In this document: positions 1 through 64,000 of the stretch, in pieces | Layout of the letters: the number at the start of each line of letters is the position of its first letter | Numbering within the stretch: the first letter of the stretch is position 1 | IMG/VR virus record: IMGVR_UViG_3300005613_000009 | Span: 32,001 to 96,000 of that record | Origin: a virus | Direction: 5' to 3' (one strand) | Length of the DNA stretch: 64,000 nucleotides | The notes under the pieces: generated by a model | What the model saw: the letters and a program-made list of their open reading frames with translations, nothing else | The model's database searches: none | Told to the model about the DNA's origin: nothing | Position numbers and translations under genes: made by a program

Positions 1-580
1 TTTCTAACAGGGTTTTGGTCCGAATGTTTTTCTTTTCTCTTTCTTCTGGCGTTAGATCATATCCGTAGTGTTTAATAAATGCTTTGTCTGTAAACTTTGT
101 ACTATTCTCAGAAATATTAGGTTGATTATGGACCGAATCTTTATATCGAATAGCACCATTTCGAAAAAGACGAGATGATACGAATTCAACAACTTTCATA
201 TTTTTCTGCATATCATTTACTATAATCGCAGCACCTAAATATTTACTGGAAAGATCAAAAAGATATTGTTTAAAAGCAGTCGGAGTTATATTGGATAAAT
301 AGAATTCTTCATCAGCATCGATAATCAAAATCCATTCAGATGTGGCATAACTAATAGATTGATTTCGATGTAGGCTAAAATCGTTCATCCATGGATGTGA
401 ATAAACTTTTGCGCCGAATTGTTTACAAATGTTTGGAGAAGTATCTTTCGAACCGGTATCAACAACAATAATTTCGTCAGCAATTTCCTTAATTGACGAC
501 AAACATCGATGAAGGTTTTTTTCCTCATCTCGGACCATCATACAAACCGAAAGCGTATTGTTTCGAAAGGCTTCACTCAT
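1..580 (-). CDS. GT2-family glycosyltransferase (GT-A fold), truncated by the window edge
   Basis: Absent from the ORF track; translated by hand from ATG at 580: MSEAFRNNTLSVCMMVRDEEKNLHRCLSSIKEIADEIIVVDTGSKD...WMNDFSLHRNQSISYATSEWILIIDADEE. It has the GT2 N-terminal motifs (VVDTGS, DADE) and stays open to base 1. Confidence 0.9.
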   Translation of the reverse strand, partial: MSEAFRNNTLSVCMMVRDEEKNLHRCLSSIKEIADEIIVVDTGSKDTSPNICKQFGAKVYSHPWMNDFSLHRNQSISYATSEWILIIDADEEFYLSNITPTAFKQYLFDLSSKYLGAAIIVNDMQKNMKVVEFVSSRLFRNGAIRYKDSVHNQPNISENSTKFTDKAFIKHYGYDLTPEEREKKNIRTKTLLE

Positions 581-611
581 TCCAAACATTCTCCATTTTT
601 CGATGTTTTTA

Positions 612-656
612 TAAAAAACTGTCTGGTTGCGGTCAAAAGACCGCAGTAACCAGACA
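612..656 (-). terminator. Rho-independent terminator after the capsid/cement genes
   Basis: Hairpin GTCTGGTT-GCGGTC-aaaa-GACCGC-agt-AACCAGAC, followed by a T-run on the minus strand. Confidence 0.75.
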
Positions 657-673
657 AAATAATGGGCTAATAT

Positions 674-1117
674 TTATGCACGGCCTTTGGCCATTTGAGC
701 GGTATATGTAATACCAGTACCAGTAGTTCCGGTTACAGTTGTATAGATCCGAAGATACCGATAAACAGTATCAGAGAACATATTACTCCAGAACATCTTA
801 TAAAGTCCGGCTGCATCACTTCTGGTTGCCTTATTTGCACTTGAACCTCCAAGCTCTATAGTCGCCAGAGTAACAATAGGTGTGGCGAAAGTTGAACTTG
901 CGGAACCCTGTAGGGAAATCTCATACAGAATGTCACCAGTGGATGAAGTTCCATCAATTGCACTTACATAAATATCAACAAGCCCAGTTGTGTATCCGCC
1001 ACCTGTATCAAAAATTTTTGCGACAGCATCTACCGAGGCCAATGCACTTGATGTAACAGCGTAAGAATCTTTCATCTCACATTCTGCATCCCAGATTATT
1101 TTTCTATTATCTAACAT
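674..1117 (-). CDS. Capsid cement/decoration protein (Bbp16-like)
   Basis: 147 aa, Ser/Thr/Ala/Gly and beta-strand rich, AGGAG RBS, immediately downstream of the major capsid gene as in BPP-1-type head modules. Confidence 0.6.
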   Translation of the reverse strand: MLDNRKIIWDAECEMKDSYAVTSSALASVDAVAKIFDTGGGYTTGLVDIYVSAIDGTSSTGDILYEISLQGSASSTFATPIVTLATIELGGSSANKATRSDAAGLYKMFWSNMFSDTVYRYLRIYTTVTGTTGTGITYTAQMAKGRA

Positions 1118-1187
1118 ATTGGAATCTCCTTTGTTAAAAGAGTTATATAGTTAAAACAGGTTACCTGCTTTGTATATGGACCAAATC

Positions 1188-2117
1188 TTACGCAGCTACA
1201 GTACCATCAATAACACTCCATAGTCTGGCTGCTGCTTTTGGACGCATGATAGACATAGTGATATACCATTCAACCCTGGTCCGAAAAACCGGTTTTTCAT
1301 CGATTTCACCCAAATCCCTAACGTCCATTTCGCCATTTTGAAGGCCAACAACCCCTGTATCATCGAGAGATACACAATAAATCGATGTACTATTCAAATG
1401 GGAATTACTGTTGGTTTCTGTAAACGGCATAATATCGGTATTGGTATTATCTTTATCAACAATAAGAATAGGCAAATCATTGAATTTGGTAACCCTATGT
1501 CCAAAAGAATCTTGATCATAAGTGATATATCCGCCGACAGAAGCACTTCTTGAAGCAGCACTTAATCGCCGTCTCATGGTTTTATTCATAATCAAATGGG
1601 TAGGATCCTCGACCGCATCAATCAACTCATCAAGTTTAGTCAATGAAAGTACAACGCCACTACTAGCACTGGCTGCAATCAATTGATCACCTGTACAACG
1701 TACTTGAAGACCGTCAAACCCTTTTGGATCAGAAGTTACATCACCTTTAATAAACTCTTTGGTCATTGCCAGTGATATTGCTTTGATCTTCATTGATTCC
1801 TGTGTTGCTCTTTGATCAATACCGCCTGTTTTTACCAACATAACGTCAACATCAAGGTCACCACCTGCAATAGCCAGAGACTCCGTAACCCTCTCAGTCT
1901 CACCAGTTCCTTCGGTATAACTCTCGTTTACGCCACGAAACCCGGCGTTCGGCAATGTTTTTTCACGGTTGAAAGACAAAGCATTTCCATCGATGTTGTC
2001 AAAAGGCATATACTGAAGGATATCGGAATTTTTCGCATAAAGTTCCATTACCGATGCCCTAAGTGCTTCATCTCTTCCAAGAGCAATTTTTGCTGATTCT
2101 ACTAATGTTAATGCCAT
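1188..2117 (-). CDS. Major capsid protein (HK97 fold, BPP-1 Bbp17-like)
   Basis: Start moved to ATG 2117 (AGGAGG RBS). MALTLVESAK...MPFDNIDGNALSFNREKTLP...FIKGD...FDGL...RTRVEWY matches the BPP-1-like capsid pattern. Confidence 0.88.
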   Translation of the reverse strand: MALTLVESAKIALGRDEALRASVMELYAKNSDILQYMPFDNIDGNALSFNREKTLPNAGFRGVNESYTEGTGETERVTESLAIAGGDLDVDVMLVKTGGIDQRATQESMKIKAISLAMTKEFIKGDVTSDPKGFDGLQVRCTGDQLIAASASSGVVLSLTKLDELIDAVEDPTHLIMNKTMRRRLSAASRSASVGGYITYDQDSFGHRVTKFNDLPILIVDKDNTNTDIMPFTETNSNSHLNSTSIYCVSLDDTGVVGLQNGEMDVRDLGEIDEKPVFRTRVEWYITMSIMRPKAAARLWSVIDGTVAA

Positions 2118-2264
2118 TGATAGTTCCTCCTGTTTCAGGTTAGAATCTGTTTGGACAAAAAAAAGGCCAAACAAGTTTATAAAAGATTAACTTTCTTTGG
2201 CCTTCACAGGAGGCTCGTACTTAACTTTTTTTGGCCCAGAAAAAATCGAATGTAGATAATGCAC

Positions 2265-3086
2265 TTATGCTGCTTGTTGACGATGTAGATGTTTTAAACG
2301 TTCCGTAGGAGATAGTTTACTCAAATGGTCTCTTACCTCTTTTTGGTTTGTTGACGTATTACCACCAGCACCGGAACCTCCACCTGTCACACGCATAATT
2401 CGATCTTTCATGGGATACGCATCGATGACAACGCCCAAAGCTTCTTCAAAATCTGCGATTTCGCCTGGTTGTTCTTTGGAAAAGATTTTTTCTCCATTGA
2501 TATAACCAACGACACGCGCATTTGCACCTTCGCCTTCTACTTTAAAATTTTTCGAAAAGTAGTTTGCAGCAATATCGGATGGTAAGGTTGTCTTATCTGC
2601 AATCGTAGGAGAGCTCGCAAAACGAGAATTAACCATTAATTCATAAATAGTTTCGTCTTTGGAACCAAGTGCATTGTTTAACTGTCCCATTTTCTTTTCC
2701 CAAGACCTATTAATTTCGCCCTCTTTTTCTACAAATGCCTTATGCATTTCGGCTTTTAGTGTTTCTACCTGGCCTGCTTTGACAAGATCACCATCCTTTA
2801 AATTTGCAACTGTTTCAAGAGCTTTTTTGGCTTCGGCAGGATCTAAATCCTCAAACTCTTTCAATTTTTCATTGATTTGTTCGGGATCCATTTCACCATA
2901 AAGTTTCAGCTTCTCGCTGGCTTCTTTATAATTGGTATAGTGCCGATTTTTTTCATCAGCTAAATTAGAAATCTTACTGACTGCAGCCTGTGCGTCAAAC
3001 GGTACTTCTTGTCCATCATCATGTATATAAATTGGTTTACCTTCAACTATGACTGCATTTCCGTTCTCATCGAGTTTAAGTTCCAT
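2265..3086 (-). CDS. Capsid scaffolding protein (DUF6651-like)
   Basis: MELKLDENGNAVIVEGKPIYIHDDGQEVPFDA N-terminus, coiled coil, Gly-rich C-terminus; directly upstream of the capsid gene. Confidence 0.8.
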   Translation of the reverse strand: MELKLDENGNAVIVEGKPIYIHDDGQEVPFDAQAAVSKISNLADEKNRHYTNYKEASEKLKLYGEMDPEQINEKLKEFEDLDPAEAKKALETVANLKDGDLVKAGQVETLKAEMHKAFVEKEGEINRSWEKKMGQLNNALGSKDETIYELMVNSRFASSPTIADKTTLPSDIAANYFSKNFKVEGEGANARVVGYINGEKIFSKEQPGEIADFEEALGVVIDAYPMKDRIMRVTGGGSGAGGNTSTNQKEVRDHLSKLSPTERLKHLHRQQAA

Positions 3087-3449
3087 GGCATCACGCCTCC
3101 TGTTTAATTTGACTCACGTCAAGTTTCAAAATTATAAAACATACCTCTTAGTTAGTATTAGTTAATAAGTTTATTAATCACTATTTCCTTTAGCGAACTT
3201 TTATCACAAAAGTTACTGAAATAGACTTCCTTAACCTTATGAAATATAATTACCTAAAGAATTTAATAGCGTTAGTTATTTTATGGTTACAATAAAAATT
3301 TAAAAAGTCAATTGCCATTTTGGGATATTTTGTCCTCTTTTGGAATATTCATGTCCATTCTACTGTTATAAAGCCATATCCAGTATTGACATTAACAATA
3401 GATATCATTTATGTTAGTAAAAACCCAAAATCATACAAGGGATATAGCT
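3087..3449. promoter_or_regulatory. Divergent promoter region between the scaffold/capsid arm and the terminase/portal arm
   Basis: AT-rich intergenic DNA with TTGACA (+, ~3386) and TTGACT (-, ~3306) followed by plausible -10 hexamers. Confidence 0.5.
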
Positions 3450-3971
3450 ATGCCAGAAAAATCCGAAAAAGCCCTACTTAAAACCAATAAAGACTTTCAT
3501 GTTGCAAACAAGAATAGCAAAAGTCAAAAACAGCTAAACTATAATCAAAGAATGTTTTTATTATGTTTTCCCAAAAGTGGGTTTAATATTGCAAAGACAT
3601 GCAGGATTATAGGAATTACAAGGAAGATGTTTAAGAAGTGGCTTAGGGAAAATTCTTTGTTTAAAGAAAAATTTGAGGATTCCAATGAAGAGCAACTTGA
3701 TTTTGTTGAATCGGTTTTATTTCAAAACATTCAACATCAAAATAAGTTTGTATCGAATGTTGCAACAATCTTTTACCTGAAAACAAAAGGAAAGAAACGT
3801 GGCTACATAGAACGTCCGGAATTGAATATCAATCTAAATGATAAAAGAAGCAAAGATGAGATTGACGCTATCGTTCGAGCTGCAGAACAAACAGACGATA
3901 TCGTAATTGATGCTCAAGTTGTTCAAGAAACAACACCGAATGTTCAAATTCCTGAAAACTCAGAATCTTAG
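3450..3971 (+). CDS. terS: Terminase small subunit
   Basis: HTH-like segment (FNIAKTCRIIGITRKMFKKWL) and ATIFYLKTKGKKRGYIER, typical of TerS; directly upstream of terL; start placed at ATG 3450. Confidence 0.75.
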   Translation: MPEKSEKALLKTNKDFHVANKNSKSQKQLNYNQRMFLLCFPKSGFNIAKTCRIIGITRKMFKKWLRENSLFKEKFEDSNEEQLDFVESVLFQNIQHQNKFVSNVATIFYLKTKGKKRGYIERPELNINLNDKRSKDEIDAIVRAAEQTDDIVIDAQVVQETTPNVQIPENSES

Positions 3972-3982
3972 AATAGAAAAAA

Positions 3983-5371
3983 ATGGCACTAACAGAACAA
4001 GAACAATCCAATTTAGCTAATGATTTCGCTTTTTCGCGATTGTTGTCTTATACAAGACTCCAATGGCAAAACTACATAATTGGACAACATCATGCTTTGA
4101 TTGCGAAATACCTTGAAGCAGTTGAGGCCGGAATAATTACTCGTTTAATGATTTGTATGCCACCAAGACATGGCAAAACCATGTTGACATCCGAATACTT
4201 TCCTGCCTGGTATCTTGGCCGAAACCCTGATCAACAGATTATCTTTTGTACTTATTCTCAAGAAAGGAGTGCTGATGTTGGAAAAAGAGTCAGGAATCAA
4301 ATGATTGATACCAGTAGATTCCAAGCTGTTTTTCCAAGATGCAAAGTTGCAAAAGACAGCAAGAGCGTTAGCAAGGTAGGAACCACAGACGGTGGAAATT
4401 TTTTCGCTGTAGGTATTGGTAGCGCTATTACGGGTCGTGGGGCGAATGTCCTAATTTTAGATGATGTTATAAAAGGCCAAGAAGAAGCAGAATCAAATCT
4501 TTTCCGTACAAAGATGAAAGACTGGTATCAAACTACTGCATATACACGACTAATGCCTAAAAATGCAGTAATTATTATCAATACCAGATGGCATTTGGAT
4601 GATCTTAGTGGTTGGCTACTCAGAGAACATCCGGATGAAAATTGGGTTGTTTTGAGTCTGCCAGCTATTGCAGAGAATGAAAATGATTTATTGAAACGTA
4701 GAGTTGGAGAACCACTTTGGCCTGAAGCCTATGACCTTAAACGATTGTTTAGTATAAAAAGTGCAATCGGAACCCGTGCATGGAATGCATTATATCAACA
4801 AAATCCGGTAGGTCGTGAAGGAAGTATTATTCAACTGGAATGGTTGAAACATTATACAAAAACACCTGATAAATTTAAACGTATTGTTCAAAGTTGGGAT
4901 ACAGCATTTAAACCGAAACAAGTCAATGATCCGTCTGTCTGCATTACATTCGGCGAGACTAAATCAAAGACCTATGTTCTGGATGTATTCAAGAAACGAC
5001 TTAAATATCCAGATTTGAAAAAAGCGGCAATAGCACAATACGAAAAGTGGGATCCTAATGTTATTATATGTGAAGACAAAGCAAGCGGACAAAGTTTGAT
5101 TCAAGATTTACAGGATAACTCAATGGTTCCAATTATTCCTATTTTACCTGAATCTGATAAATTAACACGCATGTCTGCTCAATCCGGTAAGATAGAAGCT
5201 GGTCGTTTATATCTTCCTGAAAAAGCATCATGGCTAGTCGATTATGAATCAGAATTATGTAATTTTCCGTTCGGACAGTTTGACGACCAAGTCGACGCTA
5301 CTAGTCAATATCTAAAATATTCATCAAAACCAAAATATAAACGATCAAAGAGGGCTTCATTCTGGAAATAA
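3983..5371 (+). CDS. terL: Terminase large subunit
   Basis: Walker A MPPRHGKT, Walker B LILDD, INTRWH motif, RNase H-like nuclease (QSWDTA...DDQVDATSQ). Confidence 0.96.
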   Translation: MALTEQEQSNLANDFAFSRLLSYTRLQWQNYIIGQHHALIAKYLEAVEAGIITRLMICMPPRHGKTMLTSEYFPAWYLGRNPDQQIIFCTYSQERSADVGKRVRNQMIDTSRFQAVFPRCKVAKDSKSVSKVGTTDGGNFFAVGIGSAITGRGANVLILDDVIKGQEEAESNLFRTKMKDWYQTTAYTRLMPKNAVIIINTRWHLDDLSGWLLREHPDENWVVLSLPAIAENENDLLKRRVGEPLWPEAYDLKRLFSIKSAIGTRAWNALYQQNPVGREGSIIQLEWLKHYTKTPDKFKRIVQSWDTAFKPKQVNDPSVCITFGETKSKTYVLDVFKKRLKYPDLKKAAIAQYEKWDPNVIICEDKASGQSLIQDLQDNSMVPIIPILPESDKLTRMSAQSGKIEAGRLYLPEKASWLVDYESELCNFPFGQFDDQVDATSQYLKYSSKPKYKRSKRASFWK

Positions 5372-5395
5372 TCTTTTAAGAAAAAGGGGAGTATT

Positions 5396-6889
5396 ATGGA
5401 TCTTGACGAAATTAGAGAAACTCATCAAACTTATAAAGACAATATCGAAAATTGGAAACTTTGGCAAATCGCCTACATGGGAGGAAAGAATTTTATAGAT
5501 TATGCAATTAAACGACATAGCCGTGAATCTGTTAAAAATTTCAAGGCCCGAAAAGAAGAGGGTATTGTATTTAACTATAACAGAAGCATTGTAGATTTAT
5601 TTAGTTTTTATTTGACTGAAAAAGACGCTATGCGTGATATAGGTGCTTTGTCAAATGACAAACAGTGGAATATGTTCAGAAAAGATTGTGACCTGTATGG
5701 TACGGATTTTAATATTTTTATCAATAACGCCCAAAAATCAGCATCGATTTTTGGCAGCACAGGTGTATTGGTAGACAAATCAAATTATGGTCTTGCAAAT
5801 AAAGCAGAAGAAATTATCTCTAGTGTATATCCATACTGCAATCTTTATACCCTACCAAATATCTTAGATTGGTCGTTTGAAAGGGATACAATAACTAATC
5901 GGCCAACATTGACTTACCTTAAATTAAAAAATTACGACAACCGTTATTTTATTTGGAGAAAAGATAGTTGGGAAATTTGGGAAATTCCAATTACACCAAA
6001 TGGCCAAGAAAGTGACCCGGTGCTAGAAAGATCAGGCCCTAATATATTGGGCGAAATTCCTTTTTTTTGGTTTATTAATGTTAGGAGCCCTATTGATCCA
6101 TATTTCGGACTAAGTGATATTTCAGAGATTAGTCTAATTACAGCATCCATTATCAGGGATTTATCGTCTTTACAGGAAATTATAAAATTTGCTGGCTTTC
6201 CGATGATGCGAAAACCAATGTTGAAAGAAAGTGAAAGCGAAGAAGATATCGTAGGCCCTAGAGGTGTTTTGGAATTTGATCCTCTTTTAGGTGAGAATGG
6301 AAAACCAGACTGGTTGCTTTCGCCTGTGATGGAACCTGTTAGGGGTGGTTTAGAGTTTATCGAAAGGAAAATTGATGAGATATATGAAACAAGCCATATG
6401 AGCGGAATACATTCACTTGAGAAAAGTAGTGAAGCAAGATCCGGTGTAGCACTTAGATATCAATTTAGCCAGTTGACATCCGTACTCGGTGATAAAAGCG
6501 TAAACATGGTTGAAGCAGAATACGAAATTGTGAGGCTATGGTTGAAATGGCAAAATCAATCAGAACTATTCCCTCATATCCAGATTGCTCGAAGCAAACA
6601 ATTTAGTGTAGATGATATGGCACAAGACCTTCAAAATCTGGCATTAGCTGAGAAGATAGCAGTTAGTAAAAAGCTAAAACGAGAGATTCAAAAAGCAATC
6701 TCACGAAATGTTCTTCCAGATCTTTCAGATGATACAAGAGACGAAATTGACAAAGAAATTGATGTGGCATCATTTGACGAAAATAATGCTATAACGGAAG
6801 ATGAAAAAGATGAAAATGAAGAAAACAATGAATTGAAAAAACGGGTCAGTGATGAAGCTCCTGTTCCTAGGAAAGGATTATTGATTTAA
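5396..6889 (+). CDS. Portal protein (SPP1 gp6/DUF4055-like)
   Basis: 497 aa after terL; YFGLSDISEISL and SGVALRYQF motifs; acidic C-terminus. Confidence 0.85.
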   Translation: MDLDEIRETHQTYKDNIENWKLWQIAYMGGKNFIDYAIKRHSRESVKNFKARKEEGIVFNYNRSIVDLFSFYLTEKDAMRDIGALSNDKQWNMFRKDCDLYGTDFNIFINNAQKSASIFGSTGVLVDKSNYGLANKAEEIISSVYPYCNLYTLPNILDWSFERDTITNRPTLTYLKLKNYDNRYFIWRKDSWEIWEIPITPNGQESDPVLERSGPNILGEIPFFWFINVRSPIDPYFGLSDISEISLITASIIRDLSSLQEIIKFAGFPMMRKPMLKESESEEDIVGPRGVLEFDPLLGENGKPDWLLSPVMEPVRGGLEFIERKIDEIYETSHMSGIHSLEKSSEARSGVALRYQFSQLTSVLGDKSVNMVEAEYEIVRLWLKWQNQSELFPHIQIARSKQFSVDDMAQDLQNLALAEKIAVSKKLKREIQKAISRNVLPDLSDDTRDEIDKEIDVASFDENNAITEDEKDENEENNELKKRVSDEAPVPRKGLLI

Positions 6890-7974
6890 TCCTGCAACCA
6901 TTGACTCATTGTTAATTCTTGGCAACCATAGGTAAATCCTATATTTTCCATACATGTAATCATCGGTTGATTACTGATATTAGCTCCAAGGCTAACGGCT
7001 TTTATGCCTATTTCTGAATACAGTTTTTGACGATAACTTACTAATGCTGTTCCAACCATCATATTGCGGGTTTCGGGATTTACTATTAATCCCATACCTG
7101 ATCTGAGATTAAGTTTCAAACCTGTGTTTTCATGTAGGTTTTTATCGATTGCCATGATAATTGCACCTGCAAATTGACCTTTTATCTTTGCGATAATGAT
7201 TCGTCCAAGTTTCTGTTCATATACCTGCCTGAAACGATTGGCATAAAGTGCCATAGCATGTTTTGAATCAAAACCTTTTTCCGTCACAAATCGACTTGGA
7301 AACATTGATCCCTGATAAGCTTTTTCAATATCGTCTAGATCAGATTCAACAGCATCTGTAAATTGGATATGATAATATTCGTTTTCAACATCGAAAAATG
7401 ATTTAGTATACCCAATCATATTTACAAATCCTTCTGTATATTTATAACCAAACTCTTCTGCTGCACGAATTAAACCGATATTCTCTACAGGGATATTGAT
7501 TGAAATATATTTTAGATCCATTTCTTGTCTTGCAGTTTCGTTAATTTCCATAAACATTTTTTTCCCGGATTCATAATTGACGGAAATGTTTTTATCAACA
7601 CATGATAGGTTCGTAATGCTGCCAATAGGAACATTGAAATAATCCGACAGGAAATCAACTTTAGATAAAACAGATAGGAGATAATGTTTTTCTTCATATG
7701 TAGGGATAATTATATGTTTGTTTTTACATTGAATAATCTTATCAATTTCAGTTAATTCATTGTTTCTTATTTTATTCCACATATCTTCTGGAGCCTTCAT
7801 TCCCCGATACGGCAAATAAAGATTGTTATGTGTAAGATAAAGACATAATAGATAAACATTTGCGTAATAAGAAAACATTTCCATTTCTTCAATGTCCTTT
7901 ATCATCGATTTAATAGTATTAATAATAGATTTTACCAACTTATCGATTGTCTCCGTTGCCATGAATTTTGTCAC
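6886..7974 (-). CDS. GNAT-family N-acetyltransferase (WecD-like); true start probably internal (~7905 or 7884)
   Basis: C-terminal GNAT motifs (GLIVNPETRNMMVGTALV...SLGANISNQPMITCMENIGF); last gene of the sugar operon. Confidence 0.6.
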   Translation of the reverse strand: MTKFMATETIDKLVKSIINTIKSMIKDIEEMEMFSYYANVYLLCLYLTHNNLYLPYRGMKAPEDMWNKIRNNELTEIDKIIQCKNKHIIIPTYEEKHYLLSVLSKVDFLSDYFNVPIGSITNLSCVDKNISVNYESGKKMFMEINETARQEMDLKYISINIPVENIGLIRAAEEFGYKYTEGFVNMIGYTKSFFDVENEYYHIQFTDAVESDLDDIEKAYQGSMFPSRFVTEKGFDSKHAMALYANRFRQVYEQKLGRIIIAKIKGQFAGAIIMAIDKNLHENTGLKLNLRSGMGLIVNPETRNMMVGTALVSYRQKLYSEIGIKAVSLGANISNQPMITCMENIGFTYGCQELTMSQWLQD

Positions 7975-8269
7975 GTTCTTTACGGCTTATTAGTTTTTGG
8001 ATATTGGCTTCCGCGATCAGCTCTATTTTCAAATCGAGTTCTGAACAAATGGTTGCAATATACCACAATACGTCACCAATCTCTTTAGCAATTTCGGAAC
8101 GTTTTCTATGTGTTATAATCCCATCTTCATCTCGGATTACTTTTTTAACTTTTTCAGCTACTTCTCCTGCTTCGCCACAAAGTCCTAACACAGGATATAT
8201 GATATTATGTCCGATGTCTGGATAAACAGCCGTTTTCAAACACGCTTTTTGATATTCACTAAATGTCAT
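7940..8269 (-). CDS. mazG: MazG-like nucleotide pyrophosphohydrolase
   Basis: LGLCGEAGEVAEKVKK...EIGDVLWY...N..KL..R all-alpha NTP-PPase signature. Confidence 0.92.
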   Translation of the reverse strand: MTFSEYQKACLKTAVYPDIGHNIIYPVLGLCGEAGEVAEKVKKVIRDEDGIITHRKRSEIAKEIGDVLWYIATICSELDLKIELIAEANIQKLISRKERDKIHGNGDNR

Positions 8270-8562
8270 AATGATCTCCCCATAGATCTTAAATATGTTT
8301 CAACGGTTTCGATGTCTACAGACTCTTTAAGTTGTTGAGCTAAATTGTCTACATCTTTTTGTGGCGCAAGTAGGAAAAATAGTTTGTTTGTCAAATATTT
8401 TAATGTTATTTGTAACTGATCATATTCTTCATGTGAAAAATCTATTTCATTTTTCATATTGTTGTAATGCATGTCAATGTTTTCTAAGGTCTTTTTTGAC
8501 TTATCTATTTGATACAGTAATCTTGGGATTTGGTTTGTCCCCATTTTCAAACTCCTGACCAT
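8266..8562 (-). CDS. Hypothetical coiled-coil protein
   Basis: In-operon ORF; start/stop overlaps mazG. Confidence 0.6.
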   Translation of the reverse strand: MVRSLKMGTNQIPRLLYQIDKSKKTLENIDMHYNNMKNEIDFSHEEYDQLQITLKYLTNKLFFLLAPQKDVDNLAQQLKESVDIETVETYLRSMGRSL

Positions 8563-8583
8563 TCGCTCTTTTTCAATATAAAG

Positions 8584-8709
8584 TTAACAGCTACCCTTCC
8601 GACCGCCCTTTTTAGGTCCAGCACCTTTACCGGTACCACGACCTTTACCTCTACCTTCACCTGTCCGTGGGCCATTTCCTTTTGGCCCTCTCCCATCTCT
8701 ATTCGGCAT
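8584..8709 (-). CDS. 41-aa Gly/Arg/Lys-rich microprotein (DUF5320-like N-terminus)
   Basis: Absent from the track. Perfect AAGGAGGTG RBS; MPNRDGRGPKGNGPRTGEGRGKGRGTGKGAGPKKGGRKGSC. Confidence 0.75.
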   Translation of the reverse strand: MPNRDGRGPKGNGPRTGEGRGKGRGTGKGAGPKKGGRKGSC

Positions 8710-9241
8710 TATTACTCACCTCCTTTCGATATCTGATTAGTCTAGCATGATCCCCTACGTAAACACCGTAAGGTTCGCAGTTTTTTGAAATAATTGCCCC
8801 AGCTCCGACGAAAGCATGTTCGCCGATTGTTACACCAGCCAATATTAAAGAATGAGAACCGATTACTGCCCCTGATTTAATAAGAACCCATTTTTCTTCA
8901 GAGACTTCATCGTTGATTGCTTTTGGAAACTTCATTCGAGTTGTTGTTACATGAGATCCAATCCATACATTGTCTTCAATTTTACATGCTTGTCCTATCA
9001 TTGTACATCGCTTGATTCTGACATTATTACCAATTTTAACATAACCGCTTGTGTTTACATAATCGTCGAGTTTAACATTATTCCCGATTACAGTACCTGG
9101 CATAAGTTTTACAAAATCCATGATGAAAACATTACTACCAATTGTTACATCATTCATGATCTTACAAAAATTACCAATAAATACATTTGTCCCAATCTTG
9201 GTTTCTGGATGGATAATTGAATATCTTGATGTGTAATTCAA
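8699..9241 (-). CDS. Left-handed beta-helix N-acyltransferase (WbpD/WlbB-like)
   Basis: Hexapeptide repeats (KIGTNVFIG, TIGSNVFI, IEDNVWIG, VTIGEHAFVGAGA); TTG start at 9241 with AGGAG RBS. Confidence 0.85.
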   Translation of the reverse strand: MNYTSRYSIIHPETKIGTNVFIGNFCKIMNDVTIGSNVFIMDFVKLMPGTVIGNNVKLDDYVNTSGYVKIGNNVRIKRCTMIGQACKIEDNVWIGSHVTTTRMKFPKAINDEVSEEKWVLIKSGAVIGSHSLILAGVTIGEHAFVGAGAIISKNCEPYGVYVGDHARLIRYRKEVSNNAE

Positions 9242-9261
9242 TTGTTTTCTCCTGAAAATGT

Positions 9262-10023
9262 TTACTGATACTGTAACCACAAATACGTTACTATTTTATT
9301 GATTCTTTTACGAGCTTCATCCTGACTTTCAGGAATTTTATGGAAATACTGAGGAAACTCTTTTTTTCCGAATTCGATATAATTTGTAATGGCTGGTGGG
9401 CGTGATTTTGCATCAAGAATAAAATCAGGGATAAAAGATCGATAGGCTTCACGGAGAAATTTCTTGTTTGGATTAAGATGATACCCAAGAAAATATCTCC
9501 AGTCAAGATCATAAAAAGGCGCTTTTAATTCAAGATTGAGGTATTTATGGATAATCTTAAATGTAGGCATAATATAGATAATACTGTCTGCCCATGCTTG
9601 TAAATAGCTTTTGTTATCGTAACCACCAAATATTTCATCCGATCCTTCACCGATATAAATATTTTTGCATGCATCCCTTTTTGCAGCCTCTGCCAAAAAA
9701 TACGGCCAAACATTGAATCGTGGTTTTTCAAATAGTGGTAATATTTCTTGTAGCTTATTATAAAATCCATCAATCTTTACATTTTTATGGATGGATCCGA
9801 AATAGTTAGCAATCCTTTCTGCTTGCATACATTCATCTTTTTCAATACCGAAATCAGCAGTATATGTAAATATCTTTTTTCCTACATCTCTAGCTGCTTC
9901 CGTTACATGGTAAAGAATAATTGCAGAATCCATGCCACCCGAAAGATATACCGCAGTATTTTCACCAAATGTTTGATTAAACTTTATTTGCTTTTGTATT
10001 TTGTTCTGGATTTTGGTGTTCAT
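9262..10023 (-). CDS. Asparagine-synthetase-like ATP-dependent amidotransferase (synthetase domain only)
   Basis: PP-loop YLSGGMDS and GEGSDEIFGGY motifs; 253 aa with no N-terminal Ntn glutaminase domain. Confidence 0.8.
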   Translation of the reverse strand: MNTKIQNKIQKQIKFNQTFGENTAVYLSGGMDSAIILYHVTEAARDVGKKIFTYTADFGIEKDECMQAERIANYFGSIHKNVKIDGFYNKLQEILPLFEKPRFNVWPYFLAEAAKRDACKNIYIGEGSDEIFGGYDNKSYLQAWADSIIYIMPTFKIIHKYLNLELKAPFYDLDWRYFLGYHLNPNKKFLREAYRSFIPDFILDAKSRPPAITNYIEFGKKEFPQYFHKIPESQDEARKRINKIVTYLWLQYQ

Positions 10024-10044
10024 AGCACCCCCATTAAATAACTA

Positions 10045-11154
10045 TTAACATTGATTAATTGCCTGTTTGAGTAAATTAACAACAGTTTGTTGTTCTTCAT
10101 TCGTCATACCATAATAAAGTGGCAAAGCAAGACTTTGACTGTATGCTTTCCGCGAGTATTTTACAAATGTTGGAAACGTATAAAACTTAATCATATCGGT
10201 TCCAATTTGAACTTCGATACCGTTGTCCCTCATGTAAGCCATAATTTTATTGCGATTTTTTAATTGTATACAAAATGTCTGGTATGAATGTTTTCCATTT
10301 GATGTTGTCTCTTGAAATTTAACTCCTTTTATATTCTTCAGTTTTTCCCGATAGTTTTCCTGTAGCATAATACGATAATTGATAAGCCGGTCCAGGATAT
10401 CCATCTGAGCTAACCCGATACTCGCTTGGATATCACTAAGTTTGTAATTGCTACCGAACAACACATTCTCGCCAATTATACAGTCTTTGAAGTTTTTTAG
10501 TTTTGAGATCTGTTCTGCTATTTTATCTGAATTTGTTGTAATCATGCCGCCTTCTCCGGTTGTAACTATTTTTCTTGGATGAAAACTGAATACCGAAATA
10601 TCAGCAAGAGACCCAGTCATAAGGCCATTGTATTCAGAACCAAGACCACAAGCAGCATCTTCAATAATACCAATGCCAAATTTGTTCTTTATTCTGTTTA
10701 ATTCGTAATAATTAAGTGGATTGCCAAAAAGCGATACAGGAAGGATAGCGACGGTTTCTTTTGTAATAGCCTTTTCAATCTCAGCGTAATCAATTAATAA
10801 AGTCTTTGGATTAATATCAACCACTATAGGTTTACATCCTGTACCCAATATCGCTAAAATTGTAGCAGGATGTGTAAATGCAGGAACAATAATTTTTGCG
10901 TTGAAAGGATCTTTCCCCATATTTAGGCATAAGACCTTTATTGCTGTAGATAATCCAATAGTACAATTTGGAACCGATATAGCATGCTTAACGTCACAGT
11001 AACCAATAACACTTTTTTCGAATAGTTTATTAACAGGTCCTTCTGTTAAATGATAACTGTCAAGAACCTTGATAACATTGTTTTTCATATCATAACTGAC
11101 AAATGGTTTTGTCAATGGAATAGTGTATTGATTTTTATAGTTTTTTGCTTTCAT
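10045..11154 (-). CDS. DegT/DnrJ/EryC1/StrS PLP-dependent nucleotide-sugar aminotransferase (WbpE-like)
   Basis: IIEDAACGLG and FSFHPRKIVTTGEGGMITT (PLP lysine) motifs. Confidence 0.93.
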   Translation of the reverse strand: MKAKNYKNQYTIPLTKPFVSYDMKNNVIKVLDSYHLTEGPVNKLFEKSVIGYCDVKHAISVPNCTIGLSTAIKVLCLNMGKDPFNAKIIVPAFTHPATILAILGTGCKPIVVDINPKTLLIDYAEIEKAITKETVAILPVSLFGNPLNYYELNRIKNKFGIGIIEDAACGLGSEYNGLMTGSLADISVFSFHPRKIVTTGEGGMITTNSDKIAEQISKLKNFKDCIIGENVLFGSNYKLSDIQASIGLAQMDILDRLINYRIMLQENYREKLKNIKGVKFQETTSNGKHSYQTFCIQLKNRNKIMAYMRDNGIEVQIGTDMIKFYTFPTFVKYSRKAYSQSLALPLYYGMTNEEQQTVVNLLKQAINQC

Positions 11155-12034
11155 AAATAGTTACTCTGCTCCTGTCTTCAGAATAAGGTTGATTAGTTAG
11201 AATATCAAAGACTTCTTTTTTGAATAAACGTAAATCGTAAGGATCCAGTTTTTTATTTTTTAACAAAAATGTAATTAACATTGGAAAGATTGAAATTCCA
11301 TATGAATTGATAAATTTATATCCATTTCCTTTGAGAACAGCTTTCATGAATTTTTTTTCAATAACTTGCGGCGAATTGCATTTTTCAGATCCTACTAAAT
11401 AATCGCTTATTTTGTTAAATTTGTTTATATGTATGAAACTTTCTATATTACCATTTAATAACGCACGAATCATAGTAGCTGTTTTGTTTGGTTCGACATT
11501 CATTAAATAACCATCTTGTTTAAGATATTGCCTTATCTTATTAAGACTAAAACCTATGTTATTTGAATAGAATAAACATTCACAGGCCCAAATAATATCA
11601 CAAGTATCTGGTTTGATAGGGATCCTTGAAATATCTGAGTGGATTAATGTTATTCTATTTTTATAATTATTTCTTTTTTTGCTAATTTCTAAATATGACT
11701 GTAAATCCTGTAAATGTTTTAAAACAATATCAACCGCAATAACATGTGCATCTGTATTATTTAAAAACCATTTTGTGAATTGGCCATTACCACATCCGGC
11801 ATCGAGAATAAAATCACATTTTTTGCCTGGTAATAAATTTCGTTTAAGACAATTCTTAATTGCTTTTTGTTCGTAATCAATATATATTTTATATTTTGAA
11901 TTAACATTAAACGCATATAGATCTTTATTTATATCGTTCTCACAAAAATAAATTCCATTTTTTTGCGAGACACCATTTTTCAAAAAGTTGTGGTTTTCCA
12001 TGGTATTATTTAATATCCACCTTGAAACGCCCAA
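11135..12034 (-). CDS. Class I SAM-dependent methyltransferase
   Basis: ILDAGCGNG motif I, AVDI motif II, YLKQDG motif. Confidence 0.85.
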   Translation of the reverse strand: MGVSRWILNNTMENHNFLKNGVSQKNGIYFCENDINKDLYAFNVNSKYKIYIDYEQKAIKNCLKRNLLPGKKCDFILDAGCGNGQFTKWFLNNTDAHVIAVDIVLKHLQDLQSYLEISKKRNNYKNRITLIHSDISRIPIKPDTCDIIWACECLFYSNNIGFSLNKIRQYLKQDGYLMNVEPNKTATMIRALLNGNIESFIHINKFNKISDYLVGSEKCNSPQVIEKKFMKAVLKGNGYKFINSYGISIFPMLITFLLKNKKLDPYDLRLFKKEVFDILTNQPYSEDRSRVTIYESKKL

Positions 12035-13026
12035 TATGCCGGGATATCGTTAATATCCAGTTCTGGGTGTGTATCTAAAAAACTATCAGGTTGTAGTATA
12101 AACTTTGATAAATGATACCATTGCATTGAAACCCGTTTTGGATGAAACCATTTATTAACATACTGTTGGTTATAAATAATTGGAACAGTCAATGGGTTAT
12201 GTACGAAGTAACGGACTTCTCGTTCGATATCCTGCGGAGCAGTATTCATAATGGGTAATTTAGGATAATGAGACAGATAAAATTTATTTACATAAGATAT
12301 CGTTGGAATACCTATTGACATAGCATTTATTGCATGTTGACTAAGCACACCAGTATGTAATTGATCAATATATAAATTTGTTCTATGTAATCTATCGATA
12401 TCCTCATTGAAATCTACCGATGGATCTCTGTCACAAAATTCTTTTATGACTTTCAGGTACTTATCTAATTCAGGTTCATCCGGAGTTGAAAAATGTGAAA
12501 TAGTAAAATTTACCGGCTTTCTCCATATCTTTTGTGGCATAACCATAAGATGTGGAATAGTTGTCATACTTTGGACAAGACATCGAAAAAGACTCCAATC
12601 AGCATCTACGGATGCCCAAAAACGGATTGCCATTTGATTTCTGAAATAATTACTTGCATTATCTCTTAGATGATTACCTGAAAAAATATAGATAAAATTG
12701 CTTGACCTGGATGCCAGACGGCCACAAAAAGGACATGGCATTCTTCGTGTACGATAAGAAAGATAATCTTCGATAACCGTACCACAATAACAACATTTGC
12801 CATTAGACGTATTTAAAATCAAATGGTTAAATAAATTTTTACAATTGTTGTCACTAGAATTGATACCATTCCAAATGAAATAGAAATCACAATCTTCAAT
12901 ATTTTGATCATTATAATTTGTAACAAGTTTACATGATTCAATCGGTGTGTATTTCTCCAAACTTTCTCTTAGATATCTTACGATTTGCAAATAAGTTTTG
13001 TCTAAGCATACAATAGCTGTTTTCAT
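12010..13026 (-). CDS. GT-B-fold glycosyltransferase paralog with a CxxC...CxxC zinc-finger insertion
   Basis: C-terminal IDQLHTGVLSQHAINAMSIGIPTI aligns with its two neighbours; CCYCG...CPFCG insertion. Confidence 0.6.
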   Translation of the reverse strand: MKTAIVCLDKTYLQIVRYLRESLEKYTPIESCKLVTNYNDQNIEDCDFYFIWNGINSSDNNCKNLFNHLILNTSNGKCCYCGTVIEDYLSYRTRRMPCPFCGRLASRSSNFIYIFSGNHLRDNASNYFRNQMAIRFWASVDADWSLFRCLVQSMTTIPHLMVMPQKIWRKPVNFTISHFSTPDEPELDKYLKVIKEFCDRDPSVDFNEDIDRLHRTNLYIDQLHTGVLSQHAINAMSIGIPTISYVNKFYLSHYPKLPIMNTAPQDIEREVRYFVHNPLTVPIIYNQQYVNKWFHPKRVSMQWYHLSKFILQPDSFLDTHPELDINDIPAYWAFQGGY

Positions 13027-13075
13027 TGTGGCCTCTTATTTATACTTTAGTGTTCTTTTGTATTTTTCTGTTAAA

Positions 13076-14089
13076 CTATGTACTTATTTGTTCCCTTTCC
13101 CAAAACTCCGGAGATGGATATTTATTATCTATCTCCGGATGCATTATAAATTCAATCAAATTAATCCACATAGGAATACGTTTTTCTGCACTAAATGTAT
13201 CGACACAATACTTTCGAGTTTTTTGCCCAATGTGGATCCGTTCTTCAGGGTGTGTGATTAACCATTCGAGGTTCTCTTTGATATTATGTTTATCAGTATT
13301 GATGATAGGAGTATCAGGATAAATCGATAGATAATAGTCGCAAAGACGATTTAAGACAGGAATACCAAAGCACATTGCTTCTACAGTATTTTGACCATGG
13401 TCAAAGAAATCGATTGAATCGATAAAAATATCCGATTTTTGTTTTTGTTCCATAACTTGATCCCATGAGATACCACCCTCACCAGAAGAAAAGCACCCGG
13501 TATAAGACCATTCGATATTATAAATTTTTGCCAAGTCGTTGATCACGGCTTCAATATATTTTGTTCCTTTGATTTTCTGATTAGTTGGTGAATGATAAAT
13601 AACTAAAGTATCCGAATCAGAATTTGTATTCGTTAATGGTTTCCATCGGTTAGTATCAATAATATGTGTATTATGGTGAACTGATTGAACTAAACAGCGT
13701 GTCATGCTAAAATCGTATGCAGTTGCAGACCAGTAATAGCCGTTTTTCAATTGGTGGCCAAAAATGGCATTTGCTATATTACGAATATCTGATCCACTAT
13801 GACGAATTAAGTGATTTTGTACATTTATTTTTTTAGAAATTATATCTGATAATTGTCTGGGGATACCTTGTGCGATACAGAAAAAATCGGCATTATCGAT
13901 AAGGCTATTAATTTCATCAATTTGTTCTTTTTTCGTCATTTCAGACAAAACGATGTCTGTATTATATCCGAATGGATGATAGTTCTCAGTAATACTTCTA
14001 GCCGTATGATTAGTATATTCGTTTACAGCTTTTGACATAAGATATTGAGCGCCACCCCAATCATTTGGTGATAAAAACAAAATATTCAT
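13076..14089 (-). CDS. GT-B (GT4-like) glycosyltransferase
   Basis: MNILFLSPNDWGG start; IYHSPTNQKIKGT; SDIFIDS...GQNTVEAMCFGIPVL; RIHIGQKTRKY. Confidence 0.8.
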   Translation of the reverse strand: MNILFLSPNDWGGAQYLMSKAVNEYTNHTARSITENYHPFGYNTDIVLSEMTKKEQIDEINSLIDNADFFCIAQGIPRQLSDIISKKINVQNHLIRHSGSDIRNIANAIFGHQLKNGYYWSATAYDFSMTRCLVQSVHHNTHIIDTNRWKPLTNTNSDSDTLVIYHSPTNQKIKGTKYIEAVINDLAKIYNIEWSYTGCFSSGEGGISWDQVMEQKQKSDIFIDSIDFFDHGQNTVEAMCFGIPVLNRLCDYYLSIYPDTPIINTDKHNIKENLEWLITHPEERIHIGQKTRKYCVDTFSAEKRIPMWINLIEFIMHPEIDNKYPSPEFWEREQIST

Positions 14090-14102
14090 AGTGTTATACC
14101 TG

Positions 14103-14879
14103 CTATCTATTAACAACTTCTGTTGATCCTACAGTTTTCGTACCCCATTGTTCACAGGCTGAACAAATTTCATCAGGATAATTATCCCTGATTTGCTGAT
14201 ATCCATCCCCATTCCAGACTTCTTGGATTGAATTATCTCGAACGTTCATAGGTTTGTCTGTCATCCAATTATGGCAACATCTTGATACATTACCTGTATA
14301 GTCTATTGTAATATCTGTTACCAATTTTGGACAGAACCTACGATTTTCTCTTCCACCGATTGATCCCAGTTGACCATTCGATGAATGCTTATCGTATATC
14401 CGGATAACATCTACATATTTTCTCATATCTTGTATCTTTGATTCTGTAGTTTCTCCCTTGACAACGGATATCTGGATCCGAGGTTTGCTGTTTTTTCGAT
14501 ACTTATTAAGAAGTTTAACAGCCTTTACGGCATCTTCCGTATGATAACTAATAGATACAAAATCAAACAATAAAACCATATCAAGATATTTTTCAACTAA
14601 GATACCATTAGTGGCAAACTGTATTTCTTTAAACTTATGGATAGTATATGCCAACATCGGTTTGACCATTGGATGGAGCAGACTTTCTCCCCGCCAAAAC
14701 GGAACAAGCGTAATGTTTTTATGGGCTATTTCATCAATGATCTGTTTCCATAGATAAAAATTCATAAAACCGACCGGATCTGTCATAAATCTTCGAGGAC
14801 AAACTGAACAGTTTAAATTGCATGCATTTGTAATTTCTATGGTAACACGACTTGGAAACATAGTAGTTGTATCTTTCAT
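14103..14879 (-). CDS. Radical SAM enzyme with SPASM/twitch domain
   Basis: TNACNLNCSVCPR (CxxxCxxC), GESLLHP, and C-terminal CPK...G.VSRCC...C..C. Confidence 0.92.
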   Translation of the reverse strand: MKDTTTMFPSRVTIEITNACNLNCSVCPRRFMTDPVGFMNFYLWKQIIDEIAHKNITLVPFWRGESLLHPMVKPMLAYTIHKFKEIQFATNGILVEKYLDMVLLFDFVSISYHTEDAVKAVKLLNKYRKNSKPRIQISVVKGETTESKIQDMRKYVDVIRIYDKHSSNGQLGSIGGRENRRFCPKLVTDITIDYTGNVSRCCHNWMTDKPMNVRDNSIQEVWNGDGYQQIRDNYPDEICSACEQWGTKTVGSTEVVNR

Positions 14880-14921
14880 GGTAATTTTAAACCTTTGAAC
14901 AAATTAAAAATGTTTTCTTTG

Positions 14922-15137
14922 TTAATCCTTAGCCAATCTTGCTTCGTTATTTCTAGCTTTAATTATTTGGTTCTGGGCCTTTCTTACACGATACTGGGCT
15001 GCAGCCTCTGAACATCCCATAACAAGACCAATTTGGTTGTAAGTGATTCCACTGATTCTTAACAATAGAGCCCTGAAACTATCTTCATGAATAACTACCC
15101 TATTTGCAGAGAACACCCTTTGTTTTTGTTTTGCCAT
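14922..15137 (-). CDS. Small HTH DNA-binding protein (sigma region-4-like)
   Basis: SGITYNQIGLVMGCSEAAAQYRVRKA HTH pattern. Confidence 0.6.
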   Translation of the reverse strand: MAKQKQRVFSANRVVIHEDSFRALLLRISGITYNQIGLVMGCSEAAAQYRVRKAQNQIIKARNNEARLAKD

Positions 15138-15140
15138 ATG

Positions 15141-16145
15141 TTATTTACTCTTTTGAGAAAACTTAACAATCCTATTTCCGTTAATGATATAATCGTATAA
15201 CCAAATATATTGATCAACAGCCTTAATCGGATCGCAATTTTGCCTAACCCACATTCTACCTTTCTTTCCAATTGATAAAATTTCACTACGATTTTCAAGG
15301 AAATACACGATTACGTCTTTGAGTGTTTTTTCCGTAACCGAAACAACAGGATTGTCCGGATAACAACTCATAACCAGATTGCTGACGGAACACAGGACAA
15401 CCTGTTCCATTGCCATAGATTCGATAGCAGACAATGCAAAACGGCCAACAGATATTTGATCAAACAACATATGTGCTTGTTGTTTTTGTACGAGGCATTC
15501 CTCGTTTGAAAGGCCTTCAAGTAGGATGAGTTCAATCGGATAATCTTTTTGCAAATCATCTATTATCGATAGAAACAAATCTGTTTTTTTGAAAGCTCTG
15601 TTTGTAGGTGAGTGAACTATTTTGATAGGTGTGTTAGAATCTAAAATGTTTGAAAATGATATTTCATGCCATGGACAAACTTTGTCCACATCAAACATAT
15701 CTGGGAAGTGATAAAACATAGGACCTGCATCTTCGAGCATTGTTGCATCTACCCAACTAATACCTTTAATTCCGGTCTGTTCATGCATATTTTTGATTTG
15801 AGGGCGATTATTCCTGAGATACGATCCATAATATTGAATGACACAATTCTTGGAATTCAAAATATTTTCAAATTTAACATCTCCAAAATTAATAGGTTGC
15901 CGTCCAATATGAAAAAAATCACCTTTTTTGACAACATCCTGTGCTGCTTTAATTGCTTTAGGATCTGCAATCTTTGTAGTCGCATCTTTGACTAAAACGA
16001 TATCTGTGTCATAGTTTAGATAATCCCCAACAATAATAATACACCTGGCTTTATGAATCGTATATTCATTAATTAACCTGGCAAGCATTGTTAAATTACC
16101 TGCAATATCATAATCACTGCATATAACAATATTCATAGGGTGCAT
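15141..16145 (-). CDS. GT-B (GT4-like) glycosyltransferase
   Basis: Paralog of 13076-14089 (INEYT.H.AR, Y.TDIVL, IVHSPTN, HMLFDQ...SAIESMAMEQVV). Confidence 0.8.
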   Translation of the reverse strand: MHPMNIVICSDYDIAGNLTMLARLINEYTIHKARCIIIVGDYLNYDTDIVLVKDATTKIADPKAIKAAQDVVKKGDFFHIGRQPINFGDVKFENILNSKNCVIQYYGSYLRNNRPQIKNMHEQTGIKGISWVDATMLEDAGPMFYHFPDMFDVDKVCPWHEISFSNILDSNTPIKIVHSPTNRAFKKTDLFLSIIDDLQKDYPIELILLEGLSNEECLVQKQQAHMLFDQISVGRFALSAIESMAMEQVVLCSVSNLVMSCYPDNPVVSVTEKTLKDVIVYFLENRSEILSIGKKGRMWVRQNCDPIKAVDQYIWLYDYIINGNRIVKFSQKSK

Positions 16146-16147
16146 AT

Positions 16148-16543
16148 CTAATTTTTACCTTTCAAATGTTTTATATTTTTCTCTCTTAAATAATTGCGGA
16201 TTGTTGTTTCGCTGACACCCAATACCCTATGCATTTTTTTTATAGTCATTTTATTGATTTGTTCTTTTGATAAAGTACGACAAAGATCTCGTTTAGGTGT
16301 TCTTATATTATTGGCACCACCATGTTTATGTGATCTTTTTATGTTATAGCCATCCAAGCGGCGGTATATATATATCCTGGAAACACCTAGTTGGTTTGCT
16401 ATTTGACTTGCGGTAAATTTTTTTATCAAAGTAGACAACATTTCTTGTTCGCTTTGAAAATTAGTATTGTACATATTGTTATACATAACAATATATTCTT
16501 CCCAGTTAATTATAGTTGGATATTTGTTTTCCCTCGATACCAT
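16148..16543 (-). CDS. Protein with two HTH-like segments
   Basis: ASQIANQLGVSRIYIYRRL and MHRVLGVSETTIRNYLRE. Confidence 0.6.
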   Translation of the reverse strand: MVSRENKYPTIINWEEYIVMYNNMYNTNFQSEQEMLSTLIKKFTASQIANQLGVSRIYIYRRLDGYNIKRSHKHGGANNIRTPKRDLCRTLSKEQINKMTIKKMHRVLGVSETTIRNYLREKNIKHLKGKN

Positions 16544-16562
16544 TTAACCATTACTTTTTTTA

Positions 16563-17438
16563 TCAAGTTGGGTCATTAGCTTGATGAGTCCCTATATGTC
16601 TTAGTTGTGAACACAACGTAACGGCAGGTAGTACTTCATCTATGCCAAATCCATTACCATCTATAATTTTTTGGTAACTAAGAGTATGGAGATCTTTAAA
16701 ACCTTTAGACAACTCAAATTCTTTTCCGTTTAGGGTTAATAAACGTTTCGGAAGATAATTTTTTTCGATGCTCAATATAACCTTTATTACAAACATACCG
16801 ATTCTGAATTGTCCTATGGCTTTTCTTGGTTCTGTATACCATGATAAGACAGAACAAGAACCACCAAATAACCATAGTAGCAAATCAAACAAATGAATCC
16901 CTATATTGGTAGCAATTCCACCTGATTTTTCTATATTTGTTTTCCATGAATAATCGTACCAACAACCACGTGGCGTATAATATTCAAGTGATGCTACTTT
17001 TGCCAAACAATCAATATTGTCTGATATTTCTTGTTTTACCTGTAAAGCGGTTTCACTCAAACGAAGCTGTAAAATATTCCAAACTTTGCGACCACTTGAT
17101 AATTCAAGCTCTTTTAATTTGTCTATATTCTTTGGATTTAGTGTTAGAGGCTTTTCACAAATGGCATTAGCCCCAATTCGTAATGCAAACCTGCAATGTG
17201 CGTTATGGAGATAATTAGGTGAACAAATCGAGACATAATCGATTTTTTGATCCGAACAAAATCTATCAAACCGTTCAAACTCACGAAAATATAAAGCATC
17301 TGGAAAATATGAATCAAGGATGCCTACATTGTCATGAGGATCTATGCAGGCAATCAATTCACCGCCTACATCTTTGATGGCTTTCATATGTCGTTTTGCG
17401 ACAAATCCAGCAGCACCAATTAAAACAAATTTTTTCAC
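16563..17438 (-). CDS. wbpB: Gfo/Idh/MocA oxidoreductase, UDP-GlcNAcA 3-dehydrogenase (WbpB-like)
   Basis: MKKFVLIGAAGFVAKRHMKAIKD...DPHDNVGILDSYFP...FERFDRF...SICSPNYLH...ICEKPL...GGIATNIGIHLFD closely follows the WbpB/WlbA pattern. Confidence 0.88.
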   Translation of the reverse strand: MKKFVLIGAAGFVAKRHMKAIKDVGGELIACIDPHDNVGILDSYFPDALYFREFERFDRFCSDQKIDYVSICSPNYLHNAHCRFALRIGANAICEKPLTLNPKNIDKLKELELSSGRKVWNILQLRLSETALQVKQEISDNIDCLAKVASLEYYTPRGCWYDYSWKTNIEKSGGIATNIGIHLFDLLLWLFGGSCSVLSWYTEPRKAIGQFRIGMFVIKVILSIEKNYLPKRLLTLNGKEFELSKGFKDLHTLSYQKIIDGNGFGIDEVLPAVTLCSQLRHIGTHQANDPT

Positions 17439-17450
17439 TTAAATATCTCC

Positions 17451-17618
17451 TTACATTTTTTTATTTAAAGATGTGGTAGATGCATTTTTGAAATAAAATA
17501 TCACCGTTTTTTTAAGGAATTCAGGAACCGTTATTTCTGCGTCTACCGCTGCTTTGCGTATTAGCTTATGCAGATCCATCGGCACATTTTTCCATAAAAT
17601 TGATTTCGTGTGAGTCAT
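17451..17618 (-). CDS. 55-aa ribbon-helix-helix (Arc/MetJ-like) regulator
   Basis: Absent from the track. MTHTKSILWKNVPMDLHKLIRKAAVDAEITVPEFLKKTVIFYF...; first gene behind a sigma70 promoter. Confidence 0.7.
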   Translation of the reverse strand: MTHTKSILWKNVPMDLHKLIRKAAVDAEITVPEFLKKTVIFYFKNASTTSLNKKM

Positions 17619-17621
17619 GAT

Positions 17622-17680
17622 TTAATCACCCATAGCGTAAATTTGAAGTCACTTTATACGCTATGAGTGATTTTGTCAAG
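17622..17680 (-). promoter_or_regulatory. Sigma70-type promoter of the glycan operon with an overlapping inverted repeat
   Basis: TTGACA-17-TAAAGT on the minus strand; imperfect inverted repeat aatcac-ccatagcgtaaa / tttatacgctatga-gtgatt. Confidence 0.7.
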
Positions 17681-17728
17681 CACTTTTTTAAGATTGTAAG
17701 AATTCTTAGAAGTGTAAAGTGGTAGGGA

Positions 17729-18649
17729 TTATGCAGCTTTTTTCATTTTGATAATTCGTTTGGCTTGACCATCTTCGCTTAGACCTGAAAGGTCACCAAT
17801 ATCTTCACCAATTGTCTTAACAGCATATGCAAAATCTTCAGCAACTACCGCCGAAGACTTTAACTCTTTTGCAGTAACTTCGTTCATAACATCTTTTAGT
17901 TCTTCGACTTTTTCTTTGATTTCGTCGATATCAAATAATGACGCAATAGCCTCATATTCATCGATAAGCTTAAACGGTTTCTTCAGTGTAGCCGATGTAA
18001 TTTTTCCGGAACCATCAATGATACGAGATGAAATTTCTTTACAATTTTCAATGATTGCATTTTGCGCGTCTTTGATATAGACCTCTTTCAACTCTTCAAT
18101 GCTTTTTTTGTAATCATTAACACACTCATTTTTGATATCAATTAATTCATCAGGGTCGGCCTGATTAACTTTTGTAGTACCGATTTCAAACACAACGACC
18201 TTTATCTTGAAAGCTTTTCGGATTTTTTCAGGTGTCGGCCAATCAGCGTTTCTCAGCTCCGGATACAACATTTCCCGTTCTTTACGGATATTGTCATATT
18301 CTCCAAGAAAGTTTTCAACATTTTGTTTCATTTCATCGATATATCCATCTACACCTACTTTAGTCATAGCAAGATTTTTATTAGGAATTGCTCGAACACC
18401 ACGAAGGATAAACGGTTTTCCCATTTTTTTCAGAAAACCTGTAAGTTTAGTCCTGGGGCGATTTAATATGACCCTTTGTTCATAAGGTAACATCTCCTTA
18501 GTTCCAAGTTTAAAAATAGATGATATCTCATCCTCTGTTTTCCCTATATCTTCAGGCCTAAGCTTGTCCTTTCCAGACCAACCAGATGAAGATATGGCCC
18601 AAAGTGTGCAATTTTCCATTAAGGTTTGTTCGGTATTTATTTCTGGCAT
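17729..18649 (-). CDS. DUF3150-like protein
   Basis: 306 aa; WSGKDKLRPED...KLGTK and helical, E/K-rich body, as in the plasmid/phage DUF3150 family. Confidence 0.55.
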   Translation of the reverse strand: MPEINTEQTLMENCTLWAISSSGWSGKDKLRPEDIGKTEDEISSIFKLGTKEMLPYEQRVILNRPRTKLTGFLKKMGKPFILRGVRAIPNKNLAMTKVGVDGYIDEMKQNVENFLGEYDNIRKEREMLYPELRNADWPTPEKIRKAFKIKVVVFEIGTTKVNQADPDELIDIKNECVNDYKKSIEELKEVYIKDAQNAIIENCKEISSRIIDGSGKITSATLKKPFKLIDEYEAIASLFDIDEIKEKVEELKDVMNEVTAKELKSSAVVAEDFAYAVKTIGEDIGDLSGLSEDGQAKRIIKMKKAA

Positions 18650-18687
18650 ATTATTTCTCCTTTCCTTTTCTGTATAATATTTATAAT

Positions 18688-19056
18688 TTAAGTCTTATTT
18701 TTGATTTTAGACATCATTTTTTCAAGATCATTTAATACACCCATTTTTTCCTGTATTTGATTAACTAATGAATCTTTTGTTTTAATGTTTTGAAACATTT
18801 GCAAACCAACATCTGACAACCATTCAGAAGCAACTTCACCAACCGATGTATCAGTGTCTCTTGCGCAACCATAAAGGATTTTCCAGACAAGTCTTGGGAT
18901 GGATATATAAACCGGGATAGTATCTTCATATAAAAAATCACTTTCATCGACTGTGATTTGAAAATTAACTTTTGTTGTTGGTTTCATAAACCGTTTCATA
19001 AAATCTTGCTGTGTATACTTATGGCTTTTAACCTTTAACTTTTTAAGATCTTCCAT
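18688..19056 (-). CDS. Hypothetical protein
   Basis: ORF with GAAAGGA RBS behind a motif copy. Confidence 0.65.
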   Translation of the reverse strand: MEDLKKLKVKSHKYTQQDFMKRFMKPTTKVNFQITVDESDFLYEDTIPVYISIPRLVWKILYGCARDTDTSVGEVASEWLSDVGLQMFQNIKTKDSLVNQIQEKMGVLNDLEKMMSKIKNKT

Positions 19057-19144
19057 AAATGTCCTTTCAAGAAAAAGTAAAAAAAATATATATCTTATTT
19101 ACAAAACAACAGATAAAAAAAATAAAAAAATAAGTCTGTTAAAT

Positions 19145-20713
19145 CTAAGCAAATTCGCCAAGGCTTGGTTTGGTTTTCCATCCTTTGTTTACCTTACGCA
19201 TAGCAGTTACATGCTGAAGTTCCTCTTGTTGTTCTTCACTGGCCCAAACACAAATACTTTTAGCCTTGCTTCGAATTTTGCTAATCTGTTTTCCAATAGC
19301 CTCATTTGATGGAATAAGATATTTTCTAGCTTTGTCTACATCGCAGTTCAACATAGCCATATTTCTTGCAAGCTTCGCGATGTCAGCACCGGAAAATCCA
19401 GTAAAATCGTAACCATTGGGAATTTTTACTTCATATTGTTTACTCCAAATTTTAGCAATGTCTTCAGCCTCTTTCTGGCTTGGCAAATCTACAAAGAATA
19501 TGATATCCATTCTTCGAACAAGTGCTCCACCAGTAACATGCACAAAATCATCAAGGTTGTTTAAGGTTAGATAATAAAACGGTTTAATCTTTTTTTCTTC
19601 TCTTTTGTCCCATTCGATTAAAAATGTTTGAACAATTCGTTGTCCAACACCACTGTCAAGGTCGCCTGATCCGCTACCTGAAATACATTTGTCAAACTCA
19701 TCCAAGATAACAAATGGATTTCCCATGGCATTAACAATTTTGAACATCTCTGAAAGGCGTTTTTCAGCATCTCCTTGGTATTGGCCTCTAACCCCATTGA
19801 GGTTGGCAAACAAACATGCTAAATTCATTTCGTTGGCAATAACTTTACCTGCCAGTGTTTTCCCACATCCTGGAACACCGTATGTTGCAACAGCCATAGA
19901 CAACGGATCGTTAATAGTATCCTTAAGCCATTTAAGAACTTTTTCATTTCCGGCGATATGCTCACTAGTTTCTTTTGGAGTAATATATGTTAAAATAGAT
20001 GAGCTATTTAACTTCGATGCCTTTTCATTTAGAATGATTTTATTTTCAATTTCTGCTTTTTCCGCCAAGCTGTAACCGATTGCATTTTTTGCACCTTCTT
20101 CTGTTAGGCCTAACATCGATTTCACAACTGTTTCTGAATCTTCTGGGACATCTATATTATTGTCCTTACACATAATCCTTAATATATTTTTTAACTCTTT
20201 AGTGTTAGGCATATCAAATTCAATCGGTTTGATATCATTTGAGAGTGCAAACGGAATAAATTGCTTAGCAGACAAAAACACAACCATTTGTTCCGATTTA
20301 ATTAATTGCTCCTTAATATTGATAGCACTTCTAACGACCTCAACTTTTTCAAAGAATTCGTGGAAATCATGCATAAAAATGATAGAAGATACTGGCATAA
20401 GCTTCAAAACATTAAATGCTACAACAGGATCTTGGACCTTTTCAGCATTAGGTGGAGCTGGAATCTGAAGATTAATGGAAGAAATTTCACCGGTTTCTAG
20501 GTAATCAGCAAAGCCGTTGATAGCAACATTATACCAAACCCATTCTTTTTTATCACCATTCGGATTTTGAATCGTTCGAAATCCTTCAACAATATCCCAT
20601 CTAAAAAAATGAATTTCTTTACTGATCTTTTCCCTGTAAAATCTGATACACCGTTCTTCTTCTGTAGTAGAACAATATAAGAACGGGTATCTTGCTGCAT
20701 GATATGATTCCAT
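19145..20713 (-). CDS. AAA+ ATPase (Ycf46-like)
   Basis: Walker A GVPGCGKT, Walker B ILDEFDK, RRMD..FFVDLP, GFSGADI. Confidence 0.9.
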   Translation of the reverse strand: MESYHAARYPFLYCSTTEEERCIRFYREKISKEIHFFRWDIVEGFRTIQNPNGDKKEWVWYNVAINGFADYLETGEISSINLQIPAPPNAEKVQDPVVAFNVLKLMPVSSIIFMHDFHEFFEKVEVVRSAINIKEQLIKSEQMVVFLSAKQFIPFALSNDIKPIEFDMPNTKELKNILRIMCKDNNIDVPEDSETVVKSMLGLTEEGAKNAIGYSLAEKAEIENKIILNEKASKLNSSSILTYITPKETSEHIAGNEKVLKWLKDTINDPLSMAVATYGVPGCGKTLAGKVIANEMNLACLFANLNGVRGQYQGDAEKRLSEMFKIVNAMGNPFVILDEFDKCISGSGSGDLDSGVGQRIVQTFLIEWDKREEKKIKPFYYLTLNNLDDFVHVTGGALVRRMDIIFFVDLPSQKEAEDIAKIWSKQYEVKIPNGYDFTGFSGADIAKLARNMAMLNCDVDKARKYLIPSNEAIGKQISKIRSKAKSICVWASEEQQEELQHVTAMRKVNKGWKTKPSLGEFA

Positions 20714-20775
20714 GATCTCCTCCTGACAAATTTATTTAGTTTTTAAAAAAAACAGATAAAAAAAATATACCCATT

Positions 20776-20979
20776 CTACTTTTTTAATATTTTATTGGCG
20801 ACATCCACACCGCTATTATATACCGTAACCCATGCATAATTTCTTTCATTGATCCTGTTAAATGATCGTTTGTAAACAAAGACCTCGTAAAAACCCAAGA
20901 CAAATGCAAAGAATAAACTATTTTGAATTTGATAGAATATCTTACTCATTGTTTTTTCTCTTTCGATAATCTGTACCAT
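20776..20979 (-). CDS. Small hypothetical protein (start uncertain)
   Basis: In-operon ORF downstream of the DnaC-like gene. Confidence 0.4.
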   Translation of the reverse strand: MVQIIEREKTMSKIFYQIQNSLFFAFVLGFYEVFVYKRSFNRINERNYAWVTVYNSGVDVANKILKK

Positions 20980-21826
20980 TAAAGTAAATTACATCTGTCA
21001 TATCGGCAAGACGTGATGCTGTTCGTTCATCAATCTTCTGAGCAATTTCCATGAGACTAAGATTTGTAGTTATAATTACTGGGGATAGATTGTTATCGCG
21101 TTCACTAATAATATAGTTGACAATTTGACGATTCCATTCAGTGGTTTTCTCTATTCCAAAATCGTCTAATACTAGAAAAGGATGTGTTGCATATTCTTTA
21201 AGGTAATATTCCTCTGTTTCATGTTTATTAGCTCCATTGCTAAATGCACGTCTAATTTTCAAGAAGAGGTCAGGCATCGAAGTAAACAACCCTTGATTAC
21301 CTTTTAGAATATTTTCTCTTAATATTGAAACAGCAAGATGTGTTTTCCCAGTTCCGCATGGCCCATAGAGATATAGTCCCTTATCGAAATACTCTTTAAG
21401 CGTATAATTATAGCAAAAATCAACATTTGATCTATTACCTCTATAAACTTGAAAGTTTGCAAAAGAGCATGCCAAATACTTTATTGGAACCCCTGCCTTT
21501 TTAAGATATTTTTCAGTATTTATTCGAATATCGTTTATGTGATCACACCTACTGCAGCATTTTGTTTCATTATTGTAATTAATAAACTGCCATTTTTTAT
21601 CGGTTGGATTCCACTCGCTTGAAATAACTTTTCGGCATTGTTTACATAATATATCTGATGGTTGTAAACCTCTAGTTCCTTGTTGTTTTTCTTTAATTCT
21701 ATCTACAATTCGACGATAATATGTGCTTTGTCCATCTTTATTTGGTTTTGATACAGGTAGACTCCTTTTGATTAATGATATGCTTGGTTTATTAATTAAA
21801 TTTCGGTAAAAATATAATTCATTCAT
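20942..21826 (-). CDS. DnaC/IstB-like ATPase (helicase loader) with N-terminal Cys motifs
   Basis: GLYLYGPCGTGKTHLA, FLVLDDFGIEK, IITTNL, R..SRL. Confidence 0.9.
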   Translation of the reverse strand: MNELYFYRNLINKPSISLIKRSLPVSKPNKDGQSTYYRRIVDRIKEKQQGTRGLQPSDILCKQCRKVISSEWNPTDKKWQFINYNNETKCCSRCDHINDIRINTEKYLKKAGVPIKYLACSFANFQVYRGNRSNVDFCYNYTLKEYFDKGLYLYGPCGTGKTHLAVSILRENILKGNQGLFTSMPDLFLKIRRAFSNGANKHETEEYYLKEYATHPFLVLDDFGIEKTTEWNRQIVNYIISERDNNLSPVIITTNLSLMEIAQKIDERTASRLADMTDVIYFNGTDYRKRKNNE

Positions 21827-22203
21827 GAATAAACCTTATCTTTAAGTGGATTAGAGTCTAAAATATCTTCAGGCGTCCATCCGTTTTGATGAAAAAATTT
21901 CCTAACTGCCTCACACTTTACCATAACTAATGTCTTTTTTTCTGATGCGATATAAACAATGTTTTCTGCATAAAGATCAACACCATTCATGCCTGTAAGC
22001 AATGTAATAACCTGCTCTTTCTTTTTGCTTTTTAGTTTCAATACAAATCTTGGATCAAGTGGTATATCTTCTATTGCATAGTTCATCTCAGCGTTAACAC
22101 ATACTGTAGCTAAATCTTTTAATTTAAAACTCATTGAATTTAAGCTCCTTTGACTAGTTTGTAGCTGATTTAAGTGTTTTTTGTTTATTTCGTTCACCTT
22201 CAT
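21823..22203 (-). CDS. Hypothetical protein
   Basis: Translationally coupled ORF. Confidence 0.65.
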   Translation of the reverse strand: MKVNEINKKHLNQLQTSQRSLNSMSFKLKDLATVCVNAEMNYAIEDIPLDPRFVLKLKSKKKEQVITLLTGMNGVDLYAENIVYIASEKKTLVMVKCEAVRKFFHQNGWTPEDILDSNPLKDKVYS

Positions 22204-23074
22204 TAATTTTATAGATTATTGACCGATACAGGATTTCAACAGATTCCCTGTCTAAAAGATTTAATCTGTCTGGGTCCTTCCAGTCAATAGATTTATTAGT
22301 TAAAAGCTGTTGATAGAATTCATCACCAACTTGAAACCTGAAGACATTATTTATCATCGCAACCATAGAAGCCTGCGTATCCTGATCTGTGTAAGATCGC
22401 AATGTCCTATAAAAAGCAGTCTTATCATGATCTTCAATTATATCATTTACGGAATTGAAATTATATATTTTAAGCGTTGCATCGAATACCCCAGGACTGA
22501 CAATTTTCTGAAGATCAGCGATTGCATCTTGAAATTTCAAGTTTTTCTGCTTTGCTGAAGTTAATACATGAACATTGTTCGGAGGATTTTTAGGTTGTAA
22601 TTCGCTTTTTGTGTTATCAGTAAAATATTCACGCATTTGTGCGATATATTTATTGTCGTCAAACTTTCCCATGAAAACATCTGCATTGAATCCAAGTTTC
22701 GAAATTTCTTTAGTAAACGCATCAGTTCGAACCTTTTTTACGCAGTCTTCATCTATGCCATTTTTATCCTTTATTCGAGCAGCGGATGCCATGGGAATTT
22801 CAAAACGATTATTGTCTCGTTTATACCATAATATTGCAGAATAGAACAATAAATTTATATTATCAAGAAATTGATATTGTTCATGATCAATTCCCCATGA
22901 TATACCGTACATGCCAAATTCTTTTGTTACGTTTTTTAATTGAACCTGGGCATCAATTGCTGTAAATTTACGACTTCCATACTCTACTTTCTTTGTTGTA
23001 TTAGGATCCGTTTTTTCGACTTTATTCCAAAACGCGATATTTTGGGCATTTTTATCTGTTTCATCTAATGGCAT
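22154..23074 (-). CDS. Probable single-strand annealing recombinase (Rad52/Sak-like)
   Basis: FWNKVEKTDP..TKK...FTAIDA...FG.YG..WG...TDA..K..S.LGFNADVF.GKFDDNKY; adjacent to an exonuclease. Confidence 0.6.
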   Translation of the reverse strand: MPLDETDKNAQNIAFWNKVEKTDPNTTKKVEYGSRKFTAIDAQVQLKNVTKEFGMYGISWGIDHEQYQFLDNINLLFYSAILWYKRDNNRFEIPMASAARIKDKNGIDEDCVKKVRTDAFTKEISKLGFNADVFMGKFDDNKYIAQMREYFTDNTKSELQPKNPPNNVHVLTSAKQKNLKFQDAIADLQKIVSPGVFDATLKIYNFNSVNDIIEDHDKTAFYRTLRSYTDQDTQASMVAMINNVFRFQVGDEFYQQLLTNKSIDWKDPDRLNLLDRESVEILYRSIIYKINEGERNKQKTLKSATN

Positions 23075-23100
23075 TTTCCTGCTCCTTTCTTTTGTGATAC

Positions 23101-24075
23101 CTATGCTACTTTTTTCATAACATATTTTTCTCTGGCACGTAGATCCATTTGCCTACAGCTATCTGATACCTCACAGTATTGTTTACATCTTTGACCATTC
23201 CATGATTCCCAGGCATTGCATTCTCTGACCCAATTATCCCTAAATGCCTGATCAACTTCTGCCTGAAGTTTATTGTAAAAATTTAAAACTTCTTCATCAG
23301 GCAAGATAGGGATAGGAATGATATAAAGATTTTTATCAATACCACGACTTTTGGCTATGTATGTATTACCATCTCTGACAACTGCCTGAACCTGGATTCT
23401 GGATATCTTAAAACCTATCCTTTCGAAAAAGATCCTGTATCTATTGAGCTGTAACGATACTTCTTTTAAATCGGCTTTTTCAGGATTACATTCATATCGT
23501 GACAACATCTTGGGTTTGCCCTTGTTCTTGCCTGTTTTGAGTAAAACTGGTTTATTGTTGATGTCTAACATCGGCCTTTGTGTTTTAACAATGCCAAGAC
23601 TGGATGCAACCTTAAAACTACCCCATGTTTTATAGTCTGTTAGTATGTATTTATCGTTGCTTGCTTCGTCTAATTCGAGTACATCTGCAATACCACGCAT
23701 TTGTTCATCACTAAGTTTTTCTTCTGACAAAACATTATGTGTATACTGGTGGATTGAAAGCTTTTCGTGTGTAGACGTACCAAAGGCTGCAAAAGTTCGA
23801 TCGTTTGGATCAATTGCGTAATCCGTTGTTGCTTTAAGGTACAACAATCGAGGACCAGTGCCTGCTGCTGATGGTGAAACACCATTCCATTTGCGATCAT
23901 AACCTATAAGCCTGAGATACGGCAAAGTTGCACAACGCTCAATCATTTGACATCCATTAGGCTTCAAGCAGTCATTGATCGGAATTTGATGCTTTTCGTC
24001 TTGCCAGACAAAATTCTTAGCACGATAACTGGCTTTATACCATCCAGGTTGACATATAAACCATTTTGCTGGCAT
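23101..24075 (-). CDS. PD-(D/E)XK exonuclease (RecB/Cas4-like)
   Basis: GIADVLE...LTDYKT, QLNRY motif, C-terminal Cys cluster (RCKQYCEVSDSC). Confidence 0.75.
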   Translation of the reverse strand: MPAKWFICQPGWYKASYRAKNFVWQDEKHQIPINDCLKPNGCQMIERCATLPYLRLIGYDRKWNGVSPSAAGTGPRLLYLKATTDYAIDPNDRTFAAFGTSTHEKLSIHQYTHNVLSEEKLSDEQMRGIADVLELDEASNDKYILTDYKTWGSFKVASSLGIVKTQRPMLDINNKPVLLKTGKNKGKPKMLSRYECNPEKADLKEVSLQLNRYRIFFERIGFKISRIQVQAVVRDGNTYIAKSRGIDKNLYIIPIPILPDEEVLNFYNKLQAEVDQAFRDNWVRECNAWESWNGQRCKQYCEVSDSCRQMDLRAREKYVMKKVA

Positions 24076-24162
24076 GTTAATTCTCCACTAAAGATATTTA
24101 CAATTTCTATTGTTAATAATAAATTCATAAAAAAACAGATGAAAAAATGAACAGACAAACTT

Positions 24163-24324
24163 TTATTCATTTTTGTTTGGTTTATCACATTCAACAACTT
24201 CATAATGATTTTCAGGATGCATCTCGCACATTTGATCGTATTCAATATTTGCTTCATGTAGATTTTTGAAAATATCAGGTTCATCAGGTTCAACAGGAAT
24301 ATAGCAATCTAATCGATAAAACAT
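24163..24324 (-). CDS. 53-aa acidic microprotein
   Basis: Absent from the track. GAGGT RBS; MFYRLDCYIPVEPDEPDIFKNLHEANIEYDQMCEMHPENHYEVVECDKPNKNE. Confidence 0.6.
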   Translation of the reverse strand: MFYRLDCYIPVEPDEPDIFKNLHEANIEYDQMCEMHPENHYEVVECDKPNKNE

Positions 24325-24403
24325 TTTTTATACCTCTTTTATATTATAAATATATCAACAACACTGGGCCGAATACCTGTCAAAATAATTACTTTATTTA
24401 GCT

Positions 24404-24841
24404 CTAAGCTGGCATATTGATTGTTATTTTTTTCCATCCAGGCTTACTTTTCAACGTTTCTTTTGTCCATGTTCGGTTTTTGGATTTACATGTTAATTCT
24501 GTTTTTGCAATTCCATATGCCTGTTTCAAGAGACCACCGCTCTCACCAACCTTTTCGTTCAATCGACCACCTTTCCAGAAATCGTATAACAATTTCCATT
24601 TATTGTTCTTTTTAACAACACCTATTTCATAACTATATCCGGGAATATGGATTGCGTGGGAACAATGACCCATATCCTCCTCTGTAAATCCTTCGGGTAA
24701 TGGGTAATCACCAACATAACTACCAAACCATCCGAAATGTTTTTGTCCTTGTCGAAACTCCCATTTTTGATTTTTGCACATATGTTTGAGAGCATCGATA
24801 TCGTAATTTTCATTTGGATCTATTGTCATCACATGGCTCAT
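24404..24841 (-). CDS. DUF1257 (Ycf35-like) protein
   Basis: MSHV...ALK..C....WEF...HAI....SYEIGVVK....W.LLYDFW...GLLKQAY pattern. Confidence 0.7.
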   Translation of the reverse strand: MSHVMTIDPNENYDIDALKHMCKNQKWEFRQGQKHFGWFGSYVGDYPLPEGFTEEDMGHCSHAIHIPGYSYEIGVVKKNNKWKLLYDFWKGGRLNEKVGESGGLLKQAYGIAKTELTCKSKNRTWTKETLKSKPGWKKITINMPA

Positions 24842-24911
24842 CGGGCTCCTCCATTTTGTATTATTAATATTTTATGGTTTATCTGCGTTAGATGATTTTG
24901 CCCTATTTTTT

Positions 24912-25130
24912 TTATCCACATAGCATAGAAGCATTAACTCCGAATTTAGCTGCTTTTTGATTGGCTTCAGCGTTTCTCATGAACCATTCAATTTTATGTT
25001 TTGTATCTTTTTCAGTTCCAAGAGCCTCAGCTAAAAACTTTGTTGCATCCTCGCAACTCTTCCCTTTATATCCATGAGCTTCTATCTGAATTTGGCCTTC
25101 TGGACCAAACATTACAGTAATTTTTTTCAT
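24912..25130 (-). CDS. DUF2997 protein
   Basis: MKKITVMFGPEGQIQIEAHGYKGKSCEDATKFLAEALG. Confidence 0.8.
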   Translation of the reverse strand: MKKITVMFGPEGQIQIEAHGYKGKSCEDATKFLAEALGTEKDTKHKIEWFMRNAEANQKAAKFGVNASMLCG

Positions 25131-25171
25131 ATTCCCTCCCGTTATAATATTTGATTATAGTTAAAGCATAA

Positions 25172-25381
25172 TTATTTACCTTTCTTCTCAGATTCATTTT
25201 TAATCTGTGGATAACGATGAATCTGTGTTTTATGCAGACGTTTAATTTTGCCATTGGCAATTTGGATTTTGATGTAATTTTTGTATTTACCTTTTGGAAT
25301 GATGGTATACTTGACAAAATATATCCACCTGTCTCCATCCCAAGCAAACCCTGGTTCTATTTTTTGCTTTTTTTTTCTCAT
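25172..25381 (-). CDS. Small basic hypothetical protein
   Basis: GGGAGAGGG RBS behind a motif copy. Confidence 0.6.
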   Translation of the reverse strand: MRKKKQKIEPGFAWDGDRWIYFVKYTIIPKGKYKNYIKIQIANGKIKRLHKTQIHRYPQIKNESEKKGK

Positions 25382-25446
25382 CCCTCTCCCTTGTTAATAA
25401 ATAAACAGTTGAAGAATCACAGAAAAACAAATAAAAAAATCAAAAA

Positions 25447-27723
25447 TCAGAAAAGCGAAAGTTGAGCAACAACTGGTCTTTTTGCCTCCGTTATCATTTT
25501 GTCCAACTCGTCTTGCGTAACTTCGACATGTGTAACTTTCTTTTTTCGTTTACCTACATACTCAGTAAATCTGACCTTGACGATACAATTTCCAATCTGT
25601 TCCATGCTAGATTCCATTTTAAGGACTTTATCTTCATTTGGAATCTCACAATTTTCAATATTTAGAGTGTTTCCTGTTTGACATACCGGTTTTCCATTTA
25701 TTTCACCATTGCTCAACAATTGCTCTGACTTAACTTCGCTTTTTCGATAACTAATCCATAAATCTTTTAGTGATCCATCTTTATATTTAACGTTTTCAAT
25801 AAGCATTTTTGCAAGTTCTTTAGCGAGGTTATTCCCTCCGATATTTGCCATAGCATTTAAACCTTGATCGCTAAGATCTCCCTCAACGCTCATACTTGAC
25901 ATTAATTTATTTGCCATGAGTTGCAATAATTTTGACTGCATAGTCCCAGTATAAACAAAAAAGTATACGTGGACCGGATTTTTCTGTGGAATACGCCAAG
26001 ACCTTCTTGATGCTTGTCGTAAAGTATAAGTACTTAGTGGAATTTGGTAAAAAATAATGGTAGGGAAATCCATAAGATCCATGCCGACTTCAACCTTGCG
26101 AGGATTAGTTAAAACTACATCAACACCTTGATTCACCCACCCTTGAATGATTTCAGCTCGTTTTTCTGTGTTACCACTTTTCAAAACCTTAATTCTAACC
26201 CCTTTTTCTTCGAGGATTTCAATTAATCGATCACTAATATCGGTTTCGCCCGAACTTTCATAATAAAGAAGAACCCTGCGACCGATTTGTTTTTCATTTA
26301 AAACAATTTCTGCAAGTTGTTCTTCTTTTGGCATAATACCATCCACTGGTTTCCCGGTTGCAACCACCTCATTAGTATATGGATGAGTAACAATAATACC
26401 ATTTTGGATACGTTCTGTATATGTAAGAAGAGAATTTATATAGCTCCCTAATAAAGAATTGTCTCCTGTCGCCAAAGCATTAAGTAACGCTTTTTTAAGT
26501 TCATCCTCAAAATTTTTGTATGCTTTTGCCATCATCGGATCCATTTCTAATTCGATGATTTTTTCGTCATACGTTTGAAGACTGTTTATACAATCTGAAA
26601 GCTGCATAAATACGCAGTGCGGTAACAGCATATTGGTGATCATTACAGGATTAATACCGGGTTTTTCTTTAATATACGTTCTTTTCTTTGACTGAACAAC
26701 AAGGCCATCTTCCTGCTCTGCAAGTTTGATTTTCTCCAATGTACCGTAACGCTCAATGAATTTTCTTGGGGAACCCCATTTGTTGCCGTCCTGATTCATT
26801 ACCTTTGGATGTGTTCTGTATAGTAAATTGTAGACATCTGATGCATAACCACCAACAAGTGTTCCTGTAAGACAAAGAGTATATTTACAGGCCGATGCCA
26901 AAGCACCAAATGCGTATCCTTGCCCTGAATGATTTTTGAATTGATGAACTTCATCTGCGATTAGTAAGTCAAAAAATCCATTCATACGATTATTGATAAA
27001 TTTTGCAGGAATAACACGCCTAAAGCCTGGCTTGGAATTATCAGGTTGCCACAGTTGCTCACCACATCTGACACATCTGTATTTTCGTTTAAATCGTTTT
27101 TGTTTATTACGCTGCCATATGTCAACAGGTACATCATCTTGGTCCAAAACAATTTTGTTGCATCTCGGACAATGCCATGTTTGAAAACCATGCTTATTTA
27201 CCTTAATGACTGCAGCAGGCCGCCATGGGGCACCTATCTTAGCCCTTTCCCGACCAATGACATAAAACTCAAGGGTCGTGGGTTGCTTTGTTTTTGATAT
27301 CCGAATCAATTCTTTTGTGACATTTTTGGTGTTTAAATTGACAACTTTTACATTCGAGATAGTCTCACGGATTTCTGTAATCCACTTTTTTACAATTGTT
27401 GGCGGACATAAAACCAATACCCTTTTTACACCCATAGTACGATTCATTAACTTTGCAACACCGATAGACATTATAGTTTTACCGGTTCCACATTCTGCAA
27501 CCATATACAAACCATGATTGTTTATTGAAAATGACTTGTAACATGCTTTTATGATTTCAGCCTGTGGAGGAAAAGGTCGTTTTTTCATCTGACTGATTTG
27601 GATGTCGAGTTCCGGATCATTATCTTTCAATGGATCATGAACAACTTTAAGCGTTTTTACAACTTTGTTAGCCAAACTTTCGCCATAATCAACCAAAAAC
27701 TCTTTGAGTGCCAATTCCGGCAT
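25447..27723 (-). CDS. SF2 (SNF2/DEAD-like) helicase
   Basis: AECGTGKT, IADEVH, CLTGTL..GY, NPRKVEVGMDL, LRQASRRSWR; zinc-ribbon insertion. Confidence 0.92.
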   Translation of the reverse strand: MPELALKEFLVDYGESLANKVVKTLKVVHDPLKDNDPELDIQISQMKKRPFPPQAEIIKACYKSFSINNHGLYMVAECGTGKTIMSIGVAKLMNRTMGVKRVLVLCPPTIVKKWITEIRETISNVKVVNLNTKNVTKELIRISKTKQPTTLEFYVIGRERAKIGAPWRPAAVIKVNKHGFQTWHCPRCNKIVLDQDDVPVDIWQRNKQKRFKRKYRCVRCGEQLWQPDNSKPGFRRVIPAKFINNRMNGFFDLLIADEVHQFKNHSGQGYAFGALASACKYTLCLTGTLVGGYASDVYNLLYRTHPKVMNQDGNKWGSPRKFIERYGTLEKIKLAEQEDGLVVQSKKRTYIKEKPGINPVMITNMLLPHCVFMQLSDCINSLQTYDEKIIELEMDPMMAKAYKNFEDELKKALLNALATGDNSLLGSYINSLLTYTERIQNGIIVTHPYTNEVVATGKPVDGIMPKEEQLAEIVLNEKQIGRRVLLYYESSGETDISDRLIEILEEKGVRIKVLKSGNTEKRAEIIQGWVNQGVDVVLTNPRKVEVGMDLMDFPTIIFYQIPLSTYTLRQASRRSWRIPQKNPVHVYFFVYTGTMQSKLLQLMANKLMSSMSVEGDLSDQGLNAMANIGGNNLAKELAKMLIENVKYKDGSLKDLWISYRKSEVKSEQLLSNGEINGKPVCQTGNTLNIENCEIPNEDKVLKMESSMEQIGNCIVKVRFTEYVGKRKKKVTHVEVTQDELDKMITEAKRPVVAQLSLF

Positions 27724-27734
27724 AACAATAACTC

Positions 27735-28226
27735 CTAATGGAAATAAATTTCACCTTCAAAATTGTCCGTTTTAATCATTTCTGTCAACGTGGAGATAAA
27801 TTGTTTGAAATTCAAATATTCTTCAGGAATAGATGTTTCATTCAATTTAATAAAATCATCGGAATAGATAACGAATGAAGAATCATGTGGATTTACGTCT
27901 ATATCAATCTCTTTTGAATCAAGAAATTTTCTAAGTTTTTCTGTGATAACATAATGAGGTAAATAAACATCTAAAGTTGTTTTATATGATGTTTTAAAAT
28001 CTATTTTGGTACAAAGATGAATTTCGGCGATATGTTTATGCATTAGATTTAGATCTTCTTGTGTAGCTGTTACTTTAAGCCATTTTTCAAATTTTGAAGA
28101 TGTAAAAATATCATATTCACCGGTGTGAGGAAGACAATCACGCCACATTCCAAGCAAAACACCTTTTTGGGATTCAGATAATGTTTCTATACCATTTTTT
28201 ATTAACAGATAAGATATGTTATACAT
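27735..28226 (-). CDS. Hypothetical protein
   Basis: GGAGGAG RBS, in operon. Confidence 0.7.
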   Translation of the reverse strand: MYNISYLLIKNGIETLSESQKGVLLGMWRDCLPHTGEYDIFTSSKFEKWLKVTATQEDLNLMHKHIAEIHLCTKIDFKTSYKTTLDVYLPHYVITEKLRKFLDSKEIDIDVNPHDSSFVIYSDDFIKLNETSIPEEYLNFKQFISTLTEMIKTDNFEGEIYFH

Positions 28227-28251
28227 AGTAATTCTCCTCCTTTATTTATTT

Positions 28252-28707
28252 TCATTCAATATAGTTTTTTGCTTTAGTTCTTTGTGCAATACTAATTTTT
28301 ATATCCGGATCAAGATCAGCAAAATTATATTCAATGCCGTCCTTATAAACCCGAGCCTTAATACAACATCCGACATTAAACCCCATTACCTCTTCAACAA
28401 CTTTTTTATCTATTCGGGCCTGTTCGATAAAATATTTCGATAAACCACAAATAGCCTTGTTTCCTTCGAAGTAAAGACCTGGGCATAACTTATATTTGTC
28501 AATATCGTAAATTTTCATCCCAACTGGACAAGTTTCGACTAAGCAACACATCCCACATCGACAACATTTTTGTGGATATTTCTGGTTATGTGATGTTGGT
28601 TTTTCTTTTGAAACATTGTATGAATTCGGTGCTATTTGCATGAATCTTATCTGTGATAATTTCATTGAGTCTTCCATCGTTAAATCTAACAATGTATCCA
28701 TGGACAT
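28252..28707 (-). CDS. Cys-cluster protein (YkgJ-like; start probably internal)
   Basis: CCRCGMCC..ETCP...LCPGL...AICGL. Confidence 0.6.
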   Translation of the reverse strand: MSMDTLLDLTMEDSMKLSQIRFMQIAPNSYNVSKEKPTSHNQKYPQKCCRCGMCCLVETCPVGMKIYDIDKYKLCPGLYFEGNKAICGLSKYFIEQARIDKKVVEEVMGFNVGCCIKARVYKDGIEYNFADLDPDIKISIAQRTKAKNYIE

Positions 28708-29212
28708 CTCCTATTATAGTATCTAAAGGTGATAAAAAATCATCGTCATGCTTAAATATATTCCATAATGGAACAGCCCAACTGGAATCAAGTGGGAGTT
28801 CGGTGTTTTGCATATAATAAGATAAAAATAGATTTGCTACGTCCGATTCTTCTGTTATTTCATTTGATATTTTGATAAAAAAACACGATTTATCACTTAT
28901 TTCATCTTTATTCTGTTGTTCAACAATATATTTAGGATAAATAATAGACTGAAACAATCCTGAAGGAAGTTTTTTATGCTGGAAAGTGTAATTAAAATAC
29001 CCTTTGTAAAGTTCATAAGTTTTGTTATCGTTTTTTTTGATCCAGACCATAGATCTTTGTATGAATTTGGCAACTATTGCTTTCACAGCAACCTGGAACC
29101 CGGCAATAGCAATAAAATACACAATTCCATCGTATGGGTTTAAAACACAATGTGTGCAATATGCATTTATATCAGATGAAATCACTTTGCATATTTCATT
29201 ATTTTCCATCAT
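28586..29212 (-). CDS. Hypothetical protein of MTase/helicase-type MGE modules
   Basis: In-operon ORF with AAGGTG RBS. Confidence 0.65.
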   Translation of the reverse strand: MMENNEICKVISSDINAYCTHCVLNPYDGIVYFIAIAGFQVAVKAIVAKFIQRSMVWIKKNDNKTYELYKGYFNYTFQHKKLPSGLFQSIIYPKYIVEQQNKDEISDKSCFFIKISNEITEESDVANLFLSYYMQNTELPLDSSWAVPLWNIFKHDDDFLSPLDTIIGDVHGYIVRFNDGRLNEIITDKIHANSTEFIQCFKRKTNIT

Positions 29213-29222
29213 AAGACACCTT

Positions 29223-29747
29223 TTAAATATTGTTTACTAAAAAATGTTTAAAAATATTTGCAGTATCTTTTTTTATCTTACTTAAATCACCATTGTCTGA
29301 GAAGCTATAATATTTATCATTACCTATAATAATATGATCAAATAACTGAGCATCTACAATTTTTCCTGCTACAAAAATTGTTCTTGTAGTTTCGATATCT
29401 TCATGTGATGGTTCTACATCGCCTGAAGGATGGTTATGTGTGAGAACAAATGCAGCTGCTTTAGCAGCTAATATCTTTTTTATGATTTCTCTCATGTGGA
29501 TAATACTCCTCATGAGTGTTCCAGATGACAAAATTTCTATTGCAAGTATTTGATTCGCTGAATTTAGAAAAATCGCATACATTTTTTCCACATCATCCTC
29601 TTGTGCAAAAATTGGTTTCATAATTGAAAAAACCATTTTAGAGCATGAGATTTTTTTCCCAGGAACAGATTCTTTAATCATTTCTGCAATTTCCCCAGAT
29701 CGCAATTTTTTCCAAAAACTTGTTTGGTCGTATGTTATTGAATCCAT
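29223..29747 (-). CDS. radC: RadC-like JAB-domain protein
   Basis: E....IFLNSANQILA...LTHNHPSGDVEPSHED...LFDHIIIG. Confidence 0.93.
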   Translation of the reverse strand: MDSITYDQTSFWKKLRSGEIAEMIKESVPGKKISCSKMVFSIMKPIFAQEDDVEKMYAIFLNSANQILAIEILSSGTLMRSIIHMREIIKKILAAKAAAFVLTHNHPSGDVEPSHEDIETTRTIFVAGKIVDAQLFDHIIIGNDKYYSFSDNGDLSKIKKDTANIFKHFLVNNI

Positions 29748-29774
29748 TCTAATACTCCTGTGTAAATATATTCT

Positions 29775-30857
29775 TTATTCGATTGTCAATAATTCACCTT
29801 CTTGGTTGTAAGCATTTACTCGAATTTTGACTCTATGAGTTTCAACTGTTTTAGCATTTTCACCTATGCCAGTTGTTTGAGTATCTATAACTTTTCGAGT
29901 AGAGCCCCTAACAAGTAATGGATTTTCGCCGTTTTTGTCTGTAACAACTCCATTCATCAAACCACTAGCCAGTGCTTGAGCTAAATGTCCATATTTCATG
30001 GGCATAATTGGTCTTGTATTTACCTTATCAATTGTTTTCATGTTAAATTTGTTAACAAAATCTTCAATTAATCCATATTGTTTTATTTCATTAACAAGTT
30101 CGTTTGGATTAATTACGGTTGTGGAAAATAATATTTTTAATTTTCTTTGTTTATTTGATAAAATAGGAATATCATAATTGTTGTTTAACCACGATGTAAT
30201 GATATTTGGTGTAACCACTTCGTTTCGGCCACACTTAATTAAATATTGTTCAGATGATAAATTTCTTTCGATTTTTTGTTTAAGCTTTGCAAAAATTACA
30301 ACCTGTTTAAAACGATCATACAAGTCTGATGGAAACTGAAAAATTTTAATATTTTTGAAATTGTGAGAAAGAATACGTGCAATTCTTACAGAAATACGTA
30401 CCCGTGGAATAATATAGACCAATATTCCATCTGGTTTCAAATATCGGATTGAATCCTTAAGAAACGAAAGTTCGTAACGTTTAGATTGTTGGATATCCAT
30501 GTCTAAAGACATTGTTTGATCATCGTAAGGCGGATTTAGATACAAAAGATTAAATACACGATTGCTAATTCGAGTTTTCTTGTAATCCGTAATTAAACAA
30601 TGATCAATTATCTTTTTGGCGAGTTTACCGCGTTCAGGGCTAATTTCAATACCATAAGTCTCAATTTTCGCTATTGTTTTATCACGCAATAATTTTGCTA
30701 TATATGCTAATGGCTCACCATCTCCTACACATGGGTCTATTACCCGAATTAATCCATTAGAATCATTGAATTGACACTTAAGATATTTAGATATGGCTTC
30801 ATATATCGGTTTTGGTGTAGGATAAAAACCAGCTTTTGCTTGTGCTGCAAGCCTCAT
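29775..30857 (-). CDS. N6-adenine-type DNA methyltransferase (DUF6094-like)
   Basis: MRLAAQAKAGFYPTP, IDPCVGDG (motif I), LYLNPPYD (motif IV). Confidence 0.88.
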   Translation of the reverse strand: MRLAAQAKAGFYPTPKPIYEAISKYLKCQFNDSNGLIRVIDPCVGDGEPLAYIAKLLRDKTIAKIETYGIEISPERGKLAKKIIDHCLITDYKKTRISNRVFNLLYLNPPYDDQTMSLDMDIQQSKRYELSFLKDSIRYLKPDGILVYIIPRVRISVRIARILSHNFKNIKIFQFPSDLYDRFKQVVIFAKLKQKIERNLSSEQYLIKCGRNEVVTPNIITSWLNNNYDIPILSNKQRKLKILFSTTVINPNELVNEIKQYGLIEDFVNKFNMKTIDKVNTRPIMPMKYGHLAQALASGLMNGVVTDKNGENPLLVRGSTRKVIDTQTTGIGENAKTVETHRVKIRVNAYNQEGELLTIE

Positions 30858-30983
30858 TATATGCACCTATTTTAATGACTATTTTTTTTATTGGGATCAC
30901 CTACTTTTCAGTAGGCAATCCCTATTGAAGGAGGATTTCACAAAAAAAACAGATAAAAAAAAGAAAAAATACCATTTTACTGC

Positions 30984-31012
30984 TTGACTTTAGCGATTGC
31001 ATTATACATAAT
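30984..31012 (+). promoter_or_regulatory. Sigma70-type promoter pointing against the local gene direction
   Basis: TTGACT(30984)-17-CATAAT(31007). Confidence 0.5.
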
Positions 31013-31076
31013 AAATCATCCTTTTTTTTGTTGTGTTTTTCATCGTCAATGTTCTTTTTCAACCTTCTTCTACATG

Positions 31077-31118
31077 AAAAAACCTCTTTGGCATTAACTT
31101 GTCAAAGAGGTTCTTTTA
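31077..31118. terminator. Bidirectional terminator
   Basis: AACCTCTTTG/CAAAGAGGTT stem flanked by A- and T-runs. Confidence 0.75.
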
Positions 31119-31119
31119 T

Positions 31120-31518
31120 TCAACTTATCGTTTTATTTGTAAATATTTTTTTTTCATATGGCATAAGTTCTGGTAGAAATGTTGATTTTGTGATATCTAC
31201 TTTGTAAAACCAATGAGTTACAAATAGTGTTTGGTTCAGGATTTCCCATGCTTTTAAAGTTTTTATTGCATTTGTATTTTCTCCTGTTTTTAATGCCTGA
31301 ATGGCCCTACCCTTGGCAATCTGACGTCCTTTACGTTTACATGGCTGATCCATATTGCTGCAAACAGCAATACCACGACTGTATGCTTGTCCGGATGACA
31401 ATAAACAAACTGTTACAATCGGACGATTTTTATTGTCTTTTAGATAATAGTAGATCTCATCGTCTATCTTAATATTATGATTATTGCCATTGTCTTTATA
31501 CCCTACGCCTTTTGCCAT
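31120..31518 (-). CDS. Hypothetical phage protein
   Basis: RBS-led ORF; GIAVCS..D...KRKGR.IAKGRA..AL motif seen in phage proteins. Confidence 0.7.
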   Translation of the reverse strand: MAKGVGYKDNGNNHNIKIDDEIYYYLKDNKNRPIVTVCLLSSGQAYSRGIAVCSNMDQPCKRKGRQIAKGRAIQALKTGENTNAIKTLKAWEILNQTLFVTHWFYKVDITKSTFLPELMPYEKKIFTNKTIS

Positions 31519-31536
31519 TGTTTGTTCTCCTTTTTT

Positions 31537-31842
31537 TTAAGTATGTAACGACCAATGTGGAAAAGCAGGTGCATTTAATTCTACCGAAAAAGTTTCTTCG
31601 AACCCATGCAATATCATTCCACCGCTCAACACCAAGCTTTCACCGTTTCTGATAGTAAAGACAAAACTATTTTGTACGAAATCTTTTCCAAGAAACAATG
31701 TGCCATTGAGGTTCCTTCTGATATTGTTTAGACTTTTTAAACAATGAAAAAATGATTCCTTTGTGTCTCCACCAATTTTCCTTGCTAAATTCAAAGCTTC
31801 TTTAAAATGTTTCATGTCATGTATTACTGTTTTTTCATGCAT
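31537..31842 (-). CDS. Hypothetical protein
   Basis: RBS-led in-operon ORF. Confidence 0.7.
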   Translation of the reverse strand: MHEKTVIHDMKHFKEALNLARKIGGDTKESFFHCLKSLNNIRRNLNGTLFLGKDFVQNSFVFTIRNGESLVLSGGMILHGFEETFSVELNAPAFPHWSLHT

Positions 31843-31886
31843 TTTTTAGACCCCTTTTTTTTGGAATAATAATGTTTATAGATTTA

Positions 31887-32234
31887 CTACCAATTAATTT
31901 GACGCATAACACTTTCAACTCGTTCTGGATTGATTTCGTTCGGGAATTTGGAAATAACATAATATAGTTTTTTACCTTCTGATGGAAATAACTCGATCAA
32001 TTCAAAATCAGAAATATCCATAGCCCCGCGGTCCTCTTCTAAGATACAAACTTTTAACGGTCGGTCTGATATAGTATGTTGAATTAAGCCTCCTTCAATG
32101 TGGATAATAATATTTGTTGGATCCCGTTCTGATCCATTAACTGTTTGGCCTTTGATCTTTTTCCATGTATCTATAATCGACATTTTATATACCTTTTTTC
32201 CCTTAACAACTGGCCTGTTGTTTGCATATTTCAT
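31887..32234 (-). CDS. Hypothetical protein
   Basis: In-operon ORF. Confidence 0.65.
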   Translation of the reverse strand: MKYANNRPVVKGKKVYKMSIIDTWKKIKGQTVNGSERDPTNIIIHIEGGLIQHTISDRPLKVCILEEDRGAMDISDFELIELFPSEGKKLYYVISKFPNEINPERVESVMRQINW

Positions 32235-32424
32235 CTTCTGTCATTTGAAGACCATCCTCAATAAGACAATCCAAGGCATCGTCTAGAGAATCAAAACTTC
32301 CAAACTGTTCCCAATCATCGATTTGTTCACCATTACGCCGGAAGATATCAACCCAACGCTTATTCTCTTTGGTATGCGCAGTATCAATTATCCAATTATC
32401 AAAACCATTTATAATAAGTTCCAT
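32203..32424 (-). CDS. Hypothetical acidic protein
   Basis: CAGGAGG RBS; first gene after the 32506 promoter. Confidence 0.7.
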   Translation of the reverse strand: MELIINGFDNWIIDTAHTKENKRWVDIFRRNGEQIDDWEQFGSFDSLDDALDCLIEDGLQMTEDEICKQQASC

Positions 32425-32476
32425 AATTGCCTCCTGAATTATTATCTTATTACAGTCAGTGATTAAATTCGTATGT

Positions 32477-32506
32477 ACTATACGCTATAAGCGCATATAT
32501 TGTCAA
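32477..32506 (-). promoter_or_regulatory. Sigma70-type promoter
   Basis: TTGACA-18-TATAGT with an A/T-rich upstream tract; TAGCGTATA overlaps the spacer and -10. Confidence 0.7.
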
Positions 32507-32642
32507 TAAAAAAATAAAAAATTTTACAAGAAAACAAATAAAAAAATAAAATATAATGAAATTTCAGCAGAATACGTGGTTTGATGTTGTGAAGAGTTTA
32601 TTTAGATTTTGTTTTTTCTATATCGGTTGTGTCTTTCTCAAT

Positions 32643-32771
32643 TTAGATAAGCCCACTGCCACCACATTTTGTACATGTATCAACACCGATTGGATCTTTG
32701 AGCGACGATCCATAGCCGTTGCAATGATCACATTGTTTGTATCCGTATTCTTCCGGATTTATCATTTCCAT
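32643..32771 (-). CDS. 42-aa DnaJ-type zinc-finger microprotein
   Basis: Absent from the track. MEMINPEEYGYKQCDHCNGYGSSLKDPIGVDTCTKCGGSGLI has two CxxCxGxG motifs. Confidence 0.7.
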   Translation of the reverse strand: MEMINPEEYGYKQCDHCNGYGSSLKDPIGVDTCTKCGGSGLI

Positions 32772-32775
32772 ATAC

Positions 32776-33024
32776 CTATATAGTTTCTTTTTCATGTGTT
32801 AACCACTCCATATCATTGACTTTTACTTTGTAAAAATCTTGTTTACAAAACAATACCTCTAATCTGTGTATTTTAACAACTTTTTGAGTATATTGCGTAT
32901 CGTGGTCCCATGCACTGAAATAAATATATTGACCTTGATGCCTATGTAATATGTCCAAACCATTTACCTTTGGATATGGATGTAGATAACCTTCAATTTT
33001 TTTAAGTGATGCACTTTTCCCCAT
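32776..33024 (-). CDS. Hypothetical protein
   Basis: RBS-led ORF. Confidence 0.65.
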   Translation of the reverse strand: MGKSASLKKIEGYLHPYPKVNGLDILHRHQGQYIYFSAWDHDTQYTQKVVKIHRLEVLFCKQDFYKVKVNDMEWLTHEKETI

Positions 33025-33057
33025 AGCCTTATCCCTTTAAATTTTAAAAATTATATC

Positions 33058-33312
33058 TTATTTAACATCTCTAATGTACTTATCTAAATATGGTATTTTC
33101 GTGACAATTTTTCTTGCGTGAGGATAATCAGGAAGATCTTCTATCCATAATATCCTATCGCTGTTGTCTTTAATTGTTGCATGCCTAATTTCCGGCTGAA
33201 AATTTATGAGAATAGCGTTATATTCCGAACAAATACGATTAACATTTCTTCGGTTAAATACCCATTCACGACTGTCTATCGTTACATCAAATTTATTTAT
33301 TATTCGTAACAT
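33058..33312 (-). CDS. Hypothetical protein
   Basis: GAGGA RBS, in operon. Confidence 0.6.
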   Translation of the reverse strand: MLRIINKFDVTIDSREWVFNRRNVNRICSEYNAILINFQPEIRHATIKDNSDRILWIEDLPDYPHARKIVTKIPYLDKYIRDVK

Positions 33313-33391
33313 TTATCATGTCCTCTATCCATAACATAATTATTTTTTTCACTGTTATTTTTTTTTATTTTTTGGAGTGAAACAGTTGTAA

Positions 33392-33685
33392 TTAATACGG
33401 CAAACCTCTTCTTACCGCATTTGCCCATGCCAACCTGGTCTTGTCGTAAGTCTCAGGGAAGCCTTTAATATATCGTTCGAAATCTCCTCCTCTGGGAACC
33501 AATTCGTTGATTACAAAAATTGACATTGGTTTGTCAGGATTCCCTGGGCATGGTTTCGTTTGTGCTCTTATTGCTTTTACGCCAGAACGACCGATAAATT
33601 GTCGATAAAATTTTAGCTGGCTATTCTGGATTGTCATGGCTTCATTGTACGTTAGTGTTATCATATTTTTTTCCTTCTTCTGCAT
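33392..33685 (-). CDS. Hypothetical protein (start probably MITLTY)
   Basis: In-operon ORF. Confidence 0.6.
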   Translation of the reverse strand: MQKKEKNMITLTYNEAMTIQNSQLKFYRQFIGRSGVKAIRAQTKPCPGNPDKPMSIFVINELVPRGGDFERYIKGFPETYDKTRLAWANAVRRGLPY

Positions 33686-33851
33686 GATGTCTTACTGCTT
33701 TTATGAAATTTCTAATTCCAGCTCTCCAGCAATCCCACCATGGGGCATAATCCTCGTGATTTGCCAAGCTAATCCCTTGTTGTTCAGCATATTCACAAAA
33801 TTCTTCCCAACCAAAAGACTTTTTTTCAGATTCTTCCGACAAATTCATCAC
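33642..33851 (-). CDS. Hypothetical protein
   Basis: AGGAGGTG RBS. Confidence 0.65.
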   Translation of the reverse strand: MMNLSEESEKKSFGWEEFCEYAEQQGISLANHEDYAPWWDCWRAGIRNFIKAVRHHAEEGKKYDNTNVQ

Positions 33852-33857
33852 CTCCTA

Positions 33858-34571
33858 TTATAGATTTTCCTTTAGTATTTTGAGATTTGCATTGATTAAC
33901 TTCATTTTAACTTTATATTTTTCAAATTCAGTTTGATATGTTTTAAATTCATCACGATATTTTTCAGCAGCTTTTTTATCTGCTTTTTGGATTCTTCCGT
34001 AGTCATGATAAGAAGTCGTGAAGAAATAGTCTCCGATCTCGTCTTGATAAAGTGTCAATGACTTGTTCTTAAGGATAATTTCAGTTTTGCCATTAGGTTT
34101 ATTTAATTGTTCACGTTGCTTGTCATATACCTTTTTCCACTCCTGTGGCCAACAGTGATAATTATTAATTCGATCTTTTATCCAGGATTCTTCCGTTTCG
34201 TTTTCGTCAATCAAACCTTCCTGCTTCCATTCTTTAAATTGCGCTTCTGCCCAAGCTGGATCCAAGTCTTTTTTCCATGAATCTAATTCATTGTCGCTCC
34301 AATGATATCCTTTAATCGGGCAAATTCCAGAATGAGGCGCACGAGGTTTATTAAGACTTTGGATTAGTGCAATTGTATCATCTACCAAGGCTCCTATGGC
34401 GTAGTCATATTTTACGATTGAAAACCAACCACTGTCGCCAGGATAACCTAACGATCGACCGTCTTCTTCTATATATTCATGTTTGATTTCTACCGGGAAA
34501 AATATTTGAAACTTATGTATTTCGGGTTTTATGTCGTACAGCTCATATTTTCCATCGATTATTTTTTCCAT
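33858..34571 (-). CDS. Hypothetical protein
   Basis: 237-aa ORF with RBS. Confidence 0.75.
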   Translation of the reverse strand: MEKIIDGKYELYDIKPEIHKFQIFFPVEIKHEYIEEDGRSLGYPGDSGWFSIVKYDYAIGALVDDTIALIQSLNKPRAPHSGICPIKGYHWSDNELDSWKKDLDPAWAEAQFKEWKQEGLIDENETEESWIKDRINNYHCWPQEWKKVYDKQREQLNKPNGKTEIILKNKSLTLYQDEIGDYFFTTSYHDYGRIQKADKKAAEKYRDEFKTYQTEFEKYKVKMKLINANLKILKENL

Positions 34572-34602
34572 TGTTATCCCTTTTTTCTTATATTATTTCA
34601 CA

Positions 34603-35049
34603 TTAGTTATACTCTTTATCCATGAAATTGTTTATGGCCATCAGCACTTCGGACTCAAGATAAATTCTATCTGTAGGATTTTCGTAGTCATTGGCTCGAA
34701 GTTCAAGTCCATATCCATCAAATGCCCCATAAACTCCGTCCCCAAAATATTCGTACTCTTTTTCGTGGTCCATATTTTCACATCCCTTCGGCTTTTGTAA
34801 TACCGGTGCGGCAGCGACCAGACTATCATTAGCCGTATGTTCTTTGTTTGAAATTCTTGTATCAATTTTATAAGCATGTGTTATATTATTGATATTTCTT
34901 TGTAATTCAACCGTTTTCTTAATAAGCGGTAGTACTATTAAGCTATCAATAGGAGTTCCTGCATCATTTATTTGCCTCAAATCTTTTAATACAAAGTCCA
35001 ATTTGTTGGTTACTTCTTGCAACAACTTGTCCATTATTTTAACCTCCAT
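34603..35049 (-). CDS. Hypothetical protein
   Basis: In-operon ORF. Confidence 0.65.
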   Translation of the reverse strand: MEVKIMDKLLQEVTNKLDFVLKDLRQINDAGTPIDSLIVLPLIKKTVELQRNINNITHAYKIDTRISNKEHTANDSLVAAAPVLQKPKGCENMDHEKEYEYFGDGVYGAFDGYGLELRANDYENPTDRIYLESEVLMAINNFMDKEYN

Positions 35050-36096
35050 TCATTCATTTACTAAGTTGTCCAACCCATATTCCCTTGAAAATTCAAACGC
35101 CCCGACTTTTATCCGGACCATATAACCGGTTCGGACTACTGTATTCTCGCATTTTTCCGATGTCCCTTCATGCTCTCGTAATTCAATAGTTGCTTGAGGC
35201 ATAAGCTTCCTAATTTTCTGAAGCTGTTCATACTCTTCGGAAGTCGCAGATTTTTTGGTGTATACATCATATTCACAATTACAATAACCATAATCATACG
35301 AATAGTCACAATCCTGATCACATGTACAAATATCGGATGCCTTGAGTTTCTCATACCGTGAAATGTCTTTAAGCTCAGCATACGACTCATCTCTGATAAT
35401 GTTCACAATTTCGTCTTTTGGCAACAGGTTCTCTGCCAAACGATTCTTTTGGGATTTAGTTCCTTTTTTTCTTACCCATTCAACGATTTGATCATCTTGC
35501 GCTTTGAGCTTTGCGGCTTGTGCTTCGAGTTTTGCGGTTCTTTGTTTTTCTTTTTCGGCCTTTGCTTTTTCACGATTAGCATCCTCGGCCTCTTTTTTTG
35601 CCTTATATCCAGCTTCGGCTTTTTCAAGCGCTGCTTCGGCTACAGATCCGATGCGTTTGATCTTGGTGAGGGCCTCTTTATGGTTAAGATCTTTTGCGTA
35701 TGTTTCCAAATAATTTTGGTAGGTGTACGATTTCCAATCCCATTGTCTAGGCCGTCCTCCTATAAATGTTACAATTTCCCAACATTCTTCGTCTTTTTTT
35801 GCCATAAATTCAGTGATGAGATCCAGCTTTTTTTGTTTTTCCTTTTCATTTCGTTCTTTTCTCAACGTAATACTTTTGTTGAGAAGATCTTTCATGGTTT
35901 CCATATCAGCAGTACCAGCAGTGCCCGGTACTTGGAAGACCTTTTGACCATTTCCATCATAATCGCTGTCCATTGCAAGTTCATCTCGTTGTTCTTGTGT
36001 GAGGGCTGCTGGATCAAAAACAATATCTATGTTACCGCTTTGATCGTTCCCAATTTTCAGGGCTTTTTTTGCATCAACACGAATTCTTGCTTTCAT
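35050..36096 (-). CDS. Hypothetical protein with Lys/Ala/Glu coiled coil and C-terminal Cys motif
   Basis: 348 aa, AAGGAG RBS. Confidence 0.8.
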   Translation of the reverse strand: MKARIRVDAKKALKIGNDQSGNIDIVFDPAALTQEQRDELAMDSDYDGNGQKVFQVPGTAGTADMETMKDLLNKSITLRKERNEKEKQKKLDLITEFMAKKDEECWEIVTFIGGRPRQWDWKSYTYQNYLETYAKDLNHKEALTKIKRIGSVAEAALEKAEAGYKAKKEAEDANREKAKAEKEKQRTAKLEAQAAKLKAQDDQIVEWVRKKGTKSQKNRLAENLLPKDEIVNIIRDESYAELKDISRYEKLKASDICTCDQDCDYSYDYGYCNCEYDVYTKKSATSEEYEQLQKIRKLMPQATIELREHEGTSEKCENTVVRTGYMVRIKVGAFEFSREYGLDNLVNE

Positions 36097-36183
36097 CGTA
36101 TTCTCCTTTTCCGAGCCATGCCCGGTTGATTAGAATGTTTACGGTTTATCCACAACCATGTTGTGGCACTTTATTTTTATCTT

Positions 36184-36756
36184 TTATCTCCAACATTCTA
36201 TTCTATTGCTTGGATCTTTGAACAAGTTCCAAAATGATTCTTGGTCTATTCCCTTATATTTTTCCCATGCTGGATGCTGCATTTCCTTATACTTTTCCCA
36301 TGCTAACGCTGCTATTCTTTTATGATCTCCAAGCGTTTGACATTTTCCTTCATAACACTTTTTCTTTTCTGAATGTATTATCTTCCAATACTCTTCCCAT
36401 GCTATTTTTTGCTCTATTTCTTCATACTCTTCCCATGCTGGCTTTGTTGTTTTCAAGTATTGTTTCGATGCTTCTGGAGTTAATATTGCTGTTGGAGTGC
36501 CCATTCCATAGAACAAACCCTTCTTCAACGCAGAAACTATTTCGGTCGGAAAATTGTCTGGGGTGCTGAAATTAATGCATTCTCTGTTAAATCCTGCAGA
36601 AAATCCATAATACTTTCTTATAGCCCCATGGCCGACCAAGTCTTTAGGGCTGCCACAGTATTCAGCCAACTCTTTTCCTTTCTCAGAATCAAGCTGTTTC
36701 TTGGTTAAGTAATACAGTCTCCCATCGTGTTCTATCCAGCTGATAAATTGGCACAT
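36184..36756 (-). CDS. Hypothetical protein with AW(E/K)xY helical repeats
   Basis: Four AWEEY/AWEKY units (cccatgct repeats on the plus strand). Confidence 0.75.
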   Translation of the reverse strand: MCQFISWIEHDGRLYYLTKKQLDSEKGKELAEYCGSPKDLVGHGAIRKYYGFSAGFNRECINFSTPDNFPTEIVSALKKGLFYGMGTPTAILTPEASKQYLKTTKPAWEEYEEIEQKIAWEEYWKIIHSEKKKCYEGKCQTLGDHKRIAALAWEKYKEMQHPAWEKYKGIDQESFWNLFKDPSNRIECWR

Positions 36757-36780
36757 ATTTTATTTCTCCTTGCAACTTTT

Positions 36781-38145
36781 TTAACACTCGAAAACAGTAA
36801 ACATCTCCAAAATATTATAACCATTAAACTTCCATGGACCGTCAGAATTACATTCAATCTCATTGTGATGTTTATCACAATAATCACCCCACAATTCTTG
36901 TACTTCTTCCGTATCATATTCGCATTCATTGTTAAAACATTCTAACAACTTATCACATTCGGGTGACTTTGGCACAAAATATATGTCTACACTATCAACA
37001 TCATGTACTAAAACAAGATAACCTTCTTTTGTTGTCCCTTTTTGGTTAAGTTCTTTGGTGTTATTCGGTAACTTTTTTGGTTTGCTTATTGCTGTGACAC
37101 AATCTTTTGTTTCATCCATATGCCATGTTGACATTTTTGCCCTCCTTATATTATGCCGAACAAAATCTAAAAAACTTGTGTCAAAACGTGCGTCTTGGAT
37201 TAATTCGACAACTCGTTTTGTGGTTTTTTTGTCAAGCATTTCTTTTGATATTTTAGAATCAATAAAATCTTTCTTAGACTTTCCAGAATAATGACCATCC
37301 GAGTCCCAATAACCGGACAATTTTTCGCCGTATACTTTCTCCTGTAATTTCGGAGTAATTGCCAATGTCCACAATAACTGCGTTAATGCGGCTGAACCTA
37401 TATCCGTAATATACATTGTTACCGGCCGATCAGGATTATAACCTATGTCGTCACCATGATAATCAACAAATATAACCGCATTAAGCACACACGTTCTAAA
37501 ATGGATTTGTGCCCATGTTCGAGATGATTGATTCATCCCATAATCTGTAAAGACACCGGCGTCTTCATCATAAACTGATTGGTGAAATGGATACAAATGT
37601 TGAGCAACAGGTATCGTCGCATAATAAACCGCATCTTGTATTTTATCAGCAATTTGCTGTGTCGTTTCAATCGTTGCGATTGATTGACGACAATTCAAAT
37701 CCACAAACGGGTCAAAATTTTCTTTTTTTGGAATTTCCATTTTTTCTAAGTATGGAATCCTCGGCACATGCCGATACTTGAGCGGCATTTCGAGCATTTT
37801 TCCTTCTTTAGCCCATATCGCCAATACCCAATCTTTTTTGCCGTCCGGTAACATATCGCACTGTTCTGTAGTCATATGCAGCACGTATGGCGAATCACTG
37901 AAATCTTCGAATAATAATTCTATTGCATCATCTAATTTCTGCGCTGGCCATGGACCACGTGATAAAATTGCATATTGCGCTGTACGAAATTCTCGGATGG
38001 CATGTTGTTGATTGTCTGGGACAAGAAGCCTGACACACCCTGCATTAGTGGAAACATAAAATTTTCCGTTGATAGCATATTCAGAATTAAAATAGTTCGT
38101 CGCTGCAATATTTTGGCCCATATTTCCAATCACTAAATGCTCCAT
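36781..38145 (-). CDS. Multidomain hypothetical protein; N-terminus resembles a plasmid/ICE-borne family
   Basis: NAGCVRLLVPD...SRGPW...ELLFED.SDSPY.LH motif. Confidence 0.75.
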   Translation of the reverse strand: MEHLVIGNMGQNIAATNYFNSEYAINGKFYVSTNAGCVRLLVPDNQQHAIREFRTAQYAILSRGPWPAQKLDDAIELLFEDFSDSPYVLHMTTEQCDMLPDGKKDWVLAIWAKEGKMLEMPLKYRHVPRIPYLEKMEIPKKENFDPFVDLNCRQSIATIETTQQIADKIQDAVYYATIPVAQHLYPFHQSVYDEDAGVFTDYGMNQSSRTWAQIHFRTCVLNAVIFVDYHGDDIGYNPDRPVTMYITDIGSAALTQLLWTLAITPKLQEKVYGEKLSGYWDSDGHYSGKSKKDFIDSKISKEMLDKKTTKRVVELIQDARFDTSFLDFVRHNIRRAKMSTWHMDETKDCVTAISKPKKLPNNTKELNQKGTTKEGYLVLVHDVDSVDIYFVPKSPECDKLLECFNNECEYDTEEVQELWGDYCDKHHNEIECNSDGPWKFNGYNILEMFTVFEC

Positions 38146-38156
38146 TTAAGACCTCC

Positions 38157-38402
38157 TTAGCATTTGTTGGTGTATTTATTTGACTGTAATATGTGGGCTT
38201 TAACCGAGAACTCTTTCAAATTGCTAATTATACCATTTAAAAAAACTTGAAGATTCCATTGTTCTGGTGGTGATTTCCGTGAAAATATAATGCTATCAAC
38301 ACCATCTTGTAGTTCACATTCAATTTGTTCTGATAGTTCCATAAATTGGCGTTGTTTTTCTTCATTTAAATAGGAATAAGCCATCATTTCTCCTTTTTTC
38401 AT
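38157..38402 (-). CDS. Hypothetical protein
   Basis: In-operon ORF. Confidence 0.6.
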   Translation of the reverse strand: MKKGEMMAYSYLNEEKQRQFMELSEQIECELQDGVDSIIFSRKSPPEQWNLQVFLNGIISNLKEFSVKAHILQSNKYTNKC

Positions 38403-38788
38403 TTCTTTAATAACAAAGCAACGATTTCCCTGTCAACTTCAATGTATTTAAGTGAAATTTCTTCAGAACTAATAACAGTAAGTGGCACATTTTTCAAAAT
38501 AAAATCAAGCGCATCTTTGATTTTAAATAATTTATTAAGATATTTATCCCTATGCTCTCCCTCTTTGGCTTTATCATACTCTTCTTGAGTTATTACCCCT
38601 TCTTTTAGCCAACGATCATATGATTCCCAGAAAGATTCTTGCGGGTAATCAATCTGCGGCCATCTTGTGTTCAATCGCGCATAAGCACGTCGTTCAATAT
38701 CACCAGAACAACACCACGGATTTTTACCAACCCTCTTTCCCTCTTCTACTTTCAACTGAATAGTTGATTCGAAATCGTCGGGCTCCAT
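38399..38788 (-). CDS. Hypothetical protein
   Basis: Start moved to ATG 38788 (AGGAGG RBS, MEPDDFES). Confidence 0.65.
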   Translation of the reverse strand: MEPDDFESTIQLKVEEGKRVGKNPWCCSGDIERRAYARLNTRWPQIDYPQESFWESYDRWLKEGVITQEEYDKAKEGEHRDKYLNKLFKIKDALDFILKNVPLTVISSEEISLKYIEVDREIVALLLKK

Positions 38789-39509
38789 TTTTCCTCCTAA
38801 ATATCGGATAATGCAATTTTTTCCATAAATTGGGCCTATCGTATATCCCATAAAAAGACTTAAATTCTAAATCGATTTCCGTTTCACGCCCTTGTTTCCG
38901 AACAAGCTTAAAAAAATCATTGTTCGCCGTACAGCCACCACTCCCCTCCCCAATGTATAAAAGATATTGATCAGGCCGCATTTTTCTCCAAACTTTGGCG
39001 GCGAGCGAATCCATGTAAGGCCACGATAGCAAAAACATCTCTATTTTCGGGTGCGATTTGACATATTCAATAGCACACTCTTCCCTTACCAAATCAAGCA
39101 CTTCCCATGACCGTTCTTTTCCCCAGCTATTGTCGTCGATAGCCTCAATGGCTTCGAACCCATATTTCCGGATCCAAAAAGTCAACCACCCACATCCGGC
39201 CGCAAGTTCCGTTATCGATTCGATACCAAGCCTGTTAATTAATCTAACAATTCCACTTATAAGCTCATGAGACAGTATGCAAAAAGAGTGCTCAGCGTAT
39301 TCACTCCTGATCTCATATGTTTTTAAATGTTTTTCCGTATCAAAACACGATGAAGAAAAATCATCATCTAATAAAATCTCCGCGCTGATTTCGTCAGTCG
39401 TCGGCAGCCGTTCCATGTCAAATGAAAAAGTGCTCTTAATAAGATCCATTGGCGTTGGCCCCTCGTTTGCGATCATCTGATTATTTCTTATTCCTCTCTC
39501 ATTGTCCAT
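38724..39509 (-). CDS. SAM-dependent methyltransferase-fold protein
   Basis: ELAAGCGW motif I, EAID, LLSWP, YIGEGSGGCTA. Confidence 0.65.
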   Translation of the reverse strand: MDNERGIRNNQMIANEGPTPMDLIKSTFSFDMERLPTTDEISAEILLDDDFSSSCFDTEKHLKTYEIRSEYAEHSFCILSHELISGIVRLINRLGIESITELAAGCGWLTFWIRKYGFEAIEAIDDNSWGKERSWEVLDLVREECAIEYVKSHPKIEMFLLSWPYMDSLAAKVWRKMRPDQYLLYIGEGSGGCTANNDFFKLVRKQGRETEIDLEFKSFYGIYDRPNLWKKLHYPIFRRKNGARRFRINYSVESRRGKEGW

Positions 39510-39640
39510 AAGTATCGGCCGGCATTGTTTCTATCGTGGCCCGATGTGAAATCATGCTCAATTTGTCGAATGATTATTTCTAAAGCAACCTCTAAGTCAA
39601 ACCGTTTTTCGCCTTGTACCTGGATATCAAGCGTTAACAT
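39488..39640 (-). CDS. 50-aa microprotein
   Basis: Absent from the track. GAGGAGG RBS; MLTLDIQVQGEKRFDLEVALEIIIRQIEHDFTSGHDRNNAGRYLWTMREE. Confidence 0.6.
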   Translation of the reverse strand: MLTLDIQVQGEKRFDLEVALEIIIRQIEHDFTSGHDRNNAGRYLWTMREE

Positions 39641-39673
39641 CCCATGCCTCCTCTGTTGGCGTTGGCCCCTGTG

Positions 39674-39874
39674 CTATTCTTCAATTAACTGTATGCGACG
39701 ATTGTCAAACCATTCTGGATCAACCTCGCAATCATCTTCTCGTATACCACTTGCAGCTTCAATATAATGTTGCCCGTTAAAATATCCCCGATAGATATAT
39801 TCGTTAGGCTTCTTTTGAATTTTCGATTTTGACTTGAACCGTTGGCCGTATTTCATTGTTATCATCACTGTCAC
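39674..39874 (-). CDS. Hypothetical protein
   Basis: GAGGTG RBS. Confidence 0.55.
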   Translation of the reverse strand: MTVMITMKYGQRFKSKSKIQKKPNEYIYRGYFNGQHYIEAASGIREDDCEVDPEWFDNRRIQLIEE

Positions 39875-39999
39875 CTCACAACTTTAAATTCTTTCGCTAT
39901 TGTTAGCCTCTTTTTTACGTCCGTTCCTATGTCTACCCCCCAACAATTTACAACTCACTCAGCCTTCAAGAAACCAACCCCCCCTCAGAACAGCCCTCA

Positions 40000-40512
40000 T
40001 CAGAACAGCCCCCGGCAGGGAAGCCCCCGGCAGGGCCATACCCCGTATCGCTTCGCCGTCTCTTTCGCCACTAATGCACTCGACCCAAAAAATTGCGGCT
40101 GCGTCGGATCAAATGGCAACATCTGCATCTTCATCTTCTGTGCGCCATCGCTGCCACGCAACTTCTCGATAAGAATGCCACCCGCTGCAGGCGGTAGCCA
40201 CCAGCCACGCCTGAATACGCTGTTTTGGCCATCTGTTCCACGTGGAACCCAGGCGGGTCGTTTGGTATGGTACTCAAACCCCGCGGCCTGTAGCTGCCTC
40301 CTGGTGATTATGTGGTTGTCTACCTGTCTTTGGTGGCGGATACCGTCCAACCGCTTGACTTCCGACTCGTGGATAGCCGGTGCCCTGCTGAAATGCTCGA
40401 CTTCGATCTGCTCCGCCTTGAGAATCGCGTGGATCCTTAGTGGTTGTACGCCGTAGCGCCTCGACAACTCTTCGATCGTGTAATACTCCCCTAATTTCAT
40501 CGGCATAGACAT
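40000..40512 (-). CDS. Hypothetical protein with N-terminal HTH (excisionase/MerR-like)
   Basis: YYTIEELSRRYGVQPLRIHAIL; AAGGAGG RBS. Confidence 0.6.
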   Translation of the reverse strand: MSMPMKLGEYYTIEELSRRYGVQPLRIHAILKAEQIEVEHFSRAPAIHESEVKRLDGIRHQRQVDNHIITRRQLQAAGFEYHTKRPAWVPRGTDGQNSVFRRGWWLPPAAGGILIEKLRGSDGAQKMKMQMLPFDPTQPQFFGSSALVAKETAKRYGVWPCRGLPCRGLF

Positions 40513-40908
40513 CCTCCTTCTTCGATATAAGTGTGATAGAACTGTTTTTCTTATTAGGAGATTTTAATAGAAAATTCACAAAAAAACAAATAAAAAAAAA
40601 GAAAGATTGACAGGTTAATAGGTCTTATTATTTGGTCTTTTTTGTTTTTTCGAAATTTTTTTTGTGGGATAGTTGTTAAAACATTTTTCGGTTCTGGATT
40701 TTCTGTTTTTTTAGGTTTTTTCATAAAATACGCTTTTTTATTTTGCTAAAATTTAGGGGCCAGCATAATATCTACCCCAGGTAGTTTTTTTCCAAGGATA
40801 GTATTAATACTACATCGTACGTCACGACTTTAGCTTAGCAAAAAAAACAACTATGATATAGCTTACAAAAATGAAATCTAAAAAACAATATACAATCACG
40901 AATATTCC

Positions 40909-40985
40909 AGACACGTATGCGGGGTTGTCCTGGCAAAAAATCGCGTTGGTACAAGACACGTATGCGGGGTTATCCTGGCAAAAAA
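40909..40985. repeat. Two 32-bp direct repeats, period 45
   Basis: AGACACGTATGCGGGGTT(G/A)TCCTGGCAAAAAA at 40909 and 40954. Confidence 0.85.
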
Positions 40986-41015
40986 AATCCTGCCAAACGA
41001 TAATCTGTTCGGCAG
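40980..41015 (-). terminator. Terminator after the DUF4326 gene
   Basis: AATCCTGCC...GGCAGGATT hairpin with a T-run on the minus strand. Confidence 0.7.
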
Positions 41016-41025
41016 GATTGTGGTT

Positions 41026-42450
41026 TTAAGTTGAAAGGATTTTCTCTTTAGTCTCGAAGAAAGTTTGCTTTAAGATTCTTCGGGTCGTCGGGGAGGGATT
41101 GAAGCCGTTTAATCTCTTTTTCCCCTTGTCTAAAGCTATACAGTAGGATATAGCTTTGTTCAAGTCCTTTATGTTTTTCTGTGCTTTTAATCTTTTTGTT
41201 AGTTCGCCAAGTCGGTTACTTTTCAAAACTCTCTCAAGTTTATCGTTTTTCACCCGGCTATACTCTTTAAAAAATAACGCTTTTTCGTAGTTAGGCAGGG
41301 CAAAAACTTTCTTTGTCAAGCTATGAAGTTCATCATAGCTTGAATCTCTAAGCTGTTTTATTACACTAAAATATTTTTCTGAAAATTCCGGTAGTTCTAC
41401 TTTTGAACTATCCCCTATTGGAACATATGAATATCCCGTTTTTGTCGATTCAACCTCTTTCTCTATTTCGATAAATATTCTCTCAAGGTCTTGATCGGAG
41501 GCGGTTTCTATTTCACCTTGCCTCTCTCTTATTAATTGTTCTTCTTTGCTTTGTTCCGTTACTTCTTTCAAGTTCAAATCTATCATTGATAGTTCAAGTA
41601 ACATCGAGGCGGCTTTTTCACTGTCTTTTCTAATTTCTTCTATACATTGTTCCCTCATTTTTGCAGTAAAATTGAGTGACAAAAAATACTCTGTCAATTT
41701 CTCTGCTGTGTAGATGTCAATGCCGCACTTTTTCATAATATATTCCGGTTTAGTTGTTAAGGTTCTCCCGTCATTCTCCACAATCCTTGGGTCTAACAAT
41801 CTGTTACCGTTGTAGTAACAGTGTTCTGAGATGTTTCTCTCAAGCTGTGTCATATTTGAGGTATGCCGGGCCATGCCATCGAAGCCCTCTCCAAAATGAT
41901 TATCGTTGAATAAATCCCTATCGTCATTAAATTTGACGTCAATCATGTCGTCGCTATCGACGACACATGCCACATGATACCTATTTATGTCATTTCTAAT
42001 TCTTCTATCCAGCATTGATTTTCTGATGAACACTTCACCAGAAAAGATCAAGTGAAAAATTGCTTTGGCGATTACCTCTCCATGGCAGGGTTTCGGGGCA
42101 CAAAAACATTCAAGATATAGTCTGCCATGTCTCAACAATAGACTGGCAAGTCTTTTCAGTTCGTTTCTGATGTCATTATCCAGGTTCTGCACATATCCCC
42201 CAGACCTTGGAGAATATGAGTCTTTAGTCCAGCCTAAAAAGCTGGCGGCCAGCCACATACGATACAATCGAATGCTTTCAGCCCTACTGTATGAACTCAA
42301 GGGATATGGGTTGCCCAGTATACTGGGCCGCCCGACAAATACGTAATTGTCCTTACCTTCTTGTGGCTTGTACTTCTTGCTCCAGTTTTTGTTTACAATT
42401 TTGATCTTGAAATTTTCTTGATACTCTTTCTTTGTCAATTTTCGATCCAT
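41026..42450 (-). CDS. DUF4326-domain protein with a long helical C-terminus
   Basis: YVFVGRPSILGNPY...SIRLYRMWL...LECFCAPKPCHGEVIA. Confidence 0.8.
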   Translation of the reverse strand: MDRKLTKKEYQENFKIKIVNKNWSKKYKPQEGKDNYVFVGRPSILGNPYPLSSYSRAESIRLYRMWLAASFLGWTKDSYSPRSGGYVQNLDNDIRNELKRLASLLLRHGRLYLECFCAPKPCHGEVIAKAIFHLIFSGEVFIRKSMLDRRIRNDINRYHVACVVDSDDMIDVKFNDDRDLFNDNHFGEGFDGMARHTSNMTQLERNISEHCYYNGNRLLDPRIVENDGRTLTTKPEYIMKKCGIDIYTAEKLTEYFLSLNFTAKMREQCIEEIRKDSEKAASMLLELSMIDLNLKEVTEQSKEEQLIRERQGEIETASDQDLERIFIEIEKEVESTKTGYSYVPIGDSSKVELPEFSEKYFSVIKQLRDSSYDELHSLTKKVFALPNYEKALFFKEYSRVKNDKLERVLKSNRLGELTKRLKAQKNIKDLNKAISYCIALDKGKKRLNGFNPSPTTRRILKQTFFETKEKILST

Positions 42451-42467
42451 GATAATCCCCCATTCTC

Positions 42468-42527
42468 AATTAGACTCAATTCAGCTTAATTAGACTCAAT
42501 TCAGCTTAATTAGACTCAATTAAGCTT
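42468..42527. repeat. Three tandem 20-bp repeats
   Basis: AATTAGACTCAATT(C/A)AGCTT x3, just upstream of the DUF4326 gene. Confidence 0.9.
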
Positions 42528-43495
42528 ACTTTTAATAATATAGATCAATCCTTCCCCATCTGGATCAATCTTTTGGCTTTTTGTCGTGTTTTCTCCAGTC
42601 TTTTAGGCGTGTTAAGATTCCGAATGTCTCTGACCGGGTTTCTTTGCATTGCGCTCAGTCTTGAAAAATGTCGATCTTTTCAAGCGTCTGCCAGGGGGGC
42701 ACTGTCGATCTTTAACGGGTCTTGAAGACTCTCAAAAACTGTGGTCGTCCTACCTCAAAGAACTACTTCGATTTATCCCATCTGGCCTCATGCCGTCAAG
42801 GTCCCAGGCTTGCATCATGTCAGCCTGGGCGCTTCGTGCCATACTCACTATGATATGTTGCATATTTGGTGCCACAATAATCAAGCCCATTTGGTATCAA
42901 TCCAGCACAATTAAGCGTATTTACATGAAAGAGGTGGTGTGTATTTTTTGCAAGGGTGTGGCTTTTTCGATACGCTGTTTTATTGTGCAATATCAATCGC
43001 TTACGGTGCTGTGGCGATAAAGCCACAATGTGGGATAGTCAGTTTTCAGCTGTCTTTTTTTTGACTTTTTTTTAACTGGAAATTCCTTCGCTGCGCCCTT
43101 TGCAGCGCCCTCGCCTTGCAAAGCGGGCGAAATGGCAACGCCTGAAATTGATCTTAGTATTTCATTCTCCCCTGGCGTAAATAACAAGGCTGAGGGTAAA
43201 ACGAAACAAACGGACTGAAATAATGACAGAGGGGATAGGCAGACACGAGCTAAGACAAGGCAGTCGAAAATGAGAAAAAAATCGTCGTCTGTCTTTGAAA
43301 ACAGAGATTGTTCCGGCTCTGCGCTAGCGTAACGCAGAGCCTAAATAAGAAAACCCCGCTAAGCGTTTGTCTGCCTAACAGGGTCTGGGGGATTACTTTT
43401 TTATTAAAAAAAAGCGCAAGAACTCCAGCAGCTCTACTCTGCGTCATAACCCCAGTTAGAGTTCCAGGGTTATCAAGGAGTTCCTGCGCGAAAGA

Positions 43496-43684
43496 TTATG
43501 CCTCGCCAGCCAACACATCCGCTACTTCACAGATTATGTCGGCCACTCTCCCGTTGCAGGGGAAATCCTTCCCAGCTATCTGCAACGGGAATTTCTTTTG
43601 GTCCCAAGTCTGAGGACCGAATTCAACCGGCCCTCCAGTTTCCAAGAGAAGCTCTATCGCTTCCCTAAACTTTTCTTTATTCAT
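43496..43684 (-). CDS. Hypothetical protein (cassette ORF)
   Basis: GAGGGGG RBS behind the conserved module. Confidence 0.65.
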   Translation of the reverse strand: MNKEKFREAIELLLETGGPVEFGPQTWDQKKFPLQIAGKDFPCNGRVADIICEVADVLAGEA

Positions 43685-44255
43685 CTCAATTCCCCCTCGT
43701 GTTAAGAGTTAATGTTTTATTTTCACAAAAAAACAAATAAAGAAAACAAAAAGCCCGGTTCACGCTGCCAAGTTTTCCCTGGCAAAAAAAAAGACCACCT
43801 GCCATAAGGTTCTAAACAGGCAGATGGTCTTAAAATTTCCGGGCTCTGTACCCCTCTAATCGGGAGACGCTGTCCACACACCCGGCGATGTGGGAGCCAT
43901 GCTCGAACCGGTTACCCTACATCCGGAAGGTATTCCATTCCCATACAGGTTATTCGAGCTTTCCCTGTATAGTCCCGTGGAAGGATGTACTGGCAGGTCC
44001 ACGGATTTTCGATGGGTGATTTCTCGGTAACGGGGCCGCCATCGACCGGATATCCTCCCGTCTTGCTACCAGTTGCGATTTTTCACGCAACTCCCGACTT
44101 TTCTTTCGACGCCGGGCATCCCCGATTAATCGCTGGGTTGCGCATGAACAGGTACTGCGGGGCCTTTCCCTGTTCCCCTTGATCTCCAGCTGCCACTGGA
44201 GAGATCTTTGAGAGACGATCTTTTCATCGCCCCTCAAATCTTATATACTATTTAT

Positions 44256-44318
44256 TTCACAAAAAAACAAATAAAAAAATAAAAAAAGCCCGGTGAACGT
44301 GTGCCGGGTTCACCGGGC
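44256..44318 (-). terminator. Representative conserved intergenic module: terminator GCCCGGTGAAC-loop-GTTCACCGGGC-T7 followed by ATTTG-N7-GTGAA
   Basis: Related modules at ~43722-43790, 44536-44595, 44809-44872 and 45454-45513. Confidence 0.8.
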
Positions 44319-44326
44319 CTAGTTAA

Positions 44327-44500
44327 CTAAAATGGAATTTTATCTTCGAACATTGATGTTTCGACAACTGCATTGTCAAGAAACTGAACAATGCAATTAT
44401 CTAAATTCAATCCGACAAGCTCCAGTTCTTCAAGCTCGTCGGCATAGAATATATCCGCATTTCCTATTGAGTCGATGACTATAATCTGTTTATCAACCAT
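44327..44500 (-). CDS. 57-aa acidic microprotein ending -EDKIPF
   Basis: Absent from the track. GAGGGGG RBS; MVDKQIIVIDSIGNADIFYADELEELELVGLNLDNCIVQFLDNAVVETSMFEDKIPF; paralog of 45219-45419. Confidence 0.8.
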   Translation of the reverse strand: MVDKQIIVIDSIGNADIFYADELEELELVGLNLDNCIVQFLDNAVVETSMFEDKIPF

Positions 44501-44882
44501 TTCATCCCCCTCATGTTGAAAGTTAATGTTTTGATTTCGCTAATAAACAAATAAAGAAAAAAAAGCCCGGTGAACGTGTGCCGTATTCACCGGGCCTGGG
44601 GGGAAGATTGATAGATAAAACTCATAAGATACATTTTCCTGATTCGATATGCAGGAAGAGAAATTCTTGCAAATGGCCAATGAAAATCATGACTTTTCAT
44701 TTTCTCGGCCTTTTCCCTCGAAAAACGCATCTTGTGGGCTTTACCCCTCCGGATGCAATTCCATCACCCCCTCTCTTAGTTTAAGGTTATTAAATTATTT
44801 TGTTTAATTTCACTAAAAAACAAATAAAAAAATAAAAGCCTGGTTTACGCTGCCGGGTTTCCCCTGGCGAAAATGCAACCTA

Positions 44883-45185
44883 TTATCGTTTCATATCTTC
44901 ACAAGTGAAGACATAAGTTTCAAACAAAGCCCTGTCGTTGAGGGTTTCAAGCCACTGCCTTATTTGTGGCAGTCTTGGCTTTATAAATTTGATACGATCT
45001 TCTTGCCTAAGATAAAATTCCTCGTCAGCATAACGGATTAAGGCAACAAGTTCTTCTGCGGCATGAGAAAGGGTAGGAGCTCCCTCATTCTCACTTGTTA
45101 GACCATGATAATAGAGACCAATCGTGTCTAACAAAAACCCTTTTTCAAGTATTTCAATCAATAAGTTTATCACCAGTTTTCTCAT
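44883..45185 (-). CDS. Hypothetical protein (cassette ORF)
   Basis: AAGGGGGTG RBS. Confidence 0.7.
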   Translation of the reverse strand: MRKLVINLLIEILEKGFLLDTIGLYYHGLTSENEGAPTLSHAAEELVALIRYADEEFYLRQEDRIKFIKPRLPQIRQWLETLNDRALFETYVFTCEDMKR

Positions 45186-45218
45186 GTTTCACCCCCTTAT
45201 ATATTAAACGTAACCGGC

Positions 45219-45419
45219 TTAGAACGGAATGATATCTTGATGAAACGGGCTATTGGATCCTATTTCATACTCAGAAGAAATACGTTGGAACTCTTCTTCG
45301 TCATAGACATCTATGACGTCATCGTTAAACATGTCGAAAAGTTCCAGATCCTTCAACTCTTCCTCGTAAAAGACATCAGCGCTCCCAACCGAATCCACGA
45401 TCATCAACCTATCTTCCAT
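45219..45419 (-). CDS. 66-aa acidic microprotein ending -QDIIPF
   Basis: 20 D/E versus 3 K/R; paralog of 44327-44500. Confidence 0.8.
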   Translation of the reverse strand: MEDRLMIVDSVGSADVFYEEELKDLELFDMFNDDVIDVYDEEEFQRISSEYEIGSNSPFHQDIIPF

Positions 45420-45546
45420 GATACCCCCCTGGTTTAAATGTTAATATTTTAAATTCACTTTAGAACAAATTAAAAACAAAAAAAAACCCGGTGAGCATGT
45501 CTGCTACCGGGTTAATTCAGTGATCATGATAAAACACCTTTTCTTC

Positions 45547-45768
45547 TTACTTTTTGGCATTGGCCTTCGCAAGCCTTAGCTTAACGGCGTCCGGTGTAGG
45601 AAGTTGTTCCTTGATCAAGGTCCTCAACTCCATGTCCGTCTCTTGGAGGACGTTTTTGAACTCTTCACCTTCCTCAAGCTGGCCAGTGACGCCATAACTA
45701 ACGGACCATGAATTGAAATTCTGGCCCAATTTTTTCGAAACCAATACTGAAATTGTGTCTGTTTTCAT
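45547..45768 (-). CDS. Hypothetical protein
   Basis: GGAGGT RBS. Confidence 0.7.
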   Translation of the reverse strand: MKTDTISVLVSKKLGQNFNSWSVSYGVTGQLEEGEEFKNVLQETDMELRTLIKEQLPTPDAVKLRLAKANAKK

Positions 45769-45917
45769 CTAAATACCTCCAAAAATCATGAGAAAAACGG
45801 CAATCGCCGCCGATGTTAATATTATAAAATCCTGGCATTCCATAAAAAACTTTTCCATAGCAATACCTCCATTAAAAAAAAGGCAAGCACCAAACCGGCA
45901 CTTGCCTTAATTCCCGG

Positions 45918-46355
45918 CTAAAAAGGGATGTCGTCGTCCGCGATTTCGGGAACTGGTGGTAACTCATTCTCCTGCGGCTTATTCCCGCCATTGCCGTTCC
46001 CGTTCACGCTGGTGTTTCCGTTTTTGGGCGTCAGGAACTTGATCGAATCGGCCTCAATGTTTGTAGAATAACGATCGTTTCCGTTGTTATCCTTCCAAAC
46101 CTGATTCCGCATGCGCCCCTGCAGGCTGATCATGTCGCCTTTGCCGCAGAATTTCCCGACGATTTCGCCCAGCTTCCTCCAAGCGACTCCGTTTACCCAC
46201 GTGGTGATTTCCTTCGGGCTGCCGTCGTCATTGAACCCAAACCTTTCGTTGACGGCAATCCTGAAATTTGCCACGCTGTCCCCGGTTTTTGTAAACCTTA
46301 CTACCGGGTCCCCACCAAGCCTACCTATAAATGTACAACTGTTCTCGCAACTCAT
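45918..46355 (-). CDS. ssb: Single-stranded DNA-binding protein
   Basis: OB fold (GRLGGDP..RFT..G..VANFRIAVNE...TTWVN.VAW...QGRMRNQVWKD) and acidic DDDIPF tail. Confidence 0.96.
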   Translation of the reverse strand: MSCENSCTFIGRLGGDPVVRFTKTGDSVANFRIAVNERFGFNDDGSPKEITTWVNGVAWRKLGEIVGKFCGKGDMISLQGRMRNQVWKDNNGNDRYSTNIEADSIKFLTPKNGNTSVNGNGNGGNKPQENELPPVPEIADDDIPF

Positions 46356-46439
46356 GGTGAATCCTCCTGTTTTAAGATTATTAAGATTAACTATTTGTAA
46401 TTCAACCTAAAACAAATAAAAAAAGAGAAAAAAATACTT

Positions 46440-46952
46440 TTACGGAGTTTCCATATGAACCGTGAGTATGTTTTGGTGCTGTTCGAGTACCCCTTGGACC
46501 AAGATGGTTTTCCCGGTGGGCATTTTGTTGACGATGACATGGATTGTACCGTTAATTAGTTCAATATGATCTGAATTATGTTTAATAGTTTTGGGCGTAA
46601 ACATGAACCGGACTTTTCGACCGACGAATACGCTAGGGTTGTTGGCGAATGCACGGGACTTAAGTGCTTTAATGTAGTAGTCTGATGCAATTTGATATGA
46701 TCGATAACTAAGAAATGATAAAGGATTTATCCATCCAAGAGAATAATTGACCCACTTAGATGAAATATTAATTCCTGACATAATATCTGCACCATCAAGT
46801 ACTAATTCCCAATTTCCGGCTGAAATTGCTTGCCAGGTTCCAAACTGTGCGGTTTGAAAACTTTCTTCTTGTATAAATAAACAAAAACCGATTAATCCAA
46901 AAGCTGTAATATAGATGAATATAATTCTTAAGGTTATCTTAATCCTATCCAT
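46440..46952 (-). CDS. Hypothetical membrane-anchored protein
   Basis: N-terminal hydrophobic helix (IIFIYITAFGLIGFCLFI). Confidence 0.65.
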   Translation of the reverse strand: MDRIKITLRIIFIYITAFGLIGFCLFIQEESFQTAQFGTWQAISAGNWELVLDGADIMSGINISSKWVNYSLGWINPLSFLSYRSYQIASDYYIKALKSRAFANNPSVFVGRKVRFMFTPKTIKHNSDHIELINGTIHVIVNKMPTGKTILVQGVLEQHQNILTVHMETP

Positions 46953-46979
46953 GTTTTTTCTCTTTTTTAGCTTTAAATC

Positions 46980-47008
46980 TTGACTTTAACCCGTTGATAT
47001 AGTAGAAT
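46980..47008 (+). promoter_or_regulatory. Sigma70 promoter giving a probably leaderless HNH transcript
   Basis: TTGACT(46980)-17-TAGAAT(47003); ATG 6 nt after the -10; no SD. Confidence 0.7.
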
Positions 47009-47014
47009 ATTCGT

Positions 47015-47980
47015 ATGGAACAAACAAAAAAACAAAAAGTAGAAAAGCCTGGTCTTCATCAAAGAATTATTCTAAATAAATTTAAACAATGTCATAGATG
47101 TGGTCGGTATAAAATCAAAACTGCTTTTCATAAAAATAAAGCAGCTCCAGACGGACTGTATTTCCGATGTAAACAATGTCATGCTAAAAATGCTAAAACA
47201 AAGGAAATTAAGTTTGAACCACAACCATATTTAAGAAACTTCAAAAAATGTGTTCGATGTAAAAACTTTTTTACTACCAAATCTTTTTATGCAAATAAAA
47301 AGAACATAGATGGATTAGATTCGTATTGTAAAAATTGCAAAGATTCTATGGTTGAAAAATATGCGAAATCTGATAAAGGTAAAGAAGTACATCGTAAATC
47401 TGCAGCTAAATTACAAAAAACATCGAAACGCATAAACTGGAGGATAGAATATAGAAAACAGCCTTATGTGAAAGAAAAAGAAAAAGAAGAAAGTAGAAAA
47501 AGACGGAAAACTCAAAAGTATAAAGATTGGGTTGCAAAACGAAAGCAAGATCCCAAAGTTAAATTAGCTATTAGAGTCTGCCAACAAAATAGACGGATAA
47601 ATAATCCAAATATTAGACTAAATGACGGCATAAGTGGTGGAATTTATAGATCTATAAAACTTAAAAAAAATAATTGTCATTGGGAAACATTAGTAGATTT
47701 TACATTTGATCAATTAAAAAAACATCTTCAAAAACAATTTAAACCCGGTATGACATGGGATAATTATGGCAAATGGCACATAGACCATATTCGACCAAAA
47801 GCATCTTTTAATTTTAAAACCCCTGAAAACCCAGATTTTAAAAAATGTTGGTGTCTGAAAAATTTGCAACCATTATGGGCCTCTGAAAACTGCAGTAAGC
47901 GTGATCAGATCAATACACCAGTTCAAATGAGTTTATTATTAACCTTAAAAAAAAGGGGCAAGGTATTGTCCGATGTCTAA
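47015..47980 (+). CDS. HNH homing-endonuclease-like protein with two N-terminal Cys zinc modules
   Basis: Two C..C...F..N....DGL...CK.C repeats; WHIDHIRP...NLQPLWASEN..K. Confidence 0.85.
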   Translation: MEQTKKQKVEKPGLHQRIILNKFKQCHRCGRYKIKTAFHKNKAAPDGLYFRCKQCHAKNAKTKEIKFEPQPYLRNFKKCVRCKNFFTTKSFYANKKNIDGLDSYCKNCKDSMVEKYAKSDKGKEVHRKSAAKLQKTSKRINWRIEYRKQPYVKEKEKEESRKRRKTQKYKDWVAKRKQDPKVKLAIRVCQQNRRINNPNIRLNDGISGGIYRSIKLKKNNCHWETLVDFTFDQLKKHLQKQFKPGMTWDNYGKWHIDHIRPKASFNFKTPENPDFKKCWCLKNLQPLWASENCSKRDQINTPVQMSLLLTLKKRGKVLSDV

Positions 47981-48031
47981 TCTTGGAGTTATACCCTTGC
48001 CCCTTGGTTTATTCATTCACAGTGATTTTAT

Positions 48032-48352
48032 TTACTTCAGGAAAGCGCGTACAGTGTAGCTCGTGTTGCCCTTGTATTCCCTGCTGGCCACGACGGCCTT
48101 GACTTTGTCACCTGCCTTGAGGGCTTTTGCTTTCTGTGCAAGTGAACCAAAACACATAACTGGTACACCTACGGTATACTCGACACCCTGGAGTTTCCGG
48201 GTTTCGTTGACAATCAGACGAACATACTGGTTGCCATTCTTGTCGATGGCGACCGTTGCGCTATCGATCTTGTCATTGAGAATTTTGTCTACGGCAAATG
48301 CCGGGACTGTCAGAAAACAAACAAGTGCTAATGCTGCTAAAAATCTTTTCAT
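48032..48352 (-). CDS. Exported protein with signal peptide (possible OB fold)
   Basis: MKRFLAALALVCFLTVPAFA|VDK; GAGGAGG RBS. Confidence 0.75.
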   Translation of the reverse strand: MKRFLAALALVCFLTVPAFAVDKILNDKIDSATVAIDKNGNQYVRLIVNETRKLQGVEYTVGVPVMCFGSLAQKAKALKAGDKVKAVVASREYKGNTSYTVRAFLK

Positions 48353-48529
48353 ACTAAATCCTCCTCAGAATTTGTCTTAAAATGTTAATATTGTGTTGAG
48401 ATTGAAACTGTTGGTTGGCTGGCCGGGCCGGATCGAGGGTGCTTCCAAGTGCCAAAATCAACTCCTTTCTTATAAATTTTATTGATTTCACGAAAAAACA
48501 GATAAAAAAAAAGAAAAACGCTTTGTTGG

Positions 48530-49042
48530 TTAGGTGCTCTTGGCACGTATGCGCAAGCGCCCCTGGTATAATTTTTCCAGCAAATATGCTGTCCAGTGGC
48601 GGTCCATAGGATTCATTTGGGATGGTACCCATTCCCCCTGGACTTTTAGGATAAGACCAAGGGATGTTAGTGAATGGAAACACTGGGCAGCCTTGATACA
48701 CGCTGTATCCGTGCCCTTTGTCATCCATCCACTGATTTCTATTGTCAAAAACCGTCTTTTGTGGTCAAGATCGACGATTTTTGCCGGATATTTGTCTAAA
48801 ATCCGGTCAATTTTCCTCTCCAGCTCTATCTCAGCTGGAGTTTGGTCCATATCCTTTAGGTTTCTGAAGAAAGATTCGTAATCAAGTTCGGTATCATCGT
48901 CCGTAATGACATTGGCCGGTGCAACAATAGATCCGATGAGAGCTAAATCATCAAATCCGTCAGCCCCAGCAATGTACTGTACACCGAAGTATAAAAAATT
49001 CAGACATCCAAGCAATACTACAACAAACACCATTTTCTTCAT
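48530..49042 (-). CDS. Exported or membrane-anchored hypothetical protein
   Basis: MKKMVFVVVLLGCLNFLYFGV; AAGGAGG RBS. Confidence 0.7.
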   Translation of the reverse strand: MKKMVFVVVLLGCLNFLYFGVQYIAGADGFDDLALIGSIVAPANVITDDDTELDYESFFRNLKDMDQTPAEIELERKIDRILDKYPAKIVDLDHKRRFLTIEISGWMTKGTDTACIKAAQCFHSLTSLGLILKVQGEWVPSQMNPMDRHWTAYLLEKLYQGRLRIRAKST

Positions 49043-49090
49043 GACTAGTCCTCCTTGTGAAAGATTTATATTTTTTCACAAAAAAACAAA

Positions 49091-49600
49091 TCAAGAAAAA
49101 GACCTCTGGATGTCGATGAGATTGGTAAGTAGCTTGGCAAAGTTAGGATTAAAACTGAGATTTGGTGGGATGGAACCGGCAGATATGAACATTTCGGCCA
49201 TTTCGTTTGGAGAATAGCCATTAAGACCACGACTAAGACCAAAAGCGATCAAAAAACGCCAATCGATATTACGACGAGCGACCTTATATAGCGTCGTAAT
49301 CGATGAAGTTATTTGTGCTTGAGTAAGGCTACGGCGAGCGCCAGGCCTGACAACAGTTGGTAGGGCATAACCCCATCCATGCGTCCCATGCTGTAGACCC
49401 TCGGCTTGGCCTTTGACATTCCAACGGCCTTTCCAGCCATCGGGCTTTGTGTCATAACGAAATTCTCGCCATCGGTTACCGGAAACGCCGAATGACGCGA
49501 ATCCTGCCGCCCCTGCGCCGTGAAATCCTTGGAGGTTTGACCCAAAGACAAAGATTTCATGGGGGTTTAGCTCTTCAACGATGTTGTGATGGGTTAGCAT
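49091..49600 (-). CDS. Macro-like (A1S_2505-type) phage protein
   Basis: EIFVFGSNLQGFHGAGAAGFA...G..EGLQ...YALPT...GLNGYS..EMAEMF. Confidence 0.8.
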   Translation of the reverse strand: MLTHHNIVEELNPHEIFVFGSNLQGFHGAGAAGFASFGVSGNRWREFRYDTKPDGWKGRWNVKGQAEGLQHGTHGWGYALPTVVRPGARRSLTQAQITSSITTLYKVARRNIDWRFLIAFGLSRGLNGYSPNEMAEMFISAGSIPPNLSFNPNFAKLLTNLIDIQRSFS

Positions 49601-49689
49601 AATGGTTCCTCCCTGTGAAAGATTAATAATTCTGCCCGATAAACAGATAAAGAGAGAAAAAAGCTGTATTCACACTACCTGGTTTTCAC

Positions 49690-50169
49690 CTATGAAACAA
49701 ACGCCTTGACTCTACGAATATGGTCAGGTCTGTTAAGATTGAAAACAGGAACATTATAGTGATCAGCAATGGAGATAGCAGTACCAGTACCGCCCGTTTT
49801 TATTGACCGGGTTTTGTGAGAAATACAACCATCCGGCGTCCAGCATATGAGAAAAGAGGACGGTTTGTTCAAGTTACGTCCCAACACCTGGAATGCGTTT
49901 CGTGCGTGGAGCTTTTTCGCATATGAACTACAACGATTCCATGCCGGGTGAAACTTTTCAGCAATTTCCATGGCTTTCGCAGTAGCATCTTTAGCCAAGT
50001 ATATCTCACATCTTTTGTTGGCACCAGATTCAAAAGCACTGTCCGCCCCAACTGCCCCACCACTCCGCAGGACCCAGCCGCTTTTGCTTAATTTGGAAGA
50101 CACCCTTTTCATGAGCGCTATGATTTCATTTGGTATCTCCCTAGACCCAACACCTGTGTAATATTTCAT
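49690..50169 (-). CDS. SLOG-superfamily (DprA/YpsA-like) protein
   Basis: Start ATG 50169 (AGGAGG RBS); MKYYTGVGSREIP...LRSGGAVGADSAFESGA...GGTGTAISIA...PVFNL. Confidence 0.8.
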   Translation of the reverse strand: MKYYTGVGSREIPNEIIALMKRVSSKLSKSGWVLRSGGAVGADSAFESGANKRCEIYLAKDATAKAMEIAEKFHPAWNRCSSYAKKLHARNAFQVLGRNLNKPSSFLICWTPDGCISHKTRSIKTGGTGTAISIADHYNVPVFNLNRPDHIRRVKAFVS

Positions 50170-50306
50170 GGTGTATCCCTCCTTTCTTTTACAAAAAAAA
50201 CAGATGAAGAAAGAGAAGGCGTGGTGCTTTGCTCCTTTTCGCACGGCCCCTGGGAAAAATGACCGGCTGTTGACATCGTAACGGGATCTATCTTTGAAAT
50301 TTACAC

Positions 50307-51206
50307 TTAGTTGTCGAATTCTCCTATGAGTTTTCCGTCTTTTCCGAATACTTTGACCCTATTTTCTAATGTAGCAACTATAATTCCTAATCGTATCAAA
50401 TCAAAGGCAGGATGATCATACTTAAAACCAAAGAAGTTTTTAATAGTATAATATTTAAACATATCGATATGAAATTGAATTTGACGCCAAACTCTTTCAA
50501 CATATTCTGTAGGTCTTTTTGGGACATCGCCCCAGAAGTAAATAGGAAGTTGGTTATTAATTTCGTGCCAAAACCGGTCGTTGATTTTAGACCAAATTTG
50601 ATCGCTGATTCTAACCCAACCTCCAGGCCAATTTTCAACAAAATTCTGATGGTTGTCATATTGATCCCTGGTCCAGTTGTAAACCTTTTCTGTAACTTGG
50701 TTTTCAACTCGAAGAGTAGCCATATGCCAGTTATATCCATCTACCCATTCCCTAATTTTCAATAAGATGTTTTCTATTTCTTCCTTTGGCGGCATGGTAT
50801 CCGCTTGGATAGGATCTATAATTTCGTAAGCTTCTAACCGTTGTCTTACGGTTTTCAATACCGGGACAAGATCTTCAGGATTTCGGATTTCTTTACAGCG
50901 CATCTTGTCCACCCTGAACTTTCCGTCAGATTCAATCGGGACAATAATTCTGGCATCTTCAGGGATTGAAAATTCGACAATGATAGTATCTCTAAGATCA
51001 GTTTGTTTAAGAATCCAATCTATAGTAGCCAAATTCCAGCCCTCGCCGCATTCATGCGTAGGATCGGTATCTAATGATTCAATAGTGAACAGGTTATTCT
51101 TTCTAAGGTTGTACTTATACCCTTTGTATGGGGATGTTCTGTCTTTATACAGGTATTTGTACCCTTTCCGTTGTGCTACCAACTCTGGCAATGTTTCAAG
51201 CTTCAT
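50307..51206 (-). CDS. Hypothetical protein
   Basis: N-terminal GYKY...ECGEG...DGKFRV domain seen in phage proteins. Confidence 0.7.
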   Translation of the reverse strand: MKLETLPELVAQRKGYKYLYKDRTSPYKGYKYNLRKNNLFTIESLDTDPTHECGEGWNLATIDWILKQTDLRDTIIVEFSIPEDARIIVPIESDGKFRVDKMRCKEIRNPEDLVPVLKTVRQRLEAYEIIDPIQADTMPPKEEIENILLKIREWVDGYNWHMATLRVENQVTEKVYNWTRDQYDNHQNFVENWPGGWVRISDQIWSKINDRFWHEINNQLPIYFWGDVPKRPTEYVERVWRQIQFHIDMFKYYTIKNFFGFKYDHPAFDLIRLGIIVATLENRVKVFGKDGKLIGEFDN

Positions 51207-51224
51207 CTTTTGGCCTCCCGTATC

Positions 51225-51371
51225 CTACTTTACCGTTCTTTCTATTCCGCATACTGTACAGCGGTACGTCTTACCATCGTTTTTCCTTGTTTGGTTGTGT
51301 AGGCGTTTTCCGGATCCGTATCGTTCATCCTGAAATTTGTGTTTGCACGAACATTTTGCTATTTTTGTCAT
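51225..51371 (-). CDS. 48-aa zinc-ribbon microprotein
   Basis: Absent from the track. AAGGAG RBS; MTKIAKCSCKHKFQDERYGSGKRLHNQTRKNDGKTYRCTVCGIERTVK. Confidence 0.7.
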   Translation of the reverse strand: MTKIAKCSCKHKFQDERYGSGKRLHNQTRKNDGKTYRCTVCGIERTVK

Positions 51372-51398
51372 CTTTTACTCCTTTTTTTATTTTTTGAT

Positions 51399-51522
51399 AA
51401 CCTACATAAAATGTAGGAATAGAAAAAATTGTAATTCATCAACCTACATAAAATGTAGGTCGGTGAAAATCAACCTACATAAAATGTAGGTCGGTGAAAA
51501 TCAACCTACATAAAATGTAGGT
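51399..51522. repeat. Four palindromic repeats (A)CCTACAT-AAA-ATGTAGG(T), the last three with 31-bp period
   Basis: Copies start at 51399, 51441, 51472 and 51503. Confidence 0.92.
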
Positions 51523-51574
51523 CGGTGGAAAATTGTAATTGAATGGCTATTCATTACTGTGATTTCTATTTCCC

Positions 51575-51785
51575 ATTTGTTTCAGTACCAATAATTTCAG
51601 TACAAATAATTTCAATAGAGATAGTTTCAGTAAAAATAGTTTCAGTTGAAAGTATCTCAGTAGAAAACATCTCAGTAGAAAACATCTCAGTAGAAAACAT
51701 CTCAGTAGAAAATATTTCAGTAGAAACAATTTCAACAAAAACATTTTCAACAGAAATGATTTCAATAGAAACATTTTCAACTAAA
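51575..51785. repeat. About 14 degenerate 15-bp tandem repeats (core TCAGTAGAAAACATC)
   Basis: Directly visible; each unit is a quasi-palindrome of TTTCAxTAGAAA type. Confidence 0.9.
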
Positions 51786-51803
51786 AACAACTAATTTTAG
51801 TAA

Positions 51804-51971
51804 TCAAGATTTTTTATCAACCTTTTCAACCCAAGCCTTTGGCGTATATTCATTCTTTCTCCATTTAACTTCATACCCAAGTTTTTCTACTAACGAGGTT
51901 TGAATACAAGAGATATTTCTTACCCACTCTTCTAACTCTTTGACTGTGGCTTCTAAATCTTTCTTTTTCAT
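51804..51971 (-). CDS. 55-aa microprotein
   Basis: Absent from the track. GGAG RBS; MKKKDLEATVKELEEWVRNISCIQTSLVEKLGYEVKWRKNEYTPKAWVEKVDKKS. Confidence 0.65.
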   Translation of the reverse strand: MKKKDLEATVKELEEWVRNISCIQTSLVEKLGYEVKWRKNEYTPKAWVEKVDKKS

Positions 51972-51998
51972 ATAATCTCCATTAAAAACAATTAACTT

Positions 51999-52739
51999 TT
52001 AATAATCGAGCTTCCATCCTTTTTCCTCACAAATAGCTTTGATCAAATCACGGTCTGTCATCTGTGGATCTCCAGGTTTCCAAAGAAATGCTTTTTCAGA
52101 AAAATACCAAAATCGTTCCTCGCCTCGATATGGGCAATTATTTCCTTCAGCAGCCCATTCATCGAACCGTTCGGGATGCGGATGTGCGTAAGCGTCTCGT
52201 CGCATAAGCTCAAGAGTAAGAAAGTCCGATAACGATCCAAGATTTATAAAGGATAGCGACCTGATTGATGGAAAACCATAAAACTCGATTTTAGCTCCAG
52301 AAAGGTAGGCTGTTCTCAAATCTAAGCCCATAATGCCAATGCCTCTAAGATCAGCACCTCTAAAATTGGTATATTCAAATGTACAATTTCGTATCTTCGC
52401 ATATCTTAGATCAGAGTCTGCAAAAGAAGAACTATCAAAATTAGAGTTTTCAATAGAAGCTGCTCTAAGCCGAGTTCTATCAAAAAAAGAGTTCTCAGCA
52501 TCAACATTTGACAAATTAGAATTTTTTAAATTAGAGTCTCTGAAATCTGCATATTTAAGGTCAGAACCTCCAAAGTCTGCGCTTTCAAAGTTAGATCTGT
52601 CAAAGTTACTAACAGATAAATCAATACCTCTGAGATCAGCATCCAAGAGAGATTTTTTATTTTTTATAGCCAAGTCTCTCATTAGCTCGTCCCCCTCAAC
52701 GATTACCTCACCGTTATAGCGATTCATTATTTTTGCCAT
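51999..52739 (-). CDS. Pentapeptide-repeat protein with conserved C-terminal domain
   Basis: A(D/N)L/Fxx repeats; C-terminus shared with 56387-57400. Confidence 0.9.
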   Translation of the reverse strand: MAKIMNRYNGEVIVEGDELMRDLAIKNKKSLLDADLRGIDLSVSNFDRSNFESADFGGSDLKYADFRDSNLKNSNLSNVDAENSFFDRTRLRAASIENSNFDSSSFADSDLRYAKIRNCTFEYTNFRGADLRGIGIMGLDLRTAYLSGAKIEFYGFPSIRSLSFINLGSLSDFLTLELMRRDAYAHPHPERFDEWAAEGNNCPYRGEERFWYFSEKAFLWKPGDPQMTDRDLIKAICEEKGWKLDY

Positions 52740-52830
52740 GGCTACCTCCTATCTTTGATATTTATGCAACAAATTATTTTCATATTCCACAAAAAAACAG
52801 ATAACAAAAAAGAATAATAAAATCAATTAA

Positions 52831-53394
52831 TTACTCCAACTTTTTAATGTTTTTCATTGTGATTTCCTCTATCCTTTTTTTCGCGCTAACAATCCGGCGT
52901 GTAGTAGATTTTCTTTTATTCTCAAGGAATTTTCTCCAATCCTTTTTCTCTCTTTTCAAATAAGCTTCTTCATTGATCAACGCCATCGCATTGTCTTCGA
53001 CGTCCAAATCGAGCAATCCCATTCTCATGCCGTCCAAGTTTTTCATAAGCACGTGTTTTTCCGAAACGAGATCAGTCAAAACAATCCATCCGGGTACAGA
53101 GTATGTTTCCGGAAGATCTGGTCCTAAGAACCATGCTTGTTCAAGCCACACAACAAGTAACGGATCCTCATCGTCTTTCAGATACTGTATGTAATCGCCA
53201 AGGCATTCAGCGTTTAGGGTATCGCAATCGGGTGGCGGCGGATCGGACAAGTCGAGAGTCATGTCGAGTATTTTTAACAGCATCGGCCAAGCGCTATGAA
53301 CGTTGTTCCACCACGACATAATATCGACAGGCGCATTAAGGTATATATTTGTTGATTCGAAAGGGTCATCCGAAAAACCTTTATTTTTTCTCAT
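52831..53394 (-). CDS. Hypothetical protein
   Basis: In-operon ORF. Confidence 0.65.
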   Translation of the reverse strand: MRKNKGFSDDPFESTNIYLNAPVDIMSWWNNVHSAWPMLLKILDMTLDLSDPPPPDCDTLNAECLGDYIQYLKDDEDPLLVVWLEQAWFLGPDLPETYSVPGWIVLTDLVSEKHVLMKNLDGMRMGLLDLDVEDNAMALINEEAYLKREKKDWRKFLENKRKSTTRRIVSAKKRIEEITMKNIKKLE

Positions 53395-53965
53395 CTAAAC
53401 CTCTATAATATTTCCAATAGGAAGGTTTTGGCCAAATAGGGTCGAAATCGTCAAAGTCAACATTTTTGTTGTACTCTGGAAAGACTTTCCACACTTCTAC
53501 TTTTTCTCCAGGCTGAATTGTATAATAATCGACATGCTCAAAAAATGGTGTTTCGAGCAGTTCGTTACGGATCAACAAGTTCATAAGCGTTTCTTTGAAA
53601 TAGAACATATTATCATCGAGGACGGGAAACTTTTTGATTTCCCTGTGATCATACGACAGGACGAAACGCGGGATGTACCGATAGCTCGCGGGGTATTTGA
53701 TATTTGTAATACCTCTGGTGATCTGCGGCAGGGTCGAGTCGTCGTTTATGAATTTTTTAGCGGCGGCGTGGTCTTTTTCGTTGGGCGGCTTCAGGGTTTT
53801 GACATCTACGAGTTCGATGTCGAGCATTACAGTAAGAATATATCGAAAAGAGGCGGAACAATTATGGACTTTAAAGATGACCATTTCGCGGCGGAAGATT
53901 TCCGAGTCGTAACTGGCGACCGGGAAGAACTTTACACGCTCCAGTTTATAACGAAATTCGACCAT
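53381..53965 (-). CDS. Hypothetical protein
   Basis: In-operon ORF. Confidence 0.65.
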   Translation of the reverse strand: MVEFRYKLERVKFFPVASYDSEIFRREMVIFKVHNCSASFRYILTVMLDIELVDVKTLKPPNEKDHAAAKKFINDDSTLPQITRGITNIKYPASYRYIPRFVLSYDHREIKKFPVLDDNMFYFKETLMNLLIRNELLETPFFEHVDYYTIQPGEKVEVWKVFPEYNKNVDFDDFDPIWPKPSYWKYYRGLDEKK

Positions 53966-53966
53966 G

Positions 53967-54596
53967 TTATTTTTTCTCCTGCGGAGGGCTCTCTTGCGGG
54001 GGGCTCTCCTGCGGAGTGCTGGGTTGAAAAGTGTTGGGTTGCGGGGAACCGGGTTGCGGGGAACCGGGTTGCGGGGAACCGGGTTGCGGGGAACCGGGTT
54101 GTGAAGAAGTCAAATGTGTTGGGCTGGGTTGTGAAGAAGTCAACTGTGTTGGGCTGGGCTGCTGGGAAAACCACCGACATTTTTGGCGAATGCATTCAGG
54201 GTCGTTCATCTCCTGGTGCCACTGGCACACCTCATCAAGAACGGTACGATTTATCCCCATGTAGGGGCAGGTGTGTCGCGAAGCAACCTTCATTTTTACG
54301 CCGTATGTTGGCAATGGATCCGAAGGCGACGGATTTTCATGCGGCGAGGGGATATGTTTAGGGGGTTTTGCAAAATCCAAAACCGATGAAATAGGTCCTT
54401 TTTCCATTTTTTGCTGATTCTGTCCAAACTCATTAGCGCCACGAGGATGGCCGCTTCCATTTATCCCTGTACTTTGTGCCTTATTTTTGTTTTCTTTCGA
54501 CTCCTGACGACGTCGTTGCTCGGACGACGCAGATTTCGAACAAAGATCGGCCTCTGAATGCAATTTTTTATATTTTTCGAGTGATGTTAGTTCCAT
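53967..54596 (-). CDS. Low-complexity protein with a Cys motif and QPGSP/QPSPT repeats
   Basis: Start moved to ATG 54596, just after the upstream stop; CPY...C.WH....DPEC...C motif followed by 15-bp GGGTTGCGGGGAACC repeats. Confidence 0.5.
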   Translation of the reverse strand: MELTSLEKYKKLHSEADLCSKSASSEQRRRQESKENKNKAQSTGINGSGHPRGANEFGQNQQKMEKGPISSVLDFAKPPKHIPSPHENPSPSDPLPTYGVKMKVASRHTCPYMGINRTVLDEVCQWHQEMNDPECIRQKCRWFSQQPSPTQLTSSQPSPTHLTSSQPGSPQPGSPQPGSPQPGSPQPNTFQPSTPQESPPQESPPQEKK

Positions 54597-54600
54597 TTGA

Positions 54601-55173
54601 CTAAATATCGGCAAAATCCGGATCGTTTTCGACCGAATCCCTTTCAGGAGTGTTAAGCCCATTATCTGCACCCTGTGTGTCGGAAGTATCATCTGGGAAA
54701 AAGCTATCGCCCAACAGTTCCTTGACCTTCAAAAACTCAGTATTTGTCATTGCACGTTCCCAGTCCTCCCATTCAGCCTGTGTCATCTGAATTTTTTCAA
54801 GTTGATCATCTGTAAGTTTTTTTACTTTTCTTTTTGCGGTTGTCGCATCCGGTGTTGGTTTCAGGACCGGTGTTGATTCCGAGATTTGTTCTTTGTCCAT
54901 TTCTACTAAGAGTTTTACGGCCTCAACTCTCAGAGATTCCTGTTTGTCCAGAATTACGCCCATCTTTGAAGCAAGAGGCGTTTTCATTTTTAACTGCTTC
55001 GGCTGTTGATTTGTTATTCCTTGTTCGATGCACTGGATCATAAAAGCATTAGCACTCATTTTCGACAGCTTTGCATATTTTGCAATACTTTCAAAGAGAG
55101 ATTGCGACATTCGAACGGTTGTCCTTTTGTTCAAACTTTCATTCTCATTTTCCTCGTTTTTTGTATCAGTCAT
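54601..55173 (-). CDS. Ribbon-helix-helix DNA-binding protein with acidic tail
   Basis: Start ATG 55173 (AAGGAG RBS); KRTTVRMSQSLFESIAKYAKLSKMSANAFMIQCIEQGI. Confidence 0.7.
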   Translation of the reverse strand: MTDTKNEENENESLNKRTTVRMSQSLFESIAKYAKLSKMSANAFMIQCIEQGITNQQPKQLKMKTPLASKMGVILDKQESLRVEAVKLLVEMDKEQISESTPVLKPTPDATTAKRKVKKLTDDQLEKIQMTQAEWEDWERAMTNTEFLKVKELLGDSFFPDDTSDTQGADNGLNTPERDSVENDPDFADI

Positions 55174-55206
55174 AGGTTTTTTCTCCTTTTCTTTCGAGTT
55201 TAACAA

Positions 55207-56132
55207 AAATTGTTTATGACACCACAGCCCAATTTTTATGGCGAAAATAGGGCCTCACCGGACACGCAAAGTACTTTTTCCTAATAATTACAACTACTTA
55301 TTTTTTTATTAAATAAATTATTTTTATTATTAAATTAGTTTAAATTAATATATACTATACTATATATATCTATATATCTTGTCCGGTATAGCTATATTTA
55401 TATACATATATATATACGGGATATGAATGAAAAGTAGTGACACCAGACACCACATTTTCAATCTATCATTTATCCATAAAATGACACCACTTTTAGTCTT
55501 GACACCAAAGATGACACCACAATTCGTATAATTATACATATATAGGTTTATCCCCAAAAGGCGCTATACCGGACATGGCCAAATAATGAGTGTTTTTGCC
55601 TTTTCGATTCAATGATTTCAATTACTTAACCCCTTGAAACACTAGTTTTGCGCCTTAATTTTAACCAAATTAACATTGTCCAAACTCATCCTTCTTAGTC
55701 CCTACCGGACATGAAACGGCCTCTCACCGGACATGGAATTTCCACTACCGGACATGGAAATGGCCTACCGGACATGGAAATTGTGGTTTTCTGTATTTTT
55801 TTCATGCAATCGCTCCAAAGTGTTGTCGTTTTACACGTTTTTTGGTGTCATCGGCATTTTTGACACTTTTATGGTGTCTGGTGTCATTTTTGCACTTTTA
55901 CCCATTTTGCTAAAACATGAGGTGACACCACTTTTTAAGATTTTCATAGGTTTCATTTTTTTTTGAGGTGTTGATTCGCAAAAAAGGTGTCCATATGTCC
56001 GATAGCGTGTCCGATGAAACCCCATTTCGTGTCCGGTAGTGAGAGAAATATTTTGGCAATGACACCACTTTTGACACTTTTTTACGCAGATCATAAGATA
56101 TGCGGCACTAATTTTGGTCGTAAAAAGCATAA
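55207..56132. repeat. Non-coding iteron-rich locus (candidate replication origin)
   Basis: At least 7 ACCGGACA(T/C) and at least 9 TGACACCA(C) copies in both orientations around an AT-rich tract (~55290-55430). Confidence 0.65.
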
Positions 56133-56381
56133 TTATCCTCTTAACCTCAAACCTAAACCATGCCGGTTACATCGGATAATCCGCAACCTGATCATAGGCA
56201 TAATAATTACCAAGTAAAACACTGGTGGGGACATCGGTAACCGGGCCAATTTTGCCAAAAAACGAATTTCTTCCAATCGTTCTAGCAAAAACTCTCGTTC
56301 ATAATCGTCTTTTTTATCGATTTTTCTTTGTAAAGGTCTTGGTCCTGCAATATAAATAGTTTCTGGTGTAATAATATTCAT
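56133..56381 (-). CDS. Hypothetical protein
   Basis: In-operon ORF. Confidence 0.5.
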   Translation of the reverse strand: MNIITPETIYIAGPRPLQRKIDKKDDYEREFLLERLEEIRFLAKLARLPMSPPVFYLVIIMPMIRLRIIRCNRHGLGLRLRG

Positions 56382-56386
56382 CTTAA

Positions 56387-57400
56387 TTAATTTTGGACTT
56401 TCAAATGTCCATCAATTCCCCATCCCTTTTCTTTGCAAATAGCGATAATTAAATCACGATCCGTCATAGTAGGATTTCCCGGTTCCCATAATTCTCTAGA
56501 TTCGCAAAAAGACCAAGCTCTTTCCTCATCTATGTACGGGCAATGTCCACCACCTGCCCATCCGTCAAATCTTTCAGGACAAGGATGTGAATATGCATCC
56601 CGACGCATGAGTTCGAGAGTAAGGCTATCAGATAATTCTTCCAATAGTATTGATGATAATAACCGAATTGTAGGAAATGTATGAAATTGGATTCTGGCAT
56701 TTGTAAGATTTGTTGCCAAAAAATTTGCATATTTAATCTTTGCATTTATAAGATTGGCATTTGTAAAATTGGTATGCATAAGATTTGCATATGTAAAGTC
56801 AGCTTCTTCAAGATTTGCATCTATAAAACTTACAAATGTAAGATTGGCATCTGTAAAATTTGCATCAATAAGAACAGCATTCCCAAAATTGGAACCAGTA
56901 AGATTTGTATATGTGAGATCAGCCCCTCTAAGATTGGTATTTATAAAAATGGCGTTTTCAATAACGGCACCCGTAAGATTGGCATACGCAAGATTAGCGC
57001 CTGTAAGATTGGCGGATATAAGATTTGAACTCCTGAAATCAGCATTTTTAAGGTTTGCACCTATAAAAATGGCATTTGTAAAATCTACATCCATAAGGTT
57101 TGCATGTGCAAAATCCACACTCATAAGAGTTGCATATGCGAGATTGGCCCCTTTAAGGTTTGCATTTGTGAGATTGGCACCTGTAAGGTTTGCGTTTGTG
57201 AGATTGGCATTTGTAAGGTCTGCATCTGTAAGATTGGCATCCGTAAGGTTCGCATCTGTGAAATTGGCATTTCTGAGATCGGCACATACAAGATTGGTAT
57301 CTTTGAGATCGATGTGATTTTTCTTATATAATGTCTTTAATAATTTTTTACTATCAATAACAATTTTTTGTGTAAGAGGATTCTTTTTTATTTTAGACAT
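56387..57400 (-). CDS. Pentapeptide-repeat protein with conserved C-terminal domain
   Basis: About 40 ANLTx-type repeats; C-terminus shared with 51999-52739. Confidence 0.93.
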   Translation of the reverse strand: MSKIKKNPLTQKIVIDSKKLLKTLYKKNHIDLKDTNLVCADLRNANFTDANLTDANLTDADLTNANLTNANLTGANLTNANLKGANLAYATLMSVDFAHANLMDVDFTNAIFIGANLKNADFRSSNLISANLTGANLAYANLTGAVIENAIFINTNLRGADLTYTNLTGSNFGNAVLIDANFTDANLTFVSFIDANLEEADFTYANLMHTNFTNANLINAKIKYANFLATNLTNARIQFHTFPTIRLLSSILLEELSDSLTLELMRRDAYSHPCPERFDGWAGGGHCPYIDEERAWSFCESRELWEPGNPTMTDRDLIIAICKEKGWGIDGHLKVQN

Positions 57401-57420
57401 TTTTCACCCTTTCTATTTGG

Positions 57421-57633
57421 TTAGAATTTATACACATATAATTTATACACATATTTGGATGGATCGCCGCCGAGTTCTTTACATGCGCTAACCAATTCTT
57501 CTTTAATTTCTTTTTCTGGTGATCCTATGTATCGTTTTCCATCAATGTAAACAGCATAAGTATCTATTGCAGCCAAAAAGCCTCGTATAAATTGTGGATC
57601 CTGATTCCCGTACATCGATTTTATATATCCCAT
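57421..57633 (-). CDS. Hypothetical protein
   Basis: GGAGGT RBS. Confidence 0.7.
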   Translation of the reverse strand: MGYIKSMYGNQDPQFIRGFLAAIDTYAVYIDGKRYIGSPEKEIKEELVSACKELGGDPSKYVYKLYVYKF

Positions 57634-57660
57634 GATACCTCCAAAAATAGATTTAAATAT

Positions 57661-58016
57661 TTACTTTTCTTGTATTTTCTCCCACGTCCGATCGATTAGT
57701 TTCACCACATCGTCCGGATCAAGGGTTCGTCCGTCTTCAAACGAGGCCCAGGTGCGGATAACTTTCAATGCACTGAGCGACTCCTGAAGCTGGTTGCAGG
57801 TTGACTCAAAGCCGGGATGGTCAATCCATTTGCGGCCACAGTAGGGACATTTGTCCGTTTTTTTTTTCGGGATGGAACACATGCCTTGCAAACTTTATAA
57901 ACAAAAGCCCGAATCTCTGGTGAATCCAGGATGAGCATGGTCAACCCCTCGTCGTGCTCGTAGCGGGTAAATTCTTTATTGTATGCCTCACGGAAATTCT
58001 TTATTGTCCTATTCAT
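57661..58016 (-). pseudogene. One gene apparently split by a frameshift at an A10 run (57858-57867)
   Basis: The ORF starting MNRTIKNF (~58016) and ORF 57661-57891 (KTDKCPYCG...) join by a -1 shift in the homopolymer. Confidence 0.45.
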
Positions 58017-58017
58017 T

Positions 58018-58212
58018 TTAATCCTTGTCAATTTCCTGGTTATTTTCATAGTCCTCACAAATAATAAACTCTCCATTGTATAAAGAAAGAGGGATTTTTT
58101 CTTTTATTACGCAACCATAATCTGGATCATTGTTTCTACATGTAGCACATGCTTCCCAATGTGGTGATGCGATACATCCTTCCATGTTTGTCTCCTTCCT
58201 GTAAGTATACAT
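58018..58212 (-). CDS. Cys-rich small protein
   Basis: CIASPHWEACATCRN...GC...IICEDY; start probably MEGC. Confidence 0.6.
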   Translation of the reverse strand: MYTYRKETNMEGCIASPHWEACATCRNNDPDYGCVIKEKIPLSLYNGEFIICEDYENNQEIDKD

Positions 58213-58217
58213 AATAG

Positions 58218-58502
58218 TTATGATTTGGCATTAAATTCAGCAGCGGCAGTTGAAAAACTTCCACCCTCATAAAGGGTTTTATTTCCAAAGGTAACTTTAT
58301 ACCCGCCACCATCAACAAATGCCCAAAATCGTAACAAGGCATTAAATTCACCGCGGGATACACTACAAGACGCATACATAACGGGGGTGTCTTTTGCCCA
58401 AGCCTCAAATTCGGATTTATCTATTTTAATAGGTTTCATGATCTGTAATTTTAAAGGTTGAAACAGCCCACTCATTACTTTTGCCGTCTGGGACAGATAC
58501 AT
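58218..58502 (-). CDS. Hypothetical protein (start uncertain)
   Basis: In-operon ORF. Confidence 0.55.
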   Translation of the reverse strand: MYLSQTAKVMSGLFQPLKLQIMKPIKIDKSEFEAWAKDTPVMYASCSVSRGEFNALLRFWAFVDGGGYKVTFGNKTLYEGGSFSTAAAEFNAKS

Positions 58503-58525
58503 CTATGTTCATTTTTTTTACACTC

Positions 58526-58657
58526 CTACATCCAAATTATCAATAATCCGAGAATCGCCCAACCAATTCCTGTATTTCCGTTTGTCAAATACATACAAAA
58601 GGCACCAAGTCCGCACACTGCTATTGAAGCCAAGCTTTTACAAATATTAGTATTCAT
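58526..58657 (-). CDS. 43-aa two-helix membrane microprotein
   Basis: Absent from the track. MNTNICKSLASIAVCGLGAFCMYLTNGNTGIGWAILGLLIIWM. Confidence 0.6.
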   Translation of the reverse strand: MNTNICKSLASIAVCGLGAFCMYLTNGNTGIGWAILGLLIIWM

Positions 58658-58758
58658 GTTTACCCTTATTTCGCCAAATGACCCCGAATTTTGGCACCGC
58701 GTATTATTAAGTCACCTGACACCAGCATATAAACAACTACAAATAATCAAGTGCCATA

Positions 58759-59025
58759 CTAAAAAAAATAGATAGCAGTAACAAATTGACCCTCTTTGAA
58801 GCTTAGATCTGTGTTATCAACATTAGTACTTAATGGCTTTATAGCGATATTATCCAATTTACTTAAGACCGGGCACCCTCCATCTTTGCCATAAAGTATA
58901 AAATTTTCGTCTTTCCATAGGATATTGTACGGAGAAAAAGTAAACCCAAAACCATTTTTACAATTTGGTGATATCAGACAGCACTCACCAACTTTCGGCC
59001 TATACGGATACCCATGATGCTTCAT
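58759..59025 (-). CDS. Hypothetical protein
   Basis: GAGGAG RBS. Confidence 0.65.
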   Translation of the reverse strand: MKHHGYPYRPKVGECCLISPNCKNGFGFTFSPYNILWKDENFILYGKDGGCPVLSKLDNIAIKPLSTNVDNTDLSFKEGQFVTAIYFF

Positions 59026-59045
59026 TTTGATCTCCTCTTTTTAAA

Positions 59046-59152
59046 ATGCCTGCCACTACCGCCACGGTTTTCGAACTTTCCTTCGCCGGACCCTGGTACC
59101 TGGGGATTGTGGCTACCGTTCTATGAGCATTAAGGATTTATGTGACAGGCAT
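59046..59152 (-). ncRNA. Candidate structured RNA, ~107 nt
   Basis: 11-bp closing stem ATGCCTGTCAC/GTGGCAGGCAT, inner GCCAC/GTGGC stem with two small hairpins; GC-rich patch in AT-rich context. Confidence 0.4.
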
Positions 59153-59179
59153 AGTATTTTATGGTAGTAGGTGTTTATT

Positions 59180-59806
59180 TCAATTTTTAAAATCTTTACA
59201 TTTCAGCTTTGTAACAATCCGATCTCCATTCCGTGCTTTAAGTTCCACTTTGGGCTTTGCGACCAACCCCTCAGCTATAAAATCCCCCCAACATGAAAGA
59301 AAACCAGTTTTGCACATTTGGATCATTTCTGAAAGAGGCCCACAACCCATCAATGGTACAATATTAATATCAAGTACATCAGCGATTTTTTCAATATTCT
59401 GTCGCGTTAACCACCATTTGCCAATTTTTACATCAAATAGTACAAAATCCTGGTCTGGTCTGTACTTCCCTCCGCTTTGGATCTTAGCCCCATAGCCTTC
59501 GCCATAGAGACATACGCCATTGTGAAATTTTTCTCTGAGTAAATCCTGTTTGGGTAAAAATATATCATTCAATTTGTTTTCGAGTGGAGCTGGTATTTCT
59601 GCTTTGTCTGTTTTACCACCAAATGTCAAATTTTCTCCATCAAACATGACACGGATATTTGTTCCATCAACTTTTTCAGTAAATAACCAATGACAGTCTT
59701 TGAGGTATTCAAATTCAGGAAAGGCATATTGGCCCTCAAGCAATGTTTTATATTTTGTCTTGGGATCTCTCAAGAAAACGGTCTGGATTTTATGGTATTC
59801 CTCCAT
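59180..59806 (-). CDS. RNA ligase (Rnl2-like nucleotidyltransferase domain)
   Basis: Motif I TEKVDGTN, III LYGEGYG, IIIa FVLFDV, IV AEGLVAK, V TKLK. Confidence 0.85.
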   Translation of the reverse strand: MEEYHKIQTVFLRDPKTKYKTLLEGQYAFPEFEYLKDCHWLFTEKVDGTNIRVMFDGENLTFGGKTDKAEIPAPLENKLNDIFLPKQDLLREKFHNGVCLYGEGYGAKIQSGGKYRPDQDFVLFDVKIGKWWLTRQNIEKIADVLDINIVPLMGCGPLSEMIQMCKTGFLSCWGDFIAEGLVAKPKVELKARNGDRIVTKLKCKDFKN

Positions 59807-59839
59807 GTTTACATTACTCCTTTATGGCATAATGTTGTA

Positions 59840-60055
59840 TTAAACCGGGATTGAATGTGTTGGCTTTCTTTCAACCCATTTATCACGACTCCATATATTG
59901 ACATCAAATCCATTTAAAATTGTATCGCAGATCTCAACTCTTGAAATCATTTGTCCGGAAGTATCTAAAAGATTGATCCTAAAGCTATCGCTATCATCAT
60001 GAATAATTTCAATAAACTTTTTACCTACACGAAGCATATTAATTTCTAAATCCAT
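59840..60055 (-). CDS. Hypothetical protein
   Basis: In-operon ORF. Confidence 0.6.
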   Translation of the reverse strand: MDLEINMLRVGKKFIEIIHDDSDSFRINLLDTSGQMISRVEICDTILNGFDVNIWSRDKWVERKPTHSIPV

Positions 60056-60421
60056 TTATCGCGATACCTCCAATATTTTTTGTTGCATTTCATCAATGTA
60101 CGATTGGCATTCTTTCAATTTATCAGATTCTTTTTTTTTCAGTATATCTAATATCTTCGGAAAATGCGTATCCCATGTTGAAACAATATATTCCAAAATG
60201 GCTTGACCAAACTCAGTTTCAGTCTCCCAATAGTTTTTACCTCCCATATATAGTTGACCTATCCTTACTAAGATTGGAGGCACACAACCGTCAACTGAAA
60301 TTGAAAAATTATTATTCTCATGTTCATCACGGCTATTGCTATTTGGAAGATTGTTCCATTTTTCTGCTAATTCTCTTGCCCTTTTTGCTATGTAATAAGA
60401 TTCGATTCTTCTATCTTCCAT
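60056..60421 (-). CDS. Hypothetical protein
   Basis: AAGGA RBS. Confidence 0.65.
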   Translation of the reverse strand: MEDRRIESYYIAKRARELAEKWNNLPNSNSRDEHENNNFSISVDGCVPPILVRIGQLYMGGKNYWETETEFGQAILEYIVSTWDTHFPKILDILKKKESDKLKECQSYIDEMQQKILEVSR

Positions 60422-60461
60422 TTTTTTCCTTGTATTATTCCTATCTTATTAATTAACAATT

Positions 60462-61295
60462 TTAAAAAACAAAAACTGTATTTTCGTTGATTTGGCTTTC
60501 ATCCGTTATCTCTACTTCTTGATTTTCTAGTGGTGTGATGGAAGCTTTTGAAAATTTTGTCAACCCGAAACTCATTTTACTGTTTTCTGAATGAAGTTGT
60601 TTACCGTCCCATTTCCACAATCCTCCATGAATATCTTTGAATTGTCCAACATTTGGTGTGAGTGTTTGCAAAATAGCCTTACGTCCAATGTTTGAAAACT
60701 CAGCATAACGCTCACGACATTTTGCGTCTTTGGCAATAACTTCCTTGAAAAGTTTCGGCATCTGTTCGGAAAGATGTTTGAGCAATTCTGGTGGAACCTT
60801 CTTCTGATAATCTCGAATTTCTCCGCCCATTAATGCTTGTGGCTGAAAATGTACAAATTCTATAACTCTATCAGCAGTAAACTCTTCTTTGCGTATAAAA
60901 CCCTTTATTGTCCATTCATAATTTTTTGCCATATCGATAAAAGAATATGGTAAAAATACAAATTCACCCACTATCCCAAGCATCTTGGGACTCTTTAAGT
61001 AAGGTACACCATTATACTTTTCCTCTTTATCTCGGCACCATTCATTGTATTTACGAGCGCGGCGTGTGAAACCTTGTTCTATTTTTAATTTTCCGTAAGG
61101 ACAAGGGGTTCCAAACAAACTATAGCGACATACACACTCTCCCCTACTATGGTATTGACAGTTTTCAGAATTATTACATGTTATAATTTGAATTTCTGAC
61201 CGAGCATTAGCTTGAAAGAATGCCAATCGTACATTTTTGAATATAGCATTTTCAGGACGAAACAAGTGAAAATGAACAACTTTATCTTCTCCCAT
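60462..61295 (-). CDS. Hypothetical phage protein with a Cys cluster
   Basis: C..SE.C.....G.C.C....G..CPYG motif; AAGGTAGG RBS. Confidence 0.75.
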   Translation of the reverse strand: MGEDKVVHFHLFRPENAIFKNVRLAFFQANARSEIQIITCNNSENCQYHSRGECVCRYSLFGTPCPYGKLKIEQGFTRRARKYNEWCRDKEEKYNGVPYLKSPKMLGIVGEFVFLPYSFIDMAKNYEWTIKGFIRKEEFTADRVIEFVHFQPQALMGGEIRDYQKKVPPELLKHLSEQMPKLFKEVIAKDAKCRERYAEFSNIGRKAILQTLTPNVGQFKDIHGGLWKWDGKQLHSENSKMSFGLTKFSKASITPLENQEVEITDESQINENTVFVF

Positions 61296-61338
61296 AATTT
61301 ACCTACCTTCCACATTTTCCGTTTTAACAATTTTTTTT

Positions 61339-61516
61339 CGTGGCAAACCGGGACTCGAACCCGGACGGGGGTCTTACAAATCCATCGAAACTTTCCCCCA
61401 ACCCAAATGAAGCCGGATTTAGCCTCTGTACGTTTTCTATGAATTTTGTTCGGCCGTGTCTACCAATAACAAGTGCTCACACCGAGCTACCTCTTGCCAA
61501 TTCCACCACTTGCCAC
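61339..61516 (-). ncRNA. 178-nt expanded tRNA-like RNA
   Basis: Acceptor GTGGCAAG/TTTGCCAC, T-arm CCGGG-TTCGAGT-CCCGG, type-II D-arm GTG-GAATTGG...TAGA-CAC, with three large insertions. Confidence 0.7.
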
Positions 61517-61536
61517 GAAATTTCATTCTAAATAAG

Positions 61537-61608
61537 AGCCGGAGCATGGATTCGAACCATGGCCTTGAAATTACAAGTTTCATGCTCTTCCAATTGAGCT
61601 ACTCCGGC
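61537..61608 (-). tRNA. tRNA-Thr(UGU), CCA not encoded
   Basis: GCCGGAG acceptor, GCTC/GAGC D-stem, TGAAA-CT TGT AA-TTTCA anticodon arm, CATGG-TTCGAAT-CCATG T-arm. Confidence 0.93.
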
Positions 61609-61851
61609 TACTCTCGTTTTAAAATTCTCTCCTTTCCTGAAATAAATTATATTTCAGATCTTGGTTCGTGTAATACCACTATCCTAGTTGTCATTCATAT
61701 CCGGAAGATGCAATTCGCCGTTTTTCAATTATTCAAGCTGTTAACAAGTCCGTGTTTGAATGACTGTGTTTCCCGATATGTTTCATTGCGAACCCAATAG
61801 TAAATACCGTTGTGGCCGTCGTTGAAACAAACGGAAACTATTGAACATAAC

Positions 61852-62046
61852 CTACCTTATTTCTTTCATCATTCGATGCCGTTCAATTCCACGGACATGA
61901 AACAGGGGGTCATGTTTTTGTGTCCATTCAATTTGAGTAGCTCCAGCTTGCTCAATCGCTAATAGACCTTTTCCCATTTTTAGTTTACTCTTACCTCTTC
62001 TTGGATTAAACTTGTGTTCTGGGCATGTTGATGATTTTCTTGGCAT
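61852..62046 (-). CDS. Small basic hypothetical protein
   Basis: AAGGAGG RBS behind a motif copy. Confidence 0.65.
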   Translation of the reverse strand: MPRKSSTCPEHKFNPRRGKSKLKMGKGLLAIEQAGATQIEWTQKHDPLFHVRGIERHRMMKEIR

Positions 62047-62145
62047 TAGAAAGCCTCCTTTTGTGGGTTTTTTTTGGCAGGTATTTTTTTTAAAAAATTC
62101 AATAGAAAAACAGATAAAAAAAATAAAACAAGTTTTTCGTTTGGA

Positions 62146-62877
62146 TTAAATTGTTGAATCTATCGTTTCTCTAAATGTTTCGATGCTTTTCCCACGAACA
62201 ATTTCAGCTAATTCCCATACATAATCATATAGGTGTAGACCTTTACTAGATGCAATTGTAACGCCAGGTTCTATACCAATTTCTGATGCAATAAATTCCT
62301 TCATAAGTTGTATAGCGCCCAAATTAGCAGGTAAACCATTCCATAGGTCCCACGATCTAAAATATACGACAAAATGCAGTTTGTTGTCCTGAATACGAGT
62401 ATCTATATGCCTAAGACATGGTGGATCCTCAATTAACATATCTGTTGGATGTCCCATTTGAAGAATCATTTGGTTGTTACGATAGCCATTTTCTTTATAT
62501 GTTTTAATTAAATGTTCTATTTGGTTGAAATTATTATATTTATCGTTGTCAATCGGATAATTTGTCAACCGTTGGCCATAAGTATAACTCTCATTTTTTT
62601 TAAGTTTTCCGGTCATCAAATACGATAAATATTGATTTAAATAATCAGATTCTACCGGATCGGGGAGATTATATTGTTCAGGAATTACTGGAAGTAATGG
62701 TCGAATTTCAGGATGTTTAATGTAGAGTGTAATGTAATCAAATTCCAGCCGTTTTCGACCCTTATTGCTGCCTTCATCAATCTGAAAGTCACGACCTTTT
62801 TCAATACATTTGTAAACTGTTTGGAACCAAATATCCGGCAAAGTTGTTCCTCGAATATTTTCCATAATGTATTCCAT
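62146..62877 (-). CDS. thyA: Thymidylate synthase (ThyA family, short type)
   Basis: YTYGQRL, DPPCL catalytic Cys, YFRSWDLWNGLPAN (Asn specificity residue), GLHLYD. Confidence 0.9.
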   Translation of the reverse strand: MEYIMENIRGTTLPDIWFQTVYKCIEKGRDFQIDEGSNKGRKRLEFDYITLYIKHPEIRPLLPVIPEQYNLPDPVESDYLNQYLSYLMTGKLKKNESYTYGQRLTNYPIDNDKYNNFNQIEHLIKTYKENGYRNNQMILQMGHPTDMLIEDPPCLRHIDTRIQDNKLHFVVYFRSWDLWNGLPANLGAIQLMKEFIASEIGIEPGVTIASSKGLHLYDYVWELAEIVRGKSIETFRETIDSTI

Positions 62878-62893
62878 GACAATCTCCCTTATT

Positions 62894-63118
62894 TTATCTT
62901 TTTTTAATCCCTGATTTTCTTGCTAAATATTCCATACGTTCTAAAAAACATTGTGTCCATTCACGCTGCCATATAAAATTATTATCGTATTTAAGTTTGG
63001 AATATTTGCCATGGACTTTATCAGCATATCTTTCTGCGATCGGAATTAAACGATTACGATCTTCAATATATTGATGGTCTACTTTTTGGATAAACTTTGT
63101 TTCGTCTTCTAAAGACAT
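62894..63118 (-). CDS. Hypothetical protein
   Basis: AAGGAG RBS. Confidence 0.65.
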   Translation of the reverse strand: MSLEDETKFIQKVDHQYIEDRNRLIPIAERYADKVHGKYSKLKYDNNFIWQREWTQCFLERMEYLARKSGIKKR

Positions 63119-63483
63119 GTATTCTCCTTATTTTTTTTATTATACTCGCGAAATAAGATAATTGTGATCAGGGCATAAACAGCTAAATCCTGAAGTGTAT
63201 CTTCTATAGATTCACCTGTAACAGCAATTTCACTTGGATCTTTATTGATTAAAGATCGTAACCTCGACCATTTATCCGACATTCGAATCCAAACACCTTT
63301 ATAATTTGGGACCCCTATCTGCTCACATTCATCGAAATTTGACAACGGTTTCCCACTGGCATAATCATGATCTTTTGCGTTGTGAAGTGCGGAAAGATCA
63401 CATAAAAGATCATTGAAACTTGGATGACCGCCATTCTCAGTTAGTTTTTTAGTTTTTATTCTTATCGAAGATTTTTTTGGCAT
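63109..63483 (-). CDS. DUF1599 / nucleotide-modification-associated domain 1 protein
   Basis: KDHDYA....SNF...GVWIRMSDKWSRL...ESIEDTLQDLAVYA. Confidence 0.8.
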   Translation of the reverse strand: MPKKSSIRIKTKKLTENGGHPSFNDLLCDLSALHNAKDHDYASGKPLSNFDECEQIGVPNYKGVWIRMSDKWSRLRSLINKDPSEIAVTGESIEDTLQDLAVYALITIILFREYNKKNKENTCL

Positions 63484-63820
63484 TTGCTTTCTCCTTTAAT
63501 AATTTCTTGACTTCAGGGTCGTTCTCATTAATTAATTCCTCGCAATTAATTATTAATTTTGAGAAAAAGATTTGAGTGTGGCATAAAGATAGTGCCCATC
63601 CGTAAATGGTGTTGCCTGATTTACCTGTTATCTCAGCAGGCCTTGGATCGCCCATTAGTGGACATATAATTGAACATTTATCATTTTTAAAAGGGCATGT
63701 CATCGGGATCCAACCATTTTTATAAACTGTATCTTTTCCGATAAAAACACTGCGCTTGATGGACAGGTATCCATATGAATCAAAAAAACCTTCAGCATAT
63801 TTATATTTTTTTTGGGTCAT
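63449..63820 (-). CDS. Hypothetical protein with CPF/CPL motifs
   Basis: GGAG RBS; first gene after the promoter at 63865-63892. Confidence 0.65.
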   Translation of the reverse strand: MTQKKYKYAEGFFDSYGYLSIKRSVFIGKDTVYKNGWIPMTCPFKNDKCSIICPLMGDPRPAEITGKSGNTIYGWALSLCHTQIFFSKLIINCEELINENDPEVKKLLKEKANAKKIFDKNKN

Positions 63821-63864
63821 TTAATATCTCCAATGGGTTAGTTGTTAGCGCTTATTTGAGCCTT

Positions 63865-63892
63865 ATATTACTCTGTTAGCGTATAAAGTCAA
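63865..63892 (-). promoter_or_regulatory. Sigma70-type promoter of the thyA/tRNA operon
   Basis: TTGACT-16-TAATAT; the spacer carries TAGCGTATA on the plus strand. Confidence 0.55.
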
Positions 63893-64000
63893 GAAAAAAA
63901 GGTGCCAAGAGGTAAAATTTATTCTTCTTTGTATAATCGTTCTGATCTTTTTAACTCATGGTCACGATCAAGGATATAATTAAAAAACGAAATACATTTG

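Follow-up and report, generated by a model that had tools for sequence, protein, structure and literature searches.

A phage gene cluster for the predicted synthesis and modification of a rare amino sugar acylated on two nitrogens, with three glycosyltransferases

Introduction

An uncultured phage, represented by IMG/VR record IMGVR_UViG_3300005613_000009 (~120 kb, ~81% complete), carries a block of sugar-biosynthesis and glycosyltransferase genes beside its portal gene, which raises the question of what sugar the phage would make and to which acceptor it would attach it. We analysed a stretch of 64,000 nucleotides (positions 32,001 to 96,000 of the record), here called the window; coordinates refer to the window unless a contig is named.

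Results

The cluster is phage DNA

The cluster occupies positions 6886-17438 on the minus strand, with ORFs that are densely packed or overlapping (Table 1), and, lying against the portal gene as originally predicted, is convergent with it (5396-6889, plus strand), the stop regions of both sharing 6886-6889. GC content is uniform (0.31-0.35) through the cluster and its flanks, portal and replication genes lie on either side on a single contig, and pieces of the cluster were found again on related viral contigs and also on contigs with 97-100% identical proteins. Because of this even composition, these flanks and these shared pieces, the cluster is, on sequence evidence, phage DNA; misassembly of host chromosomal LPS/EPS DNA into the phage contig, which the original prediction had named as a possible source of error and which the cellular look of the gene content would suit, is hardly credible against the same three observations.

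Table 1. Features of the cluster, the head module and the distant thymidylate-synthase-like gene
Feature	Coordinates	Strand	Basis
GT2b, N-terminal part; gene runs past window edge	1..589	-	Glycos_transf_2
p147, 147-aa head protein, candidate acceptor	674..1117	-	Positional equivalent of CcrBL9 "minor capsid protein"
Major capsid protein (MCP)	1188..2174	-	PF20911 GP7 E 2e-12
Two-domain GNAT acyltransferase	6886..7974	-	Acetyltransf_1 at residues 252-347
MazG-like nucleoside triphosphate pyrophosphohydrolase	7940..8269	-	PF03819 E 1e-10; phrog_229 E 1e-37
98-aa protein, function unassigned	8266..8562	-	Weak matches only
Left-handed beta-helix (LbH) sugar N-acetyltransferase, QdtC/WlbB class	8699..9280	-	Hexapep E 3e-32
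Asn-synthase-like PP-loop ATPase domain, 253 aa	9262..10023	-	PF00733 E 2e-20
DegT/DnrJ/EryC1 sugar aminotransferase	10045..11154	-	Pfam E 1.3e-83
Class I SAM methyltransferase	11135..12034	-	Methyltransf_11, _25, _31
GT-B paralog A with CxxC...CxxC insert	12010..13026	-	E 1e-17 to paralog B; insert seen in alignment
GT-B paralog B, GT4-like glycosyltransferase	13076..14116	-	Model pLDDT 85.7
Short radical SAM enzyme, one auxiliary-cluster (Twitch-like) domain	14103..14879	-	Radical_SAM and SPASM
71-aa sigma-70 region-4-like HTH protein	14922..15137	-	Sigma70_r4_2 E 6e-4, weak, below cut-off
GT-B paralog C	15141..16145	-	27% identity full-length to paralog B, E 7e-30
131-aa protein, two HTH motifs	16148..16543	-	Many HTH families, PHROG DNA-binding families
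WbpB/WlbA-type UDP-GlcNAcA 3-dehydrogenase homolog	16563..17438	-	PDB 3o9z E 6.7e-74, 3oa2 E 4e-66
55-aa ORF, earlier "RHH regulator"	17451..17618	-	ORF present
Promoter-like site TTGACA-17-TAAAGT, upstream of cluster	17651..17679	-	Best minus-strand score, 10/12
Divergent thymidylate-synthase-family protein	62146..62877	-	PF00303 at 50 bits
GT2a, second GT2 copy with TPR	L003:9998-11329		Glycos_transf_2 and TPR matches

An amino-sugar triad with tailoring enzymes

The predicted WbpB-like oxidoreductase was borne out: the protein has GFO_IDH_MocA N- and C-terminal domains and scored 252 bits to WlbA/WbpB versus ~38 bits to inositol dehydrogenases. Since its closest cellular relatives (47-50% identity) adjoin UDP-sugar 6-dehydrogenase genes, UDP-GlcNAcA fits as its substrate. 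The aminotransferase belongs to the DegT family as predicted, but its closest solved relatives are sugar aminotransferases including 7b0m and QdtB (156-164 bits), with WbpE at 125 bits, placing it nearer the QdtB type than WbpE. The LbH protein had been predicted as a WbpD-like acyltransferase, and in agreement with that assignment its nearest relatives of solved structure (PDB 7s43, 4mzu, QdtC 3fs8 and WlbB 3mqg) are without exception sugar C3 N-acetyltransferases.

Among the tailoring enzymes, the Asn-synthase-like protein matched only profile positions 20-141 of PF00733 and 236-373 of TIGR01536, and profile searches found no glutaminase domain in its 253 residues; the predicted Asn-synthetase-like amidotransferase is borne out for its PP-loop domain only. 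The methyltransferase, MazG, radical SAM/SPASM and GNAT assignments all held. A methyltransferase gene likewise lies downstream of a glycosyltransferase pair on a related contig (L015). The radical SAM enzyme has invariant cysteines (20/24/27 and 183/201/239/242), and its model (pLDDT 87.8) matched BtrN (4m7t) best, followed by SuiB, BlsE, SpeY and DesII. The GNAT structure matched a bacterial family of ~320-aa GNAT proteins over its full length (TM 0.8-0.9), and its homologs share contigs with GT-B homologs. The original prediction made no mention of the 98-aa ORF (8266-8562) or of the two HTH proteins inside the cluster.

Three GT-B paralogs

A Pfam search gave no match for any of the three GT-B proteins, and PF00534 was present in three homologs of paralog B. 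A Foldseek search with the paralog B model returned BshA, PimA, PglA and MshA (GT4-type GT-B enzymes) at E ~1e-9. In the predicted models the GT-B fold is confirmed for this protein only; A and C are assigned as its paralogs, and on these two grounds the predicted trio of soluble GT-B proteins stands. Orthologs of paralog A come after a GT-B gene on contigs L014-L017, the first of which also carries a paralog C ortholog (59%). All three proteins are acidic to neutral (pI 5.6-7.2). The phage thus encodes the triad, tailoring enzymes and several soluble glycosyltransferases, a genuine soluble enzyme set for producing and modifying a rare amino sugar acylated on two nitrogens, in keeping with the predicted production of the phage's own rare sugar.

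Functions absent from the record

The cluster had been described as self-contained. This is wrong, because no 6-dehydrogenase (WbpA), 2-epimerase (WbpI) or nucleotidyltransferase was found in the whole 120-kb record (~81% complete), extending the predicted absence of WbpA beyond the window, and because the likely priming glycosyltransferases are the GT2 enzymes of the head module, outside the operon. Nor did the record contain Wzx, Wzy, GtrA or a priming transferase, again as predicted for the window, or any flippase, polymerase or integrase. TM prediction found no convincing TM helix in any cluster protein, as had been claimed for the glycosyltransferases, and no polytopic membrane protein in the whole record. 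The argument drawn from this originally, that enzymes without TM helices act on a cytoplasmic acceptor, is weak, since the soluble or peripheral PglA, PimA and BshA include enzymes that act on lipid-linked acceptors.

Promoter-like site and putative regulators

The cluster had also been credited with its own promoter and an RHH regulator. A promoter-like site is indeed present upstream, but such sites are not enriched in the region (55 versus 62 in shuffles). The supposed RHH regulator is a 55-aa ORF with no database match, and a PDB sequence search with it was empty even at E 10, leaving this assignment unsupported. In the 131-aa HTH protein each HTH family match is marginal or below cut-off.

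Glycosyltransferases fixed in the head module

Two GT2 genes (Glycos_transf_2 E 1e-18 and 1e-16) lie immediately behind the MCP and p147 genes in the head module, GT2b first and then GT2a. Among solved structures, those nearest to GT2a are exclusively enzymes that glycosylate proteins or peptides (GmaR E 8e-27, SunS E 3e-24), and GmaR consists of a GT domain and TPR and adds GlcNAc to flagellin (PMC9638930). Of 23 related viral contigs, 17 keep the order MCP, p147, GT2, and p147 adjoins MCP on 18 contigs. The MCP is ~50% identical to the capsid proteins of CcrBL9 and Mwe-JY26, cultured relatives with an MCP and a minor capsid protein and no glycosyltransferase there; p147 matched CcrBL9 gp124 weakly (E 0.012). 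p147 has Thr/Gly/Ser-rich stretches and the tail tube an S/T/P-rich insert, both modest.

On one related contig (L120), WbpB (47%) and LbH (32%) homologs lie directly 3' of GT2, within the structural module and ahead of the head-tail and tube genes, and two relatives of the lineage (G012, G013) also have GT-C-like, LbH and DegT genes. Since another relative (G011, 86% complete) has a GT2 gene and lacks DegT and the GT-B family, the GT2 and amino-sugar/GT-B parts can exist independently.

Discussion

Glycosylation of the phage's own virion proteins as the best reading

Because GmaR/SunS-like GT2 genes are fixed after MCP and p147, and because WbpB and LbH homologs lie beside GT2 on L120, we consider glycosylation of virion proteins, by the cluster together with the two GT2 enzymes next to the capsid gene, to be the best reading, with an even chance of being right. 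The predicted cytoplasmic virion-protein acceptor thus gains from GT2 genes outside the coordinates first given and from L120, and loses its TM-helix argument. It is further favored by a GT-B family gene within ~7 kb of a terminase gene in four distant viral loci, by the S/T-rich stretches of the tail tube and p147, modest as they are, and by the acidic to neutral GT-B proteins together with the missing flippase, polymerase, priming transferase and integrase. Against it, ~7 kb separates the GT-B cluster from the GT2 genes, which belong to another transcription unit, distant GT-B family members belong to bacterial LPS/cell-wall glycosyltransferase clusters, and a hydroxymethylase-like thymidylate synthase (TS) homolog and the in-cluster MazG fit DNA modification.

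In the pathway that we infer, the host would supply UDP-GlcNAcA, or UDP-GlcNAc and a 6-dehydrogenase. C3 oxidation by the WbpB-like enzyme, transamination by DegT and N-acylation by the LbH enzyme would then yield a gluco-configured UDP-2,3-diacylamido-2,3-dideoxy-glucuronate, on which the PP-loop enzyme may amidate the carboxylate or form an amidine, and which the methyltransferase, the GNAT and the BtrN-like radical SAM enzyme may tailor further. The two GmaR/SunS-type enzymes would put the first sugar on a structural protein in the cytoplasm (candidate acceptors are p147, the capsid protein and the insert of the tail tube), and the three GT4-like paralogs would extend the glycan. From gene content and position we thus propose which substrate is used, how the steps follow each other, what the acceptor is, and that GT2 and GT-B enzymes act jointly on one glycan.

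Alternative acceptors

A divergent TS homolog with a hydroxymethylase-like signature, encoded 45 kb away, makes DNA glycosylation possible, though we regard it as unlikely. The TS homolog would provide 5-hydroxymethyluracil in place of thymine, MazG would clear the competing dNTP, and the GT-B paralogs would build an amino-sugar glycan on the base that shields the DNA from restriction. The protein is remote from canonical ThyA, and its L143 to Asp change with D169 and N177 retained is a hydroxymethylase-type, dUMP-type signature by the residue diagnostics of PMC13326640. The same source describes phages (RB69, DLP3, RL38JI) that make nucleotide sugars and use several GT-B enzymes on DNA, and mono- to trisaccharides occur on 5hmC (bioRxiv 10.1101/2023.12.21.572611). 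Also consistent with DNA as acceptor are the two HTH proteins and MazG in the cluster, a MazG homolog adjoining the TS-like gene on another contig (L103), and the phage DNA glycosyltransferase HY126 (9iqz) at rank 27 among the paralog B fold matches. However, genes for DNA hypermodification tend to lie together (Pyle et al., section 9), whereas here 45 kb separates the TS-like gene from the glycosyltransferases. The two families also fail to occur together: a TS-family gene is missing from near-complete viral records that carry the GT family, and the GT family from records that carry close TS-like relatives. No dUTPase, ThyX or C5-MTase was found, and the GT-B charge argues against a DNA acceptor; a Tet_JBP search gave 0 matches, as it did in control genomes, and so carries no weight. 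Moreover, the substrate of the TS-like protein is uncertain, since the Arg-Arg pair that is otherwise conserved for phosphate binding is missing from its clade.

Remodelling of the host envelope is slightly less likely still. Here the phage sugar and the soluble GT4-like enzymes would be channelled during infection into the host's lipid-linked synthesis of O-antigen, capsule or glycoprotein, where they might, for instance, prevent superinfection or alter cell-surface properties. A WbpB/E/D-type pathway with GT4 enzymes is typical of the machinery for cell-envelope glycans; PglA and PimA, the nearest folds, need no TM helices to use lipid-linked acceptors; on a bacterial chromosome, distant members of the GT-B family have GT4, GT2 and GT9 genes around them; and the phage depends on its host for precursors. 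This is opposed by the lack of lipid-carrier assembly genes and an integrase noted above, by accompanying GT2 enzymes of a protein- or peptide-glycosylating type fixed in the head module, and by the location of WbpB and LbH within the structural module of L120.

Very improbable is an aminocyclitol/aminoglycoside-like small molecule, a free glycoside made jointly by the Gfo/Idh/MocA oxidoreductase, DegT, the BtrN-like radical SAM enzyme, the GT4-like glycosyltransferases, the GNAT and the methyltransferase: the set resembles the butirosin and spectinomycin pathways, with BtrN and SpeY among the top radical SAM fold matches, yet the oxidoreductase scores and the UDP-sugar dehydrogenase neighbors of its relatives, the NDP-sugar 3-N-acetyltransferase class of the acetyltransferase, and profile searches that found no cyclase or inosose synthase in the cluster all argue against it.

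Comparison with known systems

Like the Wbp/Wlb pathways (P. aeruginosa WbpA/B/E/D/I, Bordetella WlbA-D and Thermus WlbA, PDB 3o9z), which make UDP-2,3-diacetamido-2,3-dideoxy-uronic acids, the phage has a WbpB/WlbA-type 3-dehydrogenase, a DegT aminotransferase and a WlbB/QdtC-class 3-N-acetyltransferase. In bacteria an Asn-synthase-like amidotransferase (WbpG-type) accompanies such pathways. The phage set differs in lacking WbpA and WbpI, in its QdtB-leaning aminotransferase, in being phage-borne with no lipid-carrier, flippase or polymerase genes, and in adding a radical SAM enzyme, a methyltransferase and a GNAT.

Phage DNA glycosylation systems (T4 alpha/beta-GT; RB69/DLP3 arabinosyl-5hoC; RL38JI; the 5mYOX-GT clusters of Pyle et al.) similarly combine nucleotide-sugar enzymes, several soluble glycosyltransferases and a TS-family enzyme in one genome. 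Here, in contrast, the TS homolog is distant, is not found together with the GT family in other records, and has a dUMP-type rather than dCMP-type signature without the D169N of 5hoC synthases.

GT2a matches the catalytic domains of GmaR (Listeria flagellin O-GlcNAc transferase) and SunS/ThuS (glycocin S-glycosyltransferases, SPbeta prophage) and, like GmaR, has TPR repeats after the GT domain. The alignment covers the catalytic half only, and the GT2 genes are part of the head operon of a phage.

Mycobacteriophage virions have been shown to be glycosylated, according to PMC12619734, which cites Freeman et al. 2023 (Cell Host Microbe), and there too glycosyltransferases encoded by the phages are believed, or have been shown, to place O-glycans on capsid and tail-tube subunits. 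In that account glycosylation is seen on virions, whereas for the present phage it is predicted; this phage adds its own rare-sugar pathway and five glycosyltransferases, its GT2 enzymes fall in the GmaR/SunS clade, their genes keep a fixed position immediately after the capsid gene, and its lineage is unrelated, as the MCP similarity to the CcrBL9 group and Mwe-JY26 indicates.

Virus-encoded clusters in Megavirinae and chloroviruses combine rare amino-sugar pathways with glycosyltransferases that decorate the virus's own particle. The present phage likewise encodes both parts, although those giant viruses have eukaryotic hosts and other sugars and enzymes, and this one is a tailed phage.

The amino-sugar cluster is phage DNA

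The genes running from 17438 to 6886 are tightly spaced or overlapping on the minus strand, and the ORFs and enzyme families that the original prediction had observed in this cluster were confirmed to be present, together with two HTH proteins and a 98-aa ORF that it had missed (see the table below). Beyond the far end of the cluster lie DUF3150, AAA and DnaC-like replication genes. The cluster had also been credited with its own promoter and an RHH regulator, both of them plausible predictions at most; promoter-like sites in this region did not outnumber those of shuffled sequence, and no PDB sequence matched the 55-aa ORF named as the regulator.

Parts of the cluster were found again on other viral or phage-like contigs, where gene order was kept as paralog C, radical SAM (rSAM) enzyme, paralog B, paralog A on one contig (L014), as paralog B, paralog A, DegT on a second (L017), and as paralog B, paralog A, methyltransferase on a third (L015). 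Similarly, each set of closest homologs (GNAT, rSAM, GT-B) fell on the same contigs, of 12.9, 18.8 and 58 kb. Given this recurrence, the phage genes on its flanks and the even GC over cluster and flanks, the reading of the region as misassembled host DNA was rejected: the cluster is phage DNA. Searched by megablast, the GenBank phages gave no match to the cluster.

Features of the amino-sugar cluster, its surroundings and other parts of the window (window positions)
Feature	Position	Strand	Remarks
p147, 147-aa head protein	674-1117		
Major capsid protein (MCP)	1188-2174		
Large terminase	3983-5371		precedes portal
Portal	5396-6889		phrog_145, E 7e-50; cluster converges on it
GNAT, two-domain	6886-7974	minus	
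MazG	7940-8269	minus	
98-aa ORF	8266-8562		in cluster
Left-handed beta-helix (LbH) N-acetyltransferase	8699-9280	minus	top PDB matches 7s43, 4mzu, QdtC 3fs8, WlbB 3mqg
Asparagine synthase, PP-loop synthetase half only	9262-10023	minus	no glutaminase domain
DegT aminotransferase	10045-11154	minus	Pfam E 1e-83
Class I SAM methyltransferase	11135-12034	minus	
GT paralog A	12010-13026		
GT paralog B	13076-14116		
Short rSAM enzyme	14103-14879	minus	CX3CX2C and four further invariant cysteines
HTH protein	14922-15137		in cluster
GT paralog C	15141-16145		
HTH protein	16148-16543		in cluster
WbpB/WlbA UDP-GlcNAcA 3-dehydrogenase homolog	16563-17438	minus	3o9z 252 bits, 3oa2 226 bits
55-aa ORF	17451-17618		proposed RHH regulator
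Promoter-like site, TTGACA-17-TAAAGT	17679-17651		upstream of cluster
DUF6094/N6_Mtase-type DNA methyltransferase	29775-30866	minus	
Very divergent thymidylate synthase (TS)-family protein	62146-62877	minus	50 bits

Amino-sugar enzymes and their likely substrate

The WbpB-like protein scored at most 39 bits in the PDB against all other Gfo/Idh/MocA oxidoreductases and, on this comparison, is closely related to WlbA and WbpB, the solved UDP-GlcNAcA 3-dehydrogenases; an aminocyclitol pathway was considered and rejected, since the WlbA match is too strong. The solved proteins nearest to the DegT enzyme are sugar aminotransferases such as QdtB and 7b0m (156–164 bits), with WbpE scoring lower (125 bits). 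The closest solved relatives of the LbH enzyme are all NDP-sugar C3 N-acetyltransferases, which places it, by homology, in the WbpD/WlbB class of sugar 3-N-acetyltransferases. The GNAT fits over its full length a common bacterial two-domain GNAT family of ~320 aa, and the idea that its N-terminal 230 residues form a novel fusion was discarded for that reason.

The short rSAM enzyme has invariant cysteines at 20/24/27 and at 183/201/239/242, and its model (pLDDT 87.8) gave as best fold match BtrN (4m7t, E 2e-9), followed by SuiB, BlsE, SpeY, EpeE and DesII. BtrN is a Twitch rSAM dehydrogenase acting on an aminocyclitol, and several of the others act on sugars. The two cysteine sets and the BtrN-like fold of the model identify the protein as a predicted Twitch/SPASM rSAM enzyme. 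A second, larger rSAM protein (465 aa, Radical_SAM and Radical_SAM_N2) is encoded outside the window in the replication arm of the full source record (G000:C1:109216-110613, minus strand, equal to L005:3217-4614).

The pathway had been described as self-contained, and this was refuted: the 120-kb record (119,981 bp, estimated to be 81% complete, with the window at 32001-96000) contains no UDP-sugar 6-dehydrogenase (UDPG_MGDP_dh, WbpA), no 2-epimerase to produce the manno configuration (Epimerase_2, WbpI/WlbD) and no sugar nucleotidyltransferase. The absence of WbpA from the window, which the original prediction had noticed, accordingly extends to the whole record. In the nearest cellular relatives of the WbpB-like protein (47–50% identity; Saprospiraceae, Sphingopyxis), 6-dehydrogenase genes are adjacent or at most a few kb away, which points to UDP-GlcNAcA as the likely substrate, supplied by the host or encoded in the missing sequence. 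Whereas the complete Wbp/Wlb pathway to ManNAc3NAcA has the 2-epimerase WbpI/WlbD, the phage record is without one; the pathway product is likely gluco-configured.

Three GT4-like paralogs

The three proteins called GT-B in the original prediction are mutual paralogs (E 7e-30, 1e-17 and 6e-6), none of which exceeded any Pfam threshold, including that of Glycos_transf_1. A model of paralog B built from 14 sequences (pLDDT 85.7, pTM 0.85) resembled the GT4-type GT-B enzymes BshA, PimA, PglA and MshA (E ~1e-9, probability 1.0), and PF00534 was found in three of the 12 homologs of this paralog, indicating that the GT-B call was right. The fold is demonstrated on paralog B only, with A and C assigned through paralogy, and a profile search of the PDB gave weak GT4 matches (E 0.01). 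Paralog A carries an insert at residues ~60–105 with two CxxC pairs, zinc-ribbon-like, that is missing in B and C.

Glycosyltransferases in the head module and a proposed virion-protein acceptor

Directly downstream of the MCP and p147 genes lie two GT2 genes, GT2a and GT2b. The nearest solved relatives of GT2a are GmaR (E 8e-27), SunS (E 3e-24) and a SunS-related enzyme, the latter two being peptide glycosyltransferases. GT2a also gave TPR_19 and TPR_14 matches, all under the cut-offs, and GT2b gave none. GmaR, which transfers O-GlcNAc to Listeria flagellin, likewise has TPR behind its GT domain (PMC9638930). With its catalytic domain and TPR matches, GT2a is predicted to be a GmaR/SunS-type protein glycosyltransferase. 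Full-length GT2 relatives were present on 23 IMG/VR contigs, and in 17 of these the order MCP (55–70% identical), p147, one or two GT2 genes was kept; that is, the GT genes are embedded in the structural module and conserved with it. Cultured relatives with ~50% MCP identity (the Caulobacter CcrBL9 group and Microcystis Mwe-JY26) have, besides the MCP, a minor capsid gene of ~146 aa and lack a GT at this site, in contrast to the phage described here. The match of p147 to CcrBL9 gp124 was marginal only (E 0.012).

The strongest physical connection that we see between the pathway for the amino sugar and a head-module GT comes from gene order on another viral contig (L120:7980-11485; IMGVR_UViG_3300045008_000273), in which GT2, an 82-aa ORF, a WbpB homolog (47%) and LbH are consecutive. 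This run sits inside the structural module, after the head genes and ahead of the head-tail/tube genes. No PDB sequence matched the 257-aa ORF (7016-7789) that lies immediately upstream of the run. Two lineage relatives (G012 and G013) have paralog C-like, LbH and DegT genes, and in a third (G011, 86% complete) only the GT2 gene is present. This distribution suggests that the GT2 is the core component and that the sugar cluster is an accessory cassette. As to the acceptor, an S/T/P-rich insert in the tail tube and T/G/S-rich stretches in p147 are suggestive only. The tail region outside the window holds two giant minus-strand ORFs (G000:C1:11545-23664, 4039 aa; 3426-9812, 2128 aa), and the 2128-aa protein and a 577-aa neighbour have S/T-rich stretches.

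Taken together, the phage would tailor a host-derived UDP-uronic amino sugar, GmaR/SunS-type GT2 enzymes would prime a glycan on structural proteins of the phage itself, and the three GT4-like paralogs would extend it, a scheme to which we give about an even chance. Of the earlier interpretation, the virion-protein acceptor is strengthened by the head-module GT2 genes, while self-containment does not stand and the argument from membrane helices, discussed below, is weak.

Alternative acceptors

DNA is the first alternative acceptor, and we consider it rather unlikely that DNA glycosylation is the role of the cluster. It is prompted by the TS-family protein, which we aligned both with related viral proteins and with canonical ThyA encoded at bacterial loci. 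This clade (the window protein and homologs on contigs L098–L103; ~243 aa) keeps the catalytic Cys, has Asp or Asn at the position of E. coli ThyA L143 and retains D169 and N177, but Leu stands in place of His147, and both the Arg-Arg phosphate-binding pair and the long C-terminal tail are missing. By published diagnostics, such a signature is dUMP-type and hydroxymethylase-like, not that of a 5-hydroxy-dCMP synthase (PMC13326640). The clade may therefore comprise dUMP hydroxymethylases or users of a different substrate altogether. Glycosylation of bases of this kind, by means of phage-made sugars and several GTs, is known in phages. MazG inside the cluster, and a MazG homolog next to the TS-like gene on a related contig, could be read in the same direction. 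However, the TS-like gene lies 45 kb from the GTs, whereas DNA hypermodification pathway genes are usually clustered (Pyle et al., bioRxiv). The TS gene is missing from near-complete viral records with the GT-B family, and the GT-B family in turn from records that carry close TS-like relatives. C5-MTase, dUTPase and ThyX were not found in the record, and the GT-B paralogs have an acidic to neutral pI. The GTs are thus neither clustered nor co-occurring with the TS homolog, one of the two kinds of enzyme (TS homolog or 5mYOX) that make the hydroxylated base in phage DNA glycosylation systems. TS/GT co-occurrence on five metagenome loci (L058, L063, L090, L091, L093) was rejected as a DNA-modification link; L091 is a bacterial chromosome fragment on which the ThyA is canonical (331 bits) and the GTs are of LPS type, and the co-occurrence is therefore coincidental. 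A Tet_JBP search had no match in the record and none in control genomes either, and carries no weight. Among those genes of the record that were annotated with Pfam, neither a DNA polymerase nor a dNMP kinase turned up.

On L103 (6-485 and 1183-1386), the TS-like gene is ~700 bp from the MazG homolog, which is 36% identical to that of the cluster; this spacing hints that MazG partners the TS-like enzyme in nucleotide metabolism, not the sugar enzymes. From its DUF6094/N6_Mtase gene, the phage probably methylates its own DNA. The TS clade, itself uncharacterised, could serve as a marker of DNA modification.

Remodelling of the host envelope is, in our view, decidedly unlikely as the role of the cluster. 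The original prediction had argued against it from the lack of TM helices, and we likewise found no convincing helix in any cluster protein and no polytopic membrane protein anywhere in the record; a cytoplasmic acceptor follows only weakly from this, given that PglA and PimA, whose folds paralog B resembles, are soluble enzymes that act on lipid-linked acceptors. Distant members of the GT-B family also occur in bacterial LPS-type clusters. One of them (L091:1281-3328) lies beside a FemAB/Acetyltransf_6-type GNAT and GT4, GT2 and GT9 genes, a context that suggests a cell-envelope origin of the family; a T9SS sorting-domain protein on the same contig suggests Bacteroidota. Against an envelope role stand the head-module GT2 genes and the record itself, in which no priming transferase, flippase, polymerase or integrase was found, so that the earlier observation of absent Wzx/Wzy and priming genes holds for the whole record.

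DNA and the capsid might both be acceptors at once: DNA with TS-made 5-hydroxymethyluracil would bear a multi-residue glycan, built by the GT-B paralogs and containing a phage-made, amidated, methylated 2,3-diacylamido uronic acid, alongside a separate GT2 glycosylation of the capsid. This combination is very doubtful; if true, it would amount to a hypermodification like base J whose chemical complexity has no precedent.

Comparison with known systems

WbpB-type genes hardly occur in 50,697 GenBank phage records, so cultured phages have not shown such a pathway, and our literature search found no paper on a phage amino-sugar pathway of this kind. Glycosylation of phage structural proteins as proposed here would, if true, combine a conserved core, a GmaR/SunS-type GT behind the capsid gene, with swappable sugar cassettes, and would offer a compact soluble enzyme set to make and transfer UDP-2,3-diacylamido uronic acids. 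Virion glycosylation as such is already known: mycobacteriophage virion glycans affect antibody recognition, and to our knowledge a few mycobacteriophages are the only phages with documented glycosylation of the particle. Should the capsid, decoration protein or tail tube of this lineage prove to be coated with a self-tailored rare acidic diamino sugar, virion glycosylation would be widespread among environmental phages.

What the first reader, a model, noticed from the sequence alone, without database searches (positions are those of the whole stretch)
44327..46355. Two acidic microprotein paralogs ending in an SSB-like IPF tail, near ssb
Seen: 45219-45419 (66 aa, 20 D/E versus 3 K/R, ends QDIIPF) and unannotated 44327-44500 (57 aa, 13 D/E versus 2 K/R, ends EDKIPF) share an N-terminal I.DS.G.AD.FY..EL..LEL motif. 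The phage SSB 0.5 kb away ends DDDIPF. Known: the C-terminal IPF of bacterial SSB is the docking peptide for ExoI, RecQ, RecJ, PriA, Pol III chi and others, and strongly acidic small phage proteins (Ocr, Ugi) act as DNA mimics. Inference: decoys that titrate host SSB-interacting repair/replication enzymes or defence sensors that detect phage SSB. I do not recognise this family.
Basis: partly seen in the sequence, partly recalled or inferred. Interest (0 to 1): 0.72.

Follow-up and report, generated by a model that had tools for sequence, protein, structure and literature searches.

The report
Small acidic phage proteins with SSB-like tails

Summary
Two minus-strand genes (45219-45419, 66 aa; 44327-44500, 57 aa) encode paralogous, very acidic proteins (pI about 4) that end in IPF. 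They lie 0.5 and 1.4 kb downstream of a canonical ssb that ends DDDIPF. In the whole 120-kb phage record, only these three of 1,044 ORFs end this way.

They are real genes. Each has a promoter-like motif shared with ssb and a strong RBS, B57 has its own strong terminator, and the paralogs show a protein-coding substitution pattern.

The family is an orphan, with no Pfam, PHROG, NCBIfam or PDB match. A profile did recover orthologs in a related uncultured phage lineage (SSB 56% identical), at the same position downstream of ssb. All seven known sequences end F-x(2-3)-D-x-I-P-F. In the sister clade all 15 variable sites lie in the body and the last 15 residues are invariant (P about 0.01).

The tip is only partly SSB-like: there is no DDD run, and position -4 is I, K or P.

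My best reading (about 45%) is that these are co-expressed, non-DNA-binding competitors for pockets that read SSB tips. Adaptor, OB-fold-binder and unrelated roles remain open.

I found no publication on stand-alone SSB-tip microproteins.

The parts
45219..45419 (-). A66: 66-aa acidic microprotein (net charge -17, pI 4.05) ending ...SPFHQDIIPF
   Evidence: ORF. The GGGGGG ribosome-binding site 5 nt before the ATG is seen. Paralog of B57 and homolog of the L022 protein. AF2 gives a beta-beta-alpha-beta-alpha core with the tail from about residue 53/55 at pLDDT below 50.
44327..44500 (-). B57: 57-aa acidic microprotein (net charge -11, pI 4.05) ending ...SMFEDKIPF
   Evidence: ORF. GAGGGGGA ribosome-binding site. 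Aligns to the L022 protein over its full length, E=3e-8. A sister-strain variant (P0002) differs by three conservative changes and has the last 7 residues unchanged.
45918..46355 (-). Phage ssb: canonical OB-fold SSB ending DDDIPF
   Evidence: Pfam PF00436 E=1.4e-24 and phrog_44 E=6e-43. 79 homologs found, the closest at 51-89% identity, all ending D-[IL]-P-F.
46399..46417 (-). Promoter-like motif ATTTGTT-N-G(T)TGAAT upstream of ssb
   Evidence: The simple scan also finds a sigma-70-like TTGAAT-17-AATAAT at 46405-46377.
45452..45470 (-). The same promoter-like motif upstream of A66
   Evidence: In the whole 120-kb genome the motif occurs only between window 40573 and 46417.
44534..44552 (-). 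The same promoter-like motif upstream of B57
44286..44320 (-). Intrinsic terminator after B57 (13-bp stem followed by a T run)
   Evidence: Fold energy -22.9 kcal/mol, z=-5.3. The stem starts 6 nt after the stop codon, so it does not overlap the IPF codons.
44883..45185 (-). p100: 100-aa orphan protein. Its RBS and ATG follow the A66 stop by 33 nt, so it lies in the same cassette and is probably co-transcribed.
   Evidence: No family or Atlas match. The hairpin after it is weak, -12.9 kcal/mol, z=-0.4.
45547..45768 (-). p73: 73-aa protein between ssb and A66. Its homolog keeps the same place in the related phage contigs.
   Evidence: Homologs at L022:825-1016 and in L023 and L024. Terminator at 45485-45513, -22.1 kcal/mol.
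45880..45908 (-). Intrinsic terminator after ssb
   Evidence: 13-pair stem followed by a T run.

Best explanation
A66 and B57 belong to a small, previously undescribed family of phage proteins. Each has a compact acidic N-terminal domain of about 50 residues, followed by a short flexible tail. The functional element of the tail is the invariant C-terminal F-x(2-3)-D-x-I-P-F-COOH.

They carry the same promoter-like motif as the phage ssb, so they are probably made at the same time as SSB. They have no OB fold, so they should not bind ssDNA the way SSB does.

The most likely mechanism is competitive docking. The Ile-Pro-Phe-carboxylate tip inserts into the kind of hydrophobic pocket with a basic rim that reads SSB tips. 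That would reduce or redirect what SSB recruits. It could be a defence sensor that contacts phage SSB. It could also be one of the phage's own helicase, nuclease or Sak4-like proteins. The non-acidic residue at -4 and the folded domain would give selectivity for one target rather than for the whole SSB interactome. The two diverged paralogs would then address two targets or target variants.

Shown: the genes are real, the tip is conserved, synteny with ssb is conserved, and the regulatory motif is shared.
Inferred: docking of the tip into an SSB-tip pocket, competition with SSB, and the identity of any partner.
For: The genes are real.
- Each has its own RBS and promoter-like motif, and B57 has its own strong terminator; the A66-p100 cassette ends in only a weak hairpin.
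- Identity over the paralogs' aligned 36 codons is 0.56, 0.81 and 0.31 at codon positions 1, 2 and 3. Nine of the 14 conserved residues use different codons.

The tip is unique.
- Only the SSB and these two ORFs, of 1,044, end in [ILVM]PF.
- There is no comparable ORF in 150 unrelated ssb loci.

The tip is conserved.
- The ortholog in L022 (SSB 56% identical) matches at E=1e-7 and 3e-8 over the full length and ends ...FDLDPIPF.
- Four variants of it and a B57 variant all keep the tip.
- The family invariants include F59, D62, I64, P65 and F66.
- In the sister clade, 15 variable sites all fall in residues 1-51 and the last 15 residues are invariant. P=0.012, or 0.032 for the last 12 defined beforehand from AF2.

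The tail is probably disordered: pLDDT is below 50 from residue 53/55 in two AF2 runs.

Linkage to ssb is conserved. The gene order ssb, p73 homolog..., microprotein recurs in L022 and L023. The ATTTGTT..GTGAAAT motif is shared with ssb and is confined to this region.

There is precedent that tips of this type are read.
- HK620 Sak4 needs the last six residues of its cognate SSB (PMC5928155). This phage has a Sak4-like AAA_24 protein.
- The acidic tail of T7 gp4 docks on basic patches of the polymerase gp5 (PMC12593628).
- A phage SSB-like protein with an FDDDIPF tip is required for efficient activation of DRT10, a defence system that ExoI restrains (10.64898/2026.04.29.721553).
Against: - No binding data or complex model exists. 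A multimer prediction could not be run with these tools.
- The tip lacks the D-D-D tract. Position -4 is I, K or P, against D/E in 89% of SSB tails. The pre-IPF scores (-3.9, 3.0 and 0.3) lie below the 10th percentile of real SSB tails, which is 4.4.
- A general competitor would also interfere with the phage's own SSB, which carries the same promoter-like motif.
- The family is tiny, only three lineages, so the conservation statistics are modest.
- The structure models are of low confidence, pLDDT about 59.
- The host is unknown, so the host SSB tip and its readers are unknown.
Confidence: 0.45

Rival explanations
1. Adaptor rather than competitor. The N-terminal domain binds a phage protein, for example p100 from the same cassette, the MCM-type primase-helicase or a nuclease. 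The tail tethers that cargo to whatever reads SSB tips. This would hand the cargo a 'ticket' to replication forks or repair sites, in the way T7 places similar acidic aromatic tails on both gp2.5 and gp4.
For: - A66 is followed within 33 nt by p100 in the same cassette.
- The N-terminal domain has its own invariant residues D9, Y18, E21, L22, L25 and E26, which suggests a second binding surface.
- The T7 gp4 tail docks on gp5 (PMC12593628).
- The gene keeps its place near ssb in diverged phages, as a replisome accessory would.
Against: - B57 stands alone in its cassette, with no partner gene.
- No p100 homolog starts in the 155 bp that remain after the L022 microprotein.
- The family is absent from other phages with related SSBs at 29-43% identity, which is unlike a core replisome part.
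Confidence: 0.25
2. SSB modulator. The acidic protein and its aromatic tip bind the ssDNA groove of an SSB OB fold, as SSB-Ct and the T7 gp2.5 tail do within their own proteins. This would lower the ssDNA affinity of host SSB, or tune that of phage SSB.
For: - Strong net negative charge, -17 and -11.
- The same promoter-like motif as ssb, which suggests co-expression.
- Weak binding of the acidic SSB tail to SSB's own DNA-binding site is discussed in PMC5928155.
Against: - The conservation is concentrated on the precise I-P-F-COOH tip, not on overall charge.
- It is hard to see selectivity between the host SSB and the phage's own, similar SSB.
- There is no direct evidence.
Confidence: 0.1
3. 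The IPF ending is unrelated to the SSB network. The proteins would be acidic inhibitors or DNA mimics of another target, in the style of p56, Ugi, Ocr or gp5.9. Alternatively the hydrophobic end serves oligomerisation or another pocket, and the resemblance to SSB is a convergent short motif.
For: - Only I-P-F and D(-5) match SSB, and the acidic tract does not.
- Very low pI.
- The weak Foldseek rows include the 56-aa acidic UDG inhibitor p56, but at E of 1.8 or more and TM about 0.3, which is not significant.
Against: - Among 14,297 ORFs near ssb genes, xPF endings on non-SSB proteins are rare (6, none of them acidic), apart from this family.
- The family is held next to an ssb with the same ending in two lineages.
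- An aromatic residue at -7/-8 and D at -5 also match common SSB tail positions.
- A beta-clamp-binding motif is excluded, because the Q of QDIIPF is not conserved.
Confidence: 0.17
4. The ORFs are not real genes: chance open frames in intergenic cassette DNA.
For: They are short, unannotated or orphan ORFs, and the first two database searches found no homolog.
Against: - Strong RBS and promoter-like motifs, with a strong terminator after B57.
- A codon-position conservation pattern typical of coding sequence.
- Full-length protein-level orthologs in other samples.
Confidence: 0.02

Closest known systems
C-terminal tip of bacterial and phage SSB (SSB-Ct, ...D-D-D-I-P-F), the hub peptide read by ExoI, RecQ, RecJ, PriA, Pol III chi, RecO, RecG, DnaG and others
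   Same: An extreme C-terminal I-P-F with a free carboxylate, D at -5, an aromatic residue at -7/-8, an acidic context, and a position at the end of a probably disordered segment.
   Different: There is no OB fold and no tetramer core. The D-D-D tract is replaced: position -4 is I, K or P. The 'linker' is only about 10-15 residues long. Binding is untested.
Non-canonical phage ssDNA-binding proteins that carry the same tip: DUF669 prophage proteins with DDDIPF (PMC13687109) and the two-OB-fold Bas52_0087 with FDDDIPF, the DRT10 trigger (10.64898/2026.04.29.721553)
   Same: They show that phages graft the SSB tip onto scaffolds other than canonical SSB, and that such tips matter in phage-defence interplay involving ExoI.
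   Different: Those proteins still bind ssDNA through OB folds. A66 and B57 are 57-66 aa proteins with no detectable DNA-binding domain.
Phage T7 replisome tails: the acidic C-terminal tails of gp2.5 (SSB) and gp4 (helicase-primase) dock on basic patches of the polymerase gp5 (PMC12593628, PMC10359462; the C-terminal Phe is from my own knowledge)
   Same: One phage puts similar acidic, aromatic-ended tails on more than one protein, so that they share or compete for one docking site.
   Different: In T7 the second carrier is a large enzyme with a known role. Here the carriers are microproteins of unknown activity.
HK620 SSB and Sak4 (PMC5928155)
   Same: A phage annealase reads the last six residues of its cognate SSB. 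This phage also encodes a Sak4-like AAA_24 protein, which is a candidate reader.
   Different: The HK620 tip is NDYPPF. No interaction has been tested here. An unannotated 194-aa protein ending DDFSDI sits next to the Sak4-like gene and might be its real partner.
Small acidic phage inhibitors and DNA mimics (phi29 p56, Ugi, Ocr, T7 gp5.9; PMC9836394)
   Same: Size, very low pI and accessory or early-gene context.
   Different: There is no sequence or significant fold similarity. The conserved element here is a terminal peptide motif, not a charge surface.
Unrelated small phage or mobile-element proteins with SSB-like tips noted earlier by this scan, for example a 70-aa family of T1-like coliphages
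   Same: The same architecture: a small domain plus an acidic tail ending in an SSB-type tip, in early or replication regions.
   Different: There is no sequence relation. Those are unchecked AI notes. The present family is confined to one uncultured phage lineage and occurs here as two paralogs.

Membership tests
SSB-Ct short linear motif | Phe as the very last residue (free carboxylate), preceded by Pro at -2 and an aliphatic residue at -3 | tested here: met
   I-P-F followed by a stop codon in A66, B57, L022 and P0082-P0085. P(-2) and F(-1) are present in 100%, and I/V/L(-3) in 95%, of 131 distinct SSB tails.
SSB-Ct short linear motif | An acidic tract (usually D-D-D) at positions -4 to -6 | tested here: not met
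   D(-5) is invariant. Position -4 is I, K or P, and -6 is Q, E or L. The pre-IPF PSSM scores are -3.9, 3.0 and 0.3, against an SSB median of 11.8 and a 10th percentile of 4.4.
SSB-Ct short linear motif | Presented on an intrinsically disordered segment | tested here: inconclusive
   AF2 pLDDT is below 50 for residues 53-66 and 55-66 in two runs, but the whole models are of low confidence, 59.7 and 58.8.
SSB-Ct short linear motif | Binds the tip pocket of SSB-interacting proteins | not testable with these tools
   No multimer prediction or binding assay is available.
SSB family (OB fold, PF00436) | An OB-fold ssDNA-binding domain | tested here: not met
   There is no Pfam, PHROG or NCBIfam hit. 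At 57-66 aa the proteins are too short for an OB fold. The predicted core is beta-beta-alpha-beta-alpha.
DNA-mimic or acidic inhibitor proteins (Ocr, ArdA, Ugi, p56, gp5.9) | Sequence or fold homology to a known mimic | tested here: not met
   No family hits. Foldseek against the PDB finds nothing at E below 1, and the p56 rows have E of 1.8 or more and TM about 0.3. The PDB sequence search finds nothing meaningful.
DNA-mimic or acidic inhibitor proteins (Ocr, ArdA, Ugi, p56, gp5.9) | A strongly acidic surface | tested here: met
   pI 4.05, net charge -17 and -11. This is composition only; a charge pattern cannot be judged from the low-confidence model.
Beta-clamp-binding motif (QL[SD]LF / QLxLxL) | A conserved Gln followed by the hydrophobic pattern | tested here: not met
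   QDIIPF occurs only in A66. B57 has EDKIPF and the L022 type has LDPIPF, so Q is not conserved.

The most novel reading that the evidence does not exclude
Stand-alone 'SSB-tip' microproteins are a general, so far unpublished, phage strategy. A small domain that may oligomerise would present several I-P-F tips without binding ssDNA. It would imitate the multi-tailed SSB hub and so blind or rewire host SSB-interacting nucleases and helicases, or defence systems that sense phage SSB. This family, held next to ssb and duplicated within one phage, would be one independent invention of that strategy.
Probability: 0.3. Interest if true: 0.8.

Novelty: new variant of a known kind. Interest (0 to 1): 0.55.

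Why it matters
The SSB C-terminal tip is the central docking peptide of bacterial replication, repair and recombination. It is also a proposed antibiotic target. Several newly described defence systems (DRT4, DRT10, DARNA, AbpAB, retron types) are triggered by phage SSBs.

A phage protein that carries only the tip, without DNA binding, would be a natural competitive inhibitor or adaptor for that hub. It would be a compact tool for probing which enzymes read the tip. It would also be a possible counter-measure in the conflict around SSB sensing.

This case adds three things: conservation of the tip under selection, conserved linkage to ssb, and a within-genome duplication. Its practical weakness is that the phage and its host are uncultured.

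Tried and rejected
Searches that found nothing:
- Homolog search with the single 66-aa protein (5.8 billion proteins) and an exhaustive HMMER search with the two-sequence profile (1.84 billion representatives) returned only the proteins themselves. The relatives appeared only after a syntenic ortholog had been found through ssb.
- INPHARED phages by DNA and by protein: no match.
- IMG/VR scans with the microprotein profiles, the single SSB, p100 and the spacer DNA: no match. The IMG/VR scan with the SSB alignment gave only distant ssb loci at 29-40% identity.
- Pfam, PHROGs, NCBIfam and PDB sequence searches: no family.
- ESM Atlas: no usable hit for A66 or p100.
- Foldseek on the low-confidence model: nothing significant.

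The longer ENA and Logan contigs that carry the closest SSBs (P0004, P0006, P0007) could therefore not be inspected.

Readings I considered and rejected:
- A beta-clamp motif, because Q is not conserved.
- A recent DNA copy of the ssb 3' end, because the codons differ and there is no DNA similarity.
- Overlap of the IPF codons with terminator or RBS constraints, because there is none.
- Chance ORFs.

Other checks:
- The 194-aa protein beside the Sak4-like gene could not be shown to be an SSB.
Full report
**1. What is there**

The window is bases 32001-96000 of a 119,981-bp linear viral record, estimated 81% complete. On the minus strand lie three genes:
- an ssb gene at 45918-46355, 145 aa;
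- a 66-aa ORF at 45219-45419, called A66 here;
- a 57-aa ORF at 44327-44500, called B57 here.

The SSB is canonical: Pfam PF00436 at E=1.4e-24 and phrog_44 at E=6e-43. It ends DDDIPF. A66 has 20 D/E against 3 K/R and ends QDIIPF. B57 has 13 D/E against 2 K/R and ends EDKIPF. Both have pI 4.05.

**2. More than chance, and real genes**

- Of 1,044 ORFs of at least 30 aa in the whole record, exactly three end in [ILVM]PF: the SSB, A66 and B57.
- The three tails use different codons for I-P-F. The identity is therefore kept at the protein level and is not a recent DNA copy.
- Over the 36 aligned N-terminal codons, identity is 0.56, 0.81 and 0.31 at codon positions 1, 2 and 3. Nine of the 14 conserved residues use different codons. 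This is the signature of purifying selection on a protein.
- Each gene has a strong Shine-Dalgarno sequence.
- B57 is followed by a strong terminator of -22.9 kcal/mol, z=-5.3. ssb and p73 also have good terminators. The hairpin after p100 is weak.
- All three genes are preceded by a shared promoter-like element, ATTTGTT-N(5-6)-G(T/C)GAA(A/T)T. In the whole genome this element occurs only between window 40573 and 46417.

ssb and the two microprotein genes therefore belong to one set of self-contained cassettes. By inference they are expressed together.

**3. Relatives**

The family matches nothing in Pfam, PHROGs, NCBIfam or the PDB. The first searches returned only the queries:
- the word-based search of 5.8 billion proteins;
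- the exhaustive HMMER search of 1.84 billion representatives with the two-sequence profile;
- INPHARED;
- IMG/VR.

Relatives were reached through ssb. An alignment of the closest SSBs, at 51-89% identity, was scanned over metagenome contigs. This gave two useful kinds of locus:
- L021 is the same phage, at 99.5% identity.
- L022, L023 and L024 are three contigs whose SSB is 56% identical.

L022 is syntenic with the window. It carries a homolog of the 170-aa upstream protein, then ssb (ending PSDIPF), then a homolog of p73, then a 64-aa basic ORF. Behind the same ATTTGTT..GTGAAA motif and an AGGAG site there is then a 66-aa acidic ORF ending FDLDPIPF. That ORF aligns over its full length with A66 (E=1e-7) and with B57 (E=3e-8), and the alignments run to the terminal IPF. 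L023 breaks off nine codons into the same gene at the same place.

A three-sequence profile then recovered four variants of this ortholog, at 82-94% identity to one another. It also recovered a sister-strain variant of B57.

**4. Conservation of the tip**

Across all members the invariant columns are D9, Y18, E21, L22, L25 and E26 in the N-terminal domain. At the end they are F59, D62, I64, P65 and F66, which is F-x(2-3)-D-x-I-P-F.

Within the L022-type clade, all 15 variable positions lie in residues 1-51 and the last 15 residues are invariant. The chance of that is 0.012. It is 0.032 if the tail is defined beforehand as the 12 residues that AF2 leaves disordered. The B57 variant differs at three conservative positions and keeps its last seven residues.

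The sample is small, only three lineages.

**5. How SSB-like is the tail?**

I built a position matrix from 131 distinct SSB C-terminal 9-mers and scored the tails against 15,307 ORF ends.
- Overall, the microprotein tails rank just behind the real SSBs.
- This comes mainly from I-P-F, D(-5) and the aromatic residue at -7/-8.
- Positions -9 to -4 score -3.9, 3.0 and 0.3, against an SSB median of 11.8 and a 10th percentile of 4.4.
- Position -4 is D/E in 89% of SSB tails, including every close relative of this phage's SSB. In the microproteins it is I, K or P.

The tail is thus a partial copy. It has the pocket-filling end and one acidic residue, but not the acidic tract.

**6. Structure**

AF2 with the 2- and 6-sequence alignments gives low confidence, with mean pLDDT 59.7 and 58.8. 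Both runs give the same beta-beta-alpha-beta-alpha core, and a tail with pLDDT below 50 from residue 53 or 55. Foldseek found nothing at E below 1. The weak rows to the acidic UDG inhibitor p56 are not evidence.

**7. Context**

Around the cassettes, within the window, lie:
- an HNH endonuclease;
- a DUF4326 protein;
- a DprA-like protein;
- two pentapeptide-repeat proteins;
- an RNA ligase;
- a thymidylate-synthase-like protein.

Beyond the window the record encodes:
- an MCM-type primase-helicase;
- a Dda/RecD-like helicase;
- PD-(D/E)XK and ERCC4-type nucleases;
- a Sak4-like AAA_24 protein.

No family-A polymerase or DnaB helicase was found.

In 153 other ssb loci (1.39 Mb), no small acidic xPF-ending ORF exists outside this family. 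The arrangement is therefore specific to this lineage.

**8. Mechanism**

What is shown is a conserved terminal peptide on a small acidic domain, held near an ssb that bears a similar ending and the same promoter-like motif.

Established knowledge bears on this:
- SSB tips are read through the terminal Phe carboxylate and the Pro by a pocket on many enzymes (reviewed in PMC10143822, PMC10164576 and PMC5872125).
- A phage annealase, Sak4, needs the last six residues of its SSB (PMC5928155).
- The T7 helicase-primase gp4 carries an acidic tail that docks on the polymerase (PMC12593628). That gp2.5 uses a similar tail ending in Phe is from my own knowledge.
- A phage SSB-like protein with an FDDDIPF tip is needed to activate DRT10, a system that ExoI restrains (10.64898/2026.04.29.721553).

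The most economical inference is that the microproteins dock their tip in such a pocket and compete with SSB. Selectivity would come from the non-acidic -4 residue and the folded domain. I put this at about 0.45.

The rivals are:
- an adaptor role, about 0.25;
- binding to an SSB OB fold, about 0.10;
- a role unrelated to SSB, about 0.17.

A plain 'titrate everything' decoy is less attractive, because it would also compete with the phage's own, probably co-expressed SSB.

**9. Novelty**

Six literature searches found SSB tips on canonical and non-canonical ssDNA-binding proteins (PMC13687109; 10.64898/2026.04.29.721553). They found no description of stand-alone, non-DNA-binding proteins that carry the tip.

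This scan has, however, noted at least eight analogous but unrelated small proteins on other phages and mobile elements. All of those are unchecked, and none resembles this family in sequence. I therefore file it as a new variant of a known kind, namely the SSB-tip motif on a new, orphan scaffold.

**10. Limits**

- No multimer prediction was possible.
- The host is unknown.

Noticed in passing
window 45769-45858 (-): A 29-codon, strongly hydrophobic mini-ORF with its own GGAGG site lies between the ssb terminator and p73. Its stop codon directly abuts the p73 ATG, which suggests translational coupling. It is absent from the corresponding place in L022, L023 and L024.
   Followed up: partly
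window 44565-44806 (-): A cassette 'slot' between p100 and B57 has the promoter-like motif, a strong RBS and only a 7-codon ORF. About 190 nt follow, ending in a strong terminator (-22.8 kcal/mol). It may be a small RNA or a leader. A 47-aa ORF (44587-44730) is the only alternative.
   Followed up: partly
window 42465-42531: A run of 10-bp units (CTCAATTAGA / CTCAATTCAG / CTTAATTAGA) repeats with a 20-bp period just upstream of the DUF4326 gene start. It may be an operator or an iteron array.
   Followed up: no
window 40894-40983: Two tandem 45-nt direct repeats, 82% identical, lie downstream of the DUF4326 gene.
   Followed up: no
window 54601-55206 (-) and L019:15476-16060 (-): Two otherwise unrelated proteins end in a similar acidic tail, ...DPDFADI and ...DDFSDI. 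One is an Arc/ParG-like RHH protein. The other is an unannotated 194-aa protein directly beside the Sak4-like gene, where Sak4-cognate SSBs usually sit. This may be a second shared tail motif in this phage.
   Followed up: partly
window 42450-44236: About 1.8 kb has a higher G+C content (0.44 against about 0.35) and no convincing ORF, and Rfam finds nothing. It includes the candidate structured RNA noted earlier by the scan at 43784-44236.
   Followed up: partly
L019:4660-6702 (-): A 680-aa protein matches phrog_1735 (unknown function) end to end at E=1.5e-250, with no Pfam domain, inside the replication module. No DNA polymerase was identified in the record, so this is a candidate for an unrecognised replication enzyme.
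   Followed up: no
L022:1066-1242 (+), also in L023 and L024: A 64-aa basic ORF cassette sits between the p73 homolog and the microprotein in the related phages, and is absent from the window. This shows cassette turnover around a retained microprotein.
   Followed up: partly

What the first reader, a model, noticed from the sequence alone, without database searches (positions are those of the whole stretch)
61339..61516. 178-nt tRNA-like RNA with three large structured insertions
Seen (minus strand): an 8-bp acceptor-type stem GTGGCAAG/TTTGCCAC plus G, a perfect T-arm, and a Leu/Ser-type D-arm. A 34-nt insertion sits in the D-loop, flanked by ATTGG direct repeats, and folds as its own hairpin (CAAG...GCTC/GAGC...CTTG); removing it restores canonical GTGGAATTGGTAGACAC. 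The anticodon stem GCCGAA/TCCGGC (one mismatch) encloses 31 nt instead of 7, and the 47-nt variable region has a GGGGG/CCCCC stem. It lies 20 nt downstream of a normal tRNA-Thr. Inference: insertions that preserve pairing suggest a functional RNA, either an intron-containing tRNA needing splicing or a tRNA mimic/decoy (for example against anticodon nucleases). No anticodon can be assigned with confidence.
Basis: partly seen in the sequence, partly recalled or inferred. Interest (0 to 1): 0.78.

Follow-up and report, generated by a model that had tools for sequence, protein, structure and literature searches.

The report
Expanded non-decoding tRNA look-alike in phage
A 120-kb uncultured phage carries, right after a normal threonine tRNA gene, a 178-base gene built on a complete leucine-tRNA frame but swollen by three inserts and without a usable anticodon loop; it fits the little-known phage 'tRNA-like stable RNAs' (first seen in phage T5) whose job is still unknown.

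Summary
The window is part of a 119,981-bp tailed-phage record. ARAGORN and Rfam call only tRNA-Thr. If the three inserts are deleted in silico, ARAGORN calls tRNA-Leu(TAA).

The frame is a leucine-tRNA frame. The acceptor, D and T stems and the elbow nucleotides are all intact. Leader and trailer lengthen the acceptor helix to 12 bp. The leucine identity base A73 is absent, and the remnant TAA follows C, not U33.

No close homologue was found. A second assembly carries the identical sequence. A model built from this sequence finds similar long Leu-type tRNA-shaped elements in other phages with the same RNA-ligase family. It also finds phage T5 RNA1, annotated 'tRNA-like stable RNA with unknown functions' and kept in 487 T5-like records.

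There is no bulge-helix-bulge signal, no ribozyme match and no tRNA-shaped insert, so splicing is poorly supported. The best reading (confidence 0.5) is a selected, non-decoding tRNA mimic in a tRNA and RNA-repair region (Rnl ligase, RlaP). A decaying tRNA-Leu gene is not excluded. Expression could not be tested.

Earlier notes of this scan report the same class on other phage DNA.

The parts
61339..61516 (-). the 178-nt tRNA-Leu-derived, tRNA-shaped RNA gene (candidate positions 1-178; window coordinate = 61517 minus position)
   Evidence: Sequence read; pairs listed; ARAGORN calls tRNA-Leu(taa) after in-silico removal of the inserts; identical copy in L020.
61509..61520 (-). 5' strand of the closing helix: 4 leader bases (TTTC) plus the 8-nt acceptor strand
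   Evidence: 5 consecutive pairs beyond the 7-bp core that abuts U8; 12 bp in all, with one G.U.
61336..61347 (-). 3' strand of the closing helix: 8-nt acceptor strand plus trailer bases GAAA; position 73 is C, not A
61456..61506 (-). D arm (stem GTG/CAC; loop with A14, A15, GG, TAGA), including the insert
   Evidence: same D-arm type as tRNA-Leu genes in L009, L018, L080 and L151.
61463..61496 (-). 34-nt D-loop insert between ATTGG direct repeats; folds as a two-step hairpin (-8.8 kcal/mol)
   Evidence: L098 has a hairpin insert at the same D-loop place.
61412..61454 (-). anticodon-arm analogue: 4 G-C pairs plus an A.C mismatch, enclosing an unstructured A-rich loop; relic TAA at 61421..61419, preceded by C
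   Evidence: loop folds to 0.0 kcal/mol.
61365..61411 (-). 47-nt variable region with a GGGGG/CCCCC stem
61348..61364 (-). T arm, 5 bp plus TTCGAGT loop
61536..61608 (-). normal tRNA-Thr(tgt), 19 nt upstream, probably in the same transcript
   Evidence: 72 bits.
61646..61674 (-). sigma-70-like promoter match (10 of 12) about 38 nt upstream of tRNA-Thr
   Evidence: consensus match only.
60462..61295 (-). 277-aa Cys-rich protein of unknown fold, starting 44 nt after the RNA
   Evidence: its homologues sit next to RtcB in relatives.
59180..59806 (-). ATP-dependent RNA ligase (PF09414), 1.5 kb downstream on the same strand

Best explanation
The locus is a gene for a non-decoding tRNA look-alike that evolved from a phage tRNA-Leu(UAA) gene.

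Shown: the parts of a tRNA that processing and binding proteins read are all kept. These are the acceptor helix, the T arm, the D arm and the elbow nucleotides. The parts needed to read codons and to be charged with leucine are lost or buried. Those are a 7-nt anticodon loop with U33, the 31-39 pair and A73. All extra sequence sits in the three loops that point away from the L-shaped core.

Inferred: the RNA is transcribed together with tRNA-Thr, freed or at least folded as a tRNA-shaped module, and kept as a stable small RNA like T5 RNA1. It would act by being bound in place of a real tRNA. The most likely setting is the conflict over tRNAs between host nucleases and the phage's own tRNA and RNA-repair genes (Rnl ligase, RlaP). 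The exact partner is unknown.
For: 1. The frame is intact. All 33 listed pairs form with a single G.U. The T loop is TTCGAGT, and U8, A14, A15, GG and the G53-C61 pair are present. ARAGORN accepts the insert-free version as tRNA-Leu(taa).
2. It is not a working tRNA-Leu. ARAGORN and Rfam make no call, even at E up to 10. The loop is 31 nt and unstructured. TAA is preceded by C, and position 73 is C and is paired. All five ordinary tRNA-Leu genes in the related loci have A73.
3. It shares a derived trait with other long elements. Leader and trailer extend the acceptor helix by at least 2 pairs in 6 of 6 long tRNA-shaped elements, against 3 of 76 ordinary tRNAs of the same loci (Fisher p = 2.4e-7).
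4. The architecture recurs. Model R1 finds full-length matches in L002 (23.9 bits), L098, L107 and L106. ARAGORN misses all of these in its first scan; in a later run it calls the 96-nt L112 copy of the L107 element a tRNA-Arg. L098 has a hairpin insert at the same D-loop position. L002 and L098 share a 4-bp hairpin with an AGATA loop, and three of its four pairs differ between the two, each keeping the pairing.
5. The best match in a cultured phage is T5 RNA1. The GenBank record annotates it as 'tRNA-like stable RNA with unknown functions'. It scores 25.5 bits, above T5's own tRNA-Leu at 16.3 bits. It is conserved in 487 T5-like records.
6. The setting fits. A tRNA-Thr gene lies 19 nt upstream, an Rnl ligase 1.5 kb downstream and an RlaP nucleotidyltransferase elsewhere in the genome. 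Relatives carry RtcB in the same slot.
Against: - No orthologue was found in about 1.9 Mb of related loci, so there is no covariation evidence for the three inserts themselves.
- Phages with the closest neighbour genes lack the element at this spot.
- The cloverleaf is not the minimum-energy fold, and the fold is not more stable than shuffles.
- The resemblance to L002, L098 and T5 RNA1 rests mostly on generic tRNA-Leu features and short motifs. R1 E-values are rough.
- The four extra leader-trailer pairs in the window are one C-G and three A-U pairs.
- Pair counts on alignment A6 would look much the same for any set of tRNAs.
- All comparison loci were picked through the ligase, so linkage to the ligase is not demonstrated.
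Confidence: 0.5

Rival explanations
1. It is a decaying tRNA-Leu(UAA) pseudogene or recombination scar in a fast-turnover phage tRNA cluster. It is transcribed or not, but has no function of its own.
For: - It is unique: no orthologue was found in any collection searched.
- Relatives carry other content in the same slot: tRNA-His, tRNA-Thr, an HNH endonuclease, tRNA-Gln and RtcB.
- It has C in place of U33, an A.C at 31-39 and no A73.
- Direct repeats flank the D-loop insert, as slippage or illegitimate recombination would leave.
- The fold energy is not better than shuffles.
- Duplicated tRNA-Leu 5' fragments exist in other phage contigs (L018 and L019).
Against: - Three inserts of about 25-35 nt all landed in loops.
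- No stem pair other than the 31-39 A.C, and no elbow nucleotide, is damaged.
- The leader-trailer helix extension is shared with five other long elements and is rare in ordinary tRNAs.
- Similar architectures are kept in other phages, including a stable RNA conserved across T5-like phages.
- By general knowledge, phage genomes delete useless DNA quickly.
Confidence: 0.27
2. It is a real tRNA-Leu(UAA) gene interrupted by three introns. These would be cut out and the exons rejoined, with the nearby RNA ligase as sealing enzyme, to give a decoding tRNA.
For: - Removing the three inserts gives a sequence ARAGORN accepts as tRNA-Leu(taa).
- An RNA ligase lies 1.5 kb downstream.
- Phage tRNA introns of unknown mechanism have been reported in Lak megaphages (PMC6784885).
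- Some related loci hold tRNA-shaped modules nested inside tRNA-like genes (L106, L107). The ordinary tRNA-trimming enzymes RNase P and RNase Z could release these with ligatable ends.
Against: - Bulge-helix-bulge motifs are at chance level: 8 found against 7.9 +/- 3.3 in shuffles. The only one spanning an insert is made of four G.U pairs.
- No ribozyme or group I match, and the inserts are far too short for one.
- None of the three inserts is tRNA-shaped, so excision by RNase P and RNase Z does not apply.
- The spliced product would still have C33, an A.C at 31-39, a paired non-A position 73 and a 12-bp closing helix.
- Three precise excisions would be needed in one 178-nt RNA.
Confidence: 0.08
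3. It is a cis-acting processing or stability module. A tRNA-shaped fold between tRNA-Thr and the next gene would direct RNase P/RNase Z cleavage or protect the 5' end of the downstream mRNA.
For: - There is no terminator between the RNA and the 277-aa gene, which starts 44 nt after it with its own ribosome-binding site.
- The other long elements also end 19-50 nt before a gene start: L098 before the ligase, and L002 and L106 before small ORFs.
- A long closing helix is typical of modules embedded in longer transcripts.
Against: - An ordinary tRNA (the tRNA-Thr is already there) would do the same job without three inserts.
- T5 RNA1 is annotated as a free stable RNA.
- No data on transcript ends are available.
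Confidence: 0.1
4. It is a Y-RNA-like partner of a Ro60/Rsr protein. The long terminal helix would bind Ro and the tRNA-like module would recruit another enzyme.
For: - Y RNAs pair their ends in a long stem, and bacterial ones carry a tRNA-like module, often next to RNA-repair ligases (PMC4201824).
- The Rfam YrlA model gives a full-length sub-threshold match next to the same ligase family in L107 (34 bits, E 1e-5 on the locus).
- GCCGAA follows the D arm in the window.
Against: - The YrlA model does not hit the candidate even at E up to 10.
- No TROVE gene was found in this record or in five related records, while the controls ring.
- The GNCGAAN0-1G motif is incomplete.
- The module order is that of a normal tRNA, not of YrlA.
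Confidence: 0.05

Closest known systems
Phage T5 RNA1 (AY543070 30501-30644, 144 nt) and RNA2, annotated 'tRNA-like stable RNA with unknown functions'
   Same: Both lie inside a phage tRNA gene cluster. Both have a Leu-type D arm (TG, 3-bp stem, GAATTGGTAGA loop), a T arm, paired ends, and other sequence where the anticodon and variable arms should be. GCCGAA follows the D arm in both. Model R1 scores RNA1 at 25.5 bits, above T5's own tRNA-Leu.
   Different: There is no detectable sequence homology outside the tRNA frame. T5 RNA1 has no D-loop insert and has two U.U mismatches in its terminal helix. T5 RNA1 is annotated as a stable RNA and is conserved in 487 records. The window's RNA has neither expression data nor orthologues.
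Bacterial and phage class II tRNA-Leu(UAA)
   Same: Acceptor, D arm, T arm, a long variable region and a TAA triplet at the anticodon place. Ordinary copies occur in related phages (L018, L151, L171).
   Different: 178 nt instead of about 85. Inserts of 34 nt (D loop), about 24 nt (anticodon loop) and about 30 nt (variable region). C instead of U33. No A73. The closing helix is extended to 12 bp.
YrlA / Y RNAs (Rfam RF02553; Chen et al. 2014, PMC4201824)
   Same: A non-decoding RNA with a tRNA-like D/T/acceptor module and a long helix formed by its ends, found near RNA-repair ligases, also in phages.
   Different: YrlA has the permuted order T arm, stem-loop, D arm. It needs a Ro60 gene nearby and a GNCGAAN0-1G motif. 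None of these is met here.
'Enigmatic' tRNA introns of Lak megaphages (Devoto et al. 2019, PMC6784885)
   Same: Phage tRNA genes interrupted by conserved extra sequence of unknown excision mechanism.
   Different: Lak cases have a single insert in an otherwise normal tRNA, and one insert is itself tRNA-shaped. Here there are three non-tRNA-shaped inserts and damaged decoding and identity features.
Bacterial tRNA-Sec (8/5 geometry)
   Same: If the 5' end is at G1, the acceptor plus T helix is 8+5 = 13 bp with a long extra arm.
   Different: No 6-bp D stem, no UCA anticodon loop and no ARAGORN call. The 8th pair is better read as part of a leader-trailer helix.

Membership tests
Canonical decoding tRNA (Rfam RF00005, ARAGORN) | Recognised by tRNA gene finders and the covariance model | tested here: not met
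   ARAGORN and Rfam call only tRNA-Thr. There is no tRNA hit on the candidate even at E up to 10. With lowered thresholds ARAGORN gives only a 'possible pseudogene' Tyr parse with a 99-nt intron.
Canonical decoding tRNA (Rfam RF00005, ARAGORN) | 7-nt anticodon loop with U33 and a purine at position 37 | tested here: not met
   The loop is 31 nt (35 nt if the mismatch is counted). The relic TAA is preceded by C.
Canonical decoding tRNA (Rfam RF00005, ARAGORN) | Acceptor, D and T stems plus the conserved elbow nucleotides | tested here: met
tRNA-Leu (leucine acceptor) | Unpaired A73 discriminator (identity element for bacterial LeuRS; established knowledge) | tested here: not met
   Position 73 is C and pairs with G-1. 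Five ordinary tRNA-Leu genes in related loci all have A73.
Intron-containing tRNA, archaeal/eukaryal type | Bulge-helix-bulge motif at the insert borders | tested here: not met
   8 loose motifs against 7.9 +/- 3.3 in shuffles. None gives credible borders.
Intron-containing tRNA, archaeal/eukaryal type | Removal of the inserts gives a canonical tRNA | tested here: inconclusive
   ARAGORN accepts the product as tRNA-Leu(taa), but C33, the A.C at 31-39 and the non-A position 73 remain.
Intron-containing tRNA, archaeal/eukaryal type | Splicing endonuclease encoded or available in the host | not tested
   The host is unknown, and no EndA search was run.
tRNA-Leu(UAA) with group I intron | Self-splicing intron of about 200 nt or more in the anticodon, matching the group I model | tested here: not met
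   No Rfam intron hit. The inserts are 24-34 nt.
tmRNA | Detected by ARAGORN's tmRNA search; G3.U70 pair; tag reading frame | tested here: not met
   No tmRNA call. Pair 3-70 is G-C.
YrlA / Y RNA (RF02553) | Match to the YrlA covariance model | tested here: not met
   No hit at E up to 10 on 61200-61700. The same model does hit L107:6892-7002 at 34 bits.
YrlA / Y RNA (RF02553) | Ro60/TROVE gene within a few kb | tested here: not met
   PF05731 is absent from the 120-kb record (81% complete), while the control genomes ring.
Phage tRNA-like stable RNAs (T5 RNA1/RNA2 type) | Lies in a phage tRNA cluster, with a tRNA frame but no anticodon arm | tested here: met
Phage tRNA-like stable RNAs (T5 RNA1/RNA2 type) | Sequence or structure homology to T5 RNA1 | tested here: inconclusive
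   R1 scores RNA1 at 25.5 bits (E 9e-6 on 6 kb), mostly through the Leu-type frame. blastn of the window region against phages finds nothing.
Phage tRNA-like stable RNAs (T5 RNA1/RNA2 type) | Accumulates as a stable RNA in infection | not testable with these tools
   No sequencing run was listed for this DNA.

The most novel reading that the evidence does not exclude
The expanded tRNA look-alike is an active part of the phage's answer to host tRNA-cutting defences. It could be a decoy that soaks up anticodon or variable-loop nucleases. Or, like a Y RNA, it could be a scaffold that brings the phage Rnl ligase and RlaP to damaged tRNAs. In that case the three loop inserts would be the specificity-bearing parts.
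Probability: 0.15. Interest if true: 0.85.

Novelty: new variant of a known kind. Interest (0 to 1): 0.52.

Why it matters
Phages are now known to carry tRNAs and RNA-repair enzymes to survive host nucleases that cut tRNAs. A widespread class of phage RNAs that keeps the tRNA shape but cannot decode has been known from T5 since its genome was annotated, and still has no function. It is absent from Rfam and invisible to tRNA finders.

This locus adds a clear, strongly expanded example next to a ligase and a normal tRNA. The comparison loci show that such elements recur, with a shared extended closing helix. If they prove to be decoys or repair scaffolds, they would be a new RNA-based layer of counter-defence. 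If they are only processing signals or relics, annotators still need to know that they are not tRNAs.

Tried and rejected
- blastn of the region against 50,697 phage records: no match.
- Exact and gapped DNA patterns in viral contigs. The T arm plus acceptor pattern gave 0 hits. The D arm with a 20-50 nt gap gave 2 hits, both duplicated tRNA-Leu 5' fragments and not this element.
- Neighbour-gene routes. The 277-aa protein has no relative in viral contigs. It has 82 homologues in the protein collection. Contigs were fetched for seven of these; apart from the identical L020, none has the element upstream.
- ThyA-like and ligase loci.
- 80 viral and 80 metagenome ligase loci: no orthologue by CM, blastn or nhmmer.
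- The genome search with the RNA model missed even L002, so that blank is uninformative.
- Sequencing runs: none was listed and no RNA holder was listed, so expression and splicing could not be examined and read laying was not used.
- Repeats of the inserts elsewhere in the genome: none.
- Similarity of the inserts to 103 tRNAs from all loci: none beyond the Leu D arm.
- tmRNA, tRNA-Sec, group I intron and bulge-helix-bulge intron readings were rejected (see membership tests).
- Structure of the 277-aa neighbour: a confident model (pLDDT 89) but no informative match in PDB by Foldseek or VIA-align, so it gives no clue to an RNA-cutting partner.
- MAFFT alignment of the long elements misaligned the 5' ends. 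Alignments fitted to the covariance model were used instead.
- A short reading frame ending at the relic TAA was considered as a tmRNA-like tag and dropped, because it is not conserved among the elements.

Full report
**What the window is.** The window is bases 32001-96000 of a 119,981-bp IMG/VR virus record, estimated 81% complete. It encodes a terminase large subunit, a portal and a helicase, so it is a tailed bacteriophage. G+C is about 35%. The whole record has four ordinary tRNA genes: Thr, Gln, Asn and Pro.

**The observation.**
- An 8-pair acceptor helix with one G.U.
- U8 and G9, followed by a 3-bp D stem with a leucine-type D loop.
- A 34-nt hairpin-forming insert between two ATTGG copies in the D loop.
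- A G+C-rich 4-bp anticodon stem, then an A.C mismatch, around a 31-nt loop.
- A 47-nt variable region with a 5-bp G-C stem.
- A perfect 5-bp T stem with a TTCGAGT loop that abuts the 3' acceptor strand.
- tRNA-Thr(tgt) ending 19 nt upstream.

ARAGORN and Rfam do not call the element, even with an E-value limit of 10. With lowered thresholds ARAGORN offers only a 'possible pseudogene' parse. An independent ENA assembly carries the identical sequence, so it is not an assembly error.

**It derives from a tRNA-Leu(UAA) gene.**
- I deleted the D-loop insert and tried all ways of trimming the other two regions. ARAGORN at default settings called a tRNA in 2832 of 2976 variants. It called tRNA-Leu(taa) whenever the 3' side of the big loop was kept.
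- The relic TAA is at window 61421..61419.
- A covariance model made from this one sequence (R1) scores ordinary tRNA-Leu genes of other phages at 24-35 bits.

**It is not a working tRNA-Leu.**
- The loop is 31 nt and unstructured.
- TAA follows C rather than the near-universal U33.
- The 31-39 pair is A.C.
- Position 73 is C and pairs with the base before position 1. The five ordinary tRNA-Leu genes in the related loci all have A73, which by established knowledge is the leucine identity base in bacteria.
- The helix continues into leader and trailer, giving 12 bp.

**Search for relatives.** No orthologue was found.
- blastn against phage records found nothing.
- DNA patterns in viral contigs found nothing relevant.
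- The 277-aa downstream gene has 82 homologues. Contigs were fetched for seven of them; apart from the identical L020, none carries the element upstream. In one group the slot holds tRNA-His, tRNA-Thr, an HNH endonuclease, tRNA-Gln and RtcB.
- No public sequencing run could be listed, so expression and splicing are untested.

**Analogous elements in other phages.** R1 found a 157-nt element in L002, a 55% G+C phage whose RNA ligase is 59% identical to the window's.
- It has the same frame with every acceptor pair changed on both sides. It has a plain Leu-type D arm, about 95 nt in the middle and a T arm abutting the acceptor.

I then fetched 80 viral and 80 metagenome loci around homologues of the ligase. 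I scanned them with my own scripts for T arms that ARAGORN does not cover. Further long elements turned up.
- L098:1297-1473 (177 nt) ends 30 nt before the ligase start and has a hairpin insert at the same D-loop place.
- L106, about 2272-2425, holds a nested 71-nt tRNA-like module.
- L151, about 137-310, lies between a normal tRNA-Leu(TAA) and tRNA-Gln.
- L107 (the same phage as L112) has an array just upstream of the ligase.
- L002 and L098 share a 4-bp hairpin with an AGATA loop right after the D arm. Three of its four pairs differ between the two, each keeping the pairing.

On the model-fitted alignment of four elements, 98.9% of cells pair, and all eight acceptor pairs change on both sides. 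I give this little weight, because any set of tRNAs would behave so.

A more specific shared trait is the extended closing helix. At least two extra leader-trailer pairs occur in 6 of 6 long elements, against 3 of 76 ordinary tRNAs from the same loci (Fisher p = 2.4e-7).

**Known relatives.** The scan's earlier notes pointed to phage T5 and to Lak megaphages, and I checked both.
- The T5 record annotates RNA1 (144 nt) and RNA2 (125 nt) as 'tRNA-like stable RNA with unknown functions', inside the tRNA cluster.
- RNA1 has the same Leu-type D arm, a T arm, paired ends and GCCGAA after the D arm. It is the best R1 match in that T5 region at 25.5 bits, above T5's own tRNA-Leu at 16.3 bits. It is conserved in 487 T5-like records.
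- Lak phage tRNAs carry 'enigmatic' introns, one of which is itself tRNA-shaped (PMC6784885).
- Independently of those notes, the Rfam YrlA model gave a full-length, sub-threshold match in L107 next to the ligase (34 bits against a gathering score of 69). It does not match the candidate. No Ro60/TROVE gene is present in this record or in five related records.

**Splicing.**
- A scan for bulge-helix-bulge motifs found 8, against 7.9 +/- 3.3 in shuffled sequence. The only one spanning an insert is made of four G.U pairs.
- There is no ribozyme or group I match.
- None of the three inserts is tRNA-shaped, so excision by RNase P and RNase Z does not apply.
- The spliced product would keep the defects listed above.

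I therefore rate the intron reading low.

**Relic or function.** In favour of a relic:
- The element is unique.
- Phage tRNA clusters turn over quickly.
- The decoding and identity features are damaged.

In favour of function:
- All three inserts sit in loops that face away from the L-shaped core.
- No stem pair other than the 31-39 A.C, and no elbow nucleotide, is damaged.
- The closing helix is extended, as in the other long elements.
- The same building plan is kept in other phages, including an RNA annotated as stable.

I settle on a selected, non-decoding tRNA mimic at 0.5 and a relic at 0.27. The remainder is split between a cis-acting processing module, an intron-containing tRNA and a Y-RNA-like role.

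**Setting.**
- A promoter-like site lies about 38 nt upstream of tRNA-Thr, and there is no terminator between the RNA and the next gene.
- A PF09414 RNA ligase lies 1.5 kb downstream.
- An RlaP nucleotidyltransferase (PF10127) lies at about 104.5 kb of the record, near tRNA-Pro. RlaP adds one or two nucleotides to damaged RNA 3' ends before ligation (PMC12776372; PMC7824862).

The phage thus has an RNA-repair kit. Because all comparison loci were picked through the ligase, I cannot claim that the RNA and the ligase are functionally linked.

**Verdict.** The element is a new, strongly expanded variant of a known but unexplained kind of phage RNA. Earlier notes of this scan describe the same class on other phage DNA.

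Noticed in passing
L107:6892-7002 (same as L112), just upstream of the RNA ligase at 7147: Full-length but sub-threshold match to Rfam YrlA (34 bits, gathering score 69). A T arm, a 7-bp stem closed by a 12-nt loop, then a D arm, with outer stems. No TROVE gene is present on the 11-kb fragment.
   Followed up: partly
L107:6649-6790: A 97-nt tRNA-like gene (RF00005, 41 bits; about 30-nt anticodon loop) is flanked without spacers by a T arm plus 3' acceptor strand upstream and a matching 5' acceptor strand plus Leu-type D arm downstream. The two flanks form a 20-bp duplex with one G.U. It looks like a tRNA nested in the closed acceptor stem of a permuted tRNA-like RNA.
   Followed up: partly
L106:2272-2425: A Leu-type tRNA frame (8-bp acceptor, 7-bp T stem) encloses a 71-nt mini tRNA-like module (RF00005, 35 bits at 2322-2392) that lacks a real anticodon arm.
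   Followed up: partly
window 60462-61295 (-): A 277-aa protein with four invariant cysteines. It has 82 homologues, no Pfam or PHROG family, and a confident AF2 model (pLDDT 89) without any PDB fold match. In relatives it sits directly after RtcB; here it follows the tRNA-like RNA.
   Followed up: partly
window 59030-59175 (-): The intergenic stretch right after the RNA ligase is closed by an 11-bp long-range stem. It contains GGCGAAGG (the form of the Y-RNA Ro-binding motif) and a GTTCGAA T-loop-like run. There is no Rfam match at E up to 10, no homologue in the fetched loci, and the fold z-score is -0.8.
   Followed up: partly
L198:8482-9519 (G000 104482-105519, outside the window): An RlaP-family nucleotidyltransferase (PF10127, RNA ligase-associated) near tRNA-Pro. 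Together with the Rnl ligase it forms an RNA-repair kit. No polynucleotide kinase was seen among the ORFs scanned.
   Followed up: partly
L060:about 16290-16440 and L127:about 455-565: tRNA-Leu genes that ARAGORN misses because of oversized variable regions: about 90 nt in L060, which has a canonical TTTAAGC anticodon loop, and 31 nt in L127. They form a continuum between normal and expanded Leu-type genes.
   Followed up: no
L021:1-100: Directly upstream of the closest homologue (61%) of the 277-aa gene lies a G+C-rich, strongly paired sequence with an 8-bp CCCTCCCT/AGGGAGGG stem. It is cut by the contig end and has no Rfam match.
   Followed up: no
G000 25221-25804 (outside the window): With its intron option on, ARAGORN predicts a tRNA-Ser(tga) with a 484-nt insert in the anticodon loop.
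   Followed up: no
window 56387-57400 and 51999-52739 (-): Two pentapeptide-repeat proteins (PF00805, E 3e-55 and 1e-18) in the same gene block.
   Followed up: no
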